In this document: positions 1-64,000 of the stretch, in pieces
Position numbering within the stretch: the stretch's first letter is position 1
Layout of the letters: each line of letters opens with the position of its first letter
Source of the DNA: Takakia lepidozioides
Taxonomy: Eukaryota > Plantae > Bryophyta
Assembly: GCA_030704615.1 (NCBI GenBank)
Contig: CM060733.1
Coordinates: forward strand, 14,136,001-14,200,000
Length of the DNA: 64,000 nt
Direction of reading: 5' to 3'
Translations under genes and position numbers: made by a program
Notes under the pieces: model-generated
The model's input: only the letters and a program-made list of their open reading frames with translations
Database searches by the model: none
Told to the model about the DNA's origin: nothing

Positions 1-1190
1 AGGGAAGAAAACTAAAAATTGAAAACCTAAAACCTACTATCGGAAGTAAAAGGTACTGGGCAAGAGGCCGGAGACTAACGCTTAAGTGGGGAGTGAAGAG
101 TAGACTAGAAACTGCTTACTAAACGCCCGATATGAGAGGTGGGATGAAGAGGCGGGAAGTCAGACATTGAAATCTAAAGTAGATAAACGATACTTCAAAA
201 AAACCATCCACAACCACACATAACCAAAAACGTAGTAATTAAAAGAAATTATATTATCAGAAAGTATGAATCATTCTTTATATTTAGTAGATAAATCTCC
301 ATCACTTCATCATTCTTTAACTACGCAACCAAAACTGCGTACTATGCCTTACTCAAACCACAACAATTCAATTAGAAATGGGCATCGAAATGGGCGGGCC
401 ACGGACTGCACCAATCGAGTTACATTTGGTCTAACATGACGTCCTGCTATGTAAATGTTGCGGCTTGGGGATTTCTAAATCTTTGGAGCACAGTTGGTTG
501 CATTGCAGAATACCTCAAAGGTCTGGCCTCATCTTCTGTCGGTGATGTATAGATGAAAATCAGCGTATTGCACTATGGAACATCTGGAAAGCTAGGTGTA
601 ACTGGACTCTTAACAGGGAAAAGACTTACCTATCTGTGTTGCTAACTACTATTTTTCAAGAAGTTCAAATTGAGGGGAGAAAGACCTGGGCAGAGAGATT
701 GGAAGCTCATCTTATAAGATTTAAAGTGCATCATAACAACGCCATTTCATTAACATGTCTAAGCCAAGGAGATCAGTACCTCCTGAGCATTCTTCAAATG
801 TATTAGGGAAAGTAATATGTCAATCGATTGGTTTGAGCATGAGTGTTTTCAGTTGCCTTTCCTTGAGCAACAGTTAGTAAGGAACCATCATCCAATTTAA
901 ACTCTGCAAATCTTGCCCTAGAGAAAGGACATCTATGCCAGTATAAAAGGTGTGCGTGGTGCGGGAAAACGTGTCGAGTTCATAGCTTCCAGTATGCCTA
1001 AAAGAAGGTTCCCCAAGGAAAGATGGACTGTAGGCAATACCTCAAGCTAGTGATCCTGCACTCTAGATGCGTGGCTACAAGGATTGGACATGATGCTTCC
1101 ATAGAAATTTGGGAACTAATGGGTACATTTTGCTAGAGATGCCGAAGATTCCTCAAACCTTACTCACTAAGCATCTCTAATTAGCATTCA

Positions 1191-1440
1191 GAGGAGAGAG
1201 AGACAGTGTACTCATAAGACATTGTTGGCCGTAGCCTTGGGGCCAATGACCCCGCGCCCAGTTTGAGCGGAACACAAAGGGACAGAAACTACCTTGTCAG
1301 GGGCTGACGTCAGTAGTATGAGGAGAGAATGTACTCATAAAACGTTTGGCGTAGCCTTGTGGCCATTGACCCCGCGCCCAGTTTGAGCGAAACACAAAGG
1401 TACAGAACCTACCTTTGTCAGGGGCTGACGCCTCTAGTAA
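1191..1440. repeat. Tandem duplication, 2 diverged copies of a ~125-bp unit
   Basis: GAGGAGAG..GTACTCATAA..CGTAGCCTTG..GACCCCGCGCCCAGTTTGAGCG..TTGTCAGGGGCTGACG occurs twice head-to-tail (from ~1191 and ~1320). Confidence 0.85.
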
Positions 1441-2248
1441 GACTTACCTTGGAATAAACAATTGATCTGGGTTTTCGAGATATCCTCTAGAAATTCCTTC
1501 ACACAAGCATCAACTTGTTGTATCTTGTGAGCTCTGCATTGGTGTCAGCTTAGACCTAGTTGATATTCGCAGATAGTACCTCTGCCTTCGCAGATAAGAC
1601 TACAATGTGTGAATGTTTTATGCCCCTCAGGGGTTTATTGTTTTCCCTCTTAATAAATCAATTGGGCTTCATTATTCCCATTTTCTATTATTATTATTAT
1701 AATTTTGAGCTTTAATTTTTTTTTCCCGGTACGACTGCGCTGGGGCAGAAGCAATTTCCAAGGCGACCGCTGCCACAGCGGTTGCCTGAAATTTTTTTTC
1801 TTCATTATTCTTAATTTTAACTTCGTGCTTTAAGGTTTTTTTTAAAATGTTTTTCTCCCTGTGCGACTGCGCAACGGCAGACGAACTTTTCCGGTGACCG
1901 CTAAGAGAGAGGTCACCCGGATTTCCTATTACAGAAATCAAATTCCTTACAACTTTGCAGCCATGTTGTACATGGAGTTAATTTTGAAAAGACGTGTGGA
2001 TTGACAAACTGCTACAAAAAGGCATGACTAGAAAATATATTTTCACTACGTCATCCCGGACACATACGATGGGAACCAGGTGGAAACAAGTGCATTGCAG
2101 GTACCAAAGAAGAACCCACATTGGAGTTAGGGGCTGCACATATGGGCTTGGAATGAAATGTGTCAGTAGCGACTTCTTCGATGGACATGGGTATCGTGAC
2201 ACCAATGCTCATGCACAACACCGAAAGTCAGCCCAAATTGGTAGTACG

Positions 2249-2896
2249 TGTAAAGGACGAGAACATGACTGAACGTAAACAAAATATCAGACTAGAGGTA
2301 CAAAACTAGACAAGAAATCAAGGTCGGCGTGGCTGAATGCATGATGAGTAAATAAGAATGAAGACGATCTTCATAATAATGAACAAGAGTACAATATATT
2401 AGAATACGACTTAAATACTGGAATGCTGGAAACTGGACTGGAGTACCAGATACTGGAAACTGGGCTAGAGTACTGGGAACTGGACTGGAATACTGGAAAT
2501 TGAAAACAAGAGTAGCTTGAACTGGTGTTGGCGAGACTGATGAGTGTCCAGTCTCGCCTCCTATATATATACTGGCTACTAAGAAGCTTCTCTAAGAAGC
2601 TTTCCATTTGGAGGTTTATTGTTGGAGAAGTTTCCAAGATTAAACAACGGTTTCTTGATGAAGAAGCTTCCTTAAACAAATGAAGTATGGAGAAGTTTCC
2701 TCCAAAGGAAGCTTTATGAGCAGTTTCCCAAGTTACTTTTGGTAATTTGGTTAATTTTCGGTAACTTGATAAGTAATGGTAAATCATGGTAGATCATGAT
2801 AAATCACGATAAGTCATGATAATTTTCGGTAACTTGGTAACTTGGTAACTTCTGATATTTAGTCCTGGTAAATTCCTCTGGGCTATGTCCGTGACA
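2249..2896 (-). repeat. 3' LTR of chromovirus 1
   Basis: TGTAAAGGACGAGAAC...TGTCCGTGACA, matches 7978-8611; next to the minus-strand polypurine tract AGAGGAGGGGGTGA. Confidence 0.93.
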
Positions 2897-3474
2897 TCAC
2901 CCCCTCCTCTAGCGCCGAGTTTCTCGAGGAGCGGTAAAATCTTGGACTTGCTTAGAGTTGGAGAAAATCCAAAATCCGGCGAATGGTACTTGCCAAGTAT
3001 TTGGCTCTTCGATCTTGACTCAAATGATTTATAGGTCACTGCAACCATTGATAGTGCCCAACACCACGTAGTGATTTGAGCATTCTAATTTTCGAAGCTG
3101 CCTTCAAACATGATTTCGTTGCCCTCTGGGTCTGAAGCCTCAACCTCCAACATAATTATCAGACTTCGAGTAGGTTTCACTTGTTGTCGTACGGGGTCCA
3201 GACGAGGAAGTACGCGTCGCATTGGCGGCCCATCGTCTCGAGAGCGTCGGCGTGATGTTGAAGGTCGTGAGAGTCGAAACGGCTGATCTGGTAGCTGGGT
3301 AAGTGACAACTCCAATGTATCTGGTTCCTGTGACTCCATACTGCCAATACAAGATGCAAGAGTGCTGGAAGTGTAGCTATATACACTGATGTGTGGTGCT
3401 CCTCCCTCCTTAGCGTGTATCAAGTACATTGAATGTGAAGTCTTCACCTTGAAGCTAACTTGGCTGACATCATC

Positions 3475-6400
3475 ATTGTGACGTCTTATTGATGTGTAGC
3501 TCGGGGCTTAGCTGGATGAAACTCTTGGACTTTGTCAGATGCATTGGCGAGGTTGGATGAAGGTTCCCACGTTCGTTCGCTGATGTCGTACCCTTTTCAA
3601 TGTACGAAATACTCAAGACGTTTATACTTGATGCGAGAGTATAGGACTTCGTCGACTTCATGCTCAATTTTCTAATTGACTTCGATTGGTAGAGGTGGTA
3701 CGGAGACTGCCCTTGGAATATTTGATGGATGATACAACTCCAATAATGAAACATGAAAGTTGGATGGATGCGCATACTTTGTGGGAATTCAAGCCAAAAA
3801 CTGACCGGATTTCTTTGTCGAATAATTTTAAATGGTCACAGACGTTGATAATCCAACTTCCTTGATGGTCGCGAGGTTTGTATGTCCCGTCGAAAAAGCC
3901 ACACACGATCTCCGACCTTGAACTGGGGTTGGAGTTGGCGACGTTGATCTGCATACTCTTTGTATTGTTTTTGAGCTTCTGCGAGGTGGAATGTAAGCTT
4001 CTTGTAAATCATAGCGAAATGAGTAGCAAAGTTTTCTACAGCAGGGCTTCCAACAGTCTTCATGTGAAAAATGTTTGCTCGAGGATGATGACCATAATTG
4101 GAGAAAAATTGAGTTTGCTTGGTCGAAGAATGTATAGTGTTGTTGTAGGCAAACTCAGCCAATGACAGAAGGTCCGTCCAATTATCTTGGTGATAATTTA
4201 TCGTACAACGAAGATACTGCTCCAAAATCTGGTTTATACGTTCGGTTTGACCATCAGTCTGTGGATGATTAGCTGTAGAGAGGTTGATCTTAGTATCCAA
4301 TATGTGAAATAATCCCCTCCAAAAATTTGACATGAACTGTGGTCCTCGATCATATACGATGTCCTTCAAGAGTCCATGAATGCGGTAGATATTATTGAGG
4401 AAGAGTCTTGCAGTTTCCTCGCCGGTAACTGTCTTATTACATGGAATGAAATGTGACATCTTCGTAAAACGATCTACAATAACAAGGATTGAATCGGTGG
4501 TCTTGGAAATTGGTAGGTCCGTAATAAAGTCCATAGACACGGACGACCATGGACCCTTGGGCATATAATGGTTGAAGAAGGCCGTAAGGTCGATGTCGTG
4601 GTCCCTTCGCTCAAGCACACGTATCGCAAGATTTTATAAATTCTTTCACGACTTTCCACATCTGCGGCCACCAGTAGTCCCTGGATATCAATTCCATTGT
4701 TTTGTTGAAGCCGAAATGTCATGCAGCCTGAAGATCATGATATGTTTGAAGAATTCGAAGTCGTGTAGGTCTTGGAGGTACATAGAGAAATCCTTGAAAT
4801 AAAGTAAGTCATCTTTGAATTCGAAGTCATTTATAACATGTGGGTTGTCTCGAGGTCCATTTAGTTGACTTCGTAGTGTCGTAGCAAATTTTGTCGCTCT
4901 TTAGTGTTTCCTGAATCTCCTTTATGATCTCTACATCGTCATAAGTGGACATGGATATCATATTCAATTGAAGATTTGCTGGTTTGATTTCTGTTGGTCA
5001 AAAGCTGCATCTCCTTCTTTTGGCGCAAGATACGATCGTCGAGAAAGAGCATCTGGTTTTCCTTGAAGATGTCCGGGACGGTAGGTAATAACAAAATCAA
5101 ACCTTGCTAGTGATATACTTCATCTCGTTTGACGTCGATTCAAAACACGAGCACTCATAAAATACTCGAGGTTTTTGTGATCGATATAGATTGTAACCTG
5201 ATGTTTAGCTCCCTCCAATAGATGACGTCACTCCTCAAAAACATCGATAATCGCTAGAAGTTCTTTGTCATGGATTTCATAATTGATCTCCGCACCGGAA
5301 AATTTGCGAGAACGAAAACCAACAGGGTGAAGTCGGTCATCTGTACCATATTGAGAGAGTACCGTGCCAAGTGCAAAGTCCGATGCATCTGCTTCCAAAA
5401 AGAATGGTTTACATGGGTCTACATGTACCAGTATTGGAGCCGTTGTAAATGCCTGCTTCAGTCTTTTAAATGTTTGGTCAGCTTTCTCGTCCCATACAAA
5501 TTTGTCCTTCCCTGTGAGTCGTGTCAATGGTGCAGCAATTTTGTACATCTCGGACCGAAGTTGGTTTAATCCACTCGATGATGGTTTATATTTTCTTCTG
5601 ATCCATAAAGACTCATTTGTCGAAAATAATGTAGCCCAAAAATTCGACTTCAGATTGGTGGAAAAGACATTTTTCCAACTTGACATATAGTTTTTTTTCC
5701 CTCAATTTATCAAGGACAAGGCGTACATAACGACCATGTTTTTCTTCATTCTATGAAAATATCAAAATATCGTCCAAATAGATGAAATTCTCGACGGATG
5801 TTATTCATCATGTGTTGAAAAATTGCTGGAGCATTTGTAAGACCGAAAGACATAACACTGTATTCGAAATGTCCGTACCTTGTGCGAAAAGCAGTCTTCC
5901 ATTCGTCTCATTTTTTTATTCGTACAAGGTTGTAAGCTCATCTCAAGTCGATCTTAGTGAAAAAATTTGCTCGTCCAAGTTGTTCGAGGAGTCCGGAAAT
6001 CAGCGGTAGTAGGTAACGATTTTTTATAGTGACTTTGTTGAGCCCACGATAGTCCACACACATGCGTAATGATCCGTTTTTTTTCTTCTCAAATAAGATA
6101 TGTGCTCCCGCGGGTGATTTTGGATGTCGAATGAAATTCTTTGACAATTTTCATCAATGTATTTGTGTATAGCAGCCAGCTCCGTCTATGATAAATTGTA
6201 GATCGGGCCGAATGGTGGTTGAGCTCCTTCTTGCAACTCAATTGCACAATTATAAGATCGATGTTCTGGCAACATGACTGCATTTTTTTTCTCGAAGACA
6301 TCCTTGAAATCTTGATATTGAGTGGGTAATGTCGAAGTACCTTGGTCTGTTGTGGTTTTGATCGGAGTCGCATAAAGTGTAAATGTCGCGTCTTTCTTTG

Positions 6401-7939
6401 TAGCTCGAGATCATGAAAACTCTAGCTCCAAGAAACAGGGGTTGAATACCTTTGGTACTTTTGCATTTTTGTCTTGCCAAAATTTTTCGTGATCGCCAGT
6501 CGATGTTAGGATTATGAAGTACAAAGCAGGGAAGTCCAAGGATCACATGATTTGTTGGAGACTGGATGACATTGAAAACAATCTGTGATGCTTGATTTTT
6601 AAGCTTCACTTCAAGGGGTTGAGTTTCATGGTCAATATTTCCTAATGCTAACGGTCGTCCATCGATGACTTCAACAGGGGCCGATAATTTCTTTCTTACG
6701 AGCGTTAAATTGTGTTGCTTCGCGAAGTTTTTGTCAATAAAACACTCTGAAGCGCTCGAGTCCAAAAGTGCTTCTACGGAGATATCTCGATTTTGCATCC
6801 TCATCTTTACTGGAACTATGAAACAAGGTACAGGGTTTGGAGGTAGAAATAGACCTTTTTTTGGTGAAGAATTTGGGGTGTCCAGCCGCATGGTCCCTAC
6901 CTGTGACATGACATCTTCGTTTTCCGACCTCCTCGTATCGAACACTTGAGTTGTGCCCCGAGCTTTGAATCTTCTCTTGTTGGGGCAATTTAATGCTATG
7001 TGATCATCTTCTCCGCAATAAAGACATAATCCATTCGAGCGCCGTCTTTGTTTTTCTTGTGGCGTCAATGGCTTGAATCGGACAGCATTAATCTGCATAG
7101 GATCATTACCGGATATCTGATGGATCGTTGTGTTTGGTGCCGTAATAGCAGCGGCATGGTGCGTCGTCGACCATCCAGATCACTTCTCTTGACGTCTTTT
7201 GAACAAACGATTATCGCATGCAATGACTTGGGTGATGAATTCGCTCAGTGTACTCATGTTTGGCATTATCAGCAACAAATCTTTTACATCATCTTTTAGC
7301 CCACATCAAAACTGACTAATGAGGCTCTTCTCATTCCAGTCGAGGTCGCACGCAAGTTGTCGAAATTCGGCAGTATAAACGGAAGCATGACGTGCTCCTT
7401 GTCGAAGATTTCGCATTTTTGTCTCTGCAACTCTATCTCTATCATTCTCTCCAAACGTTGCAGTGAACTCGGACATGAATGCTTCAAAATTATATAGTAA
7501 ATGCGAATTTTTTTTCTAATAGCAGTGCAAATCAAGATAGGGCAGTGCCTGATAGAAGGGTGCCCACGAATCCCACTTGAATACCTTCATTAGGGTAGCA
7601 TTGTGGATGTAGTCATAGGAACAGTCGTACTTCTTGAACAAAACCGCGAAATCTTGATTTCGTCCCATCAAATTTCTCGGGCATGCTGATCTTTGGTTCT
7701 CTCGTAATCTGTTGAAGAAGAACTGTTGCAATATGAGCTGTTGAAGTAGGGATTCGTATGGTTGAAGATTCATTGTTCGACTCCTTTAACTTTGAAATTT
7801 GTTATTGCAAATTGTGGAGAGTGTTGCCAAGATCTTGAGACTAATCATCTTGCAATTGGGCGTTAGAGGTACGAAGTTCTTGCATCTGGAGCTGAAGACT
7901 CTGCAATGTGGCGACCATTTCCGCAAATGTGTCTTCCAT
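3475..7939 (-). pseudogene. gag-pol of chromovirus 1 (stops and frameshifts)
   Basis: Gag PEKFDG..CLYCGEDDHIALNCP; protease ALLDSSASECFI; [11 protein letters not shown] and YLDDILIFS; RNase H EADASDFALG..NYEIHDKELLAI; integrase SMDFITDLP..DRGPQF..DGQTERINQ; chromodomain-like EVDEVLYSR..KGYDISERTWEP at ~3500-3670. Confidence 0.92.
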
Positions 7940-7977
7940 CTTAACTAACTAAGGAACAAACTTTAGTCTCGCTAAAC

Positions 7978-8611
7978 TGTCAAGGACAAGAACATGACTG
8001 AACATAAACAATAGATCAGACTAGAGGTACAAGACTAGACAAGAAATCAAGGTCGGTGTGGCCGAATGCATGATGAGTAAATAGAAATCAAGACGATCTT
8101 TATAACAATGAACAAGAGTACAAGATATTGAAACACGACTTGAATACTTGAATGCTGGAAACTGGACTGGAGTACCAGATACTGGAAACTGGGGCTAGAG
8201 TACTGAGAACTAGACTGAAGTACTAGAAACTGGAAACAAGAGTAGCTTGAACTGGTGTTGGCGAGACTGATGAGTGTCCAGTCTTGCCTCCTATATATAT
8301 ACTGGCTACTAAGAAGCTTCCCTAAGAAGCTTTCCCTATGGAGGTTTCTTGCTGGAGAAGTTTCTAAGATTAAACAAAGTTTTCTTGATGGAGAAGCTTC
8401 ATTAAACAAAAGAGGTATCTTGATGGAGAAGTTTCCTCCAAAAAAAGCTTCCTTAGCAGTTTCTCAAGTTATTTTTGGTAATTTGGTAAACTTCCGATAA
8501 CTTGATAAGTAATGGTAAATCACGGTAAGTCATGGTAACTTTTGATAATATGATAACTTGGTAACTTCTGATATTTAGTCCTGGTAAGTTCCTCGGGCTG
8601 TGTCCGTGACA
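7978..8611 (-). repeat. 5' LTR of chromovirus 1
   Basis: TGTCAAGGACAAGAAC...TGTCCGTGACA; TATA-like run at 8292-8301; lies just upstream of the gag ATG at 7939 (minus). Confidence 0.93.
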
Positions 8612-10863
8612 GCATGTGTGGATGCTAGAGGCCGTCAAATTGAAGAGCTACAGGAGCTGATTGAGAAACAAAAGAGGCGCACGCAAGTGGAAATCAGATA
8701 TGGGGAAGATAACACACAACTACGAATGAAATTGAATGACAAGGATGTGACCTCCTCAACATTCTTACGAACAGAAGGACAAAGGGAAACCAGACAATAT
8801 TACAACTTTGGAAAATACGGATATCTTGCGGCCAACTGCCGAAGTGGAAGATACATCATATAATCGACAAACTTATCGAAGACCTCTTAACAGTTTAAGG
8901 AGAGGAGAAGATAATGAACATCACAATGAGTAGGAAAACGAGGACAACCAGTAAGTAGACCTCGCGGTCTTACTGGTTCTACACAGAAGAGGAAAGACGA
9001 GGGACCATACAAGGAGAAGAGACAGATCAATCATGCGGGCAATAAAGAGACGCAGTCAAGAATGGGAAGATGAATGACACCCAGTGACATATTTTTCTCG
9101 TAAATTATTACCTGCGGAACAGAATTACCATACAACCGAACGAGAAGAATTGACTATTGTTTTGGCTACAAAACATTGGAAGCACTATCTTGGAGACAAA
9201 AAGTTCATAGTGGAGACAGACCATAAACTGTTGGTGTACTTGGAGACACAGAAAGATCTATCGAAGAGACAAATTTGTTGGGCGGAGTGACGACAACAAT
9301 TTAACATGAAGATCGTCTATGTGGAGGGAAAACGGCAATTGGCAGATGCAATGATAATAATGCCGCACATGAACACATTGACAGAGATCAACATTCAATC
9401 CGATTGGTGGAACAAGATAGCAACGGCTTTAAAAGATGATGGGGAGATTGTGGACGCTAAGAAGAATGACAAAGTGACAGAAGTTCGAGGGTTGGTATTC
9501 AAGGAAGGTAAACTTTGGATCCCTGGTGAACCTGCATTGAAGACAAAAGTTTTGTTTGAAGCTCATGATACTGCGATAGCAGGACATGTTGGAGTTGAAA
9601 AAACATTCGAACAATTGAAACGAACATTTTATTGGCCACGGATGTGAGACGAGGTGGAACGTTCGAAGTTGCATGAAATGTCAACAAAACAAGTCAACAA
9701 ACTGCAAGCCAGTAGGTTTTTTATAACCACTATCAGTACCAAACAGACGTTGGGAACATATAAGCATGGATTTAGTTTGTGAGTTACCTTGAACCTCATC
9801 GGGATACAACACTATAGTGGTCTTTGTAGACAAATTGAGTAAGATGATACACATCCGTCCCACTAGAAAATCCGTCACTGCACCTGAACTAGCTCGACTA
9901 TATCTTGAAGCGGTCTATTCTCATCATGAGCTATCTAAAGATCTTATTATTGACAGGGGTACCCAATTTACTAGCTTGTTTTGAAAAAGCCTATTTGGTC
10001 TTTTTAAGACCAAATTAGCTATGTCAACAGCCTATCATTGGGAGTCAGATGGACAGACAGAGTGAGCGAATCGTACAATTGAAAACATGTTGCGAGCCTT
10101 TACATTAGAAGAACAAGAAGAGTGAAATTGGTTTTTACCATTAGTAGAATTTTCATACAATAACTCGGTCAACGCGTCAACGAAAGAGACTCATTTCTTT
10201 TTAATGTATGACAAACACCCAAATGTGCCAACAACTTTCACAAAGTTCAAGATACCAAACGAAGAGTTATCCAAGGTAGCCGCGACTAACGCATATGTGC
10301 AACAAATTTGACAGGGAGTACGTCAAGCTAAAGAGAAGTTAATGATTGTCCAAAATCGCCAAAAACAATATGCAAATGCACATCGCCAAGATGAGGAGTT
10401 AACTGTTGGGGATCAAGTGTGGTTATCTACAACCAACTTATCCATCATTGGATCGCGAAAACTAGGGGCACGGTTCATTGGTCATTTTTCGATTATAACG
10501 TATTGGAGTAGTAGCATACAAGCTGAAGTTATCACCACGTATGAAGATCCACCCGGTGTTTCACGTTTCTCTACTACGTCGTTACGAACCTCGACCATCA
10601 ATAATTCAAAGATAATCAAGAACCACAACCTTTACCAGAGTTGATAGACGGAAATGAAGAGTGGGAGGTCGACCGTGTTCTGAAAAAACTCATATACAAA
10701 CGAAGGCGACATGAGGTGTTGGAGTATTTGGTTCTATGGAAAGGATTTCCATTACATGAAGCTATCTGGGAACCGGTGCAAAATCTCGCAAATGCTCAAT
10801 TGACAATTCAAGCTTTTGAAAATTCGAACAACGAAGACGTTGCTTCTTCAAAGAGGGGAGGAT

Positions 10864-11238
10864 TGTAACAAGGTAGAATCTAGAAGGTTCTAGATGGGGG
10901 AGAAAAGTTCCATAGAAGTTTTCAAAATAACTAGGAAGGTTCCTAGGAAGTTTGACTTAAGGAAGTTTGACTTGAGGTTTTCAAGTCAAACCTATAAGAT
11001 ATTTATATTATGGAGAGTAGGTCAAATGTTTGATAAAGTCATATTGTGGAGAATATGTCAAACCTATGAAGGTTGACTTTACGAAGTTTTGACTTGAGGC
11101 TCTCAAGTTAAACCTTTAAAATAATCATTTTGTGAAGGGTATATAAACATGCAATGAAAGCCTAGAAGACATCGAGTTGTTTTGGGAAAAAGTTGAGAAG
11201 TACTTCTATTCTAGTTTGTATAGATCTTGGGTGTTACA
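10864..11238 (+). repeat. 3' LTR of chromovirus 2
   Basis: TGTAACA...TGTTACA termini, preceded by the PPT AAGAGGGGAGGAT; TATA-like GTATATAAAC inside. Confidence 0.88.
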
Positions 11239-11385
11239 TTGATGTGGATGAACAATTTTACAATTGTTTTTTATCTTTGGGTTATTTGTTGTCCATTGTT
11301 GTAGTTTGTTAGGCTGAACGCAGTTCTTCAACGGGAACGGATGGAGTCTGTCCGAACGCTCTCTATCGAAGCCGGGAAAGAATGA

Positions 11386-12006
11386 TTATGCATCCGCCGG
11401 CTCATCGTTTCCAATCGCATGCCGCAGGATGTGGATCAAGTGCGGGCAGACGTAGCACACCAACAGGGGTACGTTTTCCACCATTGTCTGCATGACGGCC
11501 TTGATCAGACCATGGAGGTGCACCGCCCATCCCACTCGTTCCCCACTGGCTGCCCGGACGAGCATCCATGCTTGACGTTCGGCTATACACCACGCATTGT
11601 GGGCGAGAAAAACGATATACGTGAGCGCGTTGTCTCTGGGTGCGGTGCACGAATCCACTCTCCACAGGCCCACGCTGACGTATCCATCTTCCAACACCCT
11701 GGTGTCACCGTCCCGCACCGCATCGACTTCGTCAAACGCGATCGAATTTGCCAACCCAAATATTTCTGCCACTAGCGTCGGCGTCAACTTTATCTCGCGC
11801 CCGCGAAAGGTTGCACATATGGTTGCAACGTCCAATCCACGTAACGTTTCCATGCACCAGTTGGGACGGAAATACCACCAGTTGATTCGTAATACAAACT
11901 CGCACAACCCCATTGTCCTTAGGTCTCTTACGTCATACTCTTTCGTATGGTGAGACCACCGACAAACATCCCAGGGTTGTTTGAAACAGACTCGCATTCG
12001 TCTCAT
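11386..12006 (-). CDS. 206-aa ORF resembling the putative plant transposon protein domain of LTR elements, inside a 705-bp insertion
   Basis: Motif FRGREIKLTPTLVAEIFGL and downstream VGWAVHL resemble that family; the GC-rich insert 11312-12016 is flanked by TGTTA duplicates and is absent from the right copy. Confidence 0.5.
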   Translation of the reverse strand: MRRMRVCFKQPWDVCRWSHHTKEYDVRDLRTMGLCEFVLRINWWYFRPNWCMETLRGLDVATICATFRGREIKLTPTLVAEIFGLANSIAFDEVDAVRDGDTRVLEDGYVSVGLWRVDSCTAPRDNALTYIVFLAHNAWCIAERQAWMLVRAASGERVGWAVHLHGLIKAVMQTMVENVPLLVCYVCPHLIHILRHAIGNDEPADA

Positions 12007-12329
12007 TGCTCGAGGATGTTAAGTTTTCATGGTGACAGTTTGGGGGTCATAGTACTTTGTGAAGTGATTTGTGTAGATCCAACATCATGACGCACATGCA
12101 AATAATTTTTACTACAATGTTCCAAAGAGTAAGCAAAGAGGAAGGTGAATTTGCATTGAAACACCCAACAGACTCGGTTATTAGACAACAGATTCGTATG
12201 AGGTCATGGAGAGAAAAAATTCAAAGATTCTGAAGCGGCAGTTGGACAACCTAGGACTGAATAACAAAGCAACATTGCAAATCAAGCAAAAAGAAGATAA
12301 TCATGATAATTCAAGACATAAAAAACAAG

Positions 12330-12612
12330 AGGAAAATACACCAACTGGTTTGCTTCTCATCTGTAGCCTCCCATCTACGCAGATGTAAAAAGATATCATA
12401 CCTTGAGTATAGCCTTGAATTACCTCAAGACTTTTAACAAGAAACCTGGAAAAGTTTACGGCCCATATGACAAATTGAGCAGACGGTCATTGGCAGAATG
12501 GTTTTCACCACAAGGAGTGCTGAAAGAAAAATCCAGACAAGCCATAGAAAGAATGACTACATTTCTTGTTGCTACCATACGCTTCTCAATTATGAATAAT
12601 AATCAAGGTTAA
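12330..12612 (+). pseudogene. Fragment resembling the N-terminal part of pogo/DDE_1-type transposases (mirror copy ~63025-63305 minus)
   Basis: Translates KYTNWFASHL*PPIYADVKRYHTLSIALNYLKTF..YDKLSRRSLAEWF; family assigned from recalled motif similarity only. Confidence 0.35.
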
Positions 12613-12835
12613 TAGGTCCAGATAATGTATATTTGTTGAAGACACTTTGGGGAATGCTAGAACGTGGACGTGGCCCCGTGAACGTGTGAGCGTGGGCTCA
12701 CAGTCCAGCTCAGCCGCGGACATAATCATGGAAGATGTTGGGCCTAATACCGTGGATGTACACCTATATTCGCGGAGATATGTAACATCTATAAGAGAAA
12801 TACATTCTGTAGAGATTTTGTTTCCCTATTTCCGA

Positions 12836-12871
<36 letters not shown>

Positions 12872-13129
12872 GAATGGTTTTTTGACATGGTTCCTCTCTT
12901 TGACAGCAAAAAATTGTTGATATATATGAGAGAAGAAAGACAAAGTATTACACAACAACCTTAAAGGAGATGATGACTGCAAAAGGTATGGAATTGACAA
13001 TCACACAAGAGATGGATCACCAACGGAAGTAGCTCTTCTCTGGCTTTATAAAGCAACTTCGCATAACAGATCCTACATTTGGGCTTTGATTTCTAAGCAA
13101 TTTTTTATTTTATTTTATTTTAGTATTTT

Positions 13130-13755
13130 AGTATTTGGGTAGATGTCGTGATGATCGTCGGCGATCATCATTTCCGCTCTGATCTTCGGGTTTGAGTTTT
13201 AATTTTTAATTTTTTTAGGCCGGTAGTAGATGCTATGATCGTCGACGATCATCACTTTCACTCTGATTTTTGAGTTTTTATTTATTTTATTTTTATATTT
13301 TTATATTTGGGTAGATGTCGTGATGAATGTCGACGATCATCATTTCTGTTCTGATTTTTTAGTTTTATTATTATTGGGCCGACATTTGGGTAAATGTCAT
13401 GATCGTTGACGATCATCATTTTTACTCTATTTTTTAGGTTTTTTAATTAATTAATTATTTTTTTTGGCCTGATATTTTAGTAAACGTGCTGATCGTGGAC
13501 GATCATCACGTTTGCTCTAATTTCTGAATTTAGTTTGGTTTAGTTTAATTTTTAGTTTTAGTTAATTTAGTTTAGTTTAGTTTTTATTTTATTTATTTTA
13601 TTTTTGTTGACATTTGGGTAGATGTCATGATCGTCGACGATCATCACTTCTGCTCTGAATTCTGAGTTTTATTGTTTGTTTGTTTGTTTTTTTTTTTTTG
13701 GTACATTTGGGTAGATATCATGATCGTCGACGACCACGGCTTTTGCTTTGATTTC
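13130..13755 (-). repeat. Array of ~7 palindromic ~47-bp units with variable T-rich spacers
   Basis: Unit consensus (minus) CAGAGCAGAAGTGATGATCGTCGACGATCATGACATCTACCCAAATG. Confidence 0.9.
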
Positions 13756-14329
13756 TTGAACGAAACAACTTGATGTTACGAGCATCACAAGATCGGGGGA
13801 TCCGAGCAAATTATATGAATGCTTATAATATGAATTGAGTGTTGAGGTTGTCTGTCTTCAAGTACAACATTCAAAAGTGCAGTGTCTCAATTGAGTTGCA
13901 GCAGCACTTTGAAATCTCGTCAAGTCTGATTTTCTGTGGTTGAAGTCTAATTTTATAGAGTTGGTTTATAATGTCTTAGATCAAGTTTGAAGTTAGTAAA
14001 CAACTCTACCAACCAACCACTGCATTGGTTTGTCCTCTAACCTATGCTAACCAAGGCCCAATTTTACATGCCACACTGGACATTCATTAATCTTCTAAAT
14101 CTTCGCTAAATCGAAATATTATAACTAGCCATGTTAACTCATTTGAGCTATTTATTGAGAGGAAGGAATTGGATTGTTAAAAAGAAGTATGTTTATAGTG
14201 CAAATCTTATCTTCTCATGTGGTTGTGTGGTATCTGTTTCATTCTGAAGATCTCTAGTTCCACCAGTTTTCTTTCTTTTCCTTGGAGGCTTCCCAATTGC
14301 CGCAGGTCCCAAAATCTGTACTAAAATAT

Positions 14330-15084
14330 CGCATGATGTTGGATCCACCAGACATTTTGAATTTGCTAAGAAACTCATCTAATAAAATCTTTATCACTGC
14401 TTGGTGCACGATGAGATCCATTTTGTAAGGACTTTGTCTCCTAACATGTAGTTCTGAACACCTTTATAATCGTCGTCGAAATGCTCTGGAGTGGTGTAGA
14501 AAATGAGTTGCGCCATTGTCCTTAATGGTATGGAAGTATCCATGGATTCGAAAACATGTTTTTCATGTTCATTCCGTCGTGTGTCTTTTTACCCGAAATG
14601 CCTCAATGAACTATTTTAGGCCTCTGTTTTTAATGCCATGGTTAGCGCCAGAAGCCATTTGGAAATACAAGTATGGACTGCTCAATGAGTCCAAGGTCAC
14701 TTGATTAACTGATGCAAGTTTGCAATAAATAGTCATGTTGTTTTTAACGCTTTTGCAAGCATCCTCTTTGCTACCAAACACCTCGATATCTGTTGATGCT
14801 GGAAGGTTTAGGTCAAATTGACGTCAGTCACTCTCCAACAACCTGCATGAGAAACAGCCCCTCTTGCTAATTATTGTATGGGTAAGATTTTCGAACCAAT
14901 AGCCGCACAGCTCGGCAGAATTTGCGTGTCCTAAAAACTCTATAATAGTATACGACATCAAACCGATAGCTGTCTTCAACGATAGACACATTGCAAATCG
15001 ACCTGTAATCTAGTTGGACGCAAAGCGTACATCTCGACGAGTATATTGACGCAGATTTGATTTTTGGGACTAAGTGTCATTTGC
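14330..15084 (-). pseudogene. Crinkler-like restriction-endonuclease-fold domain remnant (left copy)
   Basis: Mirror of 54450-55000 plus 59151-59400; contains the empty TTAA site (14522-14525) of piggyBac B. Confidence 0.55.
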
Positions 15085-15420
15085 ATTTTTTTTCGAGGTA
15101 TCGATGAGCTTCAACCAGGTGTGTAAGCGGTGGTTACCATCCCATACATAGAACATCCGATTCTTCAACCATGCCCAATTTGCATCCACTTCGCAATCTG
15201 CATCAAAGTCATTGCTTACATGTTGCCACCCCGCTCGTATCTCATCTGTCACCAATGCAAGAGTCTTCTGCTCATCTGTGGGGACCAAAAAGAATAATCC
15301 ACGACCTTTCACATACCCATTCGTTAAAAAATATTCTTTCAATGCATCCCATGCGATACCGCATTTCGGGATTCAATGGGATGAGAATGAGAATCTTACG
15401 AGTTCAAGTCCACCATAGCA
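15085..15420 (-). pseudogene. Captured fragment with a ParB/Sulfiredoxin-like motif
   Basis: ORF 15070-15342 contains MFYVWDGNHRLHTW (DGxHR signature); segment absent from the right copy. Confidence 0.5.
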
Positions 15421-15439
15421 TTAGTCTCAATTTTTTTTC

Positions 15440-16850
15440 TTTTCACTCTGAAACTGTACTCATAAATCGATGGTCATAGCCAATGCGTCGCTAAGTAACC
15501 AATACCCACTACATTTATTGGAAACACATGTTGTAACAACTGGCACGACAATATGAAGGATATGGCTTCAGCCGCAACCCACATCTCAGAAGATGGATCA
15601 CGATTTTGTAAAGCGACTGTTTGACGATTGTAACACAATAAAATAGCCTAACAGTACCTGCTGAAATATGATGACTTTACAAGCAAAACGAGTTTTCACA
15701 GAGTTATTCAATTTCTGAGGACGAGGCTTAAAATCCATACCTATTGAATTCCATTGTTGACACCATTTGCCTGAACAAATCCATACAAACATATTAGACT
15801 AAATTTGTGTCACGTGAAAAAGACTATATCATATCTGTGTATGAAAATATAATATACTTCTCCAATTTTCTCATTAATGTTCGTAGAATATTGACATGTT
15901 TTCCTTAGTGCGTGCCCTTGAATAAACACCTTCAAAAAAAAAAAAAAAAAAAAAAAAAACTAGATCGGCCAGCACTTCACATGCAACAACCATTTTTAGC
16001 CCAATAGTCATGGTTCCCAAACTTATGCCATCTAAAGAATTTTGTTTGTGAGGTCGAACATGTCAAAGAGTGCACGAAGTTGAAGTCATTGTTTTGGCAG
16101 TAGGATAGGAGTCACTTAAGAGGAACTATTTTCTGCAAAAAAATTCCCAAGCCATAGATTATGAAACCTGGAAGAGAGAACTTCTTGGCAGGAAGAAAAA
16201 TCTGCAGCATTCTCTTCTGGATATTGGAGTCTCATGGTTAGGCTGCACTCAGTGGTATCCTTGGCCTTGAACAATTCGATATTTATATGTCTTAATTCCC
16301 AATTTGTAATAAAAAAAATTGATTACCATTGTAAAGGTGTCCGCCTCAAGTACTCCAAACCTCATAAACCACAAGCTTGTTATATAGTACTCAGATGGAA
16401 GTATCTTTGACAATGAGCAATATTAAGTCATCGAGAAATGCTTTTTGGTGCTCATGTTTTTTGTAAGACACTTGATTTTTGAAAAATTGAGAAATAATAC
16501 TTGGTGCAACCTTAGTGCGTTTTTTGTGCGACTGTCTATCACTGAATTCATGAGATGCGGGGTTTATGCGTGAAACAAAGTCAAGTTCAAAAGTGTACTG
16601 ATCATCTTTGCATGCTCTTTTTCAGTGTACTTCTTCATTGCAGTGGTGCCAAGTAACTTATTGTACATGATAATGCCTTTCCTTACCCTTAGTCTTGTTA
16701 GTCAAAACCTCACGACCACAATAGGCAAGAAAACACAAAAAACATCAAAGTACCTATGCTCAATCGAAAGCAATGGGCTCGTCGTTTTGAGTAGCAAAGA
16801 ATGTCCATGGCACCGATTTCCATCCATATGGAGTCCACATAATAACTTGT
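15440..16850 (-). pseudogene. hAT-like transposase remnant (mirror copy ~52820-53960 plus)
   Basis: BED-finger-like RKGIIMYNKLLGTTAMKKYTEKEH; KAFLDDLILLIVK; RPQKLNNSVKTRFACKVIIFQQ; SGYWLLSDALA. Confidence 0.55.
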
Positions 16851-19800
16851 TGATGTAGGAGTACAAGTTGTTTTTGTTGCCAAATCTGTTTGTACTTGTT
16901 GATTAAGTCCACTGCTTGATGATACACATTGGATCTAGGAAACATTATGAGGGTTAACTTCAACATGTGAACTATTATCAACCTTAAGTAGTTGGACATG
17001 GTTGGTCTCATTTGCGCCCGACTCCATAACTTCCATTTCTATCACTTGTTGTGATTCAACATGCAAGAATAATCCCACATCCTAAGTAGGATGGGTGGCC
17101 ATTGTTTCACATTCGTAGATCCTGCTGGGTCCCATAAAACTCACAATACTAAATAGGCAAGAAAGATCCCATATCCTAAATATGATGACTCGATTATATT
17201 CTCAAATCCATGGAGACACAAGATCTCACTGACCTCTAAAAGCTGTTGGCTTTCCACGGATCTTGGAGACAATGGGTCCCACCGTATTTACACTATCTTT
17301 AACTAAACCACTTGACTTCCCTCATTGAGCTTAGTTTCACATTTCATAGTCTGAATGGCAAGTAACTTCTAAACATCTTACAAACCAAAAAGCTCAACAA
17401 ACATAAGAAGAGGACAACAACACAATTGGAGATAGCTAGCTGTAGTAAGGAGGACAATCAATTATTCTTGAAGGCGGCCCAACGTGCAAGAATATCAAAG
17501 AGCTTGTAACAGAAATAATGGCTATCTATATGAAGTTGCCAACCCTAGCCCATTATCCGGATTCTATTTATTCGCCAAGAAAATAATACCCGGCGTAAGG
17601 GTAGAATAAATTATGGTTTTTTATCCTTCAACTTACCTGCTCAACACTTATTGATATCCATGCTGATACTCTGTACTTATCCATATACCATCCCAATATT
17701 GGTATTTATCTGTCAATCATTCTTGGATGTGAGACACTTGTCTGGGTAGAATTCCATAATCTGGCAAATACGTGGAATCTGTCCACGGGGGACGGACCAA
17801 TAGAATATGTCATTAGGCCTTTACGTCTTTTTCTGATGGATTGGAAGGTGACCGAGTCAAAAACGTATATCGAAAAAGGATGACATTTCATAGAGTTGTT
17901 ATTCCTTTGTTTTTCCGTTTTTTGTTTTCGAGGAAATATCAGCCCCAACAATTAGAGCTCGAGGGGAGAAATCAATTCCTCAAGGGGCCAGGAAAACAAA
18001 CACGAGCAGAGCCTAGCCCCCAGGCATAGAGTGACAGCTTACAGGGGTTTGAACCCCAGACCCATAGGTACTCAATACGCAGGCTTATCAATAAGCCATA
18101 GCCTTTTTTTGCATTATTTTTAACTAGGGCTTCGCGTTGCTCCGCTCTATGACGACCTTTTAGAACAATGTTCATTTTGATTGAAAATATATTTTATGCG
18201 AAAACAAGAGGAACAATGTAAGAACTTAATGCAGGCATGCGATTTAACAGTATTTTCGCTCGATTCAGGCAGCGTCGGCTAAGTTTTGTTGGAAAAAAAA
18301 AAGGTACTGGAACAACCATTATTTAACCATCCCACGTTATTCAGGTTATGGCCATTAAAAAGCTGTTTATCTTCCAAATAAAAAGCAGTAGTCTTTAAGG
18401 GTGAAGTGACACCATAAGTTACGCGTGCTTCAACAAAAGTTTTTTTTTGTTTTTGTTTTTTTTTCGATCATTCTTACATGTTTTAATATATCTTGTGCAT
18501 GTCATTCTCAGGCAATGGTTGCATTTGTTTTCATTGTTGTTGCATGGCTCTCCATACTTCCTAAACTTGTTATGTTTTCATTTTTGTTACACGATTGTTG
18601 CTATGGTGGTTGCGCTGCTCGTTGCGATGCTGGTTTTTGCACCGATGTTGGTTCTCACGATTTTTGGGAATGACAGAGTGACGACGAGCCCGGCACGCTG
18701 GTGGTATCATCGACAGCTCCAACTCGTCGCATGTTTGAATCGCCCAACTTGGGGCGAGAGGGCAAACTAAAACCTTCTGTTGGTGGACGGGAGGACTTGC
18801 AACGAGAGTACGACAGAATAGGCATTGGGGAGGTTGGTGCAGGCGGCATGGCAGGTGAAGGGCGTGAGGACATGAGGACAGCAGATCCGGCAATGGAGGT
18901 TGTTCATGCACATGTAGTCTTTGATTCTTCCTAGTTCCAAGGCTCCTTGGACATGCTTATAACACTCGCAGAGTTATTTTCCCTGCCTTTATTACTTTGA
19001 TTAACCCCTAATGGACGAGTCGACCTGATTCGGGTCGATTGGATATTTCGACCGTCGGTGGGCCCCTTGGATGAATCTGGATGAAGATGGGCCCTGAACG
19101 AAAGTTGTAGCCTTTGAGATTCTGCGCCGGACAGAATTTATTGCACCCTAATTGGACAAATCTTGCGCCGTCAGGATTTTTTGAAGTGATGATGAGGACC
19201 CAAAATCCAATGGTTTCTGGCCCTCCACGGGCTTTGACCTAGCCACGTGGCAAGCAAAATGGGCGTCGGTGGCCCGATGCCGACAATCAGGTGCATGCAG
19301 GGTTGGCATGTCCGCCCGTGCGGACATGGGATGCCACCCCGTGGCCAGATGGGTGGCGGCAGCGTGGAAGGGGCTCTCTCTTTGCGCGCACAGAGTCTGG
19401 GTTCCTGGAGCTCGCATCGTGGCCCCTCTCGCATTTCCTTGTGCAGCTTTCACTTGATCTTCCGTGGATCGCCCGCATTCGCTTCGTAGGGGGGTGTATT
19501 TATGGGCTTCATTTTCAGGTCATGGCGACTTACCTCTCCCAAGCTCGAAGCGGCGGAAGCTGTTCCGTTTCCTGCTGTGTGTTCTAGACATTACAGCTCG
19601 GGGTGTGATTGCATTGACGCAGCTGTTAGGGCTAAGTGTTTGGCGTTTAGATTCTTGTGCCCTGCCGAATTTTCATTATAATGCAAGTTGTCATTTTTTC
19701 TTGCATGTCGTTTTGTGAAATGCTTTTATGCATTTGGGCTCTGTGTTTTGTGTGGTAGGGGATGGTTGCAGGGGAGTGTGGTGTGTTGGGGTTTCATTTT

Positions 19801-19941
19801 GCAGCTGGTTTTGGAGAGTTTGCGAAATTCGCCGAGGTACATCCTTCTTTCTTGTGCTTGGGGAAGGTGGGCCATCTGCATTGATTCATCGTGAGGGCTT
19901 GCATTCATTTCCTGTGATCTCTGTCGGTCTCAGGGATTCGT

Positions 19942-20388
19942 ATGGCACCAAAGAGGAAGGACGCTCTTGTGCCTGAGCCACCGTCGCCCCCACCCGAGCT
20001 TGCAGCTGCCGCGAAGGTTATAAGGGAGTGGGCGCTTGAGGAGCAGCACTGCACTCCCGAGCAGTGCAAGGTAATATTGGGGTGTCTGTCTCCTGCCTTC
20101 CTCTGTAGTTTGCCTCCACCGCCGTTCGCCAATCGCTGGCCTCGCCACCCTCGTCCTCATAATTTTCGCTTTTTGTTTAGACGCCACGTGGCTCTAGTTC
20201 TTGGTTGGAGAGAGAGAAGAGAGGAAGGTGATAAGGAGGGGTTTAGTGACGCTGTGAATCCTGTTTTGAGATATGATGTCTGGCCCGATGCCGACAGTCA
20301 GGCGTCTGAAGGAGTTGGCTCGTGCAAAGAGGTCGGTTCCTGCAAGTGTGACAGCACCTCCCAAAGGTGTGGCGAGGAAAAAAAATAA
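19942..20388 (+). CDS. piggyBac A accessory ORF, 148 aa, unknown function
   Basis: ATG-initiated open frame, homologous to 58138-58521 (RWP..P.P.NFR.LFRRH.A..LGW..R.EEGD...FS..VN..LR..VWPD). Confidence 0.8.
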   Translation: MAPKRKDALVPEPPSPPPELAAAAKVIREWALEEQHCTPEQCKVILGCLSPAFLCSLPPPPFANRWPRHPRPHNFRFLFRRHVALVLGWRERREEGDKEGFSDAVNPVLRYDVWPDADSQASEGVGSCKEVGSCKCDSTSQRCGEEKK

Positions 20389-22225
20389 AGGAGTGGTGAA
20401 TTCGGGTGTTGTGGGATGTGTTGGCGGGCCTCTGGGTGCTGGGAGCATGCTTGCCGTCGGTCGGGTTGCTTTGGGGGACATGCATCCCAACACCGGTGCA
20501 CTGGTTCTTTTGGGTGAGGGGTCTTCTAATCCTGTTTTGGGCCACGATGAGGCCTCCTCCGACATGGACGAGGATTTTGAGGGTGACGATGGGTACATGG
20601 GCGACTCTGCTGACGAAGCAGACTAGGAAAACGAGGTGGTTGATATGGAGTGTGATGAGGAAATCTCGGCCGATTTTGTGGAGATGTTCAAGGCGAAGAC
20701 GTGGGAAACCAACGCAGGCTCTGACTTTGTGAGTGATAGAGCTGCATTTTTTGGCCCTCAACCTCGTCCCTGCCTGCCTGAGATGAAGGGCTCACATCCG
20801 ATTTGGCTTTTTGGTTTGTTTTGGAGGCGACAGGTGCTTGGGCGAATATGTAGGGAGTCCAATCGTTATGCTGCTGAACCTTTTGGTACGGGCACTCATG
20901 GGGGGCCTAGGTGGAAAGAGCTCACTGTTCCTGAGCTCAGGGCTTGGATTGGAGTCTGTGTCTTCCTGGGCATGAAGAAGTTGCCCCGAACACGATTTTA
21001 CTGGCAACACTCGGAGACATTCTTCGCTTGTCCTGTCATCCGCAAAGTGATGACTCGAGATAGGTATGAGGCCATACTCCGTTGTTTGCATCTTGTTGAC
21101 AACGCCACGTTGGTGGCAGATCGTAAGAGTCGGAATTATGATAAGCTCGGAAAGCTTAGGTGGGTGTGTGAGGAGATTGTGGATAGGTGTAAAAGTCTTT
21201 GGAATCTGAACAAAATGGTGACTGTCGACGAGGTGATGATCCGTTACACGGGGAAATACTCCCCAATTAGGATGTATATGCCTAAGAAACCATGCAAATG
21301 GGGCATCAAGGTGTGGGCCTTGGCTGACTTGGAGACTTCATATGTCTACGACTTTTCAGTGTATGCTGGTAAGAATGCAGGAGGGCCAGATGGCGAGAGG
21401 CAGAAAAGTGGGAAGGGAGAAGGTTATGATGTGGTCACCCGGCTGGCCGACGGGCTGCATGGTTTGGGCCATGTCATTGTGACTGATAATTACTTTACAG
21501 GGGTCCAGCTTCTATATGACATGGCCAAACTTGGCACTTGGGCCACTGGCACGGTAAGAGTGAATAGAAAGGGTCTCCCTCCCTCTTTGCTGAAAATGAA
21601 AAAATCCAAGACTGCCAAGCAAGGGCAGTCATGGTACAGGATGCATGAGTCCAGGGAGGTGGCTGCTGTGTTGTGGTAGGACAAGAAGGGTGTATTCTTA
21701 CTGTCATCTACAGCTAGGCCAACTTGCAGCCCTTCCTTTCCTGTGAATGTACGCCGTTTTGTGGGAAACCAGAGAGTGCCTGTGCCATCCGTACCTGCAC
21801 ATGTGCAATACCAAACGTACATGCGAGGGGTGGATGTGCAGGACCATCTTAGGGGTGCGTACAGCTTGCAGCTGCGCACAAAGAAGTGGTGGCATCGTCT
21901 GTTTTTTTTTCTTATGGATACCACGCTAGTGAATGCGTATATCTTGCATTCTGCAATGGAGAGAAGGAGGGGGCGTCGGGCCATGACCCATCTACAATTC
22001 AATCTGGCTGTGGCATATGGTTTGACAGGGGGTTGCTGCACTGACAACATTGACACCACAGGGGATTCAGAATGCACGTTTGTGCATCAGTGCCTTCACA
22101 CCACACGGCGGCGAGTGTGTATCATGTGCCATGTTCGTACTCACCATTACTGCCCCGGCTGCGATGGCAACCACTTGTGCCTTGGGCGGTGCTGGAATGA
22201 GGCACACCGGCATGCTTTGAGGTGA
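20273..22225 (+). pseudogene. piggyBac transposase A, ~650 codons, two premature TAG stops
   Basis: ORFs 20273, 20636 and 21743 share one frame, broken by TAG at 20624-20626 and 21677-21679; DDD motifs VTVDEVM, VTDNYFT, MRGVDVQD; C-terminal Cys-rich domain CIMC..CPGC..C..C. Confidence 0.93.
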
Positions 22226-24783
22226 CTGAATTCTGGCTTGTTGCACTGTCTTCTTTCTTTGTGTGTGCATATGTTTGTGTGGGTGGGGGTTCACCAGGGT
22301 GTGGGACTGCATGCAGGTATGCTGGAGGCTGTGGATGGCGTGTGTGTGTGGGGCGTGGGGTGTGGGTATCTCTGATCTATGGTGGGTATGGGTTCTTCTC
22401 AGGTTGGGGGGTTGTGTGTGTCCATGCTGGTTGATGGGCAATGGGGGTCATGGGGGGCTGGTGGTGACGGTTCAATGGCAGTGGAGGGGTGTGGGGGTCA
22501 TGCTGCTGGTGGTTGATGGGCAATTTTGGGAGTGGGGGGTCATGGGGGTCTGCTGCTTGCTCATTGTGGGCTGTTTTGGTGATGGGGGAAGGGCTGGTGA
22601 TGGTTCACAGGCTGTGGGGGTGATGGGGATCTGCTGTTGCTGGTTGAGGGGCTGTGGAGGTGATGGGGGTCCTTCAGTGTTGGCGTGTGTGCATTGTGTT
22701 TGGGTGGTTTCACAGTTTTTTTTTTTTGGGGGGGGGGGGGATTGTCTGCACACTGGGCAGATCGGGGGGTTCAACTCCCCCCCAGTTCGTGGATCATGTC
22801 TTTGGGGTGGTGTGTGGTTTGGGTTCGCTGCATTCAAAGGAAAAGCAGGAGCTCACAGGGAACTTGAACATAGATGGGCCACATTCGTGACGGTTGGTAG
22901 TTGTTAGTTTTTCAGTTGCCTGTCGGGTGGAACGCCGAAACGTCGGGCGTTCCCAGGCCCTTTTTTGGGTGTCGATTTTGGGGTCCCCCGAGTTTTCTGT
23001 GTCAATCGGTGACGTAGCCCCCTTTTTGTAGCCGGAATTGTCTACCGGCTCAGGCAATACATGGCCTGAGCTGGGATTCAAGTAGAAATACACCTACTTA
23101 GAAATCTCTGCTTGCATTTTGGTTAGAATTCAGAAATTCTTTTTGGAGGTAGTAGGAAATCATAGGAGGAACAATTCCACCGTTGGAATTCTGGTTCCAA
23201 TAAAAATTTCGACCCCTATGGCTGAATTACAGGTCAATTGAAGCAAATAGTGCTTTTTGACCCCCCTGTTTTCCCATACAAAGGAACCCTATGCAAATTT
23301 TGGAATTCTGCTTTGCAAATTTGGGGCAAGTTGCTTTAGGTGCCTGAGAATTGGAATGTGGATGGGGTCTTGCAAGGAAAAAATATATTTTTGGTCCAAC
23401 TGCCTGGTCAAACCAATTTTTCCCTCTAAAATTGGAATACACTACAGATTTAGAGCTTACCATTTTGTTATAATCTTCCTAATGACACGGTGAAATGGGC
23501 TTGAAAGTCTTGCAGCAGGTGCATGAGGTAGGTAGCGTCCTTTTCATACGGTTCATTCCTGTGGATGTTTCTTAGCTGGGAGATATACCCTCATCCGTGA
23601 GGGTATGTGCTGTTTTGGAGTGGGCCCACCAAAAACGCCTCTCATTTTAAGATAATAGGGTCTTCAATGGGCACGTGCGATGTGGCCGGTGGGCCCCGCG
23701 CACGGACGCCCGGCTCCCCAGCACCCCGCCCTCCCCGCCCACCGCTGCGCGCGGTCGCCTTGCCGCGGGCGCGGCTGCAGCAACCGTGCGCGCGCCCCCG
23801 TCCGTCGCGCGGCCAGTCCCCCGCCCATGAGTCCGCTGCCCTCCAGTCTGCCAGTCCGCTGCTGGCTAGTCGGCTGTCCAGCAGTCTGCCAGTCCGCCAG
23901 TCCGCTGCTGGCCAGTCCGCTGCCCAGCAGTCTGCCAGTCCGCCAGTCTGCCCGCCAGTCCGCTGCCATCCAGTCCGATGACAGCGCAGGATCGCCACCG
24001 TCCATTCCCATAACCCATCCGAGTCCTCCATTTTTAGGGCTCCGAAAATGGCAATGATCTTCCCACCAAATCCCGGCCGCTCTCTATTGACGGCTGTTTG
24101 TTGTCCGATGTTGCGGTAGGTGTTTCCATGCACGCGACTGTTCCTCTTTTGCGCGCGATGTTCATGATGATGATGAAGCGTGTGCTTGAACATGAGAGGA
24201 TTGTCTGGGCACTACAGCCACCATCGTGCATATGCTTCCACTATTTTTGCCTTCTTGTTGTGCTTTCGGGAACCTTCGTTTTATGGTTTGGTTCTATGTC
24301 ATAAATATGGAAAATGCGGACATCTGTCGTCGATAACGTCCTCTGCTTGTGATCCGTCATGATACGTTTAGCCCCTTTGTACTGCATCCCTCATGAAAGC
24401 CTTCACAAGTTTAGTTCGTTAAAGGAACCCATGAGTAACATGGGCGCGAAAATGGTGGAAGCGTATGCACATGGGGGCGTGTATTGCAGATTTCGTATCG
24501 GACGATGGGACTGTTTATGTGACCAAGTATAGCGGCTTGCATCCGTCGTGCATAAGTTGTGGAAAAGGGTGGAGAATCTGAAGAAACCCAGCTTTGTGAT
24601 GGATCCACATGGTATTATATAAGGGATGGCAGCACAAAAAAGCAATTCGAGTCGTCACGGAACACCATCCAGTCGTAAGGTCCTCAAACATCCACACGCA
24701 CCTACTGAATGCAGATGTCTGAGCCACGACGGGAGATGTCTGAGACAATTGCATCTGCAAATGCGCGTGGATGTTTGAGGTCC

Positions 24784-25425
24784 GTTGTGTCGCGAGTCTA
24801 TTCACAGTGGGTCCGCTGGCCCGTCAGTGCTCCGGATATTCCCCTTATCGCGTGCATAACAGTCAGTTTGGAGGCGGTCTGCTGGAAGTCCGTCTGTTGG
24901 GATAGCAGTCTGTTGCACTTGTGAATTTGTCAGTCTGCTATGTCGGAAGTCTGTTGCACTAAGTCTGTTTGACTTCTTATTTTCCCTCCGGTCAGTCTTT
25001 TGGCTTGTTCTCCTGCCGGTCTGGCGAAACGTCCGTCTGCTGGACAGTTCTCCTCTATGGATATCAGTCTGTTGGACTGTGCATGCATCAGTCTGTTGTG
25101 TCGCGAGTCTGTTCACAGTAGGTCCGCTGGCCCGTCAGTGCTCCGGATATTCCCCTTATCGCGTGCATAACAGTCAGTTTGGAGGCGGTCTGCTGGAAGT
25201 CCGTCTGTTGGGATATCAGTCTGTTGCACTTGTGAATTTGTCAGTTTGTTGTGTCGGAAGTCTGTTGCACTAAGTCTGTTTGACTTCTTATTTTCCCTCC
25301 GGTTAGTCTTTTGGCTTGTTCTCCCGCCAGTCTGGCGAAACGTCCGTCTGCTGGACAGTTCTCCTCTATGGATATCAGTCTGTTGGACTGTGCATGCATC
25401 AGTCTGTTGTGCCGCGAGTCTGTTC
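24784..25425. repeat. Tandem repeat, ~2 copies of 311 bp, rich in AGTCTG
   Basis: GTTGTG(T/C)CGCGAGTCT recurs at 24784, 25095 and 25406. Confidence 0.92.
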
Positions 25426-26030
25426 GCAATGGGTGTGTTCGACTTTCCTGTTCTCCCCTTACTCTCTTTTGTCTTCATTCCGCTGGCAGGGAAGTGCCTC
25501 CAATATGAAGCCGCTTCGCCTCAGCAAAGCGAATAGTCCGGTGGACTCTCGGTCCGGTGGGAAATGAGTCTGCTGCACTTGCGAGGAGCGTGGATGAATT
25601 TAGTACGATCCGTTCGTTCGGTGGACGTATTCAATGCGATGACGGCGGATAGTTGGCGCCTGTGAAATCGCGCCACGTTGGCAGTGCCATGCCCGCTTTC
25701 CCCCTTCTACTTCTACTTTCTCCATTATCTTTGCGCCTGTTTCTTCGCACAGTTTTGCACTGCTTTGTTTTCCTCTTTGCGTTTCCATCACCGTAACGAA
25801 AGACGACCGTTCTTCCCCAGGTGTGGAGAGTCGCGGTGAGCCGCGAAGCGTCGCAAACACGCTCGCCTTCGTAACAACTCGAAGTTCATCGGCTCGGTGA
25901 GGTTCTCACTTGCTGCGGTGTTTCCATTCCATTCTGTGTCCTCTTCTTGCTTAGGGTGAGTCTTTTCATAGGACTTCTATCTGTCGCTCTGTCGCTCATT
26001 GTCCTTGCACCTTCGTTTCATTCTGCAGCG

Positions 26031-29000
26031 ATGGAGGATGCTTGTGAAAAAGGTGGAGCGGACTGGTTGGATTTTGTGCACCAAACCAGACTGAAGAAGG
26101 AGCGAAGGTACTGGTACTCACCAGACGAGTTTGATCATAAAATAGTGGAAGCATTTGTAGACCTCCGCGCCCGGAAGCCCAAAAACTCGAATTGGCAGAA
26201 GGACAAGCTCTTCTGTCCCTTCTGTGAAGAGGTAATCAAGGACAAAATCCAACTAAATCGGCATTGTGTTGACACGGGTTGCAAGGAGACTGTTGCAATG
26301 ATTCCACGGGATTTCAAGCCTTGGCCGATACTGAAAGAAATGTCGATTGTCAAAGAGGCCACAATGCGCTTGCGCGGATCAGTGCTTGACCCCCGCACTT
26401 TGGAATTAGACGAAGTGCGCGCACGGTATGGCGTCCATTGTGGTGGCCCGTCAATGGAGGATTTGCAAGTGCAGGGAACGCTGGACGCTCCCAGAAAACG
26501 TAAACTGAGTGATGGGGCCCAAAAAAAGGAGAGGCAAAAAAAGGAGAAGGCTGCAAGGTCTGCTCGCGAGGCAAGGGCAAAATCCACGCAACAGACTGAA
26601 CCCCGTCCTGGGCGGCAGACCCACACCATCAGTACTGATACTGAAAGTGAATCTGCTCAGGGCCTGGAAGGGGTGACAAGTCCAGTGGACATTGACTTGC
26701 CTGACCAGACTCGGCAGCAGACTCACACAAATATCGCGACCCATGCCATCGGTTTAGGGTCAAAACCAAAAACTCAACAGAGCACTGAAGGGCCAGTCTG
26801 CCCTGGCACATTGCGCCTCGTTGACTTTGGGCTTTTCCCACCAGAGTGCCCACCAATTGGGGATCCAGACTTCTTCCGTTATTTCTACAGAGTTGCCCAG
26901 TCAGGTCTGCTACGCACATTAATCCGACAGGCGGAACAGAACTGGTTGAACAGCTTTGAAGATGAAGATGACGATGATGAAGTAGAGGAGGTAATGGTCA
27001 GTCTGACCGCCCAGTCTGTTCTCTGTGCTGTTTGAGTCCATCATCGGGGTCACGTTGCCTATTCAGTCTGGTCAGTCCCCTGCGTTCTCTCCTCAGTCCG
27101 CTGGCTCAGTCCGCTCGTCAGTTAGTCTGTTTTATATCGCTGCATTACTTACTGAGTCCGTTTGTCAGTCCGCTGGTCCAGTCCACTGGTATAGTCTACT
27201 AGTTGCCTCCACCCTACGTACGCACGTTACAGTCTGCTGGTCTGTGAGTCCAGTCCGCTGCATGAGGTGAATATAGAGTCCACGTCCATGTTCCTGACGT
27301 CGAAGTTCTCTGCCGTGTACCAGGATGAACGTGTTTCTATTCGTAGGGCCATTCAGGCTTGGCGGATACCTAGCAATGATGCTCCTTTACAAGCGACTGC
27401 AGTGCGTGCGGAAGTGGACCGCGTGCGAGAGTACATATTATTGAAGTATCCTGGGTCATCTGCTGCTATAGCGGCATTACATATTGAAGACGCGTCGGGG
27501 GGGAATGCGTCTGGGACAGCCGAGTCTGCCATCCAGCAGACTCCCATTCAGCAGGCCGTCATCCAGCAGACTCCCGTTCAGCAGCCTGTCATCCAGCAGA
27601 CTCCAAGAGAGCAGACTCCCAACGAGCAGCCTGTCATCCTGCAGACTCCTCTCCAGGAGCCCATCATGCAGCCCATGCCAATGGGAAGTCCTGTCATCCA
27701 ACAGACTGCGGACCAGCAGACTGACCAGCAGACTGCCTTTCTCTCACATAGCACGGCGCTTTTTGCAGTTTGGCGATCGCCATCACCGGTAATTCGCCCG
27801 GAGCTGAAGACCTCACACTTCCCCGGCTTAGGGTGGGAGAAATTAATCCCCATTTGGATTGGCATAATGAGCTCCACCGGATTGTTGCGGACCGCCGGTG
27901 GTCATTTGTACCCTTTCATTATTCCATGGAGTTTTCTATTGAGGAAGCCAACCATGTTCTAGAAGCCGCCTCTGCTGTTGCCATTGAAGCCACAAGCGAC
28001 CAAAATGCGCCGCCTCTACTTGTGCAGCTGATTCTCATGGATGACCCACGGCCTGAAGACCTCAGACATATGCCTATGGCACATCCAATTTGGGGTGCGA
28101 AGAAAGCACTTGTTCGGATTGACTGAGGAGGACTTTGAGCGCATGGCAGCTTCCTTCCTACAACACAGATGGATGCAATTTGGCAATTTCCGCTCATACA
28201 ACAAGTTGATGAAGGATCTGCATAGTTTGAGGATGGACTTACTCCATGGAACAGACCATTCACAGAAGTTTGTGGTGGATGACGCATTGCACTGGTTTGC
28301 ATTGGTGATGGAGCGAGCAGTATTCGACATTGTTTTGCAGAATCCCAATGTCTTCAAAGTCCTGTGGTGTGGGATCCCAACTGAAGACCGCATCGGCGCC
28401 ATTGCTCATCTCGATGGAGCATGCCTGTGCCGGCAAATCAAGGACATTGGCCTCGTCGGAAATCTCTTGGAAGGTAAAATGTTATGGGCAACTTTCGTGT
28501 TTCAGCTCAATTTCTTTTGCCAACTTTTTTACAAGTTCACATTTGCATAAACATGTGTTGCAGGGCGAGTTGATCTGGGAGACAAGCAAGTGCAGGCTGC
28601 TTTCGACTCTTTTGCCAGAGGTGCAAGGGACCTTGTCCTGGCTTTACAAGGAGTTCGGGAGACTGTCCAGCAGACTGGCCACAAGAATGTCCAGCAGAGA
28701 CTGCCCAAGTGCTGGAGACCGAGCATGTGCACCAGACCGTCCCGGGTAATAGGCCGGATCACTCCCAGCAGACTGCCCCGCACACACATACTCAGTATGT
28801 GCAAACAGTACTGAGCGGGCAGCGAACTTTGCAGACTTTGCAGCAGACCGGAGAACAGACCGGCCAACAGACTGCCCCTCAGCCGACTGTGCAGCAGACC
28901 AGCGAACATGGCCACCAGACTGCCCCTCAGCAAACTGTACAGCAGACCGACAAATCCAGCCAGCAGATTGCCCCTCAGCAGACCGTGCAGCAGACCGACG

Positions 29001-31758
29001 AATCCAGCCAGCAGATTGCCCCTCAGCAGACTGTGCAGCACACTGGCGAACCTACTCAGCAGATGGCCGAGCAGACTATCCAGGAGACTAACAGCCAGTC
29101 TGTTCCCTGGATTGTGCAACAGACTCGGATGCACTGGCCTCACCGGGACCCTGTGGACGAATTTCTGCTGAGTTCCCAACAACATGTTTTTGGATCTGCC
29201 AGTATGAGTGTTTTGACCGAGTCCACTTTTCCCCCAGGCACATTCACTGACGACGTCATCAGGTCACCGGTAAAGCATTCTTATCCAGCTCCCCGTGGCC
29301 TGCCTTCTATGACCTTCCAGGTTAGTCCGGTTTTCGTGCGCTCAGTGGCGAAAGCCATAGATGAGTCTTACGTGATGACCGAACTCAATCTGGGAACGCA
29401 AAACCGTATCATAGATCTTACAGAAGAGTCTGAGGAAGCAATTGCCGGTGGGTCTTCCATACATGTTCTTGATGTTTCCCAAGTCCATGGAGATCCGAAC
29501 ACCCAGCCGGCTGTCCACCAGACTGACCAGCACACTGAACAGTGGACACATGGAAGGACTGCCGAGCAACCTGTGGCGGGGCAGCATACTGTCTTCATTG
29601 ATGAGCAGACTGAACCGCAGACTAACCAGCAGACTGCACAGGTCACAGATGGAAGGACTGACCAGGATGGCTCGGAGCGGCAGACTGCACAGCTCAGCTC
29701 TGACTGCACAGTTCAGATTGCACGGCCTGACCAGCACACTGCACACTTCACAGAGGGAAGGACTGACGACCAACCTGCCACCGAGCACATTGCCCACATT
29801 GAGGAAGAGACTGAACCGCAGAGTTGCCAGCAGACTGCACAGTTCACAGACGAAGAGAACCGGCGGCCGAGCAGACTGCCCACATTGAGCAACAGACTGA
29901 ACATGCTGGCAGGCACACTGACAAGGAACCACATGCGGCGCAGACACCGTCTGGTATAGCGCTGGATTACATGGAGTCTGCTCCCTCACCCCTTGGGCAG
30001 GTTGTGCCATTTCCTCTTTCAGCACTGTTGTTTATGTTTTAGCACATTGTGAAATTGGACTAATTCGACATTTTGCTCGGTATCCTCACAGGATGTTCGT
30101 CCCTCCGTCGGCAGACTGTCTACTTCTGAGGACATGACATCTTCCGCCCATGCTGCAAACGTGGGATCGACAACCAAGAAAGGTGTGGGGGTGAGCACGC
30201 CCCCCGATGCGCGGGTCAGTTCTACGCATGCGACCCACGAAGCTGCAAAGACAGGTCCAGCAAGTGTAAACAAACCTGCTGACCAGCCTCTGTTGCGAAG
30301 TAGGGCGGCAGCGCTGCGTTTGTCTGCTCTATCCAGCCCGCCTACAGCTGTCCCTGCTTCCCAGGGGAGAGGCAAAGCCAAGAAGCGGACTGTCGTGGAC
30401 CATGCTGAGGAGGTCGAGGAGGGTCCGAGTACCAAGAGACCGGCGAAGAAAAAGTCTGGCGTCTTTATGAACAAGAACCGCAAGCTGGCCTTGGACATGG
30501 ACAAAGATGTGGGTCGTTTCCTGGAGTAGCACAGGTGAGTACTGTGCTCAGTCTCCTCGTCTGTCTTTGTCGTTAAGTGCTTTGCGCTCTGTTGTGGTCA
30601 GTCTGCACGCTGGTCAGTCTGCTGCTGGTTTCATCATTGTCTGTTGTGGTTAGTCTTGTCAGTCTGATGAATTGTTCAGCCTGTAGAGTGTTTGGTACCA
30701 TGTTGACGTCAGTCTGTTCAGTACATGAGGCTTCCCGAAGGATGGTCTGCTCTGTGCAGGATGGGTGCTCGGTTTGGCAAAGCACATGCTCTGCACGTGA
30801 AGGCAGGTAATTCCATGCTGATGTTTTTTGAAGGGGACCCACGGTTTGAATGCGGACTGTCGCCGGATGACATAAAGGCGGTCCAGAAGGTTGAGTCGGA
30901 GTGCACAGATAGACTCCTGGAGCTGTGGTGTCGATTCTATGAGAAGTCGGTTGAGGCTGCGTTCACCAACACTATTGCTGTTCTTCCAACGTCGACGTGG
31001 ACGGTGTTGAAGTCATTGGGGGTGGGGCAACATGAAAGCCTTCTGGAGGTCTTGAAAGGTTGCCTCAGCACTGAACGACTGGGCAAGGACTTGAAAGAGT
31101 GCGATTTCATTTTGGTGCCAATTGGGGACGAGTAAGAACTCTTCTGAGTCTGCTGAGACTGTCTCCTGAGTCATAGTCTGGTTTCGCAGTGTCGTCTTGA
31201 CTCTGAGCGATTAAGTTGACCTCTGTATTTGTGCAGTGGACTGGGTTTGAAGATTGAGTCTGCTGAGTGGTCGGTCTGCTGAGTCTGCCCATCATGATTG
31301 TGCAATGACGCCATGTTGTTTGATACCATTGCAGGGGGCACTGGAGTGTTTGTATCATCGACCTCCGCAAGGGCTGTTACACTCACCTGAACTCTATCAG
31401 GGACTTGCATAAATGTCCCTTTGTTCTAGGGTGGATTCGGAAGCTTCATGCGCAGTGCTTAGGGTACTCGATGGACTCACCAGAGTGGCATGAGATTGTC
31501 CAAGCATTTCAGTTCCACGCGCCTGATGTGCCCCAGCAACCATTCAGCTGGGAGTGTGGCTTTTACGTCATGTCATTCATTCAAGTGTTTTATGAGTGGG
31601 TAAAAGTCAGAGCAAATGTCTCCAAGACTGCAAAGCCAGAGAGAGGAACACCTTTCACGAAGGACTGGTTTACTTTCAAGTTTGCACTTGGGCAGCGAAT
31701 GCAGTGTGCCCAGTATATCATGCGGGGGTTGGACAATGTAGAGAAACTGCTCTCATGA
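26031..31758 (+). pseudogene. MULE accessory gene(s): N-terminal Cys/His finger, QQT-repeat region, C-terminal Ulp1/C48 SUMO-protease-like domain; multi-exon, frameshifted
   Basis: Exon 26031-26990 with CPFCEEVIKDKIQLNRHCVDTGC; canonical GT-AG junctions (26991/27323, 28474/28563); last exons give FILVPIGDE-GHWSVCIIDL..HLNSI..VPQQPFSWECGFYVM (His/Gln/Cys of C48, Asn at the usual Asp). May be one gene or two. Confidence 0.75.
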
Positions 31759-32304
31759 GTATGATGTACTTGTCATGTGAAGTCTATGTACCGAAATAAA
31801 AAATGCGAGTCTTTTCGCGTACTATTCCAGTGGTGATGAGCATTTTTGTGTACTGTGGGTGCTGGCATGTTTTGTAATGTTGTCACTAAACTCAATGGAC
31901 ACAATGGTGTCAATTTTTCCATGCACTGTGCACCCAAGTCTGCTGAGCTTGAATGTGCGAGCAGTACGCTGCGAGGCTAGGACTGCTGGGTCTGGTACCC
32001 AGTCTGGGAGGCACCATGTCCATGAGTCCGCTGGGACGCTGGATTGGCATAAGTTGCAGGGATGAGGTGGAAGTGTGGTGAGCAGACTTTTGGAGTGGGC
32101 AGCAGACTGACCAGCAGACTGGCTTACTGGCGCTCGCAGTCTGTTGACTGTGACTCTGTTGGGAGATTGTGCGTGAGTCCGTTGGGAGACTATGCTTGGG
32201 AGACTGTGTGGGAGTCAGTTGGGAGACTGGAGGAGTCCGTTGGGAGACTGTGCATTAGTCCATTGCGGACTTGTATTTCAGAAAGGGACAATGCTACCAG
32301 AAGA

Positions 32305-32555
32305 AATTGCAGACTTATATTGTCTTCTTCGTGACACCTACACGACATGTCACCTTGTCTCTTTTGAGGAATTGCAGACTTATATTGTCTTCTTCGTGAC
32401 ACCTACACGACATGAAACCTTGTCTCTTTTCGAGGAATTGCAGACTTATATTGTCTTCTCCGTGACACCTACACGACGTGAAACCTTGTCTGTTTTCGAG
32501 GCATTACAGACTTATATTGTCTTCTTCGTGACATCTACACGACCTGAAACCTTGC
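32305..32555. repeat. Tandem repeat, ~4 copies of 65-66 bp, between the converging MULE genes
   Basis: AATTGCAGACTTATATTGTCTTCTTCGTGACACCTACACGAC.. at 32305, 32370, 32436 and 32502. Confidence 0.92.
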
Positions 32556-35500
32556 AAATTTTCGAGTATATATGTGCTGCAGGTGCAGGTGCAGACACCC
32601 TCTTGCTGGTTCTCCGCAAAACCCTAGGCCGGGTTTTCCAGGTCTCCACGAAATCTCGTCTCCTTTTCAGAGACATGTTGTTGTTGTCGTTCAGAGGACG
32701 GAAAGCCTTCGCTGCCGCAGGGTGCAACATTCCAGCCGCACTTTTCGCCAGGATATCAACGAGCTGCCCTCTGCACATATGAAGAGCAGATCGGGCATGT
32801 GCCTCCAGGTATTTGTCATCACCTACAATGCGAAGTATGTCCGCGAATTCTTGTTCCAATGAGGCTAAGACCTGCAGAGGTGCCTCGTCGTAGGGGAAGT
32901 CGTCCGGAGGATGTCTTTCCATGAACTGATTGGATTCGTCGATGCCGCCGGCACCATTGCCCAAGAGCAAGTTAGGTAATCCTCCATGAATGGTTCCCAG
33001 CGCCGTGCCACAAGCGCGCACAAGGAGGCCATCCTGCAGGTCAGGGTGAAGCATCTTCAAGACATGGACCTGATGCTTGCATAAGTTTCCCTTCATTACC
33101 CATGGGCACGTGCAACAACCCCAATCGCAATCAGGATTGTAAACAATGTATATTGTGCCGGGGTGGTTGCTGCTGAGAACGTAGGCTGGTTCACCAGGAC
33201 CCAAGGGAAGAGTAACACTCTCAGCAGGAATGTCTCGTGCCGCAAGTATAGAACTGGATATGTACTTTTCGTGTTTGTCATTTCTTATGAACCCGTGGGT
33301 CTTCAAATGGATTGCGTACCAGTAGTGTGTTAGCACACGGCCAGTGAGTTCCCATATAAGCCAGTCCACTCTACGACCACTCATCTTGCCTTTCCCCATG
33401 GCAAGTCTTGCCTTCAGATTTCCATGGTATGCCTCAATGCTTGCATTTGTGTCTTGGCTCGCATGAGGGACATTGCGGGCTGCTGTACACCACATTGCTA
33501 TTTTGGGCTTCCAGTACTGTTCGATATAGTCAAGAAATTCATGTCCTTTCGGGTATTTTGACCTCATACGACGGATTCTCCTTGCAACCCACCGAAGCGC
33601 TCTTTTCTCGTTGCGTGGTCCCCCTCTACAGTGCATGAGGTCTCCCATATCCTTCAACAAGTTTACAGCGGTCACCGGATCTTTTGTTTTCTTGCATGAT
33701 TGCTTCACCCATGCCTTGCGGACATGCCAAAGGCAGAGGAAAATGAGTACTCCTTCAAAACAATTCTGCACAACACACATGGTACACATTAGAGTCTTGG
33801 GATCGGACTACAATGGTGGACTGCCGGAGTGGACTGTAACATCGACCTGTATCAGCGGGCAGAGCCACTGGACTCGCCCAGTGGACAGTACAATGCCATG
33901 ACGTTGATGTGCTGGAATAACCCCATTGGACTACCCAGTGGACTTCCCCATTGGACTTTCCCTAGCTAGGACTGGGGCAGCGGACTGCCCCAGGGACTAC
34001 TGAGTGGACTTGGCAGCGGACGGCCGACCCCAAGGACTGCTGAGTGGACTTGGCAGCGGACTTGGCAGCGGACTGCCGAGTGGACTTGCCGGGGACTGCC
34101 AGCGGACTTGCCAGGGGACTGATGACCGGACTTGACAGCGGACTACCAGTGGACTGCTGCAGTGGACTTCGATAATGGACCGGTGCTGTGGACCAATGGT
34201 AAGACCTTACCGAATAGCATTGATTTCTACTTCGGCATCGTCCACAATGAAGGCATTGGGTCGCCAGTTCGGCAAATCTGCGAGGAGTGAATCGCGCAAG
34301 GCTCTCATCCACGGAACCAGGTCTCTTGTCCGATTCCTCGCGGATAGGATATAGGCAACTGGTATACCATTCAACCACTCGTCGAAGACCATCAACGTGT
34401 ACAATGAGAACTGTTGGAATGCACAATGTAAGATGGTCAGAGCATGCAAATTCCGCTCAGTTCTGCACGAGAAGACTTCATAAGAGTGATGAGGTCTGTA
34501 GCGGTTCACAATGGGTCTGCCTCTCGGTCTTCCGCAACGTACACAACCCTAAACATACAAAAAGGGTCAGCACACCAAATATTATGTGAATGTTGCATGG
34601 TAATATGATATTATGCTCGTACAAGTCCATGGAATCGTTCGAATAGTACCTTGTCATGATTTGTCCCAAAGGTTGCATCACATGCAACGATACGGTCATG
34701 TCCTATGTCGCGCACCTCACTTCGGTAAGCTCCCCTTCAAGTCATAGTTACTCGCTTTGATGCGCGTGCCTAACTCCCAACCTGGCCGCCGGGCCAACTT
34801 GGAGCTTCGGCTGCTCACCAGGGCATAACGGTCCCCCTTTGATCTCCCAAAGAACCCTCCACCGATTTGGGCCCAGCGGGAATTCCTTTTGGTAGTTGGC
34901 AGTCCGGAACAGCTCCCCACTCTTTGGTCGCTTTCCGGCTCGCTTGCTTACTCACTAGTTTTTGGTCACCAACGGGCTTGCACCGTTCTCGGGGTCACTA
35001 CTCCCCTTATATATACTTCTGTAGCTGTCCGCGGGGGTTTCACAAACAACCATGCCATTTTATGGCGAACCACCACGAAAACCCTCGACTCCTGGTGATG
35101 AGTCGCGGTGAGTCTTGGCCCACCCACCACGGCCCCTATGGACCGTGATGAGTCCCAAGACTCCCCACGACTCCCACCACGAGGTCTCCGCCCCAAGGTG
35201 AGTCCTATGCCACCCCCACTAAGTCCCGGTGTGCGGGGTTCCACCTAGTGAGCACCTCCGCCTCCTTGAGTGCTTTGGGCACTCAAGGGTGCTTCAGCCC
35301 CCCGTACCTATCGCTACCACTGCCCCCACCACAGGGGCAGCCCCTCATGTGTCCCAACCCCCTGCCCTCAAGGCAAAGGGCCGCGACATCCTAGTTCTAG
35401 CATTCGTCGTTTCTGCCACGGAGTCTGTATGCCAATAGTGAATGTCAAATCTCCACCAAAATGCTCGAATGTTGGCTCTAATTTCTCCTCTTGATAGAAA

Positions 35501-36420
35501 AAAACGGACACAGGATTCTGGTCTCTCCACATGCGCACACTCTCTGCATCATCAGCGTGCTTTTTGAAGGTTTGCCACGTACGTTTCTCGGCAAGGTTGC
35601 GAACATCTTGCTCCAACAAGAAATCATTGCGGGTCCATGCATCGCCCAAGCCGGTGTTATTCATCACGTGCTCTTTATGCTCCATCATGATTTGGGCGAC
35701 CGACAGGCCTCGGCACAAACACTCGACGACCCAGGTTTTCAATTCCTCGCTAATGTGTGGTGCATAGGCGTGGCAGGTGTTCCTGAACTCTGCGGACTTC
35801 CTATGCGAGGGTTTCCCTTGCGCATCTGTATGCTCCATGTTGTTGTAGTACGTGAGGACACAGATGTCAAGGGCGAGATAGCATTGCTGGACCTTGAAAC
35901 AGCATTGGCAACCACGCTTGTAAGACTCTCCATACTCCGACTTCTTTCTCCTTGGGCCTTTATGAGGGCAAGATGTTCCAGCACCCACAAGAGGTCCTCC
36001 ACGCTTCTGTTTTGGATCCTCCACTATTGCCTTGTTGGTGCGCTTGTCATCAAGACCGTAGCAGCATTGATACCTGGACATAAAATTCTAAAATTGATAT
36101 CCAACGACTTGAGGAAGCATAAAATCAGAGAACTCGTGAAACAAAAAATGGCAACAGACATGCAATGAAACGTCAAAAGGACTGAGGATGGTGCACACAT
36201 AATACTGGACAGAAATGTGTTGGCTCTGGGTGCTTTTCGCGAGCCGGGTTCCACTTTAGAATGGACATTCACCCAAAACTGAGTGGGGTAGTCCTCCAAA
36301 CTCTCCTCTCCCAGGACGAAGTCACCAACTCTATCCCAAGGTATGCAGGCCTTTTTCAACATTCACTCGCACACCCATAAACCCATATTGCGTCTCACTC
36401 TTCCAATGGAGATCCTTCCT
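32512..36420 (-). pseudogene. MULE DDE transposase with SWIM finger (At4g13970/At1g60560-like family), spliced, disrupted by a solo LTR
   Basis: IPWDRVGDFVLGE; SYKRGCQCCF; FTIGIQTPWQ..LELG[LTR]HDRIVACDATFGTN; FIVDDA; CLWHVRKAW; TNASIEAYH; SWIM CTCPWVMKGNLCKH. Confidence 0.9.
34706..35388. mobile_element. Solo LTR, 683 bp
   Basis: TGTCGCG...CGCGACA termini; 5-bp TSD TCCTA at 34701-34705 and 35389-35393; removing it restores the transposase frame LELG-HDRIVACD. Confidence 0.92.
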
Positions 36421-37574
36421 GTTGAAGGGTCCTAGTTTTGCTGTTTACAAACATTGTCGAAGAGGCCGTATAAGCGGGCTTTCCGTGATTAGTATATCAT
36501 CGGGTTTTGCTTCCACGTCCATGCCCTATACAGTACAAAGGACACGCTTCTGAACATGCAAGAAACGCGCCGCAGTACAAGACACGATCGACAACGTGCC
36601 AGGAGAACAGTGTGCACGTTCGCGGCTGCTGGCAAGTGGCAGGCGGCAGGGATGCAGGTTTGAATTGCAGCCCTAAAAATGGAGGGCTCGGATGGGTTAT
36701 GGGAATGGACGGTGGCGATCCTGCGCTGTCATCGGACTGGATGGCAGGGGACTGGCCAGCGGACTGGCGGACAGACTGGCGGACTGGCAGACTACTGGGC
36801 AGCGGATTGGCCAGCAGCGGACTGGCGGACTGGCAGACTGCTGGGCAGCGGACTGGCAGACTGGAGGGCAGCGGACTCATGGGCGGGGGACTGGCCGCGC
36901 GGCGGACGGGGGCGCGGGCGCCGGTGATGTAGCCGCGCCCGCGGCTGGGCGACCACACTCAGCGGCGGGCGGGCGGGCGGGGTGCTGGGGAGCCGGGCGT
37001 CCGTGCGCGGGGCCCACCGGCCACATCGCACGTGCCCATTGAAGACCCTATTATCTTAAAATGAGAGGCACCAAAAACAGCCTCGTCCATTAGGTGTTAA
37101 AAGGCTCTGTCTTTTTTTCTAAAACAACAAAAAGAAGAAGAAGTGCTGTAACATTTAGTACATTGAATGTGTGAAGAAACAAAACTTGAAAGGAAGAAGG
37201 TAATATTAGAGCACATTTGCAAAAAAGAATTTCAAAAATCTTTTTTTTTCCCCTTCTTGGGCAGCTTAAAAAATGGTGATGATGATGTGGCAACAATGAC
37301 ATGGCAATGATGACGTGAAGATGATGATGTGGCATGATGATGCGTCACTATGGCACCCTATTCCTGCTCTACACTAGAACTAGGCTCCGACCTGTAGTCC
37401 TCATTAGAACGAGTCTCCAACAGTAAAATTAGTTATGGATGAGAAGTAGATGTTATTATTTAGAAAGGAGGAGCGTTACTCTTTCGATGCATGACAGCGG
37501 ATGAATACACGCTCAGCTTGGGTTGGATGGACGAAAAGAGAGTGAGGCTTTCCCACCTCATTCATCCATCCATG

Positions 37575-37602
37575 TAGGGTTTGGCGTTGGCTATTAGGGT
37601 TT
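37575..37602 (+). promoter_or_regulatory. Two telo-box motifs upstream of RPS26
   Basis: TAGGGTTT at 37575-37582 and 37595-37602; telo-boxes are typical of plant ribosomal protein promoters. Confidence 0.65.
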
Positions 37603-37761
37603 AATTCGCTGCTCTGGCAAAACATGGCGAAATGCAGTTTTAGGGCAAACGATTGTGGCGGAACTTCGTGTGGGGGGGTGAGGAAGGGCCGAGTGCAGAA
37701 GAACCTTTCCTTTTGCGTTCATCGGTCGCTGAGCGTCTGGGATTCTGCTGCATCTGCAGCC

Positions 37762-39440
37762 ATGGTAAGCTCCCGATTGTGTTGTGCTGAGAGTAATCTG
37801 CTTGTGTTGGACTGTGGATTGTCTCTAGATGTGTAGAGGTTGTGAGAGAGACACGCAGAGAAGCGGTGCTGCAGCGTTACTGTTTGTATCTTGCGTGGTC
37901 GTGAAGTGCTTACAAATAGCCTCCTATGACGGTTTGTGGCTTCAGACGGTGAAACGTCGCAATGGAGGGCGTAACAAGCACGGCCGAGGCCATGTTAATC
38001 CGATTCGTTGCTCCAACTGTGGGCGCTGCGTACCCAAGGTAGGCTCTTGGTCTGATGTTCTCTTCACTGCAAAATCCGGTTTCAATGATGACTGGTGCTA
38101 TAACTGGATCTTGTCAGTTTGGGGTTATGCTCCCTGCCAATTTTCGAGGATAGCTGTCAAAGCTGGGAAAGTTTCTCAGTTAGAGCAGGAGAGATGAAAT
38201 TGATTGACCTGGTTGTAGGTTGTTGGTGATTTAGTCTGGGTATCCAGACAATCCAGCCGCACACGGGTATTTGTGATAATGTTCTAGTTCCTAGGAATCA
38301 CGCGTCTTGAACCAAGTTGTTATCTGAGTGCTGTCTTTATAGATGGAAAGATTGTTGTACCACTCCACTGATGCAATAAATGCTTGATCAACAGCAAAAA
38401 ATCCTTGCGTGGTATCTCTCCTTTTAACACCATAATTCTCCTGGTCACAGTTCTGGGTTTATGAAGAATATTAAAGTGTGTGAATGCAGGACAAGGCAGT
38501 AAAGAGATTTTTGGTGCGCAACATAGTGGAGCAGGCTGCTGTCCGGGATGTGCAAGAGGCTTGTGTCTATGAGGGTAAGCTTCTTCTCACTCCTCTTCTC
38601 TATTACCCAGCAACATCACTGCCTGGAAAGAATCTCGTAACATCAGACTGCCAGAGTTCAGCAAGGCTAAAAGAAGAGTTTCTGTGGGTGCAGGATATGT
38701 GCTGCCAAAGCTGTATGCTAAGATGCAGTATTGTATCTCATGTGCCATTCACTCACACGTAGTGCGCGTCCGGTCCCGTGAAGCCCGCCGTATCCGCGAG
38801 CCTCCACAGCGCTTCCGCCGCAAGGTTTCTCCCTCTCTCTCTCTCTTGCTTGCTTGAGAAGGAGTGAGTTTTCTCAGAGAGACATGCATGGGTGTCTCTA
38901 TTACTCTCTCAAAGGCCCTGAACGTCCTGGAGCAGTTTATCCAAACAATGAAGACTTTCGCCACTGAAAAATACTCTCTAGTGCAGGATCCATATTGATG
39001 TGTCTGACACCACCCATTTGAGTGAAATCACAAAAAGACTCGAAGGGAGAGCATAGTCTTTGTGACCCAATTGACGTCAAAATTGTGGTCGTATTTAAAT
39101 CTGGGACAGTGTACAGTCTCCTTGGGGCCATTCATGCGAGATTGTAGCTGGGAGTTGCAGCTGTTATCAAAAAGCTACATGATGCATTTCTCTGGCCTAA
39201 AAAGGAGGCCAGAGAAAACTGATTACTTCTTGTCAATGACAGAAAATTCTTTATGATTACTGCATGCATCTCTGCTAGCCAAACAGATGGATACTCAGTC
39301 ACCTTCAAACTTTGCGTGTCCCGGTCCCCAAGTTCCCAGAATTCATGTTGTGCTGATTGTTTCCATTGGTGAAAATTGGACAGGAGGATGCAACCCCACG
39401 GCCTGTCCCTGGTGCACGTCCAGTTGGAGCTAAACCATGA
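37762..39440 (+). CDS. RPS26: 40S ribosomal protein S26 (eS26), 5 exons, ~122 aa
   Basis: Exons 37762-37764, 37946-38038, 38490-38574, 38694-38824 and 39384-39440 splice to [55 protein letters not shown]..; all introns GT-AG. Confidence 0.97.
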
Positions 39441-42400
39441 ATGCAGAAGTCAAGGTCAAATGAATGATAGCATTGCATGAATGGAACTTTTGAGAGGTGA
39501 TGGGGATTCTCCATCTGAATTTTGTCGTGTTTGGCACATTCTATTATTGCAGTTGAAGTCAAAGTATCCATTTCTTCTGCAAGGTATTATCTCCGTGCAG
39601 TGGAGAAGAGTTTGTAGCCTGTTTCTTGCAGAGGTCTACTTTCAGAGGAGTACTCGAAATGGTAAAGGGGTTGCGATTGTGAGATGAGGCCATGATACCT
39701 TTCATCCCCTTGGTAATGGTGTAAGTTGAGATTTGTGAGTCTCAGGAGTCCCATCAGGAGTTCTATCTAAAGATAATATGCTTTTCTTAATGATTTAGTG
39801 GATGTGTGTTCTATTCTACTCCTCTTTGGGCATTTCACATCAAGTTTGCACTTTCTTTCTTCTAGTGGGAGCAGTTCTCCATGCTTTCCCGATGGACTTT
39901 TGAATATGGTCAGCTGTTTTGGTGAATGTGACTTAACATTGGTTAATAACCTCTTCAAGGGCGGCTAGAAGCACAAAGACTACACCAGAATGCACATATG
40001 CTACCCTGCCACACCCCATGGACAGGTAGAGAGGAGAGCTCCTCAACAAAGCATAAATAGCACATCTTCTACCAACACCATGAACAGGTGGTTTCATGAA
40101 AATGGATGGTCACATGGGAGGGTGGACAGCAGGTAGTATGCTGGCTAGTGTGCCTGGCCCTAAACAGTGTGAAGACGGTCAGCCTTGACCCAAATTGCCT
40201 AAAGTACGGCGGAGGTGCCCCTTGTACACAATTAGTTTTTTTCCTGTGGACCTCTAAATGTTTCTTACCACCAGCAATGTCTTAGCCCCACAGGGTAGGG
40301 AATAGTTCCTGCGGGTACTGGATCTCAAGGATAGAGCACTGATGAGTGCTGCCTAGGTAGTTCTGGCCTGCTACTGTGGTATCATCTTCTACCCCTTCAC
40401 TTTGGGTGGTATTCCATGCTTCCAACTCATAGGGTTATTTTACTTTGAAAGAGGTTATTTAGGGGGCTGAGTTGTCAGGGGTTACTCTGGCTGTTGTCCT
40501 TTCAGACAAAAAAAAGTTATGGCAGAGAGGCCTTCAGATTCAAGGATCCACAGTATCAACAGCATTTCATCATCCAAATGTAGGCGAACTCAACTGCAAA
40601 TGAAAAAGTCTGTTAGACTCTTATGGAATAGATAAGCTTGTACTTGTCCAGGCTCAAAAGCTGTGGAGCTGTTAACTCTCTTGAACTTATTTTACCAGCA
40701 ACTGTGCGCATCAGCCCTTTTTTTTTTTCATTTATGAAGTTTCACAGACATGGCTACAGACAGCAGGCTCCTATGCCTGACACTTTGCCTATCTCCTTGC
40801 GTGATCTCCTCCAGGCTGTTGGCTAGGAGGAGGTTCGCTCTTGGCTAAGAGGAGGTTCGCTCTGTTGGAGTAACTTACTATAGCTTCTGTTTTCGTCGCC
40901 GGTTGAGTAGCTTACTATAGCTGTTGTTTTTTTCTCTAGCTGAGTAGCTTACTATAGCTTTTTGTTTTCTTCTCTTGCTTCTTGTTCTTTCCCCTCCCCA
41001 CCTTTTTGGGAACTTCTCATCCTATGTACGTTCACCCATTGTACATGATGTAAATAAAGTCTTACAGGGTTCATCATCCTTGGAACTTTATTGGCGATTA
41101 TATTCAATTTTTTTGGTGCAACGGCTGGCAACAATACTTCAATTCAGGTTGAGTTTTGGCTGTGAAACCAAAATACAATTTGTGATGGCGACACTCTGAT
41201 TTTTAAGATACAAAATTTGTGGCTCCAATATTGGAATATGAACGCTACTTGCACAATGACCAAGGCAACAGCCCATAGAAAATGCTAAGACGAGCTGGGC
41301 GGTACATGTAGGCACTACATGGAAACTTATCCTTAGAGGCATCGTAGTGCAGACTCTGCGATATCTAGTGGTGTACCTGTGTAGATCTGGCTATAGTTAC
41401 ACAATTGAGATCCAAATTTGAAGGCGCCAAGCTTGACGGAGCCAAAACGCTTCATTATCGTGTTGTTTATGACTAGTGGTAATGACACAGACTCTTCGGA
41501 CATAGGCAGCAAATCTATCTTAAGCAGCTACTCAAATCCAAGGGAGTAGCAGCACCAGGAACGAAGGATCTGTGTATCTACGGCAATTTGTAGCACGCGG
41601 GATTGCCATCACCTGCCAGCGTTTGGCTTTCCTTCTCGAAATTTCTTCCTGAACAATCAGCTACTGTAGACCTCTGCCCTTGCGAAGACTGTATCAATTA
41701 CGATCAGGTGTTGGGGTGGGGTTTCTCGATGTCTATTTCCAGGACTTCCTCTGGATATGCAAGTTCCGATTAGGGACAAAGACAGTTTGTGAGCGTCTAT
41801 CAAATGTGCAAAAACTTCATAATATACACAACCAAGGGGAACCCCAACAGCTAGGGTGGCCATTCTGGTGTAGAGATCAACATGTTATTGCAGCAAGGAA
41901 AACAATCGACACAAATCAAGTAGAAAGCGCTGGCACTTCACACTTCCATTGAGAAGCTAACATGTTGCCCAGCTATTTCTAAGGCGTCACTATACACAAC
42001 GTGAAGGAATTGAGCCGACTATCAGCGTTAGATTAGTATCTTCAATTCCCAATTGATATGAACTCCCATGAAATGAGACCATTAGACTAGTGCTCACGAT
42101 TCTTGTTACCGAGCTTGTTACACGAACTCTGACGCAGTTTTCTAGATGAATGTGACTGTCCTCACTTCACCTAAGGAAAATGAATGTGGCAGTAAAATTC
42201 TACAAACTCTTAGGCTGTTAAATTTTGCATTAAAGTGCAGAAGAGAAATAAGTAATTATCTGTCAAAAAGATAGTTGAAAGGATTGTAGTTGACAAAAAC
42301 AGATAATTGGATTGTGGCTGCGCGGTGCAATGCCCATTGAAAGAGAGATTCCACAGAAGACAGCGACCAGTACTTTTGACAGACGATCAGATACAAGCGA

Positions 42401-42743
42401 TTTATTTATGGATAGCTGACTGCAGTAAAAACCGACTGCAGTCACTTATTTGAAGAGTATTTCATGACCTGCCCAAACCCATGCACATCTCGACAAGGCA
42501 CGATCGTGCCATGTTTTAGCACCTTCAGAGCTTGCTTGAAAATCGAAGTTCTAACAATCTAGAATTGTTGGATCTGGATGCGAGGAAGTAAACGCTCCTG
42601 TACAGCCTCAAAGTCTACAACAAAATCTGGACCACCTTGTTTCTATCCTACGCAGTCTACACTAATCTAGACCACCTCGTTGACAATCCTAGGACGGAGC
42701 AGTGATGCTATCCCGCGCAGGATTCAGCAGTCTACGTCAAAAT

Positions 42744-44336
42744 CTAGACCACCTTGTTGAAAATTCTGCGACGGAGCAGTGAATTAGCAGGATCCTCGCG
42801 TTCGCTTCCCTCGACCAGCTGCTTGTTCTGGCAGATCCAAGCGCGAAGCTCGGTTCCCATCTGCAATCTGCTCAATCACCATTTTCATTGAATGATTAGA
42901 TCCACCTTTCGACGAGTTCGCTTAGAATCTCAAGCAACAAACTGATCTGAACTAGATCTTGTAGAAATATGTGCATGCCTTATACATTTGCCGAATGAGA
43001 TAGTACCCACCTTGCTGGTATGGAGGCTTCTATGCCAGCTGCGCAGGCCACCTCTTCGATGTCGAAGGGTAAGTTACGGTCAAACTCCTTCATAGCGTGC
43101 TTGTCCCCCTCCACCCTCTTCAGATGTGCCACGTGGTGTGATGCACAGCGGACTTTCTCACCCTGCAATTACAGTAAATTATCAGAATTTTGCATCTTTC
43201 TGCATGTCAAGTGACGATTTCTCCGAACTCTACCGACCCCTCAAATTTATCGTCGATAACCGGCATCAGAAACCAAGAGAACTATTCCATGAAACGGCAG
43301 CACAAACTCACCTCATTCTCGACGCAACGTTCGAGGAAGACCACAGCACATGCATCGTTGGCCTTAATCGCCTGCTGATGAAGATCATTTGCCTTCTTGT
43401 ACGCCACCTGTGAACACTCACGAACCAGCCAACATCAACAAACAGAACCATCTTCGTCTTGCTGATGTACAAAAATAGCGCCAAATTACTTTGTGAACGT
43501 ACCTTGCTTACTGCCAGCATCTCGCTGAAACCGTACAGCAGATCAGACTGATCCTTCTGTGAGAAGCGGTCGGAAGAGATCTGAGCAACAGACCCAATTT
43601 CCACCCTCGCACCGCGTTTGGCGAGAAACTCTATGACCCTCCAGCTATCGTTGATTTCGATTTGGGATTTGATCTGTTGGTAAGAACATCGCCAAATGTT
43701 AAGGTGAGACTTTGAACTCTAGCTAGAATGATAACCACTTGCGCTTTGCCAAATTAGCAGGCTGAACTGATTACCTTGCAGTACAAGGCCACCCCGGGAA
43801 GCGCTACATTGTCATGGCTGAAGAAAGCCGATGCCGCAGCAAAAAGTGCTGCGGTATTGGCGTGATATCTGTAAGACGAGCCAAATGTCATTAGTGGACG
43901 AGTTCAACACAAAACAGCCACCTGCATATATGTATCCGGACGGGACGGTGACAATGCAAGAAATCACTTGAGAGAGTGGGCCTTGAACGCACGCAATGCA
44001 CTTATTGAGGGCGTTGTCGATCTCAGCGCTTGCTTGCGGAATGCGCGCCAACGAGGCACTGACATCACCCACTCTTACGCTCTTGATCTGCTCCATCTCC
44101 TTCTTGATCTGCTCCAGAAGTTTAATGTTGATTAGTTACGCAAGTTACATGTTCCGATCGATATCAGCACAGTCTACATAAGAAAACAGAGTCACTTAAG
44201 CACTTGCTGAACGTCAACTGGTCTCGATTCTAGCTGGGGCCGAAAACTATAATATAAAGTTTCACGTTCGTGACTGTAGCGGGCTGTTTACCTCTTCCGC
44301 ACAAGGGAAGTCCGCGCCTCCAGCACGAAAGGCCAT
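42744..44336 (-). CDS. Divergent ferritin-like protein, copy 1 (7 coding exons, ~265 aa)
   Basis: MAFRAGGADFPCAEE/IKKEMEQ..SLAR..ALNKCIA/YHAN..FFSHDNVALPGVALYCK/..FLAKRGARVEI..DLLYGFSEMLAVSK/..NDACAVVFLERCVENE/GEKVRCASHHVAHLKRVEGDKHAMKEFDRNL..; aligns colinearly with plant ferritin helices A-E; frame stays open through GT-AG junctions. Confidence 0.85.
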
Positions 44337-44599
44337 TGTTTCCGGAAGTGTTGATAAATCTGGTACGCTTACCTGCGAATGTGCACAACTTACTCAGAAG
44401 ACCCAGTACTTAATCAAACAATGCGAACTTCTGAATCGCTCTCTCTGTACTAACTAACATTCTTCCAGCTGCGAAAGCAATGAACACAGGATAACTCACT
44501 CACTCACAGTCGATTGAGAAATGTCGCTACCGAGGTCTTTAGGCAGATGCAGGTGAAGAGCACGAAGAAGGATTGTGAGATAACCAGAGAAAGATGGGG

Positions 44600-45110
44600 G
44601 TATGTATAGGGCTGGAACTGCGAGTAGAGCAGGGCTGCACACCCCCCACGCACTCCTCCCACGCAGTCAAGTGCGAGAGACCTGCACTTGCCCGAGCAGC
44701 CGCGGCATGCCACACCATGTGTCCACCTCGCATGTGTAGCACTGTAGTTTACCACCAGTAATTCAAGTTATTTTTATCTAGATTTACTGCTACTACGTAC
44801 GTTGCAGTTGAAGGCCATCACACCAAAATGCTGAGAATTCTGAGAGAGTCCATTTACTAAGTTTAAACCGGGTGAAGTATTTTCTCGATCCAGTAAGCAA
44901 TGCCTACAACTCTTCACGTGCGCAGAATCGACAAGTGGCTGCGACGCGGCTGCTGGTGGCTACACACTAGTGACGCAAAGCGACACGTGCTTCGGTGTTG
45001 ACATCCGTTGGCGAGCACGCGTGGAACGTGAGCAGTGCGATTCCAGCACCAGCACTCTTTCTATTCTGCAACTCATCCTCAGCTTCACCCACTTTGCAGG
45101 CCTATATATA
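44600..45110. promoter_or_regulatory. Shared divergent promoter with G-box/ABRE and CE3-like motifs
   Basis: CACGTG at 44915 and 44984, ACGCGTGG at 45017, TATATATA at ~45103, TATA-like sequence on the minus strand at ~44605. Confidence 0.55.
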
Positions 45111-45363
45111 TCTCGATCCGTCTTTGTTTATCTCACAAACTCTTCTTCGCTGTGAGATCTGCGTGCCTGTTCCTGAAAGCCTCAAGTGTCATTCGTCAAT
45201 CGACCGAGTGAGTTGTCATGATAACGTGTTTCAAATTACGCTGGTGCCCAGCTTTGAAGGATGTTAGTATATAAAGAGGCGAAAAATGATTTTACATCGT
45301 TTGGTTAGAAGGTCTTCTGATGGGGCTTTGCACGTTCGCAGATCTATCTACTCTTCTGCAACA

Positions 45364-46967
45364 ATGGCGCATAGGGGAGGAGGCGTCGGTCAGGATAACT
45401 TCCCTTACGCGGAGGAGGTAAACAAACCGCTGCAGCGTCCCAACATGGACATTTCTTGTATTTTTCTGAGATAGAATACTAGAAACCAGTTCGTAGTAAT
45501 CCAGGGACTCTGGTTGCTGTTATATTGATCAGCAGTGCTGATCGAAACATTCAAAAAACTTGCGCTAGATTAACACTTAACTCTGGACCAGATCAAGAAG
45601 GAGATGGAGCAGATCAAGACCGCTAGAGTGGGTGATGTGAGTGCCTCGTTGGCGCGCATTCCGCAAGCAAGCGCTGAGATCGACGACGCCCTCAACAAGT
45701 GCATTGCGTGCGTTCAAGGCCCACTATCTCTTGATTTCTTGCGTTGTCCCTGTCCCGTCCCTATATATGCAGGTGGCTGTTGGAAGACGAGTTTTATGTT
45801 GAACTCGTCCACTGATGACATTTGACTCGTCTTGCAGATATCACGCCAATAGCGCAGCACTTTTTGCTGCGGCATCGGCTTTCTTCAGCCATGACAATGT
45901 AGCGCTTCCCGGGGTGGCCTTGTACTGCAAGGTAATTAGTTCAGCCTACTGATTTGGCAAAGCGTAAGTGTTATCATTTTAGATAGACCTCAAAATCTCA
46001 CCTTAACAGTGGCGATGTTGTTACCAACAGATCAAATCCCAAATCGAAATCAACGATAGCTGGAGGGTCGTGGACTTTCTCGCCAAACGCGGCGCGAGGG
46101 TGGAAATTGGGTCTGTTGCTCAGATCTCTTCCGACCGCTTCTCACAGAAGGACCAGTCTGATGTGCTGTACGCATTCAGCGAGATGCTGGCAGTAAACAA
46201 GGTACGTTAGCAACTTGTATGAAGGCTTGTATGAAGTTATTTGACGCTATTTTAGTCAACAATTATGCATAAGACATTGATATAGGTTCTCTCTGTTGAT
46301 ATTGGCTGGTTCGTGATTGTTCACAGGTGGGGTACAAGAAGGCCAATGATCTTTTTCAGCGGGCGGGGAAGGCAAACGATGCACGTGCTGAGGTCTTCCT
46401 TTCAGGTTGCGTCCAGAATGAGGTGAGTTTGTGCTGCCGATTCATCGAATAGTTCTCTTGCTTTCTGATGCCGCTTATCGACGATAAATTTGAGGGGGCG
46501 GTAGAGTTCGGTGTAGAAAGATGCAAATTTTTGATAATTTACAATTGCAGGGTGAGAAAGTCCGCTGTGCATCACACCACGTGGCACATCTGAAAAGTGT
46601 GGAGGGGGACAAGCACGCTATGAAGGAGTTTGACCGTAACTTACCCTTCGACATCGAAGAGTTGGCCTGCGCAGCTGGCATAGAAGCCTCCATACCAGCA
46701 AGGTACGTACTATCTCATTCGGCTAATGTATAAGTCATGCACATATTGCTACAAGATTAAGTTCATCACTTTGTTGCTTGAGATTCTAAACGAACTCGTG
46801 GAGAGTTGGATCTTATCATTGAATGAAAATGGTGATTGAGCAGATTGCAGATGAGAACCGAGCTTCGGGCTTGGATCTGGCAGAACAAGCAGCTGGTCGA
46901 GGGAAGCGAACGCGAGGATCCTGCTAATTCACTGCTCCGTCGCAGGGTGTTCAACAAGGTGGTCTAG
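45364..46967 (+). CDS. Divergent ferritin-like protein, copy 2 (7 coding exons, ~268 aa)
   Basis: Exons 45364-45417, 45592-45707, 45838-45931, 46031-46201, 46327-46422, 46551-46702 and 46844-46967 join in frame; motifs FSHDNVALPG, KRGARV, DVLYAF and FDRNL correspond to ferritin FDRDNVALKG, KRGGRV, DALYAM and FDQML. Confidence 0.88.
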
Positions 46968-47679
46968 ATTTTGATGTAGCAGACCGCTGAATCCTGCGCG
47001 GGATAGCATCACTGCTCCCTCCTAGGATTGTCAGCGAGGTGGCCTAGACTTTAGTTTAGACTGTTGAAACCTGCATGCGCAGGACAGAGATGAGGGGTCT
47101 AGATTTTGTTGTAGACGTTGAGAGGGTAAATAGAGACACGATCAAGTGCTTCCTCGCGGATCTAACATCTAGATTTGAAAATTCTAGATGTCGAGGTTTT
47201 TCAAGCAAGCTCTGAAGAGCAAAGCAAGGTATCGATCGGCGTGCCTTGTTCATAGCCTTAGTGCACGTGGTTTTGGGTTGGAGGCAGGTCAAGAATTACT
47301 CTTCAAAGTGACTGGAATTGCTTACTGCAGTGAGCTGTACATAAAAACATCGTTTTTACGAATGGTCTGTCGTCTGTTTACGATCTCCTGTTCAACTATC
47401 TTTTTCAAGTATTCAACTGTTGCTGGAATTGAACAGGTTGGAGTTTGAAAGTGTATGCGCGATACACAAGAATTATCACCTCAGAAGTGACATTCACATC
47501 TGAAAATGCTGAATCATAGTTTGTGTAACAAGAATCACGCTCAAAAGGCTGTAGAGAGTCTTATTTCATGGAAAGATCATATTGGGCACTGAAGACAGTG
47601 GGATCGGTGCATTTACACTTCGTATAGTAATCTTTTCTAATCTTTCCCATGTTAGCTTTGACGGGGAAGTTAAGAGCTC

Positions 47680-48800
47680 TTTCTACTGGCCTTCTGTCAA
47701 TTGTTAAATTAGAGTTCCCTTGGCGATATTCCCCTTCTCAAGGTGAGAGTTCGTATAACGATGCTATACTTCTGCCACTCCCTAAGGTTATGAAGCTTCT
47801 GTGGAAGCCATTGACACCTGCGGAATCCTTAAGGCGATATTATCATATAATGCGTCACTGGCTTCCCTTGCCCTATAGATCCAAGTATTTTGCGCAACCA
47901 TGGCATTCTGCAAGTAATCTTTTCAAGGAATTGCTTGCATTTCAGCTACTTTTGGGGTTTGTATTCACCAAAACTCGAGAGGTAGCTAGCATTGTCATGG
48001 GTTGTGGCACTTATTATGCAGCCTGTTTTTTATTAAAGAGGGTTTTCTCTAGCCCCCTAGTTCACATTCTGTAGTGGTTCCCATGGTTATATTATGAAGT
48101 TTTGGCACATTTTCAGATAGACACTCATAAACGCTTGGCTATATGTCCCAAATCCTAGAAACTTGTAATATATGGCTCAGGTGAAATAACTGTGTTGCAT
48201 GGAGGATTGATTGCAGCGAGATTGCAGCTTACGGTCTACACTAGATAGTCTTTGGCTCTAGTGCTTCTGCCCGTCTCAAAACTTGATGGCTGGTATTTTC
48301 CTGGCCTGTTATGTTTTGTGATTACTGAAGACACCCAATTGATAGAGTAGCCTCAAATGTTGGGTCTTGATAAGTGCCGCAAATGTCATTTAGTGAGCTG
48401 CATACTATCATACTAGTGCAAAGATCAGTTGCTAAAAGCTATAGGCCCGTATTTTGAGTCCATTTTACCTGCTCAAGTTGGCGGTGGCTTTTGTGTCACA
48501 AGGGAATGGGTCAACTGACTAAAATATCTGCATGGATTTCTAGATTACTCACTAGAGCAGATCCACTTGATGTTGAGCAATAATCTTTTTTATCAGCAGG
48601 TCATTGGTACGACGTACGGTAGTTCATAAGTACCGAAGATACTAATTAAGAATTAGACGCATTGGGCTTTGCGAAGCTGGTTAGAACTATGTATATTGGT
48701 GCAGTAACCTGCAGAAGGTGGGTGGATTGTAATGGGCAACGAGCTGGGAGATTTTTTTCTACCAGTGGCGCGTTTAGACCGAGTTTAGACCTTGCTGGCC
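47680..48800 (+). mobile_element. Possible highly decayed LINE reverse transcriptase fragment
   Basis: Only scattered motifs, such as LPAQVGGG (cf. LPKxEGGLG); no long ORF. Confidence 0.25.
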
Positions 48801-48849
48801 CCTACTAACTTGGAGAATTCTACATTGGCTGTAATGTCCAAAGCGGTTC

Positions 48850-49370
48850 ATGAGGACTATTAACCTTTTTGGGCTCTGAAGCAATCGAGTGACATACCCG
48901 TCGGAGAGCAAGACATGTTTGTAGTAGCTCTAAGATCTTGCATGACATTCTCTGCGTCAGATTGCCATAGAGCTATCCTTCGTTCCAGGTGCTGATCAGA
49001 ACTACTGCCCTTATCAGAAGTGTACCATAGATGTGCTCTTATTTCTGAAGGGTCTGTGTCATTACCACTAATTTGAATACTAATAAATAGCAACTCTGAT
49101 CTGATTGACTTTAGTATGAACAGGATTACTTCTGTAGCCTAGAGCATCGATCACACGAGGAGTACTCTTAGAAGAGATGCTCTTACACTTTGATACCATT
49201 GAAGTTTATGTCACCACTTGTGAAAAGCCATGAGGTTGATCAAAGCATACACCCACTTGGACGTGGGGGCCAATAAACAGACCTCTGGACAGATCACATC
49301 ATGAGCGTCCATCGCCCTCCAATAACAATGTTGAGAGAGAGAAGACTCCGGCCGAGGCCATAGTAACTAA
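48850..49370 (-). mobile_element. Possible LTR retrotransposon 5' remnant
   Basis: tRNA-iMet-type PBS TGGTATCAAAG on the minus strand at 49188-49198, next to a ..CA end at ~49200; no partner LTR found. Confidence 0.3.
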
Positions 49371-52300
49371 GAGCTACTTCACCTTGCGGCTACTTCCCCC
49401 TTCGGCAGCCCCCTTCGGCGGGTGGGCCCTATAACAAAAAGATGTCCAAGGGGACACTAGGTGACCTCTAAGAATAGAGGGCCCTAGGTACCCACGGGTA
49501 TCCTGGGACCAGCCACGCCTTCGGAGTACAAGGATAAGCGGGGCATATTGTTTTTGACGTTTTTTTGAATCGTTTGGATATCCGATCATGGCAAAATGTG
49601 AATTCAATGAAATGGATGGTGAGTTGTGGGGGATGGTGAGGTGGGGGGGGGGGTTAAAGTGTTGATAGGTAGACCTTGTATGTCCGGGGCAAAGTCACAA
49701 TTTATGTGAACCCCTTTGGACTTCACCTTGGCACCATCGGTTGGTTGTACTTATCTACGGCCAACTCAAAGCTATGGTGGAGTCTAACGAACGAACTAAC
49801 CCAGTTTAGCAAGGACAACATTAAGAAGTCCTCGTTGCACAAAATAATGCAGCACTGCTCGTCGAGAATACTTTGCATGGGCTACGTATTCTACCACAGA
49901 AGCCTAGGTCTGGGCCTTCACTGCTGGGGGGTGTCGGATCCCAGACCTAGTAAAAGTGTGAAATTAGTTGTGAGATAGATCACGTAATCTGACATTCAAG
50001 TAGGCACTAATCAATTGTCACAATTGTGCCCGTTATGCAGCATTATTTATATTTGTAAATGAGGGCCTCGTGAAATTGTAGGGCCATTGCTCAATCTTGA
50101 GCAGGTTTTTGTCATATACAATAGCAAATGTGTAACCGCAGATCACTATGAACTGAGACGCACGAGGTTTGGCACATGATGTATATTATGCCCAGTCTGT
50201 CATGATTCCAAGCACTGGTGCTGATCATTCCCTGATCAAGATGAAAATATTGACTTCAGATGTCTAGTCAGCTACTTGAGGATATGTCAGACGTAAGCTT
50301 TGGAATCTTCAGGAGCTGTACCGAACAAAAACGCACCTCTTGCTTTTTGGTTAGCTTGCTCCTCAGTTGGTCGGGCCTACCAGCATAAGGTTTTAAACAA
50401 GGAGCTTGTGTTATTGTCCCTGTTATGACTAAAGGGAATGTATCTATTATTCCCTGTTGAAGATATGGGTATAAATGGGAAAAATATTTTTCCTATTTAA
50501 CATTGGGAAAATTATAAAAACGAAATCTTGATGGATTTTTATTATAAAGGGAACTTGTCAATTTTCCCTTCATATAGATGAGAATTGGTCTATGGGCCTT
50601 ATGTGAAGCCAAACTTATACTAATAATACCCCTCCTCATTAGCGACAGCTATTTTAGGGCTATATTCAGGTAAAGCAAGAATGCAAGGAATGGGAACCTG
50701 TTGTAGAGGACTTTGGATGCTCCCTAGGGATGATGCCAAACCACATCACAAGGACTCCTGTTGCATTCATCCACACTACACAAAGTTGAACACTCCAAAA
50801 CACACACCCCCAGAGTTTTGAACCCCAGATTTAAGTAGCGAACCTAATCATGCTAAGCATGTTAGCCAGATGGCAGTTTCTCTCTGTTCACCCATATTTC
50901 CAGCCAAGTCCTCATGACAGATAAGCTGCCATCACCTTAATCAAGCTATGTAGCTGTTAACATAAGACAAGTTTATTAACTATTTAAAGGTCTATCCAAC
51001 TATAACAATCGACCTCGTCCTAACGGTAACCTGGGTTATCTATTAAGGGGAATAAAGACATATGAGGAATATTGGATCTCTATCTCGTCTATATTTTAAA
51101 CAATTAAAAATGTAGTTTTTATAGTAAAACAGAACCATCAATTGATTGGATATACTTTTATTTTAAAGTTAATAACATTATTTAATTTAAAAATATACAT
51201 GAAATATAGTTTTGTTAAGATTTATTGTACTTTTATTTTAAAATTAGTAAAGTTTTTAAATATAAAAATCCATATGAAATATATTTTTATTAATATTTGT
51301 TGTATTTTTATTTAAAATTTAGAATATAAGAGATATTAAACCATGTAAGAATGTTTGGTAAAAAAACAAAAACAAAACCAAAAACAAAACTTTTGTTGAA
51401 GCATACTTTTACTTATGGTGTCAACCCTTAAAGACTACTGCTTTTCATTTGGAAGATAAACAGCTTTTAATGGCCGTAACCATAATAAGTAATAACGTGG
51501 GATGGTTAAGTAACGGTTGTTCAAGTACCTTTTTTTTTCCCAACAAAACGTAGCCCACGCTACCTAAATCGAGCGAAAATACCGTTAAATTGTATGCCTG
51601 CATTATGTTCTTACATTGTTCCTGTTGTTTTTCACATAAAATCTATTTTCGATCAAGATGAATATTGTTCTTAGAGGTCGTCATAGTGTGCGGAGCAACG
51701 CGAAGCCCTAGTGAAAAATAATGCAAAACAAGGCTCTGACAAGTTCTTGTTGGTAAGCATGTGTATTGAGTACCTATGGGTCTCGGGTTCAAACCCTTGT
51801 AAGCTGTCTCTCTCTACCTTAGGGCTGGGCTCTGCCCCTTTTTGTTTTCGTGGCCCCTTGAGGAATTGATTTTGCCCCTCGAGCTTTAGTTGTTGGGGCT
51901 GATGTTTCCTCGGAAACAAAAAACGGGATAAAAACGAACAACAATTTTATGAAATTTCATCTCTTTTCGATATACGTTTCTGACTCGGTCACCTTCCAAT
52001 CGGACATCAGAAAAAAGACGTAAAGGCCTGATGACATATTCTATTGGTCCGTCCCGCGTGGACAGATTCCACATATTTGCCAGATTACGAAATTCTACCC
52101 AGATAAGTGTCTCCCATCCAAGAGTGATTGACAGATAAATACCAGTATTGGGATGGTATATGGATAAGTACACAATATCAGCATGGATATCAATCACTGT
52201 TGAGCAGGTAAGTTGACGGATAAAAAACCAGAATTTATCCTACTCTTACACCGGGTACTATTTTCTTGGCGGGTAAATAGAATCCGGATAATGGGCTAGG

Positions 52301-55300
52301 GTTGGCAACTTGACATGGATCGTCATTATTTTTGTTGCAAGCTCTTTCATATTCTTGCACATTGGGTCGCCTTCAAGAAAAATTGATTGTCCTCCTCACT
52401 ACAGCTAGCTATCTCCGATTGTGTTGTCGTCCTCTTCTTATGTTTGTTGAGCTTTTTGTTTGTAAGATGTTTAGAAGTTACTTGCCATTCAGACTGTCAT
52501 CGAGTTATTTCTTAAGAAAACTTGATTTTTTTCTCGTATGACGTATGGATGTGTGAAATGTGAAACTAAGCGCAATGAAGGAAGTCAAGTGGTTTAGTTA
52601 CAGATAGTGTAAATAGAAATGGAAGTTATGGAGTCGAGCGCAAATGAGACCAACCCTGTCCAACTACTTGAGATTGATAGTAGTTCTCATGTTGAAGCTA
52701 ACCCTCATAATGTTTCCTAGATCCAATGTATATCATCAAGCAATGGATTTAGTCAACAAGCACAAACGGATTGGCAACAAAACAACTTGTACTCTTGCAT
52801 AAGCAAGTATGTGGACTCCATATGGATGAAAATTGATGTCATGGACATTCTTCGCTACTCAAAACGACGAGCACATTGCTCTCGATTGAGCATAGGTTCT
52901 TTGATGTCTTTTGTGTTTTCTTGCCTATTATGGTCGTGAGGTTTTGACTAACAAGACTAAGGTAAGGAATTGCAATGAAAAAGTACACTGAAAAAGAGCA
53001 TGCAAAGATGATCAGTAGGTACACTTTTGAACTTGACACTATTTCACGCATAAACCCCGCATCTCATGAATTTAGTGATAGACAGTTGCACAAAAACGCA
53101 CTAAGGTTGCACCAGATATTATTTCTCAATTTCTCAAAAATCAAGTGTCTTACAAAAAACATAAACACCAAAAAACATTTCTCAAGGATTTAATATTGCT
53201 CATTGTCAAAAATACTGCCATCTGAGTACTATAACAAGCTTGTGGCTTATGAGGTTTGGAGTACTTGAGGCGGACACCTTTACATTGGTAATCATTTTTT
53301 TTACTACAAATTAGGAATTAAGACATATACATGTCGGATTATTCGAGGCCAATGACACCACCAGTGCAGGCCTAACCACTTCAACTTCGTGCACTCTTTG
53401 ACATGTTCGACCTCACAAAAAAAATTATTTGCTATGTGAAGGAATATGACATAAGTTTGGGAACCATGACTATTTGGGGTGAAAATGGTCATCGTATGTG
53501 AAGCACTAGCCGATTTTATTTTTTATTTTTATTTTATTTTTTCGTTGAAGGTGTTTGTTTTGGGCACGCACTAAGCAAAGCATATCAATATTCTACGAAT
53601 ATTAATGAAAAAATTGGAGAAGTATATTACATTTTTATACGCAGATATGATATAGTCTTTTTTCACGTGACACAAATTTAGTCTAACCCTATGAAAACTC
53701 GTTTTGCTTATAAAGTCATCATATTTCAGCAGGTACTGTTAGGTTATTTTATTGTGTTACAATTGTCAAACAGTCGCATTACAAAATCGTGATCCATTTT
53801 CTGAGATGTGGGTTGCGGCTGAAGTCATATCCTCCAGATTGTCGTACCAGTTGTTACAATATGTGTTTCCAATAAATGTAGTGCGTATTGGTTACTTAGC
53901 AACGCATTGGCTATGACCATCGGTTTATGAATATAATTTGAGAGTGAAAAGAAAGAATTTGAGATTAAAGTCGAAGTGGCACCCCACCTAGATCTGTCAA
54001 CCAAACTTGTTCTTTTAAGAGTTAGAATGCAAGAGCAAATTCTTCACATACAGATTATATATACATTTGCAAGCCCCTCAAAAACGTTTTTTAGGGACCA
54101 GAAGAAGTTCAAGGGAATTCTATATTTGTATATGTCACTGTTTGATGTGGAAGAGATGAAGGCTTGTTATAGGAATTCAATCGAAGCTTTCAGTGTAGTT
54201 GTTACCAAAACAGAAATGAAGGATTGGTTTTTCGCTGGCGGAAGAGTGCCCAGGACAGTCTTGAGATTGAGACCTGCCTATGGCTTTTACTTGGACTATT
54301 GGAAACAGTCTGCAGTGAACACCATGAATCAGTCGATGTCTACAGAAGAGATAAATATAGCTTGTGCAGCAATTGCATTTGATACGTTTGTTGGCGGGAG
54401 TGATGTTGTGTTTCACTGGCATGTGGATGAGACAAATGTGCCCAAGGAGCAAATGACACTTAGTCCCGAAAATCAAATCTGCGCAAATATACTCGTCGAG
54501 ATGTGCGCTTTGCGTCCGACTGGATCATAGGCCGATTTGCAATGCGTCTATCGTTGAAGAAAGCTATCGGTTTGATGTCGTATATTATTATAGAGTTTTT
54601 GGGACACACAGATTCTGCCGGGATGTGCGGCTATTAATTCAAAACTCTTACCAATACAATAATTAGCAATGGGGGTTGTTTCTCGTACAAGGTGTTGGAG
54701 AGTGACCGACGTCAATTTGATCGAAACCTTCCAGTAGCAACAGATATCGAGGTGTTTGGTAGCAAAGAGGATGTCTGCTAGAGCGATAAAAACAACATGA
54801 CTGTTTATTGTAAACATACATCAGCTAATGAAGTGACCTTGGACTCATTGAGCAGTCCATACTTCCAAATGGCTTGTGGCGCTAACCATGGCATTAAGAA
54901 AGAAGGCCTAAAGCAGTTCATTGAAGCATTTCGGTTAAAATGACACACGACGGAATGAATATGAAAACATAACTTCGAATCAATGGATACTTCCAAACCA
55001 TTAACCCTTAAGCGCCCAGTGCCCAATGTTGACTTTTTGAAAAAAAATGGACCCCAGCTCAGAAAAATGAGAATATCTCAGCGAAATTTTTTTTTTTGGG
55101 AAAATTGACCAAATATTATGCTCATACCTACCCCTTCCAGACACCCGTAAATTTGCAGGCCAATCAGGCGAAAATCCGAGAAACGCCACCGTTGAGTGTG
55201 GGGCCCATTTTTTGGGCCCCTCCCAAAACAATAAGGGAAATTGGAGGAATTTGCAATTTTCACTGATGGGATGAAATCTGCAGGATCTCATCCTGCTTAC

Positions 55301-55400
55301 AGGTGTTGTCCAGCACATTGGCATTCTGATGAGCCATAGAATGCAAAAAATGGATTCATATTTTCTGATTTACACCTGGTCAAAGTAAGGGGGGTCAAAA

Positions 55401-55586
55401 TGTGTGAGTGGGAATTGAACCCAGTGGCCTGCCCCAACTGGCAGCTCACACAAAGAAAGACCAACATGTGGCCAACACTAGCATCAAATCAGACTCAGAA
55501 AAACTAGAGATGAACCCACATTTACACGCCGAATTGTGTGAGTGGGAGTTGAACCCACTAACTTGCCCCAATTGGCAACTCACACA
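55401..55586 (-). repeat. Two 52-bp tRNA-like hairpin units in the piggyBac B 3' region
   Basis: 55401-55452 and 55535-55586; the minus strand reads TGTGTGAG..TGCCA(G/A)TTGG..TGGGTTCAA(T/C)TCCCACTCACACA. Confidence 0.75.
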
Positions 55587-56060
55587 TGAACACAAGGGGG
55601 GAGACTCCTCCCCAGGGAGGGAAGGAGTCTCCACCCTTATGCGCACCCCCGCTTGACTGGGGGACTACCACATAATTATACTAGACACAAAGAAAATGGA
55701 CTCAGTCCTAATTGAAACACAAAATTGTTGCAGCAAAGACCTCGGAGCTACATGAACACTAAGGCAAAAAGCTGGAGTAGCAAACAAATCATTCAGATCA
55801 GGACTCAGTGAACCCCAATACTGCACAACCTCTCCTTGGACTGTCAAGCGACTCTCTACGGCTGGATCCTCAGTACAAACGTTTCATGGCTACCAACAAC
55901 AAACCAACCCCCAAACACACCACTGCTTAGAAAAAGACAGAACACCACTACATAGAAAAAGTGTCGTAAGGAGGATACCCCCTCTTTGGCATCAAAGGTC
56001 TCCACATCAGTGCAGTAAGAAATCAACCATATCAATTACTGAACATAGAAGTATCTATAA

Positions 56061-58172
56061 TCAGAGAAGGCTATGGCTCTTGACAAAGCATCCTCCAAGG
56101 CACATATACACATCTCCACACGCGTGACAAAAATACCTTTGACGCATACCGCACTGAACACACTTCCTCCTCCTACTAGTCTTGAGGGAGAAATGCACAG
56201 ACCCCGGGTTGGGCACATCTGCCCCTGGCATTACTGTTCTCCTGGGAGGAACCCACCCCACAATTAGTCCCTTTGCAACCTCCAAATTGAAAAGCATGTG
56301 GCTAAGAGGAATGTGGCCCTTTCCCCTCATAAAACCCAGGTACAATATGTAAGCATTCACCAAAGAAGTGTCAACTCCATGAAAGTACAAGCGGTGCCAC
56401 CATTTATGGTCCCTGGTCTGAACAGAGTAGTAACCCCGTAGCTGATCCTGAACATCCACTCCCCGCATATGCTGATGGTAATGAACCACAATAGGGGAGG
56501 TAGGCACATCACGTCTTGCCCCTTTGTGCCATCTTTGTATGAAGCAATCAGGACTGACAGGGGAAATGGCAGTGGAAATCATGGTCACCAACTTGGCATC
56601 CATCCAGGCAATAGCGGCTACTTTGCCACTTATGTGAACACGATATTCCAGCCTACCTCTCTCACCCTTCTTCCCCAAATCAAGGCACGTAGGAAAACCC
56701 ACTCGGGAGGTTTTTACCGTGCCAGTAGCATAGATCTGTTTTGCTGCCAAATCATAGAACAGGATGGGGCTACTGAAAAAATTATCCATCGTTACAATAT
56801 GGCCCTTACCCTCAAATCCTTCTAGTAACCTTGTCACCACGCCATATCCACTGCCATGGGTCATATCATTCCCATCATCCTTCCCAAGGTAAACCTCTAA
56901 CTTCTGAACATATTTGGAACATGCACCACACAAACACCACACCTTCAGACCCCACTGCACAGGCTTCTTGCTCAGGTATTGCTGGATTCGGGCATATTTG
57001 CCCTTGTACTTCACCATTTGCTCATCCACAGTCAAATTCTGCTCGGGGCTCATGTAGGTGGCATACAAACCATTTAGTGCATGTAGCAACCACTTGGTTT
57101 TAGCTAACTTATCAAAAGCAGGGTCAGTGTCAATAGTGCATACATCCTTATTGTCAACAAGGTGGAGGCACCTCAGAATTGCCTCCCATCGGTTGCGGGA
57201 CATAATGCGCATGATGGAAGGACAATTGAAGAAGGCATTGTTGGCTTTCCAATACAATCTAGTACTAGGCAATTTTTTGATTCCCATGAGCATGTGAACA
57301 GCAAGCCAAGCCTTCAATTCACGGATGGTGATAGGGTACCACCATCTACCTCCTTTCAGGTTTCCATTCTGGTTTTCTGTCCTGGCATACAAGTTGGTCA
57401 TGCTACAAATTCGGCGCATGACCGATAGTGGCCAAAACAAATTGAAAAAATCAACTGGATTTGCTGAATCTCCAAAAGGCAAACGAGGACCCGAATCCCC
57501 ACCTAACCATGTAATGTCTGGCAATTCAGTAGCAGAGGAGTTCCACATGTCATCACCAAACAACTCAGCAGGACTCCACTGCTCCCAATTGGGCGGCAAA
57601 TCATATAATCCCACCTCACGCGTTGGATTCCCCGTGTCAACACAGTAGTCCATCAAGTCAGGATTGTCGATGTCAACAAGGTCATCATCTTCTGGATTAT
57701 AGTCACAATCAGAATCTGATTCACTATCATCTACTTCCCCCTCAGGCAATTCAGCTTCAGAATCCAACCCCAAGAGCTCAGGGATAGTGCACAACATTGA
57801 ATCATCAAGATTACACACAACACAGGATTGTGACGATACCACATGAACACCAAGGACACCAAAAAAAGAGACAGTATAATTTTTTGTACCATTCAGGATG
57901 TCCCATGTCTTGTCTACCACAGTGCCATATCCAAATTCGTGGGCATTGCTAGACGATGCCACATCCTGAAGGTGCAGCTCAGCCACTGCCACCTTCACTG
58001 TGGATCCCAAAATCCCTATGTCCTCCATAGTTTGGGAGTGACCAGCAGGATCACATAGCGGATTTTGAGAGTTGCACAAGGAGTAGGTCGAATTGCCCAT
58101 CTCCTCACTCATGAAATCAAAAGAGGGTTCAATACGATTACCTCTCTCCCTGGCCAGTTGTTTGAGCCTCAT
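56061..58172 (-). CDS. piggyBac transposase B, 703 aa, uninterrupted
   Basis: LTVDEQM, VTMDNFFSS and MRGVDVQDQL catalytic Asp motifs; KPVQWGLKVW; C-terminal CVQC..CHAC..C..C..H domain. Confidence 0.96.
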   Translation of the reverse strand: MRLKQLARERGNRIEPSFDFMSEEMGNSTYSLCNSQNPLCDPAGHSQTMEDIGILGSTVKVAVAELHLQDVASSSNAHEFGYGTVVDKTWDILNGTKNYTVSFFGVLGVHVVSSQSCVVCNLDDSMLCTIPELLGLDSEAELPEGEVDDSESDSDCDYNPEDDDLVDIDNPDLMDYCVDTGNPTREVGLYDLPPNWEQWSPAELFGDDMWNSSATELPDITWLGGDSGPRLPFGDSANPVDFFNLFWPLSVMRRICSMTNLYARTENQNGNLKGGRWWYPITIRELKAWLAVHMLMGIKKLPSTRLYWKANNAFFNCPSIMRIMSRNRWEAILRCLHLVDNKDVCTIDTDPAFDKLAKTKWLLHALNGLYATYMSPEQNLTVDEQMVKYKGKYARIQQYLSKKPVQWGLKVWCLCGACSKYVQKLEVYLGKDDGNDMTHGSGYGVVTRLLEGFEGKGHIVTMDNFFSSPILFYDLAAKQIYATGTVKTSRVGFPTCLDLGKKGERGRLEYRVHISGKVAAIAWMDAKLVTMISTAISPVSPDCFIQRWHKGARRDVPTSPIVVHYHQHMRGVDVQDQLRGYYSVQTRDHKWWHRLYFHGVDTSLVNAYILYLGFMRGKGHIPLSHMLFNLEVAKGLIVGWVPPRRTVMPGADVPNPGSVHFSLKTSRRRKCVQCGMRQRYFCHACGDVYMCLGGCFVKSHSLL

Positions 58173-58521
58173 CGTGGCTGGCAGAAGACGTCTGGAAGTC
58201 AGGCCAAACCTCGAGCCTCAAAATGTCGTTGACCTCTGCGCTGAACCTAAGAGGGTCTCCTTCCTCCTTGCGATCTACCCAACCCAAAATCTCTGCACAA
58301 TGGCGCCTAAACAAGTAACGAAAGTTGGAGGGCTGTGGAAATCCAGGCCAACGCACACGAGCAGGTCTCTTCAAACACAAGAGGTAGTCCTCATTCAGGA
58401 ACCCGACAATCCGCTCGACTTGCTCGGTTGATGCGCCCAGTGAGCGTGCCCACTTGGCAATCGATGCAGCTTGAGTCTCCAAATGCGCAGGTGCAGGGGG
58501 AGGCAACACACCCGAACCCAT
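58138..58521 (-). CDS. piggyBac B accessory ORF, 127 aa, unknown function
   Basis: Homolog of 19942-20388, in the same position and with the same overlap on the transposase start. Confidence 0.8.
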   Translation of the reverse strand: MGSGVLPPPAPAHLETQAASIAKWARSLGASTEQVERIVGFLNEDYLLCLKRPARVRWPGFPQPSNFRYLFRRHCAEILGWVDRKEEGDPLRFSAEVNDILRLEVWPDFQTSSASHDEAQTTGQGER

Positions 58522-61500
58522 CTTATACTATGTAGCTTCAACCTTCATCCACAAATTTGCATATGCACACAAGGATAAACACAAAGATGAGCTACACGAT
58601 GCCCTAACTGCGCATAGTCTAGCTCAGGTATCAAACAATGAACATTGCCTTGAATGCGCACCCTGAGTATCAATGCAAAGCCGGCCCATCCTCTCTCACA
58701 GCTATGGCTCAGTCTCTGTAGCGGTGCCACAATTTCCAAGTTTCCTCAACTGAAAGAGAAAGAGATAATGGAAGATGCAATCGGAGCAGACCACCAACGG
58801 CAACCTGTCAAGGCATCTGCAACGGCAACCTGCAACAAAGTATGGAACACGCGCGAACGCCACAACAGACGAGATCACAGCACAAGGCAAAACGCGGGAA
58901 GGAGAGAGACGACGCTGAAAACGCGGGAGCAAGCCAAAATCGCTGCAGAAGCAGACCCCACCTCCTGCGCAGCCAAAAATTGCAACCCTAACCAAAAAAA
59001 AAACCTAATCGCGCGTTGGAATCCTGACTGCCATGTGGCTGGCATCCTACCCTCCAAAAATCAGGTTAATCGGTTCAAATCTGAGAAAAACAGATGGGAA
59101 AAACCAAAACCAACGGCCGAAAACGGGTCGAATGGGCGCTTAAGGGTTAAAGACCGTGCCGCTACTTATTTTGTACACCATTCCAGAGCATTTCGACGAC
59201 GATTATAAAGGTGCTCAGAACTACATATTAAGAAAAAAAATCATACACCATTCTAGAGCATTTCGACGACGATTATAAAGGTGCTCAGAACTACATGTTA
59301 GGAAACAAAGTCCTTACAGAAAACGGATCTCATCGTGCACCAAACAGTGATGAAGATTTCATTAGATGAGTACCTTAGCAAATTCAAAAAGCCTAGTAGA
59401 TCCAACATCGTGCGCTATTGCAGTACAAATTTTGAGATCAAAGTCGACATGACATAGACAAATGATATGGTAAGATTTTTACCATAAACATACTTCTTTT
59501 TAAAATTCACTTCTTCATTCTCACATTATCTATGGGAAAATATTATAAGAATCACTTGGTGGTTTTGCAGTTGCTACTAAGCAACATTTCTGGTGCCAAC
59601 TTGGCTAGGAAACATGCGGCAATTGGGAAGCCTCCAAGGAAAAGAAAGAAAAATTGTGGAACTGGAGATTTTCAGAATGAAGCAGATACCACACAACCAC
59701 ATGAGAAAATAAGATTTGCACTAAAAACATACTTCTTTTTAACATCCAATTCTTCTCTATCAATAAATAGCTCATATGAGTTAACATGGCTAGTTATAAT
59801 ATTTTGATACAACGAAGATTTAGAAGATTAACGAATATTCAGTGTGGCATGTAAAATTGGGCATTGGTTGGCATTGGTTAGAAGACAAACCAATGCATTG
59901 GTTGGTTGATAGAGTTGTTTTAAACTTCAAACTTGATCTTAATCATTATAAACCAACTTCAACCACAGAAAATCAGACTTAATCAGATTTCAAAACTATT
60001 TATTGCTTCGGCATGAATGACCAATCTATTGTGCAATGCGGATGACACTTATACGACCTACAAAACTGCCCACCAATGATAAATATTTGTAACGGGGTTC
60101 GAGCATGTACTTATGGCTGATTTATCATGGTTGAGGTATATAATGAAATCTGATTGAAGCCTCATTTTTCATGATTGAAGAGTAATAGATCGATATATTG
60201 TCGGTATAGCGAGAGCTTGCATGGTTCTGACATATGCAATTGCCCATGGAAGCATGCGAGAAACCTTTAGAATGGTAGAGAACACATAATGTGCAATTCT
60301 CGACCATTGCATATTTAGTACAACAAATCCTAGGGATTATTGGTAGCCAGATCGAGACAAAGAGACTATTCTTGGTCATTTAAACTAAATTGCCAAAAAT
60401 AAAAATAAAAATGAAAGAAGACAAGTTTACAGTTAAGAGTGACAAGTCGAAGACTTTGTCTTGGGGTCACTGAATTTGAATCGTTTTGTGCTCGTTTGGT
60501 TGTCAAAAATTAGCCTGACGACACACGAATTGGTTGCAATGCATTTACTGATAATTTAGATGATGTCACCGAGGCAGAAGCTAATTTGCTTGATGAGTTC
60601 GATCAAGAAGAATTTGAAGATGAGATAGAAAAATTGGTGGATAGTTATTCGGATAACTTCGATATGAGAGCAAATTTATGCATATAGAGATTTCAATGCG
60701 GACTTTTCAAAGCTATTAGAATTTTTACTTCGTTAATCCACTTAAAATCATTTGCAGAAATATATATATATATATATACCTTACCTTTACCCTACCTAAA
60801 TTTATATTTATCCAATGGATATATCTGGATTACCCAAACCCGTTATTCTCAGTCTTAAGTTATATTTTGATAATACATGTTTATTATAAATAAATAAATA
60901 AAAGTGACGCGTTGCCGAAGCAAGCGGAACTTATGGTGTCACACCCATAGGGCTATTGTCTTCCGGTGGGAAGGTAGACACCGTAATGACTTCCAACAGG
61001 TGGATTGAACCCATAACCACTCGTGAGAGGGTATGTGCCATTACCACTCGGCTACATGCTGGTTGCATGTTGTATACACGTTTATTATACCCTAACTCTA
61101 TATTCATGCGAGCGTGTGAGCCCAAGCTCACGCCACGTCAGCGTGAGTCCACATACAACATTGTCAAATCAGCACGTACCCCTGTCACGTCACCTTCGGC
61201 CCATATAGCAAGTTACAAAAGAAATGATGCCTATACCCGATGGGCATATAACTGTGGGATTTATCCATTTCATTTTGGCAATTTTTGGCTAGTTTTTTTC
61301 AATAAAATCGAGACTGAAAGAATTGAATGAGATTGCACTACACATTTGATTACGGCTATGAATACGATTCTATATGTGTTACTGTGAAATAATTGTATCG
61401 TCTGGACACCGAAGATGTTTGTCTATTGCAACTTGTGTTGCTGCAACTCAATTGAGATACTTCACTTGGAATGTTGTACTTGAACACAGACAACCTCAAC

Positions 61501-61589
61501 ACCTAATTCATATTATAAGCATTCATATAATTTGTTCAGATCCCCTGATCTTGTCCAGGTCCCCAGATTCTCAAGTTGCTCCGCTTCAA

Positions 61590-62530
61590 GAAATCAAAGC
61601 AAAAGTCGTCGTCGTCGACGATCACGACATCTACCCAAATGCACCAAAAAAAAGAAAAATACCTCAAAATTCAGAGCAGAAGTGATGATCATCAACGATC
61701 ATGACATCTACCCAAATGCCTGCAAAAAAATAAAAAATAAAACCTAAAAATTAAAAACTAAACTAAACTCAGAAATTAGAGCAAAAGTGATGATCGTCAA
61801 TAATCATGACGTCTACTAAAATGCCAAACAAAAATAAAACCTAAAAAACCAGAACATCTTGACAACTATCCAAATGTTGGCGAAAATTTATTTTTAAAAA
61901 AAAATCCAATATCAGAGCTGAAGTAATGATCATCGACGATCATAACTACCCAAATGTCAGCAAAATAAAACTCAAAAATCAAAGCAGAAATGACGATCAT
62001 TACATCTACCCAAATGTCAGCCAAAAAAAAAAAAAAACTCAAAAATCAGAACAGAAATGATGATCGTCGATGATCATCACGACATCTACCCAAATATAAA
62101 AATATAAAAATGAAATAAAATAAAAACTCAAAAACAGAGCGGAAGTGATAATCGTCGACAATCATGACATCTACCCAAATGTCGGCCAAAACAAAAAAAA
62201 AACAAAAACTCAAAAATCAGAGGAGAAATGATAATCATCGACGATCATCCTGACATTTATCTAAATACAATTTTTTTGAAATAAAATAAAATAAAATAAA
62301 AACTCAAAAGCAGAGCGGAAGTGGTGATTGTTGACGATCATGACATCTACCCAAATGTCGGCCCACAAATAATTTATTTTTTATTTTTATTTTTAACTCA
62401 AAAATCAGAGCAGAAGTGATGATCGTCGACGATCGTGATATCTATCCAAATGCCGCATTTAAAAAGAAAACACCCAAAAATCAGAGCAGAAATGATGATG
62501 GCTATCATCATGACATCTATCCAAATCAAA
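61590..62530 (+). repeat. Array of ~12 palindromic ~47-bp units with variable A-rich spacers
   Basis: Consensus CAGAGCAGAAGTGATGATCGTCGACGATCATGACATCTACCCAAATG; core ATGATCGTCGACGATCAT is a perfect 18-bp palindrome. Confidence 0.92.
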
Positions 62531-64000
62531 AATATAATAAAATATAAAATTGGTTAAAATCAGAGCCCAAATGTAGGATTCGCTATCCGAAGTCGCTTCA
62601 TAAAGCCAGAAAGGAGCTGCTTTTGATGGTCATCCATTTCCTGTGTGATTGCCAATTCCACACCTTTCGTAATTACCATCTCCTCTAAGGTTGTTGCGTA
62701 ATACTCTACTTTTCTTCTCTCACATATATCAGCAATTTTTTTGCTGCAAAGAAAGGAACCATTGCAATGAATGCACATAAAAATATGTATATATCCTCGG
62801 AAATTGGGAAACAAAGTTTTTACAGAATGTATTTCTCTTCTGGATGTTACATATCTCCGTGGATATAGGTGTACACGGTATTAAGCCCAACATCTTCCAC
62901 AATTCTGGCGGGTAGACTGTGAGCCACATGGTGTGAGCTCGGGCTCACACGTTCACGGGGTCACGCTCATGTTCTAACATTCCCCCCTATGTCTTGAACA
63001 AATTTACATTATTTGGACCTATTAACCTTGATTATTATTCATAATTGAGAGGCGTATGGTAGCAACAAGAGAGGCGGTCCCTCTTTCTATGGCTTGTCTG
63101 GATTTCTCTTTCAGCACTCATTGTGGTGTAAACCATTTTGTCAATGATCATCTGCTCAATTTGTCATATGAGCCGTAAATTTTTCCAGATTTGTTGTAAA
63201 AAGCCCTGAGATAATGCAAGGCTCTGCTCAAGCTATGATGTCCTTTTACAGCTGCATAGATGGGAGGCTAGAGATGATAAGCAAACCAGTTGGTGTATTT
63301 TCCTCTTGTTTTTTATATCTTGAATGATCATGGTCATTTTCTCCTTGCTTGATTTGCAATGTCGCTTTGTTATATTCAGTCTTAGGTTGTCCAACTGTCG
63401 CTTCAGAATCTTTGAATTTTTCTCTCCAATGATCTCATACGAATCTGTTGTCCAATAACCGAGTCTGCTAGGTATTTCAATGCAAATTCACTTTTCTCAT
63501 TGCTTACTCTTTGGAACATTGTAGTAAAAATTGTTTGCTTGTGCGTCATGATGTTGGATCTACATAAATCACTTCACAAAGTGCTATAACCCCCAACCTG
63601 TCACTATGGAAACTTAACAAACTACAACAATGGACAACAAAAACCCAAAGATCAAGAACAATTGTAAAATTGTTCATCCACATCAAATACGATCGAACAT
63701 CTATGAGGATGACTGTTCAATGAATTTAAGTTGCATGACAGAAATTTGTAGAAAACTTTTGGGCGGATTATCAAGATTAATATTTTTTTAAATATAAAAA
63801 ATATAAAATGACATTGAACCTTTTTTTTTTTAAAAATAAGTATTCCGGTAGAGGCTTGACGAACTGCATAGGCAAGTACGGCTATACCATTGTTATCTCC
63901 AACTCTATAATTGTATCATTACCAACTTTTACAACCCTGCTTCCCGCTTGACCTCTCTTTAGCCTTCCTTCTACAATATTCATTCCTGCATTGCAGATCT

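What the first reader, a model, noticed from the sequence alone, without database searches (positions are those of the whole stretch)
42744..46967. Head-to-head pair of pseudo-ferritins: no transit peptide, remodelled ferroxidase centre, long C-terminal tail
Seen: two intact 7-exon genes align with plant ferritin, including the extension peptide (EEIKKE..SLAR). By manual alignment (human H numbering) E27->H, Y34->F, E61->I, E62 is kept, H65->D, E107->N/S and Q141->E. The ATG lies only ~10-13 residues before the extension peptide and the upstream exons lack an ATG. About 60 extra residues follow helix E (PFDIEE..TELRAWI..EDPANSLLRRR.FNKVV). Established: plant ferritins are organelle-targeted and ferroxidase-active. 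Inference: a cytosolic, non-catalytic or altered-metal ferritin cage, L-chain-like or cargo-bearing, that I do not recognise as described.
Basis: partly seen in the sequence, partly recalled or inferred. Interest (0 to 1): 0.85.

Follow-up and report, generated by a model that had tools for sequence, protein, structure and literature searches.

The report
Tailed, iron-site-less ferritin gene pair
Two neighbouring, transcribed moss genes encode a plant-type ferritin that has lost its plastid address, its iron-oxidising site and its iron channel and has gained a conserved 57-residue tail. This makes them members of an unstudied family of mosses and land-dwelling green algae that resembles the brine-shrimp stress chaperone artemin.

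Summary
At 42744-44336 (-) and 45364-46967 (+) lie two intact genes with 7 coding exons each, all GT-AG, encoding proteins of 265 and 268 aa that are 89% identical. They arose by an inverted duplication. Exons are better kept than introns, and RNA contigs of a public run splice five introns of the minus gene exactly and match each copy specifically.

The proteins belong to a conserved subfamily of plant-type ferritin:
- It is found in Sphagnum, Physcomitrium patens, other mosses and trebouxiophyte algae (Coccomyxa, Myrmecia, Asterochloris).
- Relatives pass Pfam Ferritin, hit soybean ferritin-4 at E=1e-19 including the extension peptide, and fold as ferritin (Z 22.9).
- The 3-fold-channel carboxylates and the acidic net charge are also gone, and no member has a transit peptide.
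- The first ~30 residues of the tail are conserved from algae to mosses and have no detectable relative elsewhere.

Whether these proteins form a cage is untested. My best reading is a cytosolic, iron-inactive ferritin shell or dimer that protects against stress, convergent with Artemia artemin. That function is inferred, not shown.

I found no paper on the family; databases call members 'ferritin-3, chloroplastic'. This scan had already reported a 3-gene cluster of the same family 34 kb beyond this window.

The parts
42744..44336 (-). Minus-strand gene, coding part. CDS exons: 44336-44292, 44108-43993, 43868-43775, 43673-43503, 43407-43312, 43162-43011, 42867-42744 (stop included). Product 265 aa.
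   Evidence: Model. Introns 2-6 are confirmed by spliced RNA contigs with CT..AC ends. Exon lengths match the Sphagnum orthologue.
45364..46967 (+). Plus-strand gene, coding part. CDS exons: 45364-45417, 45592-45707, 45838-45931, 46031-46201, 46327-46422, 46551-46702, 46844-46967 (stop included). Product 268 aa.
   Evidence: Model. An 89-nt RNA contig lies on exon 2 with 0 mismatches at a stretch where the copies differ at 4 places. The other introns are inferred from homology with the minus copy and with Sphagnum.
44337..45363 (.). Shared 1-kb divergent promoter and 5'-UTR region. TATA-like site at 45103. Predicted non-coding first exon and 5'-UTR intron of the plus gene (intron 45208-45341) and of the minus gene (intron about 44373-44507). 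Two perfect CACGTG G-boxes at 44915 and 44984.
   Evidence: Sequence reading and motif scan. There is no RNA coverage here, so the UTR introns and the promoter are predictions.
42378..44617 (.). Left arm of the inverted duplication.
   Evidence: blastn and the repeat finder: the core 42653-44146 matches 47063-45557 at 88% over 1538 nt, with weaker matches out to 42378/47371 and in to 44617/45094.
45094..47371 (.). Right arm of the inverted duplication.
   Evidence: Exons are 83-99% identical between the arms and introns 66-89%.
46604..46964 (+). Coding sequence of the C-terminal tail of the plus gene (second half of exon 6, intron 6 and exon 7). It spans helix E, a conserved LPF..E..A.AAG.EA.IP.RLQ.G...RA segment and a variable end.
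   Evidence: Family alignment and conservation line. The AlphaFold model of relative P0010 has helices at 208-219 and 228-236 with block pLDDT 73-91; residues 244-260 are under 50.

Best explanation
Shown: the two genes are young inverted duplicates. Both are intact and transcribed, and their exons are better kept than their introns. They encode members of a conserved green-lineage offshoot of plant-type ferritin. The offshoot keeps the extension peptide, the four-helix bundle, the long loop and helix E. It has no transit peptide, no ferroxidase centre, no acidic 3-fold channel and no acidic net charge. It carries a ~57-residue C-terminal tail whose first ~30 residues are conserved from trebouxiophyte algae to mosses.

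Inferred: the protein stays in the cytosol and still assembles through ferritin-type contacts, at least as the 2-fold dimer and probably as a 24-mer shell. It cannot take up or oxidise iron. Because helix E ends inside a ferritin shell, the tails would line and partly fill the cavity. I take the most likely function to be an iron-independent stress protectant or holdase chaperone, a convergent counterpart of Artemia artemin. Artemin is a ferroxidase-less ferritin homologue with a C-terminal extension inside its 24-mer cage. Several clustered paralogues may co-assemble.
For: Identity:
- A search with exon 4 found Sphagnum and Coccomyxa relatives.
- These pass Pfam PF00210 (37.8 and 44.2 bits against a cut-off of 24.5) and hit soybean ferritin-4 (3A68) at E=1e-19, with the extension peptide aligned.
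- The window models score 358 bits against the family profile, end to end.
- The AlphaFold model of P0010 has pLDDT 84.7 and matches plant ferritins at Z 22.7-22.9, rmsd 1.2-1.8 A. The extension peptide is aligned too: model 7-206 on 3A68 14-207.

Loss of the iron function:
- Ferroxidase positions are replaced and mostly variable across 18 sequences.
- The D131/E134 columns are mostly non-acidic.
- Core charge of full-length members is about -4 to +3, with pI 6-8, against -11 and pI 4.8 for a canonical ferritin.

No transit peptide: short N-termini in every member, and in-frame stops upstream of the ATG in mRNA contigs of relatives.

Constraint and expression:
- dN/dS is 0.48, and exons are better kept than introns.
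- Spliced, copy-specific RNA contigs exist.
- The exon structure is the same in Sphagnum and nearly the same in Coccomyxa.

Analogy with artemin:
- Named family members come from mosses and terrestrial or lichen-forming algae.
Against: - No oligomer model, localisation, metal-binding or stress-expression data exist here.
- The tail shows no sequence relation to artemin or to anything else, so the parallel is an analogy only.
- Cysteine content, which is held to drive artemin's redox switch, varies from 1 to 13 in the family.
- Sphagnum is not a classic desiccation-tolerant plant.
- The conserved E62/D65 pair could still bind a metal.
- The habitat pattern rests on few named genomes and on word-limited searches.
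Confidence: 0.5

Rival explanations
1. An L-chain-like or otherwise slow iron store in the cytosol. The shell still mineralises iron without a ferroxidase centre, alone or as a heteropolymer of the clustered paralogues.
For: The ferritin fold and extension peptide are kept. E62 and an acidic residue at position 65 are conserved. Several paralogues lie side by side, here and in Coccomyxa.
Against: The 3-fold-channel carboxylates are lost. The net charge is near zero instead of strongly negative. Y34 is Phe in 14 of 18 sequences and never Tyr. 24 tails of about 57 residues would take roughly two thirds of an 8-nm cavity (my estimate from standard protein density).
Confidence: 0.15
2. Not a cage. 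The ferritin bundle has been re-used as a dimer or small oligomer, and its conserved tail docks on another protein or on RNA. This would be a regulatory or scaffolding role unrelated to both iron and chaperoning.
For: The most conserved parts are the AB turn, the KRGG loop and the first half of the tail. The tail has invariant E, L and R positions, as expected of a specific contact surface. The far C-terminus ends in a conserved hydrophobic pair (V-V, V-I or V-L) in most members.
Against: The extension peptide and helix E, which in plant ferritin serve contacts between subunits of the shell (established knowledge; 3A68), are kept and modelled with confidence. No partner is known.
Confidence: 0.25
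3. Decaying duplicates of a ferritin gene with no function of their own.
For: Catalytic residues are lost. dN/dS between the copies is only moderately low, 0.48.
Against: Both reading frames are intact with canonical splice sites. Both copies are transcribed and spliced. Exons are better kept than introns. The same architecture, tail and intron positions are kept from algae to mosses.
Confidence: 0.03

Closest known systems
Plant (plastid) ferritin, e.g. soybean ferritin-4 / SFER4 (PDB 3A68) and Ulva pertusa ferritin (3VNX)
   Same: Best sequence and structure match. The four-helix bundle, long loop and helix E are shared, as are the plant-specific N-terminal extension peptide, the FxRDNVAL turn and the KRGG loop.
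   Different: No transit peptide. Ferroxidase residues are replaced. The 3-fold-channel carboxylates are lost. The charge is neutral rather than acidic. There is a ~57-residue tail after helix E.
Artemin of Artemia (PDB 7RVB; PMC9742257)
   Same: A ferritin homologue that cannot handle iron because the ferroxidase centre, nucleation centre and 3-fold channel are altered. It has a 45-50-residue C-terminal extension after helix E with a proline-kinked loop and an extra helix F. It occurs in an organism that survives drying.
   Different: Independent origin: artemin derives from animal ferritin, this family from plant-type ferritin with the extension peptide. The tails show no sequence similarity. 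Cysteine richness is not conserved here. Cage formation and chaperone activity are unproven for the plant family.
Vertebrate L-chain ferritin
   Same: A ferritin subunit without a ferroxidase centre.
   Different: The L chain keeps an acidic cavity face and the 3-fold channel and co-assembles with a catalytic H chain in the same compartment. Here the channel and the acidity are lost, and the canonical plant ferritin is in the plastid (established knowledge of plant ferritin targeting).
Desiccation-related proteins with the Ferritin_2 domain (PF13668) of lichen algae and resurrection plants
   Same: The name 'ferritin-like', and occurrence in terrestrial green algae (PMC9434271).
   Different: A different Pfam family. 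The proteins here match PF00210 only.

Membership tests
Ferritin (Pfam PF00210), eukaryotic plant type | Significant match to the Ferritin profile | tested here: met
   Relatives P0005 and P0008 score 37.8 and 44.2 bits against a cut-off of 24.5. The window models score 358 bits against the profile of these relatives. Single window exons alone do not reach significance. The joined model was not sent to Pfam.
Ferritin (Pfam PF00210), eukaryotic plant type | Four-helix bundle with long BC loop and short fifth helix E | tested here: met
   AlphaFold model of relative P0010 (53% identical to the window protein): Z 22.9, rmsd 1.2 A over 174 residues to soybean H-2 ferritin.
Ferritin (Pfam PF00210), eukaryotic plant type | N-terminal extension peptide of plant ferritins | tested here: met
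   HMMER aligns residues 7-200 of P0008 to 18-204 of 3A68. The structural alignment covers model 7-206. The motif FP.AEEIKKE is present in both window proteins.
Ferritin (Pfam PF00210), eukaryotic plant type | Di-iron ferroxidase centre (E27, Y34, E61/E62, H65, E107, Q141) | tested here: not met
   The window proteins have H, F, I, E, D, N/S, E. In the family only E62 and D65 are conserved.
Ferritin (Pfam PF00210), eukaryotic plant type | Acidic 3-fold entry channel (D131, E134) | tested here: not met
   V and S (plus gene), V and E (minus gene). The family columns are mostly non-acidic.
Ferritin (Pfam PF00210), eukaryotic plant type | Plastid transit peptide | tested here: not met
   10-13 residues precede the extension peptide. 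There is no upstream ATG in the predicted plus-gene UTR. Relatives' mRNA contigs carry in-frame stops upstream of the ATG.
Ferritin (Pfam PF00210), eukaryotic plant type | 24-subunit hollow shell | not testable with these tools
   Only monomer prediction is on hand, and model coordinates are not returned.
Artemin-type ferritin-derived chaperone | Ferritin homologue unable to bind iron, with a C-terminal extension after helix E | tested here: met
   compared with the description in PMC9742257.
Artemin-type ferritin-derived chaperone | Common descent with artemin (sequence relation of the extension) | tested here: not met
   The tail of P0010 finds no PDB chain at E up to 10, although 7RVB was deposited in the PDB. 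The best matches of the whole protein are plant ferritins, not animal ones.
Artemin-type ferritin-derived chaperone | Thiol-rich, redox-switched | tested here: inconclusive
   5 and 8 Cys in the window proteins, 1 to 13 in relatives, no invariant Cys.
Artemin-type ferritin-derived chaperone | ATP-independent chaperone activity and stress-linked accumulation | not testable with these tools
   This needs assays and expression series.

The most novel reading that the evidence does not exclude
Green plants and algae that colonised land independently evolved their own 'artemin': a cytosolic, iron-blind ferritin cage whose internal tails act as a stress-released holdase. The family is kept in mosses and terrestrial trebouxiophytes, expanded into gene clusters, and lost in seed plants.
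Probability: 0.3. Interest if true: 0.8.

Novelty: new variant of a known kind. Interest (0 to 1): 0.6.

Why it matters
Plant ferritins are taught as plastid iron stores with an active ferroxidase. This is a second, conserved line of the same protein that gave up iron and the plastid and gained a constrained tail.

If it forms a cage with internal tails, it would be a convergent plant counterpart of artemin and a candidate component of stress or desiccation tolerance.

The family is open to direct testing. Physcomitrium patens, a moss with routine gene targeting, has one copy (XP_024376644 / PHYPA_007319), which is currently mis-modelled and misnamed 'chloroplastic'.

It is also a natural ferritin scaffold with a neutral interior and built-in internal peptides, which may interest cage engineers.

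Tried and rejected
- Pfam and PDB sequence searches with single window exons gave nothing significant. Exon 4 hit Ulva and soybean ferritin at the right place, but only at E 0.17-0.76.
- The joined spliced proteins have no reference, so they were not sent to any database, fold or family tool. They were built and used only inside local scripts from window.fa. Database work used single exons by reference or database relatives instead.
- Searches with the tail alone found only family members or nothing: protein database with region 201-260, ESM Atlas features, and PDB sequences.
- The window's own proteins are not in the protein collection, so no structure of the window protein itself was predicted; relative P0010 was folded instead.
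- Literature searches for the family, for moss or alga ferritins without a transit peptide, and for the P. patens accessions found no description. 'Ferritin-like' hits in lichen algae concern PF13668, a different family.
- A new conserved metal centre is rejected as the leading idea, because five of the seven positions vary freely.
- An assembly artefact is rejected as the source of the palindrome: the arms differ by about 12%, and RNA contigs match each arm specifically.
- Intron positions could not be compared with those of canonical plant ferritin genes, because no canonical plant ferritin locus could be fetched.
- A fold search with the tail alone was not done.
Full report
**What is in the sequence**

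The region 42378-47371 is an inverted duplication. Its core arms, 42653-44146 and 45557-47063, are 88% identical. Each arm holds one gene, and the two genes point away from each other across a 1-kb spacer.

I built both models by hand and by script.
- The plus gene has coding exons 45364-45417, 45592-45707, 45838-45931, 46031-46201, 46327-46422, 46551-46702 and 46844-46967.
- The minus gene mirrors it: 44336-44292, 44108-43993, 43868-43775, 43673-43503, 43407-43312, 43162-43011 and 42867-42744.
- All borders are GT-AG. The products are 268 and 265 aa and 89% identical, with dN 0.058 and dS 0.123.
- Exons are 83-99% identical between the copies and introns only 66-89%, so both copies have been under constraint since the duplication.
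- A non-coding first exon and a 5'-UTR intron are likely in both genes, but nothing supports them experimentally.

**Transcription**

One public run (X1, kept as contigs) holds spliced pieces. They skip 42868-43010, 43163-43311, 43408-43502, 43674-43774 and 43869-43992 with CT..AC ends. These are introns 6 to 2 of my minus-gene model.

The last of these joints corrected my first model. The donor of exon 2 lies 9 nt further on and adds three residues. Sphagnum and Coccomyxa genes have the same 116-nt exon.

The contigs are copy-specific. One lies on minus exons 6-7 with 0 mismatches where the copies differ at 6 places. Another lies on plus exon 2 with 0 mismatches where they differ at 4. So both genes are transcribed.

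Only contigs of one small run were available. Expression level, conditions and 5' ends are therefore unknown.

**Is it ferritin?**

Single exons are too short to tell. Pfam gave nothing, and PDB gave Ulva and soybean ferritin at the right place but only at E 0.17-0.76. The joined proteins have no reference, so I did not send them to any database, family or fold tool. They were handled only in local scripts.

The link is therefore made through relatives.
- An exhaustive search with exon 4 found full-length relatives of 263 aa and 254 aa, later identified as Sphagnum jensenii and Coccomyxa proteins.
- These pass Pfam Ferritin above its cut-off.
- P0008 hits soybean ferritin-4 at E=1e-19, and the alignment starts inside the plant extension peptide.
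- A profile of 16 family members matches both window proteins end to end at 358 bits.
- The window proteins also hit a canonical bacterial-type ferritin directly at about 25 bits.
- The AlphaFold model of relative P0010 (53% identical to the window proteins) has pLDDT 84.7. It superposes on plant ferritins at Z 22.7-22.9, rmsd 1.2-1.8 A, extension peptide included.

I aligned the family to a canonical ferritin that carries all the ferroxidase ligands.

Across 18 family sequences only two of these positions are conserved: E62 (15 E) and the Asp at 65 (16 D). Position 34 is Phe in 14 and never Tyr. The other positions vary freely. This is a dismantled centre, not a rebuilt one.

I add two further losses.
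- The 3-fold-channel positions D131 and E134 are V and S (plus) or V and E (minus), and they are mostly non-acidic in the family.
- The subunit is near neutral: the core charge of full-length members is about -4 to +3 and the pI 6-8. The canonical ferritin in the set has -11 and pI 4.8.

**No transit peptide**

Every member starts 5-15 residues before the extension peptide.
- In two mRNA contigs of a moss relative an in-frame stop precedes the ATG with no Met between; in a third contig the stop is two codons upstream.
- In the window, the unspliced upstream sequence of both genes has in-frame stops.
- The predicted spliced 5' UTR of the plus gene has no ATG.

**The tail**

59 residues follow the FDRNLP end of helix E. 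The first ~30 are conserved from algae to mosses, in the pattern LPF..E..A.AAG.EA.IP.RLQ.G...RA with invariant E, L and R.

In the model they form helices at 208-219 and 228-236 with block pLDDT 73-91; the last ~17 residues are disordered. Most members end in a hydrophobic pair.

The tail has no relative outside the family by sequence, language-model features or PDB sequence search. No structural match extends past residue ~208-211.

**The family**

Named members:
- Sphagnum jensenii and S. magellanicum.
- Physcomitrium patens (XP_024376644, PHYPA_007319), which has three conflicting 3' gene models and the name 'ferritin-3, chloroplastic-like'.
- Coccomyxa subellipsoidea, C. sp. Obi and C. elongata.
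- [Myrmecia] bisecta and Asterochloris.

Several moss-like mRNA contigs belong too. An ESM Atlas cluster of 84 members, mostly Chlorophyta, has the same shape through residue 240.

Coccomyxa C-169 has three copies in tandem.

Gene structure is old. Sphagnum shares all six coding intron positions with the window genes, and Coccomyxa shares five of six.

In the tree the window pair forms its own well-supported branch. The deeper order of the groups is unresolved. I saw no seed-plant member, but the searches were word-limited or used a short query, so absence is not proven.

**How it probably works**

Shown:
- ferritin fold of the plant type;
- no presequence;
- no ferroxidase ligands, no acidic channel and no acidic charge;
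- a constrained tail;
- expression and selective constraint.

Inferred:
- The extension peptide, the AB turn, the KRGG loop and helix E are all kept. In plant ferritin these elements make contacts between subunits (established knowledge). Assembly therefore probably persists, at least as the dimer and likely as the 24-mer.
- Helix E ends inside the shell, so 24 tails would sit in the cavity and fill roughly two thirds of it (my estimate).

This is the design of artemin, the ferritin-derived diapause chaperone of Artemia. Artemin has an altered ferroxidase centre, nucleation centre and 3-fold channel. [quoted passage not shown] Its C-terminus hugs the inner wall before a helix F turns into the cavity, and the dimer is believed to be the working chaperone (PMC9742257).

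I therefore commit to an iron-independent protective or holdase role in the cytosol, with about 0.3 probability for that specific function. The identity and the loss-of-iron-function statements are far more secure, at about 0.9.

The parallel is analogy, not descent. The family's best matches are plant ferritins, and its tail is unrelated to artemin's.

**Rivals**

- A slow, L-chain-like iron store. The lost channel, the lost acidity and the cavity-filling tails count against it.
- A non-cage dimer with a docking tail. This is not excluded.
- Decaying duplicates. Expression, intact frames and conservation from algae to mosses exclude this.

**Novelty**

The proteins are in databases under automatic and partly wrong names. 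I found no paper that describes them.

This scan has already reported the same family from a neighbouring 3-gene cluster in this genome, with the same reading (s1-459954). The present pair adds two more expressed members. It also adds exact, RNA-supported splice models, the shared intron structure with Sphagnum and Coccomyxa, the P. patens orthologue, and the artemin comparison.

I class it as a new variant of a known kind.

Noticed in passing
window 44915-44920 and 44984-44989: Two perfect CACGTG G-box/ABRE-like palindromes lie in the 1-kb spacer between the divergent genes, 120-190 bp upstream of the TATA-like site of the plus gene (45103). About 0.25 such sites are expected by chance in 1 kb. 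This may hint at ABA or light control.
   Followed up: partly
window 46929-47114 and mirror 42612-42782: The last ~50 nt of the coding sequence, stop codon included, recur about 80 nt downstream in the 3' UTR at 75% identity. Their final 19 nt recur a third time. The pattern is present in both gene copies, so it is older than the inverted duplication.
   Followed up: partly
window 46327-46422 / 43407-43312 (coding exon 5): Exon 5 covers the end of helix C and the start of helix D, including the former 3-fold-channel positions. It is the most diverged exon within the core arms, 83% against 95-99% for exons 2-4, 6 and 7 (exon 1, outside the core, is 65%). It holds most of the amino-acid differences between the two copies.
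   Followed up: no
L001:1-12680 (Coccomyxa subellipsoidea C-169, AGSI01000013.1): Three tandem genes of the same family (260, 251 and 253 aa) lie on one strand directly beside a Cpn60/TCP-1 chaperonin gene. The adjacency may be chance.
   Followed up: no
P0043, P0044, P0045 (Physcomitrium patens XP_024376644.1/.2, PNR53644.1): The P. patens orthologue has three conflicting public gene models (222, 226 and 277 aa). They truncate or misread the tail exon, and the entry is named 'ferritin-3, chloroplastic(-like)' although it has no presequence.
   Followed up: partly
window 44022-44110: One 89-nt RNA contig of run X1 lies on exon 2 of the minus gene with 2 mismatches (44052 C>T, 44061 G>C). It may come from an allele or from a further paralogue of the cluster.
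   Followed up: no

Follow-up and report, generated by a model that had tools for sequence, protein, structure and literature searches.

Two-gene piggyBac elements in the moss Takakia lepidozioides and a putative accessory protein overlapping the transposase

Described TTAA transposons and the two elements of the window

The piggyBac transposon is a widely used gene-transfer tool and is treated as a one-protein system. Canonical members (IFP2 and the piggyBac-like elements) share with the plant elements analysed here the TTAA duplication, terminal inverted repeats (TIRs) of 12-19 bp, a DDD core and a C-terminal cysteine-rich domain, whereas they possess a single ORF of 594 aa instead of two overlapping ORFs, the plant transposases ranging from 650 to 1120 aa. 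Two proteins are also encoded by the Kol0 lineage of Kolobok (transposase and KolX), which likewise targets TTAA and whose accessory protein has a ballast fold that the plant protein, ORF1, would share. KolX was assigned to the fold of the P2X7 cytoplasmic ballast, and a few piggyBac families were reported to encode a protein resembling its C-terminal part, without most of the cysteines (Kojima and Bao 2022, PMC9587614). The second proteins of piggyBac-2_GrCh and piggyBac-14_PI (Repbase names) are given in Data S6 of that study (PMC9587614). This report consists of one sentence and two non-plant sequences, with gene order, strand and overlap left undescribed. Judging from the suffixes of their names, we take the two families to come from a red alga and an oomycete, respectively.

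Two-gene piggyBacs with a KolX-like protein are hence already on record, and the sequence-only reading of the present locus went too far in presenting them as unknown. What is new is the land-plant radiation, the overlapping layout and the conservation, as mapped by eye, of two arginines equivalent to GDP contacts of P2X7. Neither the radiation, the divergent ORF1 family nor the +1 overlap was found in the literature outside subscription journals and Repbase reports, where moss piggyBacs may be catalogued; a 2017 survey had given piggyBac as absent from plants (PMC5381638). Concerning other superfamilies, MuDR MURB, PIF/Harbinger ORF1 and CACTA TnpA are element-encoded accessory proteins that bind their own transposase (PMC12973397). 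They are functional analogues, for which no relation to ORF1 in sequence or fold was found, and they are produced from separate genes or splice forms, in contrast to the +1 overlap of the plant piggyBacs.

The window, i.e. the whole stretch of 64,000 nt analysed, contains two piggyBac elements, A and B, whose features are listed in Table 1. An eS26 gene with an intron marks the host as a plant-like eukaryote.

Table 1. Features of piggyBac elements A and B and of associated sequences in the window
Feature	Position	Strand	Remarks
piggyBac element B, structurally intact, 4142 bp	55005..59146	-	TTAA duplications 55001-55004 and 59147-59150
5' TIR of B, 14 bp	59133..59146	-	begins CCC
3' TIR of B	55005..55018	-	perfect match to 5' copy
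ORF1-B, accessory protein, 127 aa	58138..58521	-	five-helix folded core, ~aa 8-109
ORF2-B, piggyBac transposase, 703 aa	56061..58172	-	+1 frame relative to ORF1; AUG at 58172 within ORF1 tail
3' non-coding region of B	55530..55645	-	long hairpin (55590-55643) and first tRNA-like fold with T-loop motif
Second tRNA-like fold, 3' region of B	55398..55456	-	
Empty TTAA site	14522..14525	.	inverted paralogue of B flanks
piggyBac element A, ~4650 bp minus nested element	19005..37096	+	TTAA 19001-19004 and 37097-37100
TIRs of A, 15 bp	19005-19019 and 37082-37096		one mismatch
ORF1-A, accessory protein, 148 aa	19942..20388	+	
ORF2-A, transposase	20273..22225	+	+1 frame relative to ORF1; two TAG stops (20624-20626, 21677-21679)
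Mutator-like element inside A	23637..37069	.	~400-bp TIRs, 9-bp target duplication

Elements A and B are genuine piggyBacs of the TTAA type: each is flanked by a TTAA target-site duplication and has short TIRs (14 bp in B, 15 bp in A) that start with a pyrimidine and lie within the 12-19 bp range. They depart from the canonical single-ORF structure by their second ORF, which is under selection. As for Kolobok, it has RR..YY ends and a transposase of the C/DxxH group (PMC9587614), whereas the plant elements have CCC..GGG/GTG ends (CCC left ends in nine elements) and a PF13843 transposase; KolX also has seven zinc cysteines and ORF1 none. As anticipated from the sequence, A and B carry different TIRs and strongly diverged DNA, the only common match being 54 bp long at 74% identity. 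The transposase frame of B is intact (PF13843, E 1e-77), with the three Asp motifs (catalytic D383, D463 and the D574 region) and the C-terminal cysteine-rich domain all present.

The ORF1 family and its association with piggyBac transposases

The sequence-only reading described an ORF of 127-148 aa just 5' of each transposase. Both ORFs are where it placed them and their products are 46% identical (96 aa, E 2e-25), but they overlap the start of the transposase in the +1 frame. A profile built from these two sequences was used in a full HMMER scan of 1.84 billion proteins, with clusters defined at 50% identity, and retrieved at least 299 clusters; a word-index protein search with ORF1-B alone gave no match. 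Among the best 150 of the 299 clusters, lengths range from 93 to 451 aa, and Pfam recognised neither a transposase nor any other credible domain. The only named member is a hypothetical protein of 209 aa from Ceratodon purpureus, with a single-exon gene model, the remaining relatives coming from metagenome and read assemblies. No homologue was present in the bacterial and viral contigs searched, and no named family was returned by Pfam, PDB sequence, ESM Atlas (features and structure) or Foldseek searches. Two candidate relatives, the TRPC1 C-terminus (E 0.004) and hemerythrin (E 0.06), were rejected as matches of helical composition that miss the closing motif; L020 was discarded (HMM E 3).

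The family core comprises ~105 residues, and its conserved columns are Trp, Leu-Pro, Arg (95%), Leu-Gly-Trp, Arg (81%) and Pro; the motif residues are invariant in the best 150 sequences at 30-45% identity. AlphaFold predicts ORF1-B as five helices (pLDDT 86). An insertion of six residues (EG..G) is usual, being missing in about a sixth of the members. The tail varies from a few to ~300 residues across the family and is without selection; in ORF1-B, conservation is absent beyond the WPD motif. At its other end, ORF1-A starts with a basic, NLS-like stretch.

A dN/dS near 1 between copies had been named as a result that would speak against a functional ORF1. For the closest DNA pair (L023/L024), the ORF1 core gives a dN of 0.164 and a dS of 0.947 (dN/dS ~0.17). 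Between A and B, where dS is saturated, pN is 0.39 in the ORF1 core vs. 0.42 in the transposase core. Judged from these sequence comparisons, ORF1 is conserved about as well as the transposase core and is a real protein family under purifying selection. The earlier remark that ORF1-A has stayed open despite two stops in its transposase is correct, but it is no evidence of selection, the probability of this happening by chance being ~0.63.

DNA could be obtained for 11 distinct ORF1-bearing elements or loci. A piggyBac transposase lies downstream on the same strand in all eight elements with more than 1 kb of 3' DNA, one of them from C. purpureus, so that the anticipated counter-case of homologues unlinked to piggyBac did not arise in the testable elements. 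A TTAA-CCC left end is located 577-958 nt before the ORF1 AUG in nine of the ten elements with upstream DNA; the exception, L028, has neither this end nor an open +1 frame. In a transposase tree of 26 rows, into which broken transposases were entered with X at stops, the ORF1-bearing enzymes fall inside one clade (100/99), which also holds L001 and a sister group, membership being judged from the tree alone. In L008, the one testable member of the sister group, the transposase frame is full-length, the upstream ORF is a different one and ORF1 is not detectable, which suggests that transposition chemistry may not need ORF1. As for L001, it lacks ORF1 because the end of a CACTA element abuts its 5' region, and it is therefore uninformative on this point. 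The ORF1 domain was not found in frame within the long N-termini of related transposases.

The linkage in all eight testable elements, the signs of purifying selection and a separate AUG for the transposase support the two-component lineage that had been proposed. The best explanation of the data as a whole, to which we give a joint probability of about 0.55, is that these elements are autonomous-type piggyBacs of a land-plant (moss-associated) clade encoding two separate proteins, ORF1 being a divergent helical protein of the ballast fold and the transposase being read from its own +1 AUG past the folded domain of ORF1.

Probable relationship of ORF1 to KolX and the P2X7 ballast

The KolX- or ballast-like portion of ORF1-B corresponds to the last ~75 residues of its folded core. 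When short ORF1 forms, which lack the six-residue insertion, are compared by eye with the published KolX alignment, the same order of motifs is observed: a CL[DN]..L helix start, R...YR, LG, Pro, IR and a closing aromatic-Pro. The 74-residue C-terminal model of a short form (pLDDT 87) was compared with 48,161 PDB representatives, among which rat P2X7 came at rank 2 (rmsd 3.2, 68 of 74 residues aligned) with a Z of 3.4, a value which is by itself at noise level and tied with unrelated chains, for a model trimmed after the hypothesis had been formed. The alignment covers P2X7 residues 507-585, the region predicted, with the most aligned residues of any row, and the rank counts because target and region had both been named beforehand. 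With the full ORF1-B model, P2X7 is not among the best 50 structural matches; nor was it found by Foldseek with ORF1 models, and three HMM profiles matched neither the P2X7 chains nor the P2X7 Pfam family. The link to KolX and the P2X7 ballast, offered as speculative in the sequence-only reading, thus gains from motif order and rank, but not from the Z-score or from the HMM and Foldseek searches.

At the residue level, the seven zinc-binding cysteines are absent from ORF1, in which no Cys column is conserved above 55%. The two most conserved arginines of the family (95% and 81%) fall, as mapped by eye, at P2X7 R546 and R578; of all GDP contacts, invertebrate ballast domains retain just these two (PMC7016195). 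The GDP-pocket residues H547, R574 and K583 and the zinc site are not conserved, so nucleotide binding is not implied. With the P2X7 ballast and Nanor, ORF1 would have in common the helix arrangement of residues 507-585, the R546/R578 positions (by eye) and the F/W-P end, whereas those two are domesticated animal proteins with a dinuclear zinc site, which ORF1 lacks. Compared with the second proteins of piggyBac-2_GrCh and piggyBac-14_PI, the plant ORF1 has an extra N-terminal helix containing Trp and usually the EG..G insertion, and the plant family shows no cysteine cluster over its hundreds of sequence clusters. On the strength of these models and alignments, ORF1 is probably a divergent, zinc-less member of the KolX/P2X7 cytoplasmic-ballast fold family.

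Overlapping frames, translation and putative role

The overlap between ORF1 and the transposase spans 35 nt in B and 116 nt in A, and the transposase is always in the +1 frame of ORF1, L028 alone having no open +1 frame. A +1 AUG is found within -4 to +10 codons of the Pro closing the ORF1 core in 10 of 10 elements, vs. 1 of 10 and 0 of 10 for the other frames and a background of 0.28, in a codon window picked after data inspection and with L017, L023, L024 and L025 being related. In each of the nine loci listed, position -3 of the first +1 AUG is a purine; the ORF1 residues over this AUG vary (Asp, His, Asn). In 82 family proteins, the frequency per position of dipeptides compatible with a +1 AUG is 0.123 over the 12 residues directly following the Pro vs. 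0.041 further on, a 3-fold difference. In the three intact copies, ORF2 is open from the +1 AUG over 703, 1087 and 1119 codons, and several ORF2 products begin with a related basic-helix motif. In the next ~25 codons past the ORF1 core of L023/L024, the +1 frame has a dN/dS of 0.20 (0.275/1.40) vs. more than 1 (0.67/0.36) for the ORF1 frame; on these substitution rates, selection switches from the ORF1 frame to the +1 frame at the end of the core. ORF1 and the transposase are very probably two separate proteins.

Access to the second AUG was analysed through the AUG content of ORF1. Out-of-frame AUGs number 16 vs. 25.9 expected from synonymous shuffles (p 0.01), whereas the control transposase cores show an excess (168 vs. 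132 expected). Met makes up 0.6% of the ORF1 family core vs. 3% of the transposases, and ORF1-A has no internal AUG in any frame over the 327 nt before the transposase AUGs. Such a depletion between two starts is the usual signature of leaky scanning in viral overlapping genes; it would lead to ORF1 protein in excess and to a low transposase output. The ORF1 AUG mostly has a purine at -3, being weak in A, so leakiness is not obvious from its context. We slightly favour a single mRNA on which the majority of ribosomes would start at the ORF1 AUG and a minority would scan past it and start at the +1 AUG, placed directly after the folded domain, giving a scarce transposase and an excess of ORF1. 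Termination-reinitiation was set aside, since the distance from the second AUG to the ORF1 stop varies between 35 and more than 350 nt and is not constant among elements.

Two mRNAs, where an alternative 3' splice site or transcription start within ORF1 drops the ORF1 AUG and yields a transposase-only message, are rather unlikely. The ORF1 leader carries 8-21 AUGs, which requires an intron or a late start ahead of ORF1. By eye, AG sites resembling acceptors can be recognised immediately upstream of the ORF1 AUG (in A, L002 and L016) and, in several loci, upstream of the +1 AUG. Yet no acceptor was found at a conserved position; a universal one at the conserved Arg codon was rejected, this codon being CGN in three loci. 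Two messages would also leave unexplained the AUG depletion along the entire ORF1, and the sole contig over the junction, 752 nt covering 57862-58613, crosses it gap-free and unspliced (from a run guessed to be RNA, at depth 3.8, for which a DNA origin is possible).

The putative role of ORF1 would be that of a cofactor of its own transposase, a tentative proposal for which the odds are somewhat below even. The arginine pair, equivalent by eye to R546 and R578, would bind phosphates of guanine nucleotide or DNA, and this binding would act in end-pairing or target capture. A more ambitious reading, unlikely in this full form, is that the piggyBacs of the land-plant clade require a co-translated cofactor of ballast fold, which binds guanine nucleotide or DNA via the GDP-contact arginines of P2X7 and switches or boosts the transposase. 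The slow evolution of ORF1 and its presence with transposases in very different hosts speak for an action on the transposase or DNA, and not for one directed at plant silencing.

It is improbable that ORF1 acts instead on the host, with an anti-silencing or chromatin-tethering function like that of VANDAL accessory proteins. Anti-silencing factors tend towards fast evolution, whereas the conservation of ORF1 equals that of the catalytic core (see the pN values above), and KolX-like proteins accompany transposases in hosts with very different silencing systems (animals, a red alga and an oomycete). A host target would nevertheless agree with the NLS-like start of ORF1-A, with anti-silencing accessory proteins known in plant TIR transposons (PMC12973397) and with the wide spread of this clade among land plants, a group reported to be free of piggyBac (PMC5381638).

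A fused product, with ORF1 joined to the transposase by splicing or frameshift, is quite improbable. The constant +1 offset, the unselected tail of very variable length, donor-like GT sites over the ORF1 stop in B and L028, and the frames of L017 and L025, which run from ORF1 into transposase N-terminal sequence, are what a fusion could produce. Against this, the distance between the WPD motif and the selected +1 motif is just 22-37 nt in A and B, which would not accommodate a plant intron. In intact copies, the +1 frame is uninterrupted between its AUG and the end of the transposase, and this AUG is itself conserved. No slippery sequence is common to the loci, L017 has decayed, carrying stops and a deletion, L025 ends before any catalytic core, and not one fused protein occurs among the best 150 of the 299 clusters, although most of these are intron-blind gene calls. 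The sequence-only reading had itself raised ORF1 as a spliced first exon of the transposase; this is unlikely given the +1 AUG at the end of the ORF1 domain in 10 of 10 elements, the change of frame in selection and the scarcity of AUGs in ORF1. The thin RNA evidence (the unspliced contig mentioned above) shows no splicing, and a minor fused form may exist. Finally, a mere regulatory upstream ORF damping transposase translation through a functionless peptide would account for the overlap geometry and the AUG depletion but can hardly be reconciled with a dN/dS of ~0.17, motif residues that stay invariant over 150 sequences sharing 30-45% identity and a fold predicted with confidence (pLDDT 86).

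The preferred reading, of two separate proteins, sets at least 299 accessory-protein clusters and a fixed overlapping two-gene layout in moss-type genomes against the one-protein view of piggyBac. If the fold assignment is right, the same accessory fold accompanies two unrelated TTAA-targeting transposase families, which hints at TTAA target handling or at horizontal gene exchange. We know of no function on record for KolX; a cofactor role of ORF1, if true, would be the first for these proteins, would explain what the P2X7 ballast did before its capture and could make a helper available for plant engineering with piggyBac. The function of a ballast-fold protein and the ancestral role of the P2X7 tail are directly testable, since piggyBac excision and integration assays are simple and B looks intact.

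As for the surroundings of the two genes, the 13.4-kb Mutator-like insertion lies 18 bp from the right end of A, which is found beyond it, and is outside the two-gene unit. The 3' region of B matched no Rfam family at gathering score. The flanks of B form one arm of a large inverted duplication, the other arm of which has a single TTAA; this empty site fits either a pre-insertion state or a precise excision.

tRNA-like folds downstream of the transposases

In both piggyBac elements of the window, the intact element B and element A, whose transposase carries two stops, tRNA-like folds lie 500-650 nt past the transposase stop (two in B, one in A); in element B, a very stable hairpin (z -9) lies ahead of them. 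No call was obtained from ARAGORN or Rfam for these folds, and a look at seven related loci of other samples did not find the motif. The folds are reminiscent of mascRNA-type 3' processing signals.

Features located in the window and at related loci
Feature	Location	Strand	Context
tRNA-like fold, T-loop motif, no anticodon arm	window 55398-55456	-	element B
tRNA-like fold, T-loop motif, no anticodon arm	window 55530-55590	-	element B
tRNA-like fold, T-loop motif, no anticodon arm	window 22738-22790	+	element A
Mutator-like element, 13.4 kb	window 23637-37069		~400-bp TIRs, 9-bp duplication
Different ORF, 262 codons	L008 3818-4606		sister-group piggyBac
ORF1 homologue	L028 6001-6822

Coding regions of related loci

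Within the clade bearing ORF1, the small accessory gene ahead of the transposase, N-terminal extensions of 200-600 residues were found on the transposases of L002 (6001-9495), L029 (938-4297), L023 and L024. These extensions include stretches rich in GR, together with a short beta-like segment that is conserved (..F.VDFGG..). As for the sister-group locus L008, its leader is 3 kb long and its ORF, without Pfam match, lies directly ahead of the transposase and shares its frame.

At L028, the ORF1 homologue keeps its own frame as it extends into an acidic stretch, and it terminates at a donor-like site; neither a TTAA-CCC end (left piggyBac terminus) nor an open +1 (transposase) frame was found. 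The homologue may be a fused or spliced form, or a domesticated one. Past it, the contig continues for another 334 nt.

Nested insertion, duplications and other remains

The Mutator-like element, with weak Pfam matches to SWIM and Ulp1-protease, is nested in element A, its insertion point being 3 bp inside the right TIR. About 850 bp beyond this end of element A lies a ribosomal protein eS26 gene exon (37946-38040).

A large inverted duplication (12004-18494 vs. 51328-63632; arms 70-92% identical), whose two arms are distinguished by the element B insertion, contains degenerate ~80-bp tandem repeats (13100-13760 and 61586-62566). Also present are decayed Ty3/gypsy-like retrotransposon remnants (3836-7098 and 9306-10644), with integrase, RNase H and protease fragments identified by inspection, and a 2.3-kb inverted repeat (42378-44617 vs. 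45094-47371; 79% identity, 480-bp spacer).
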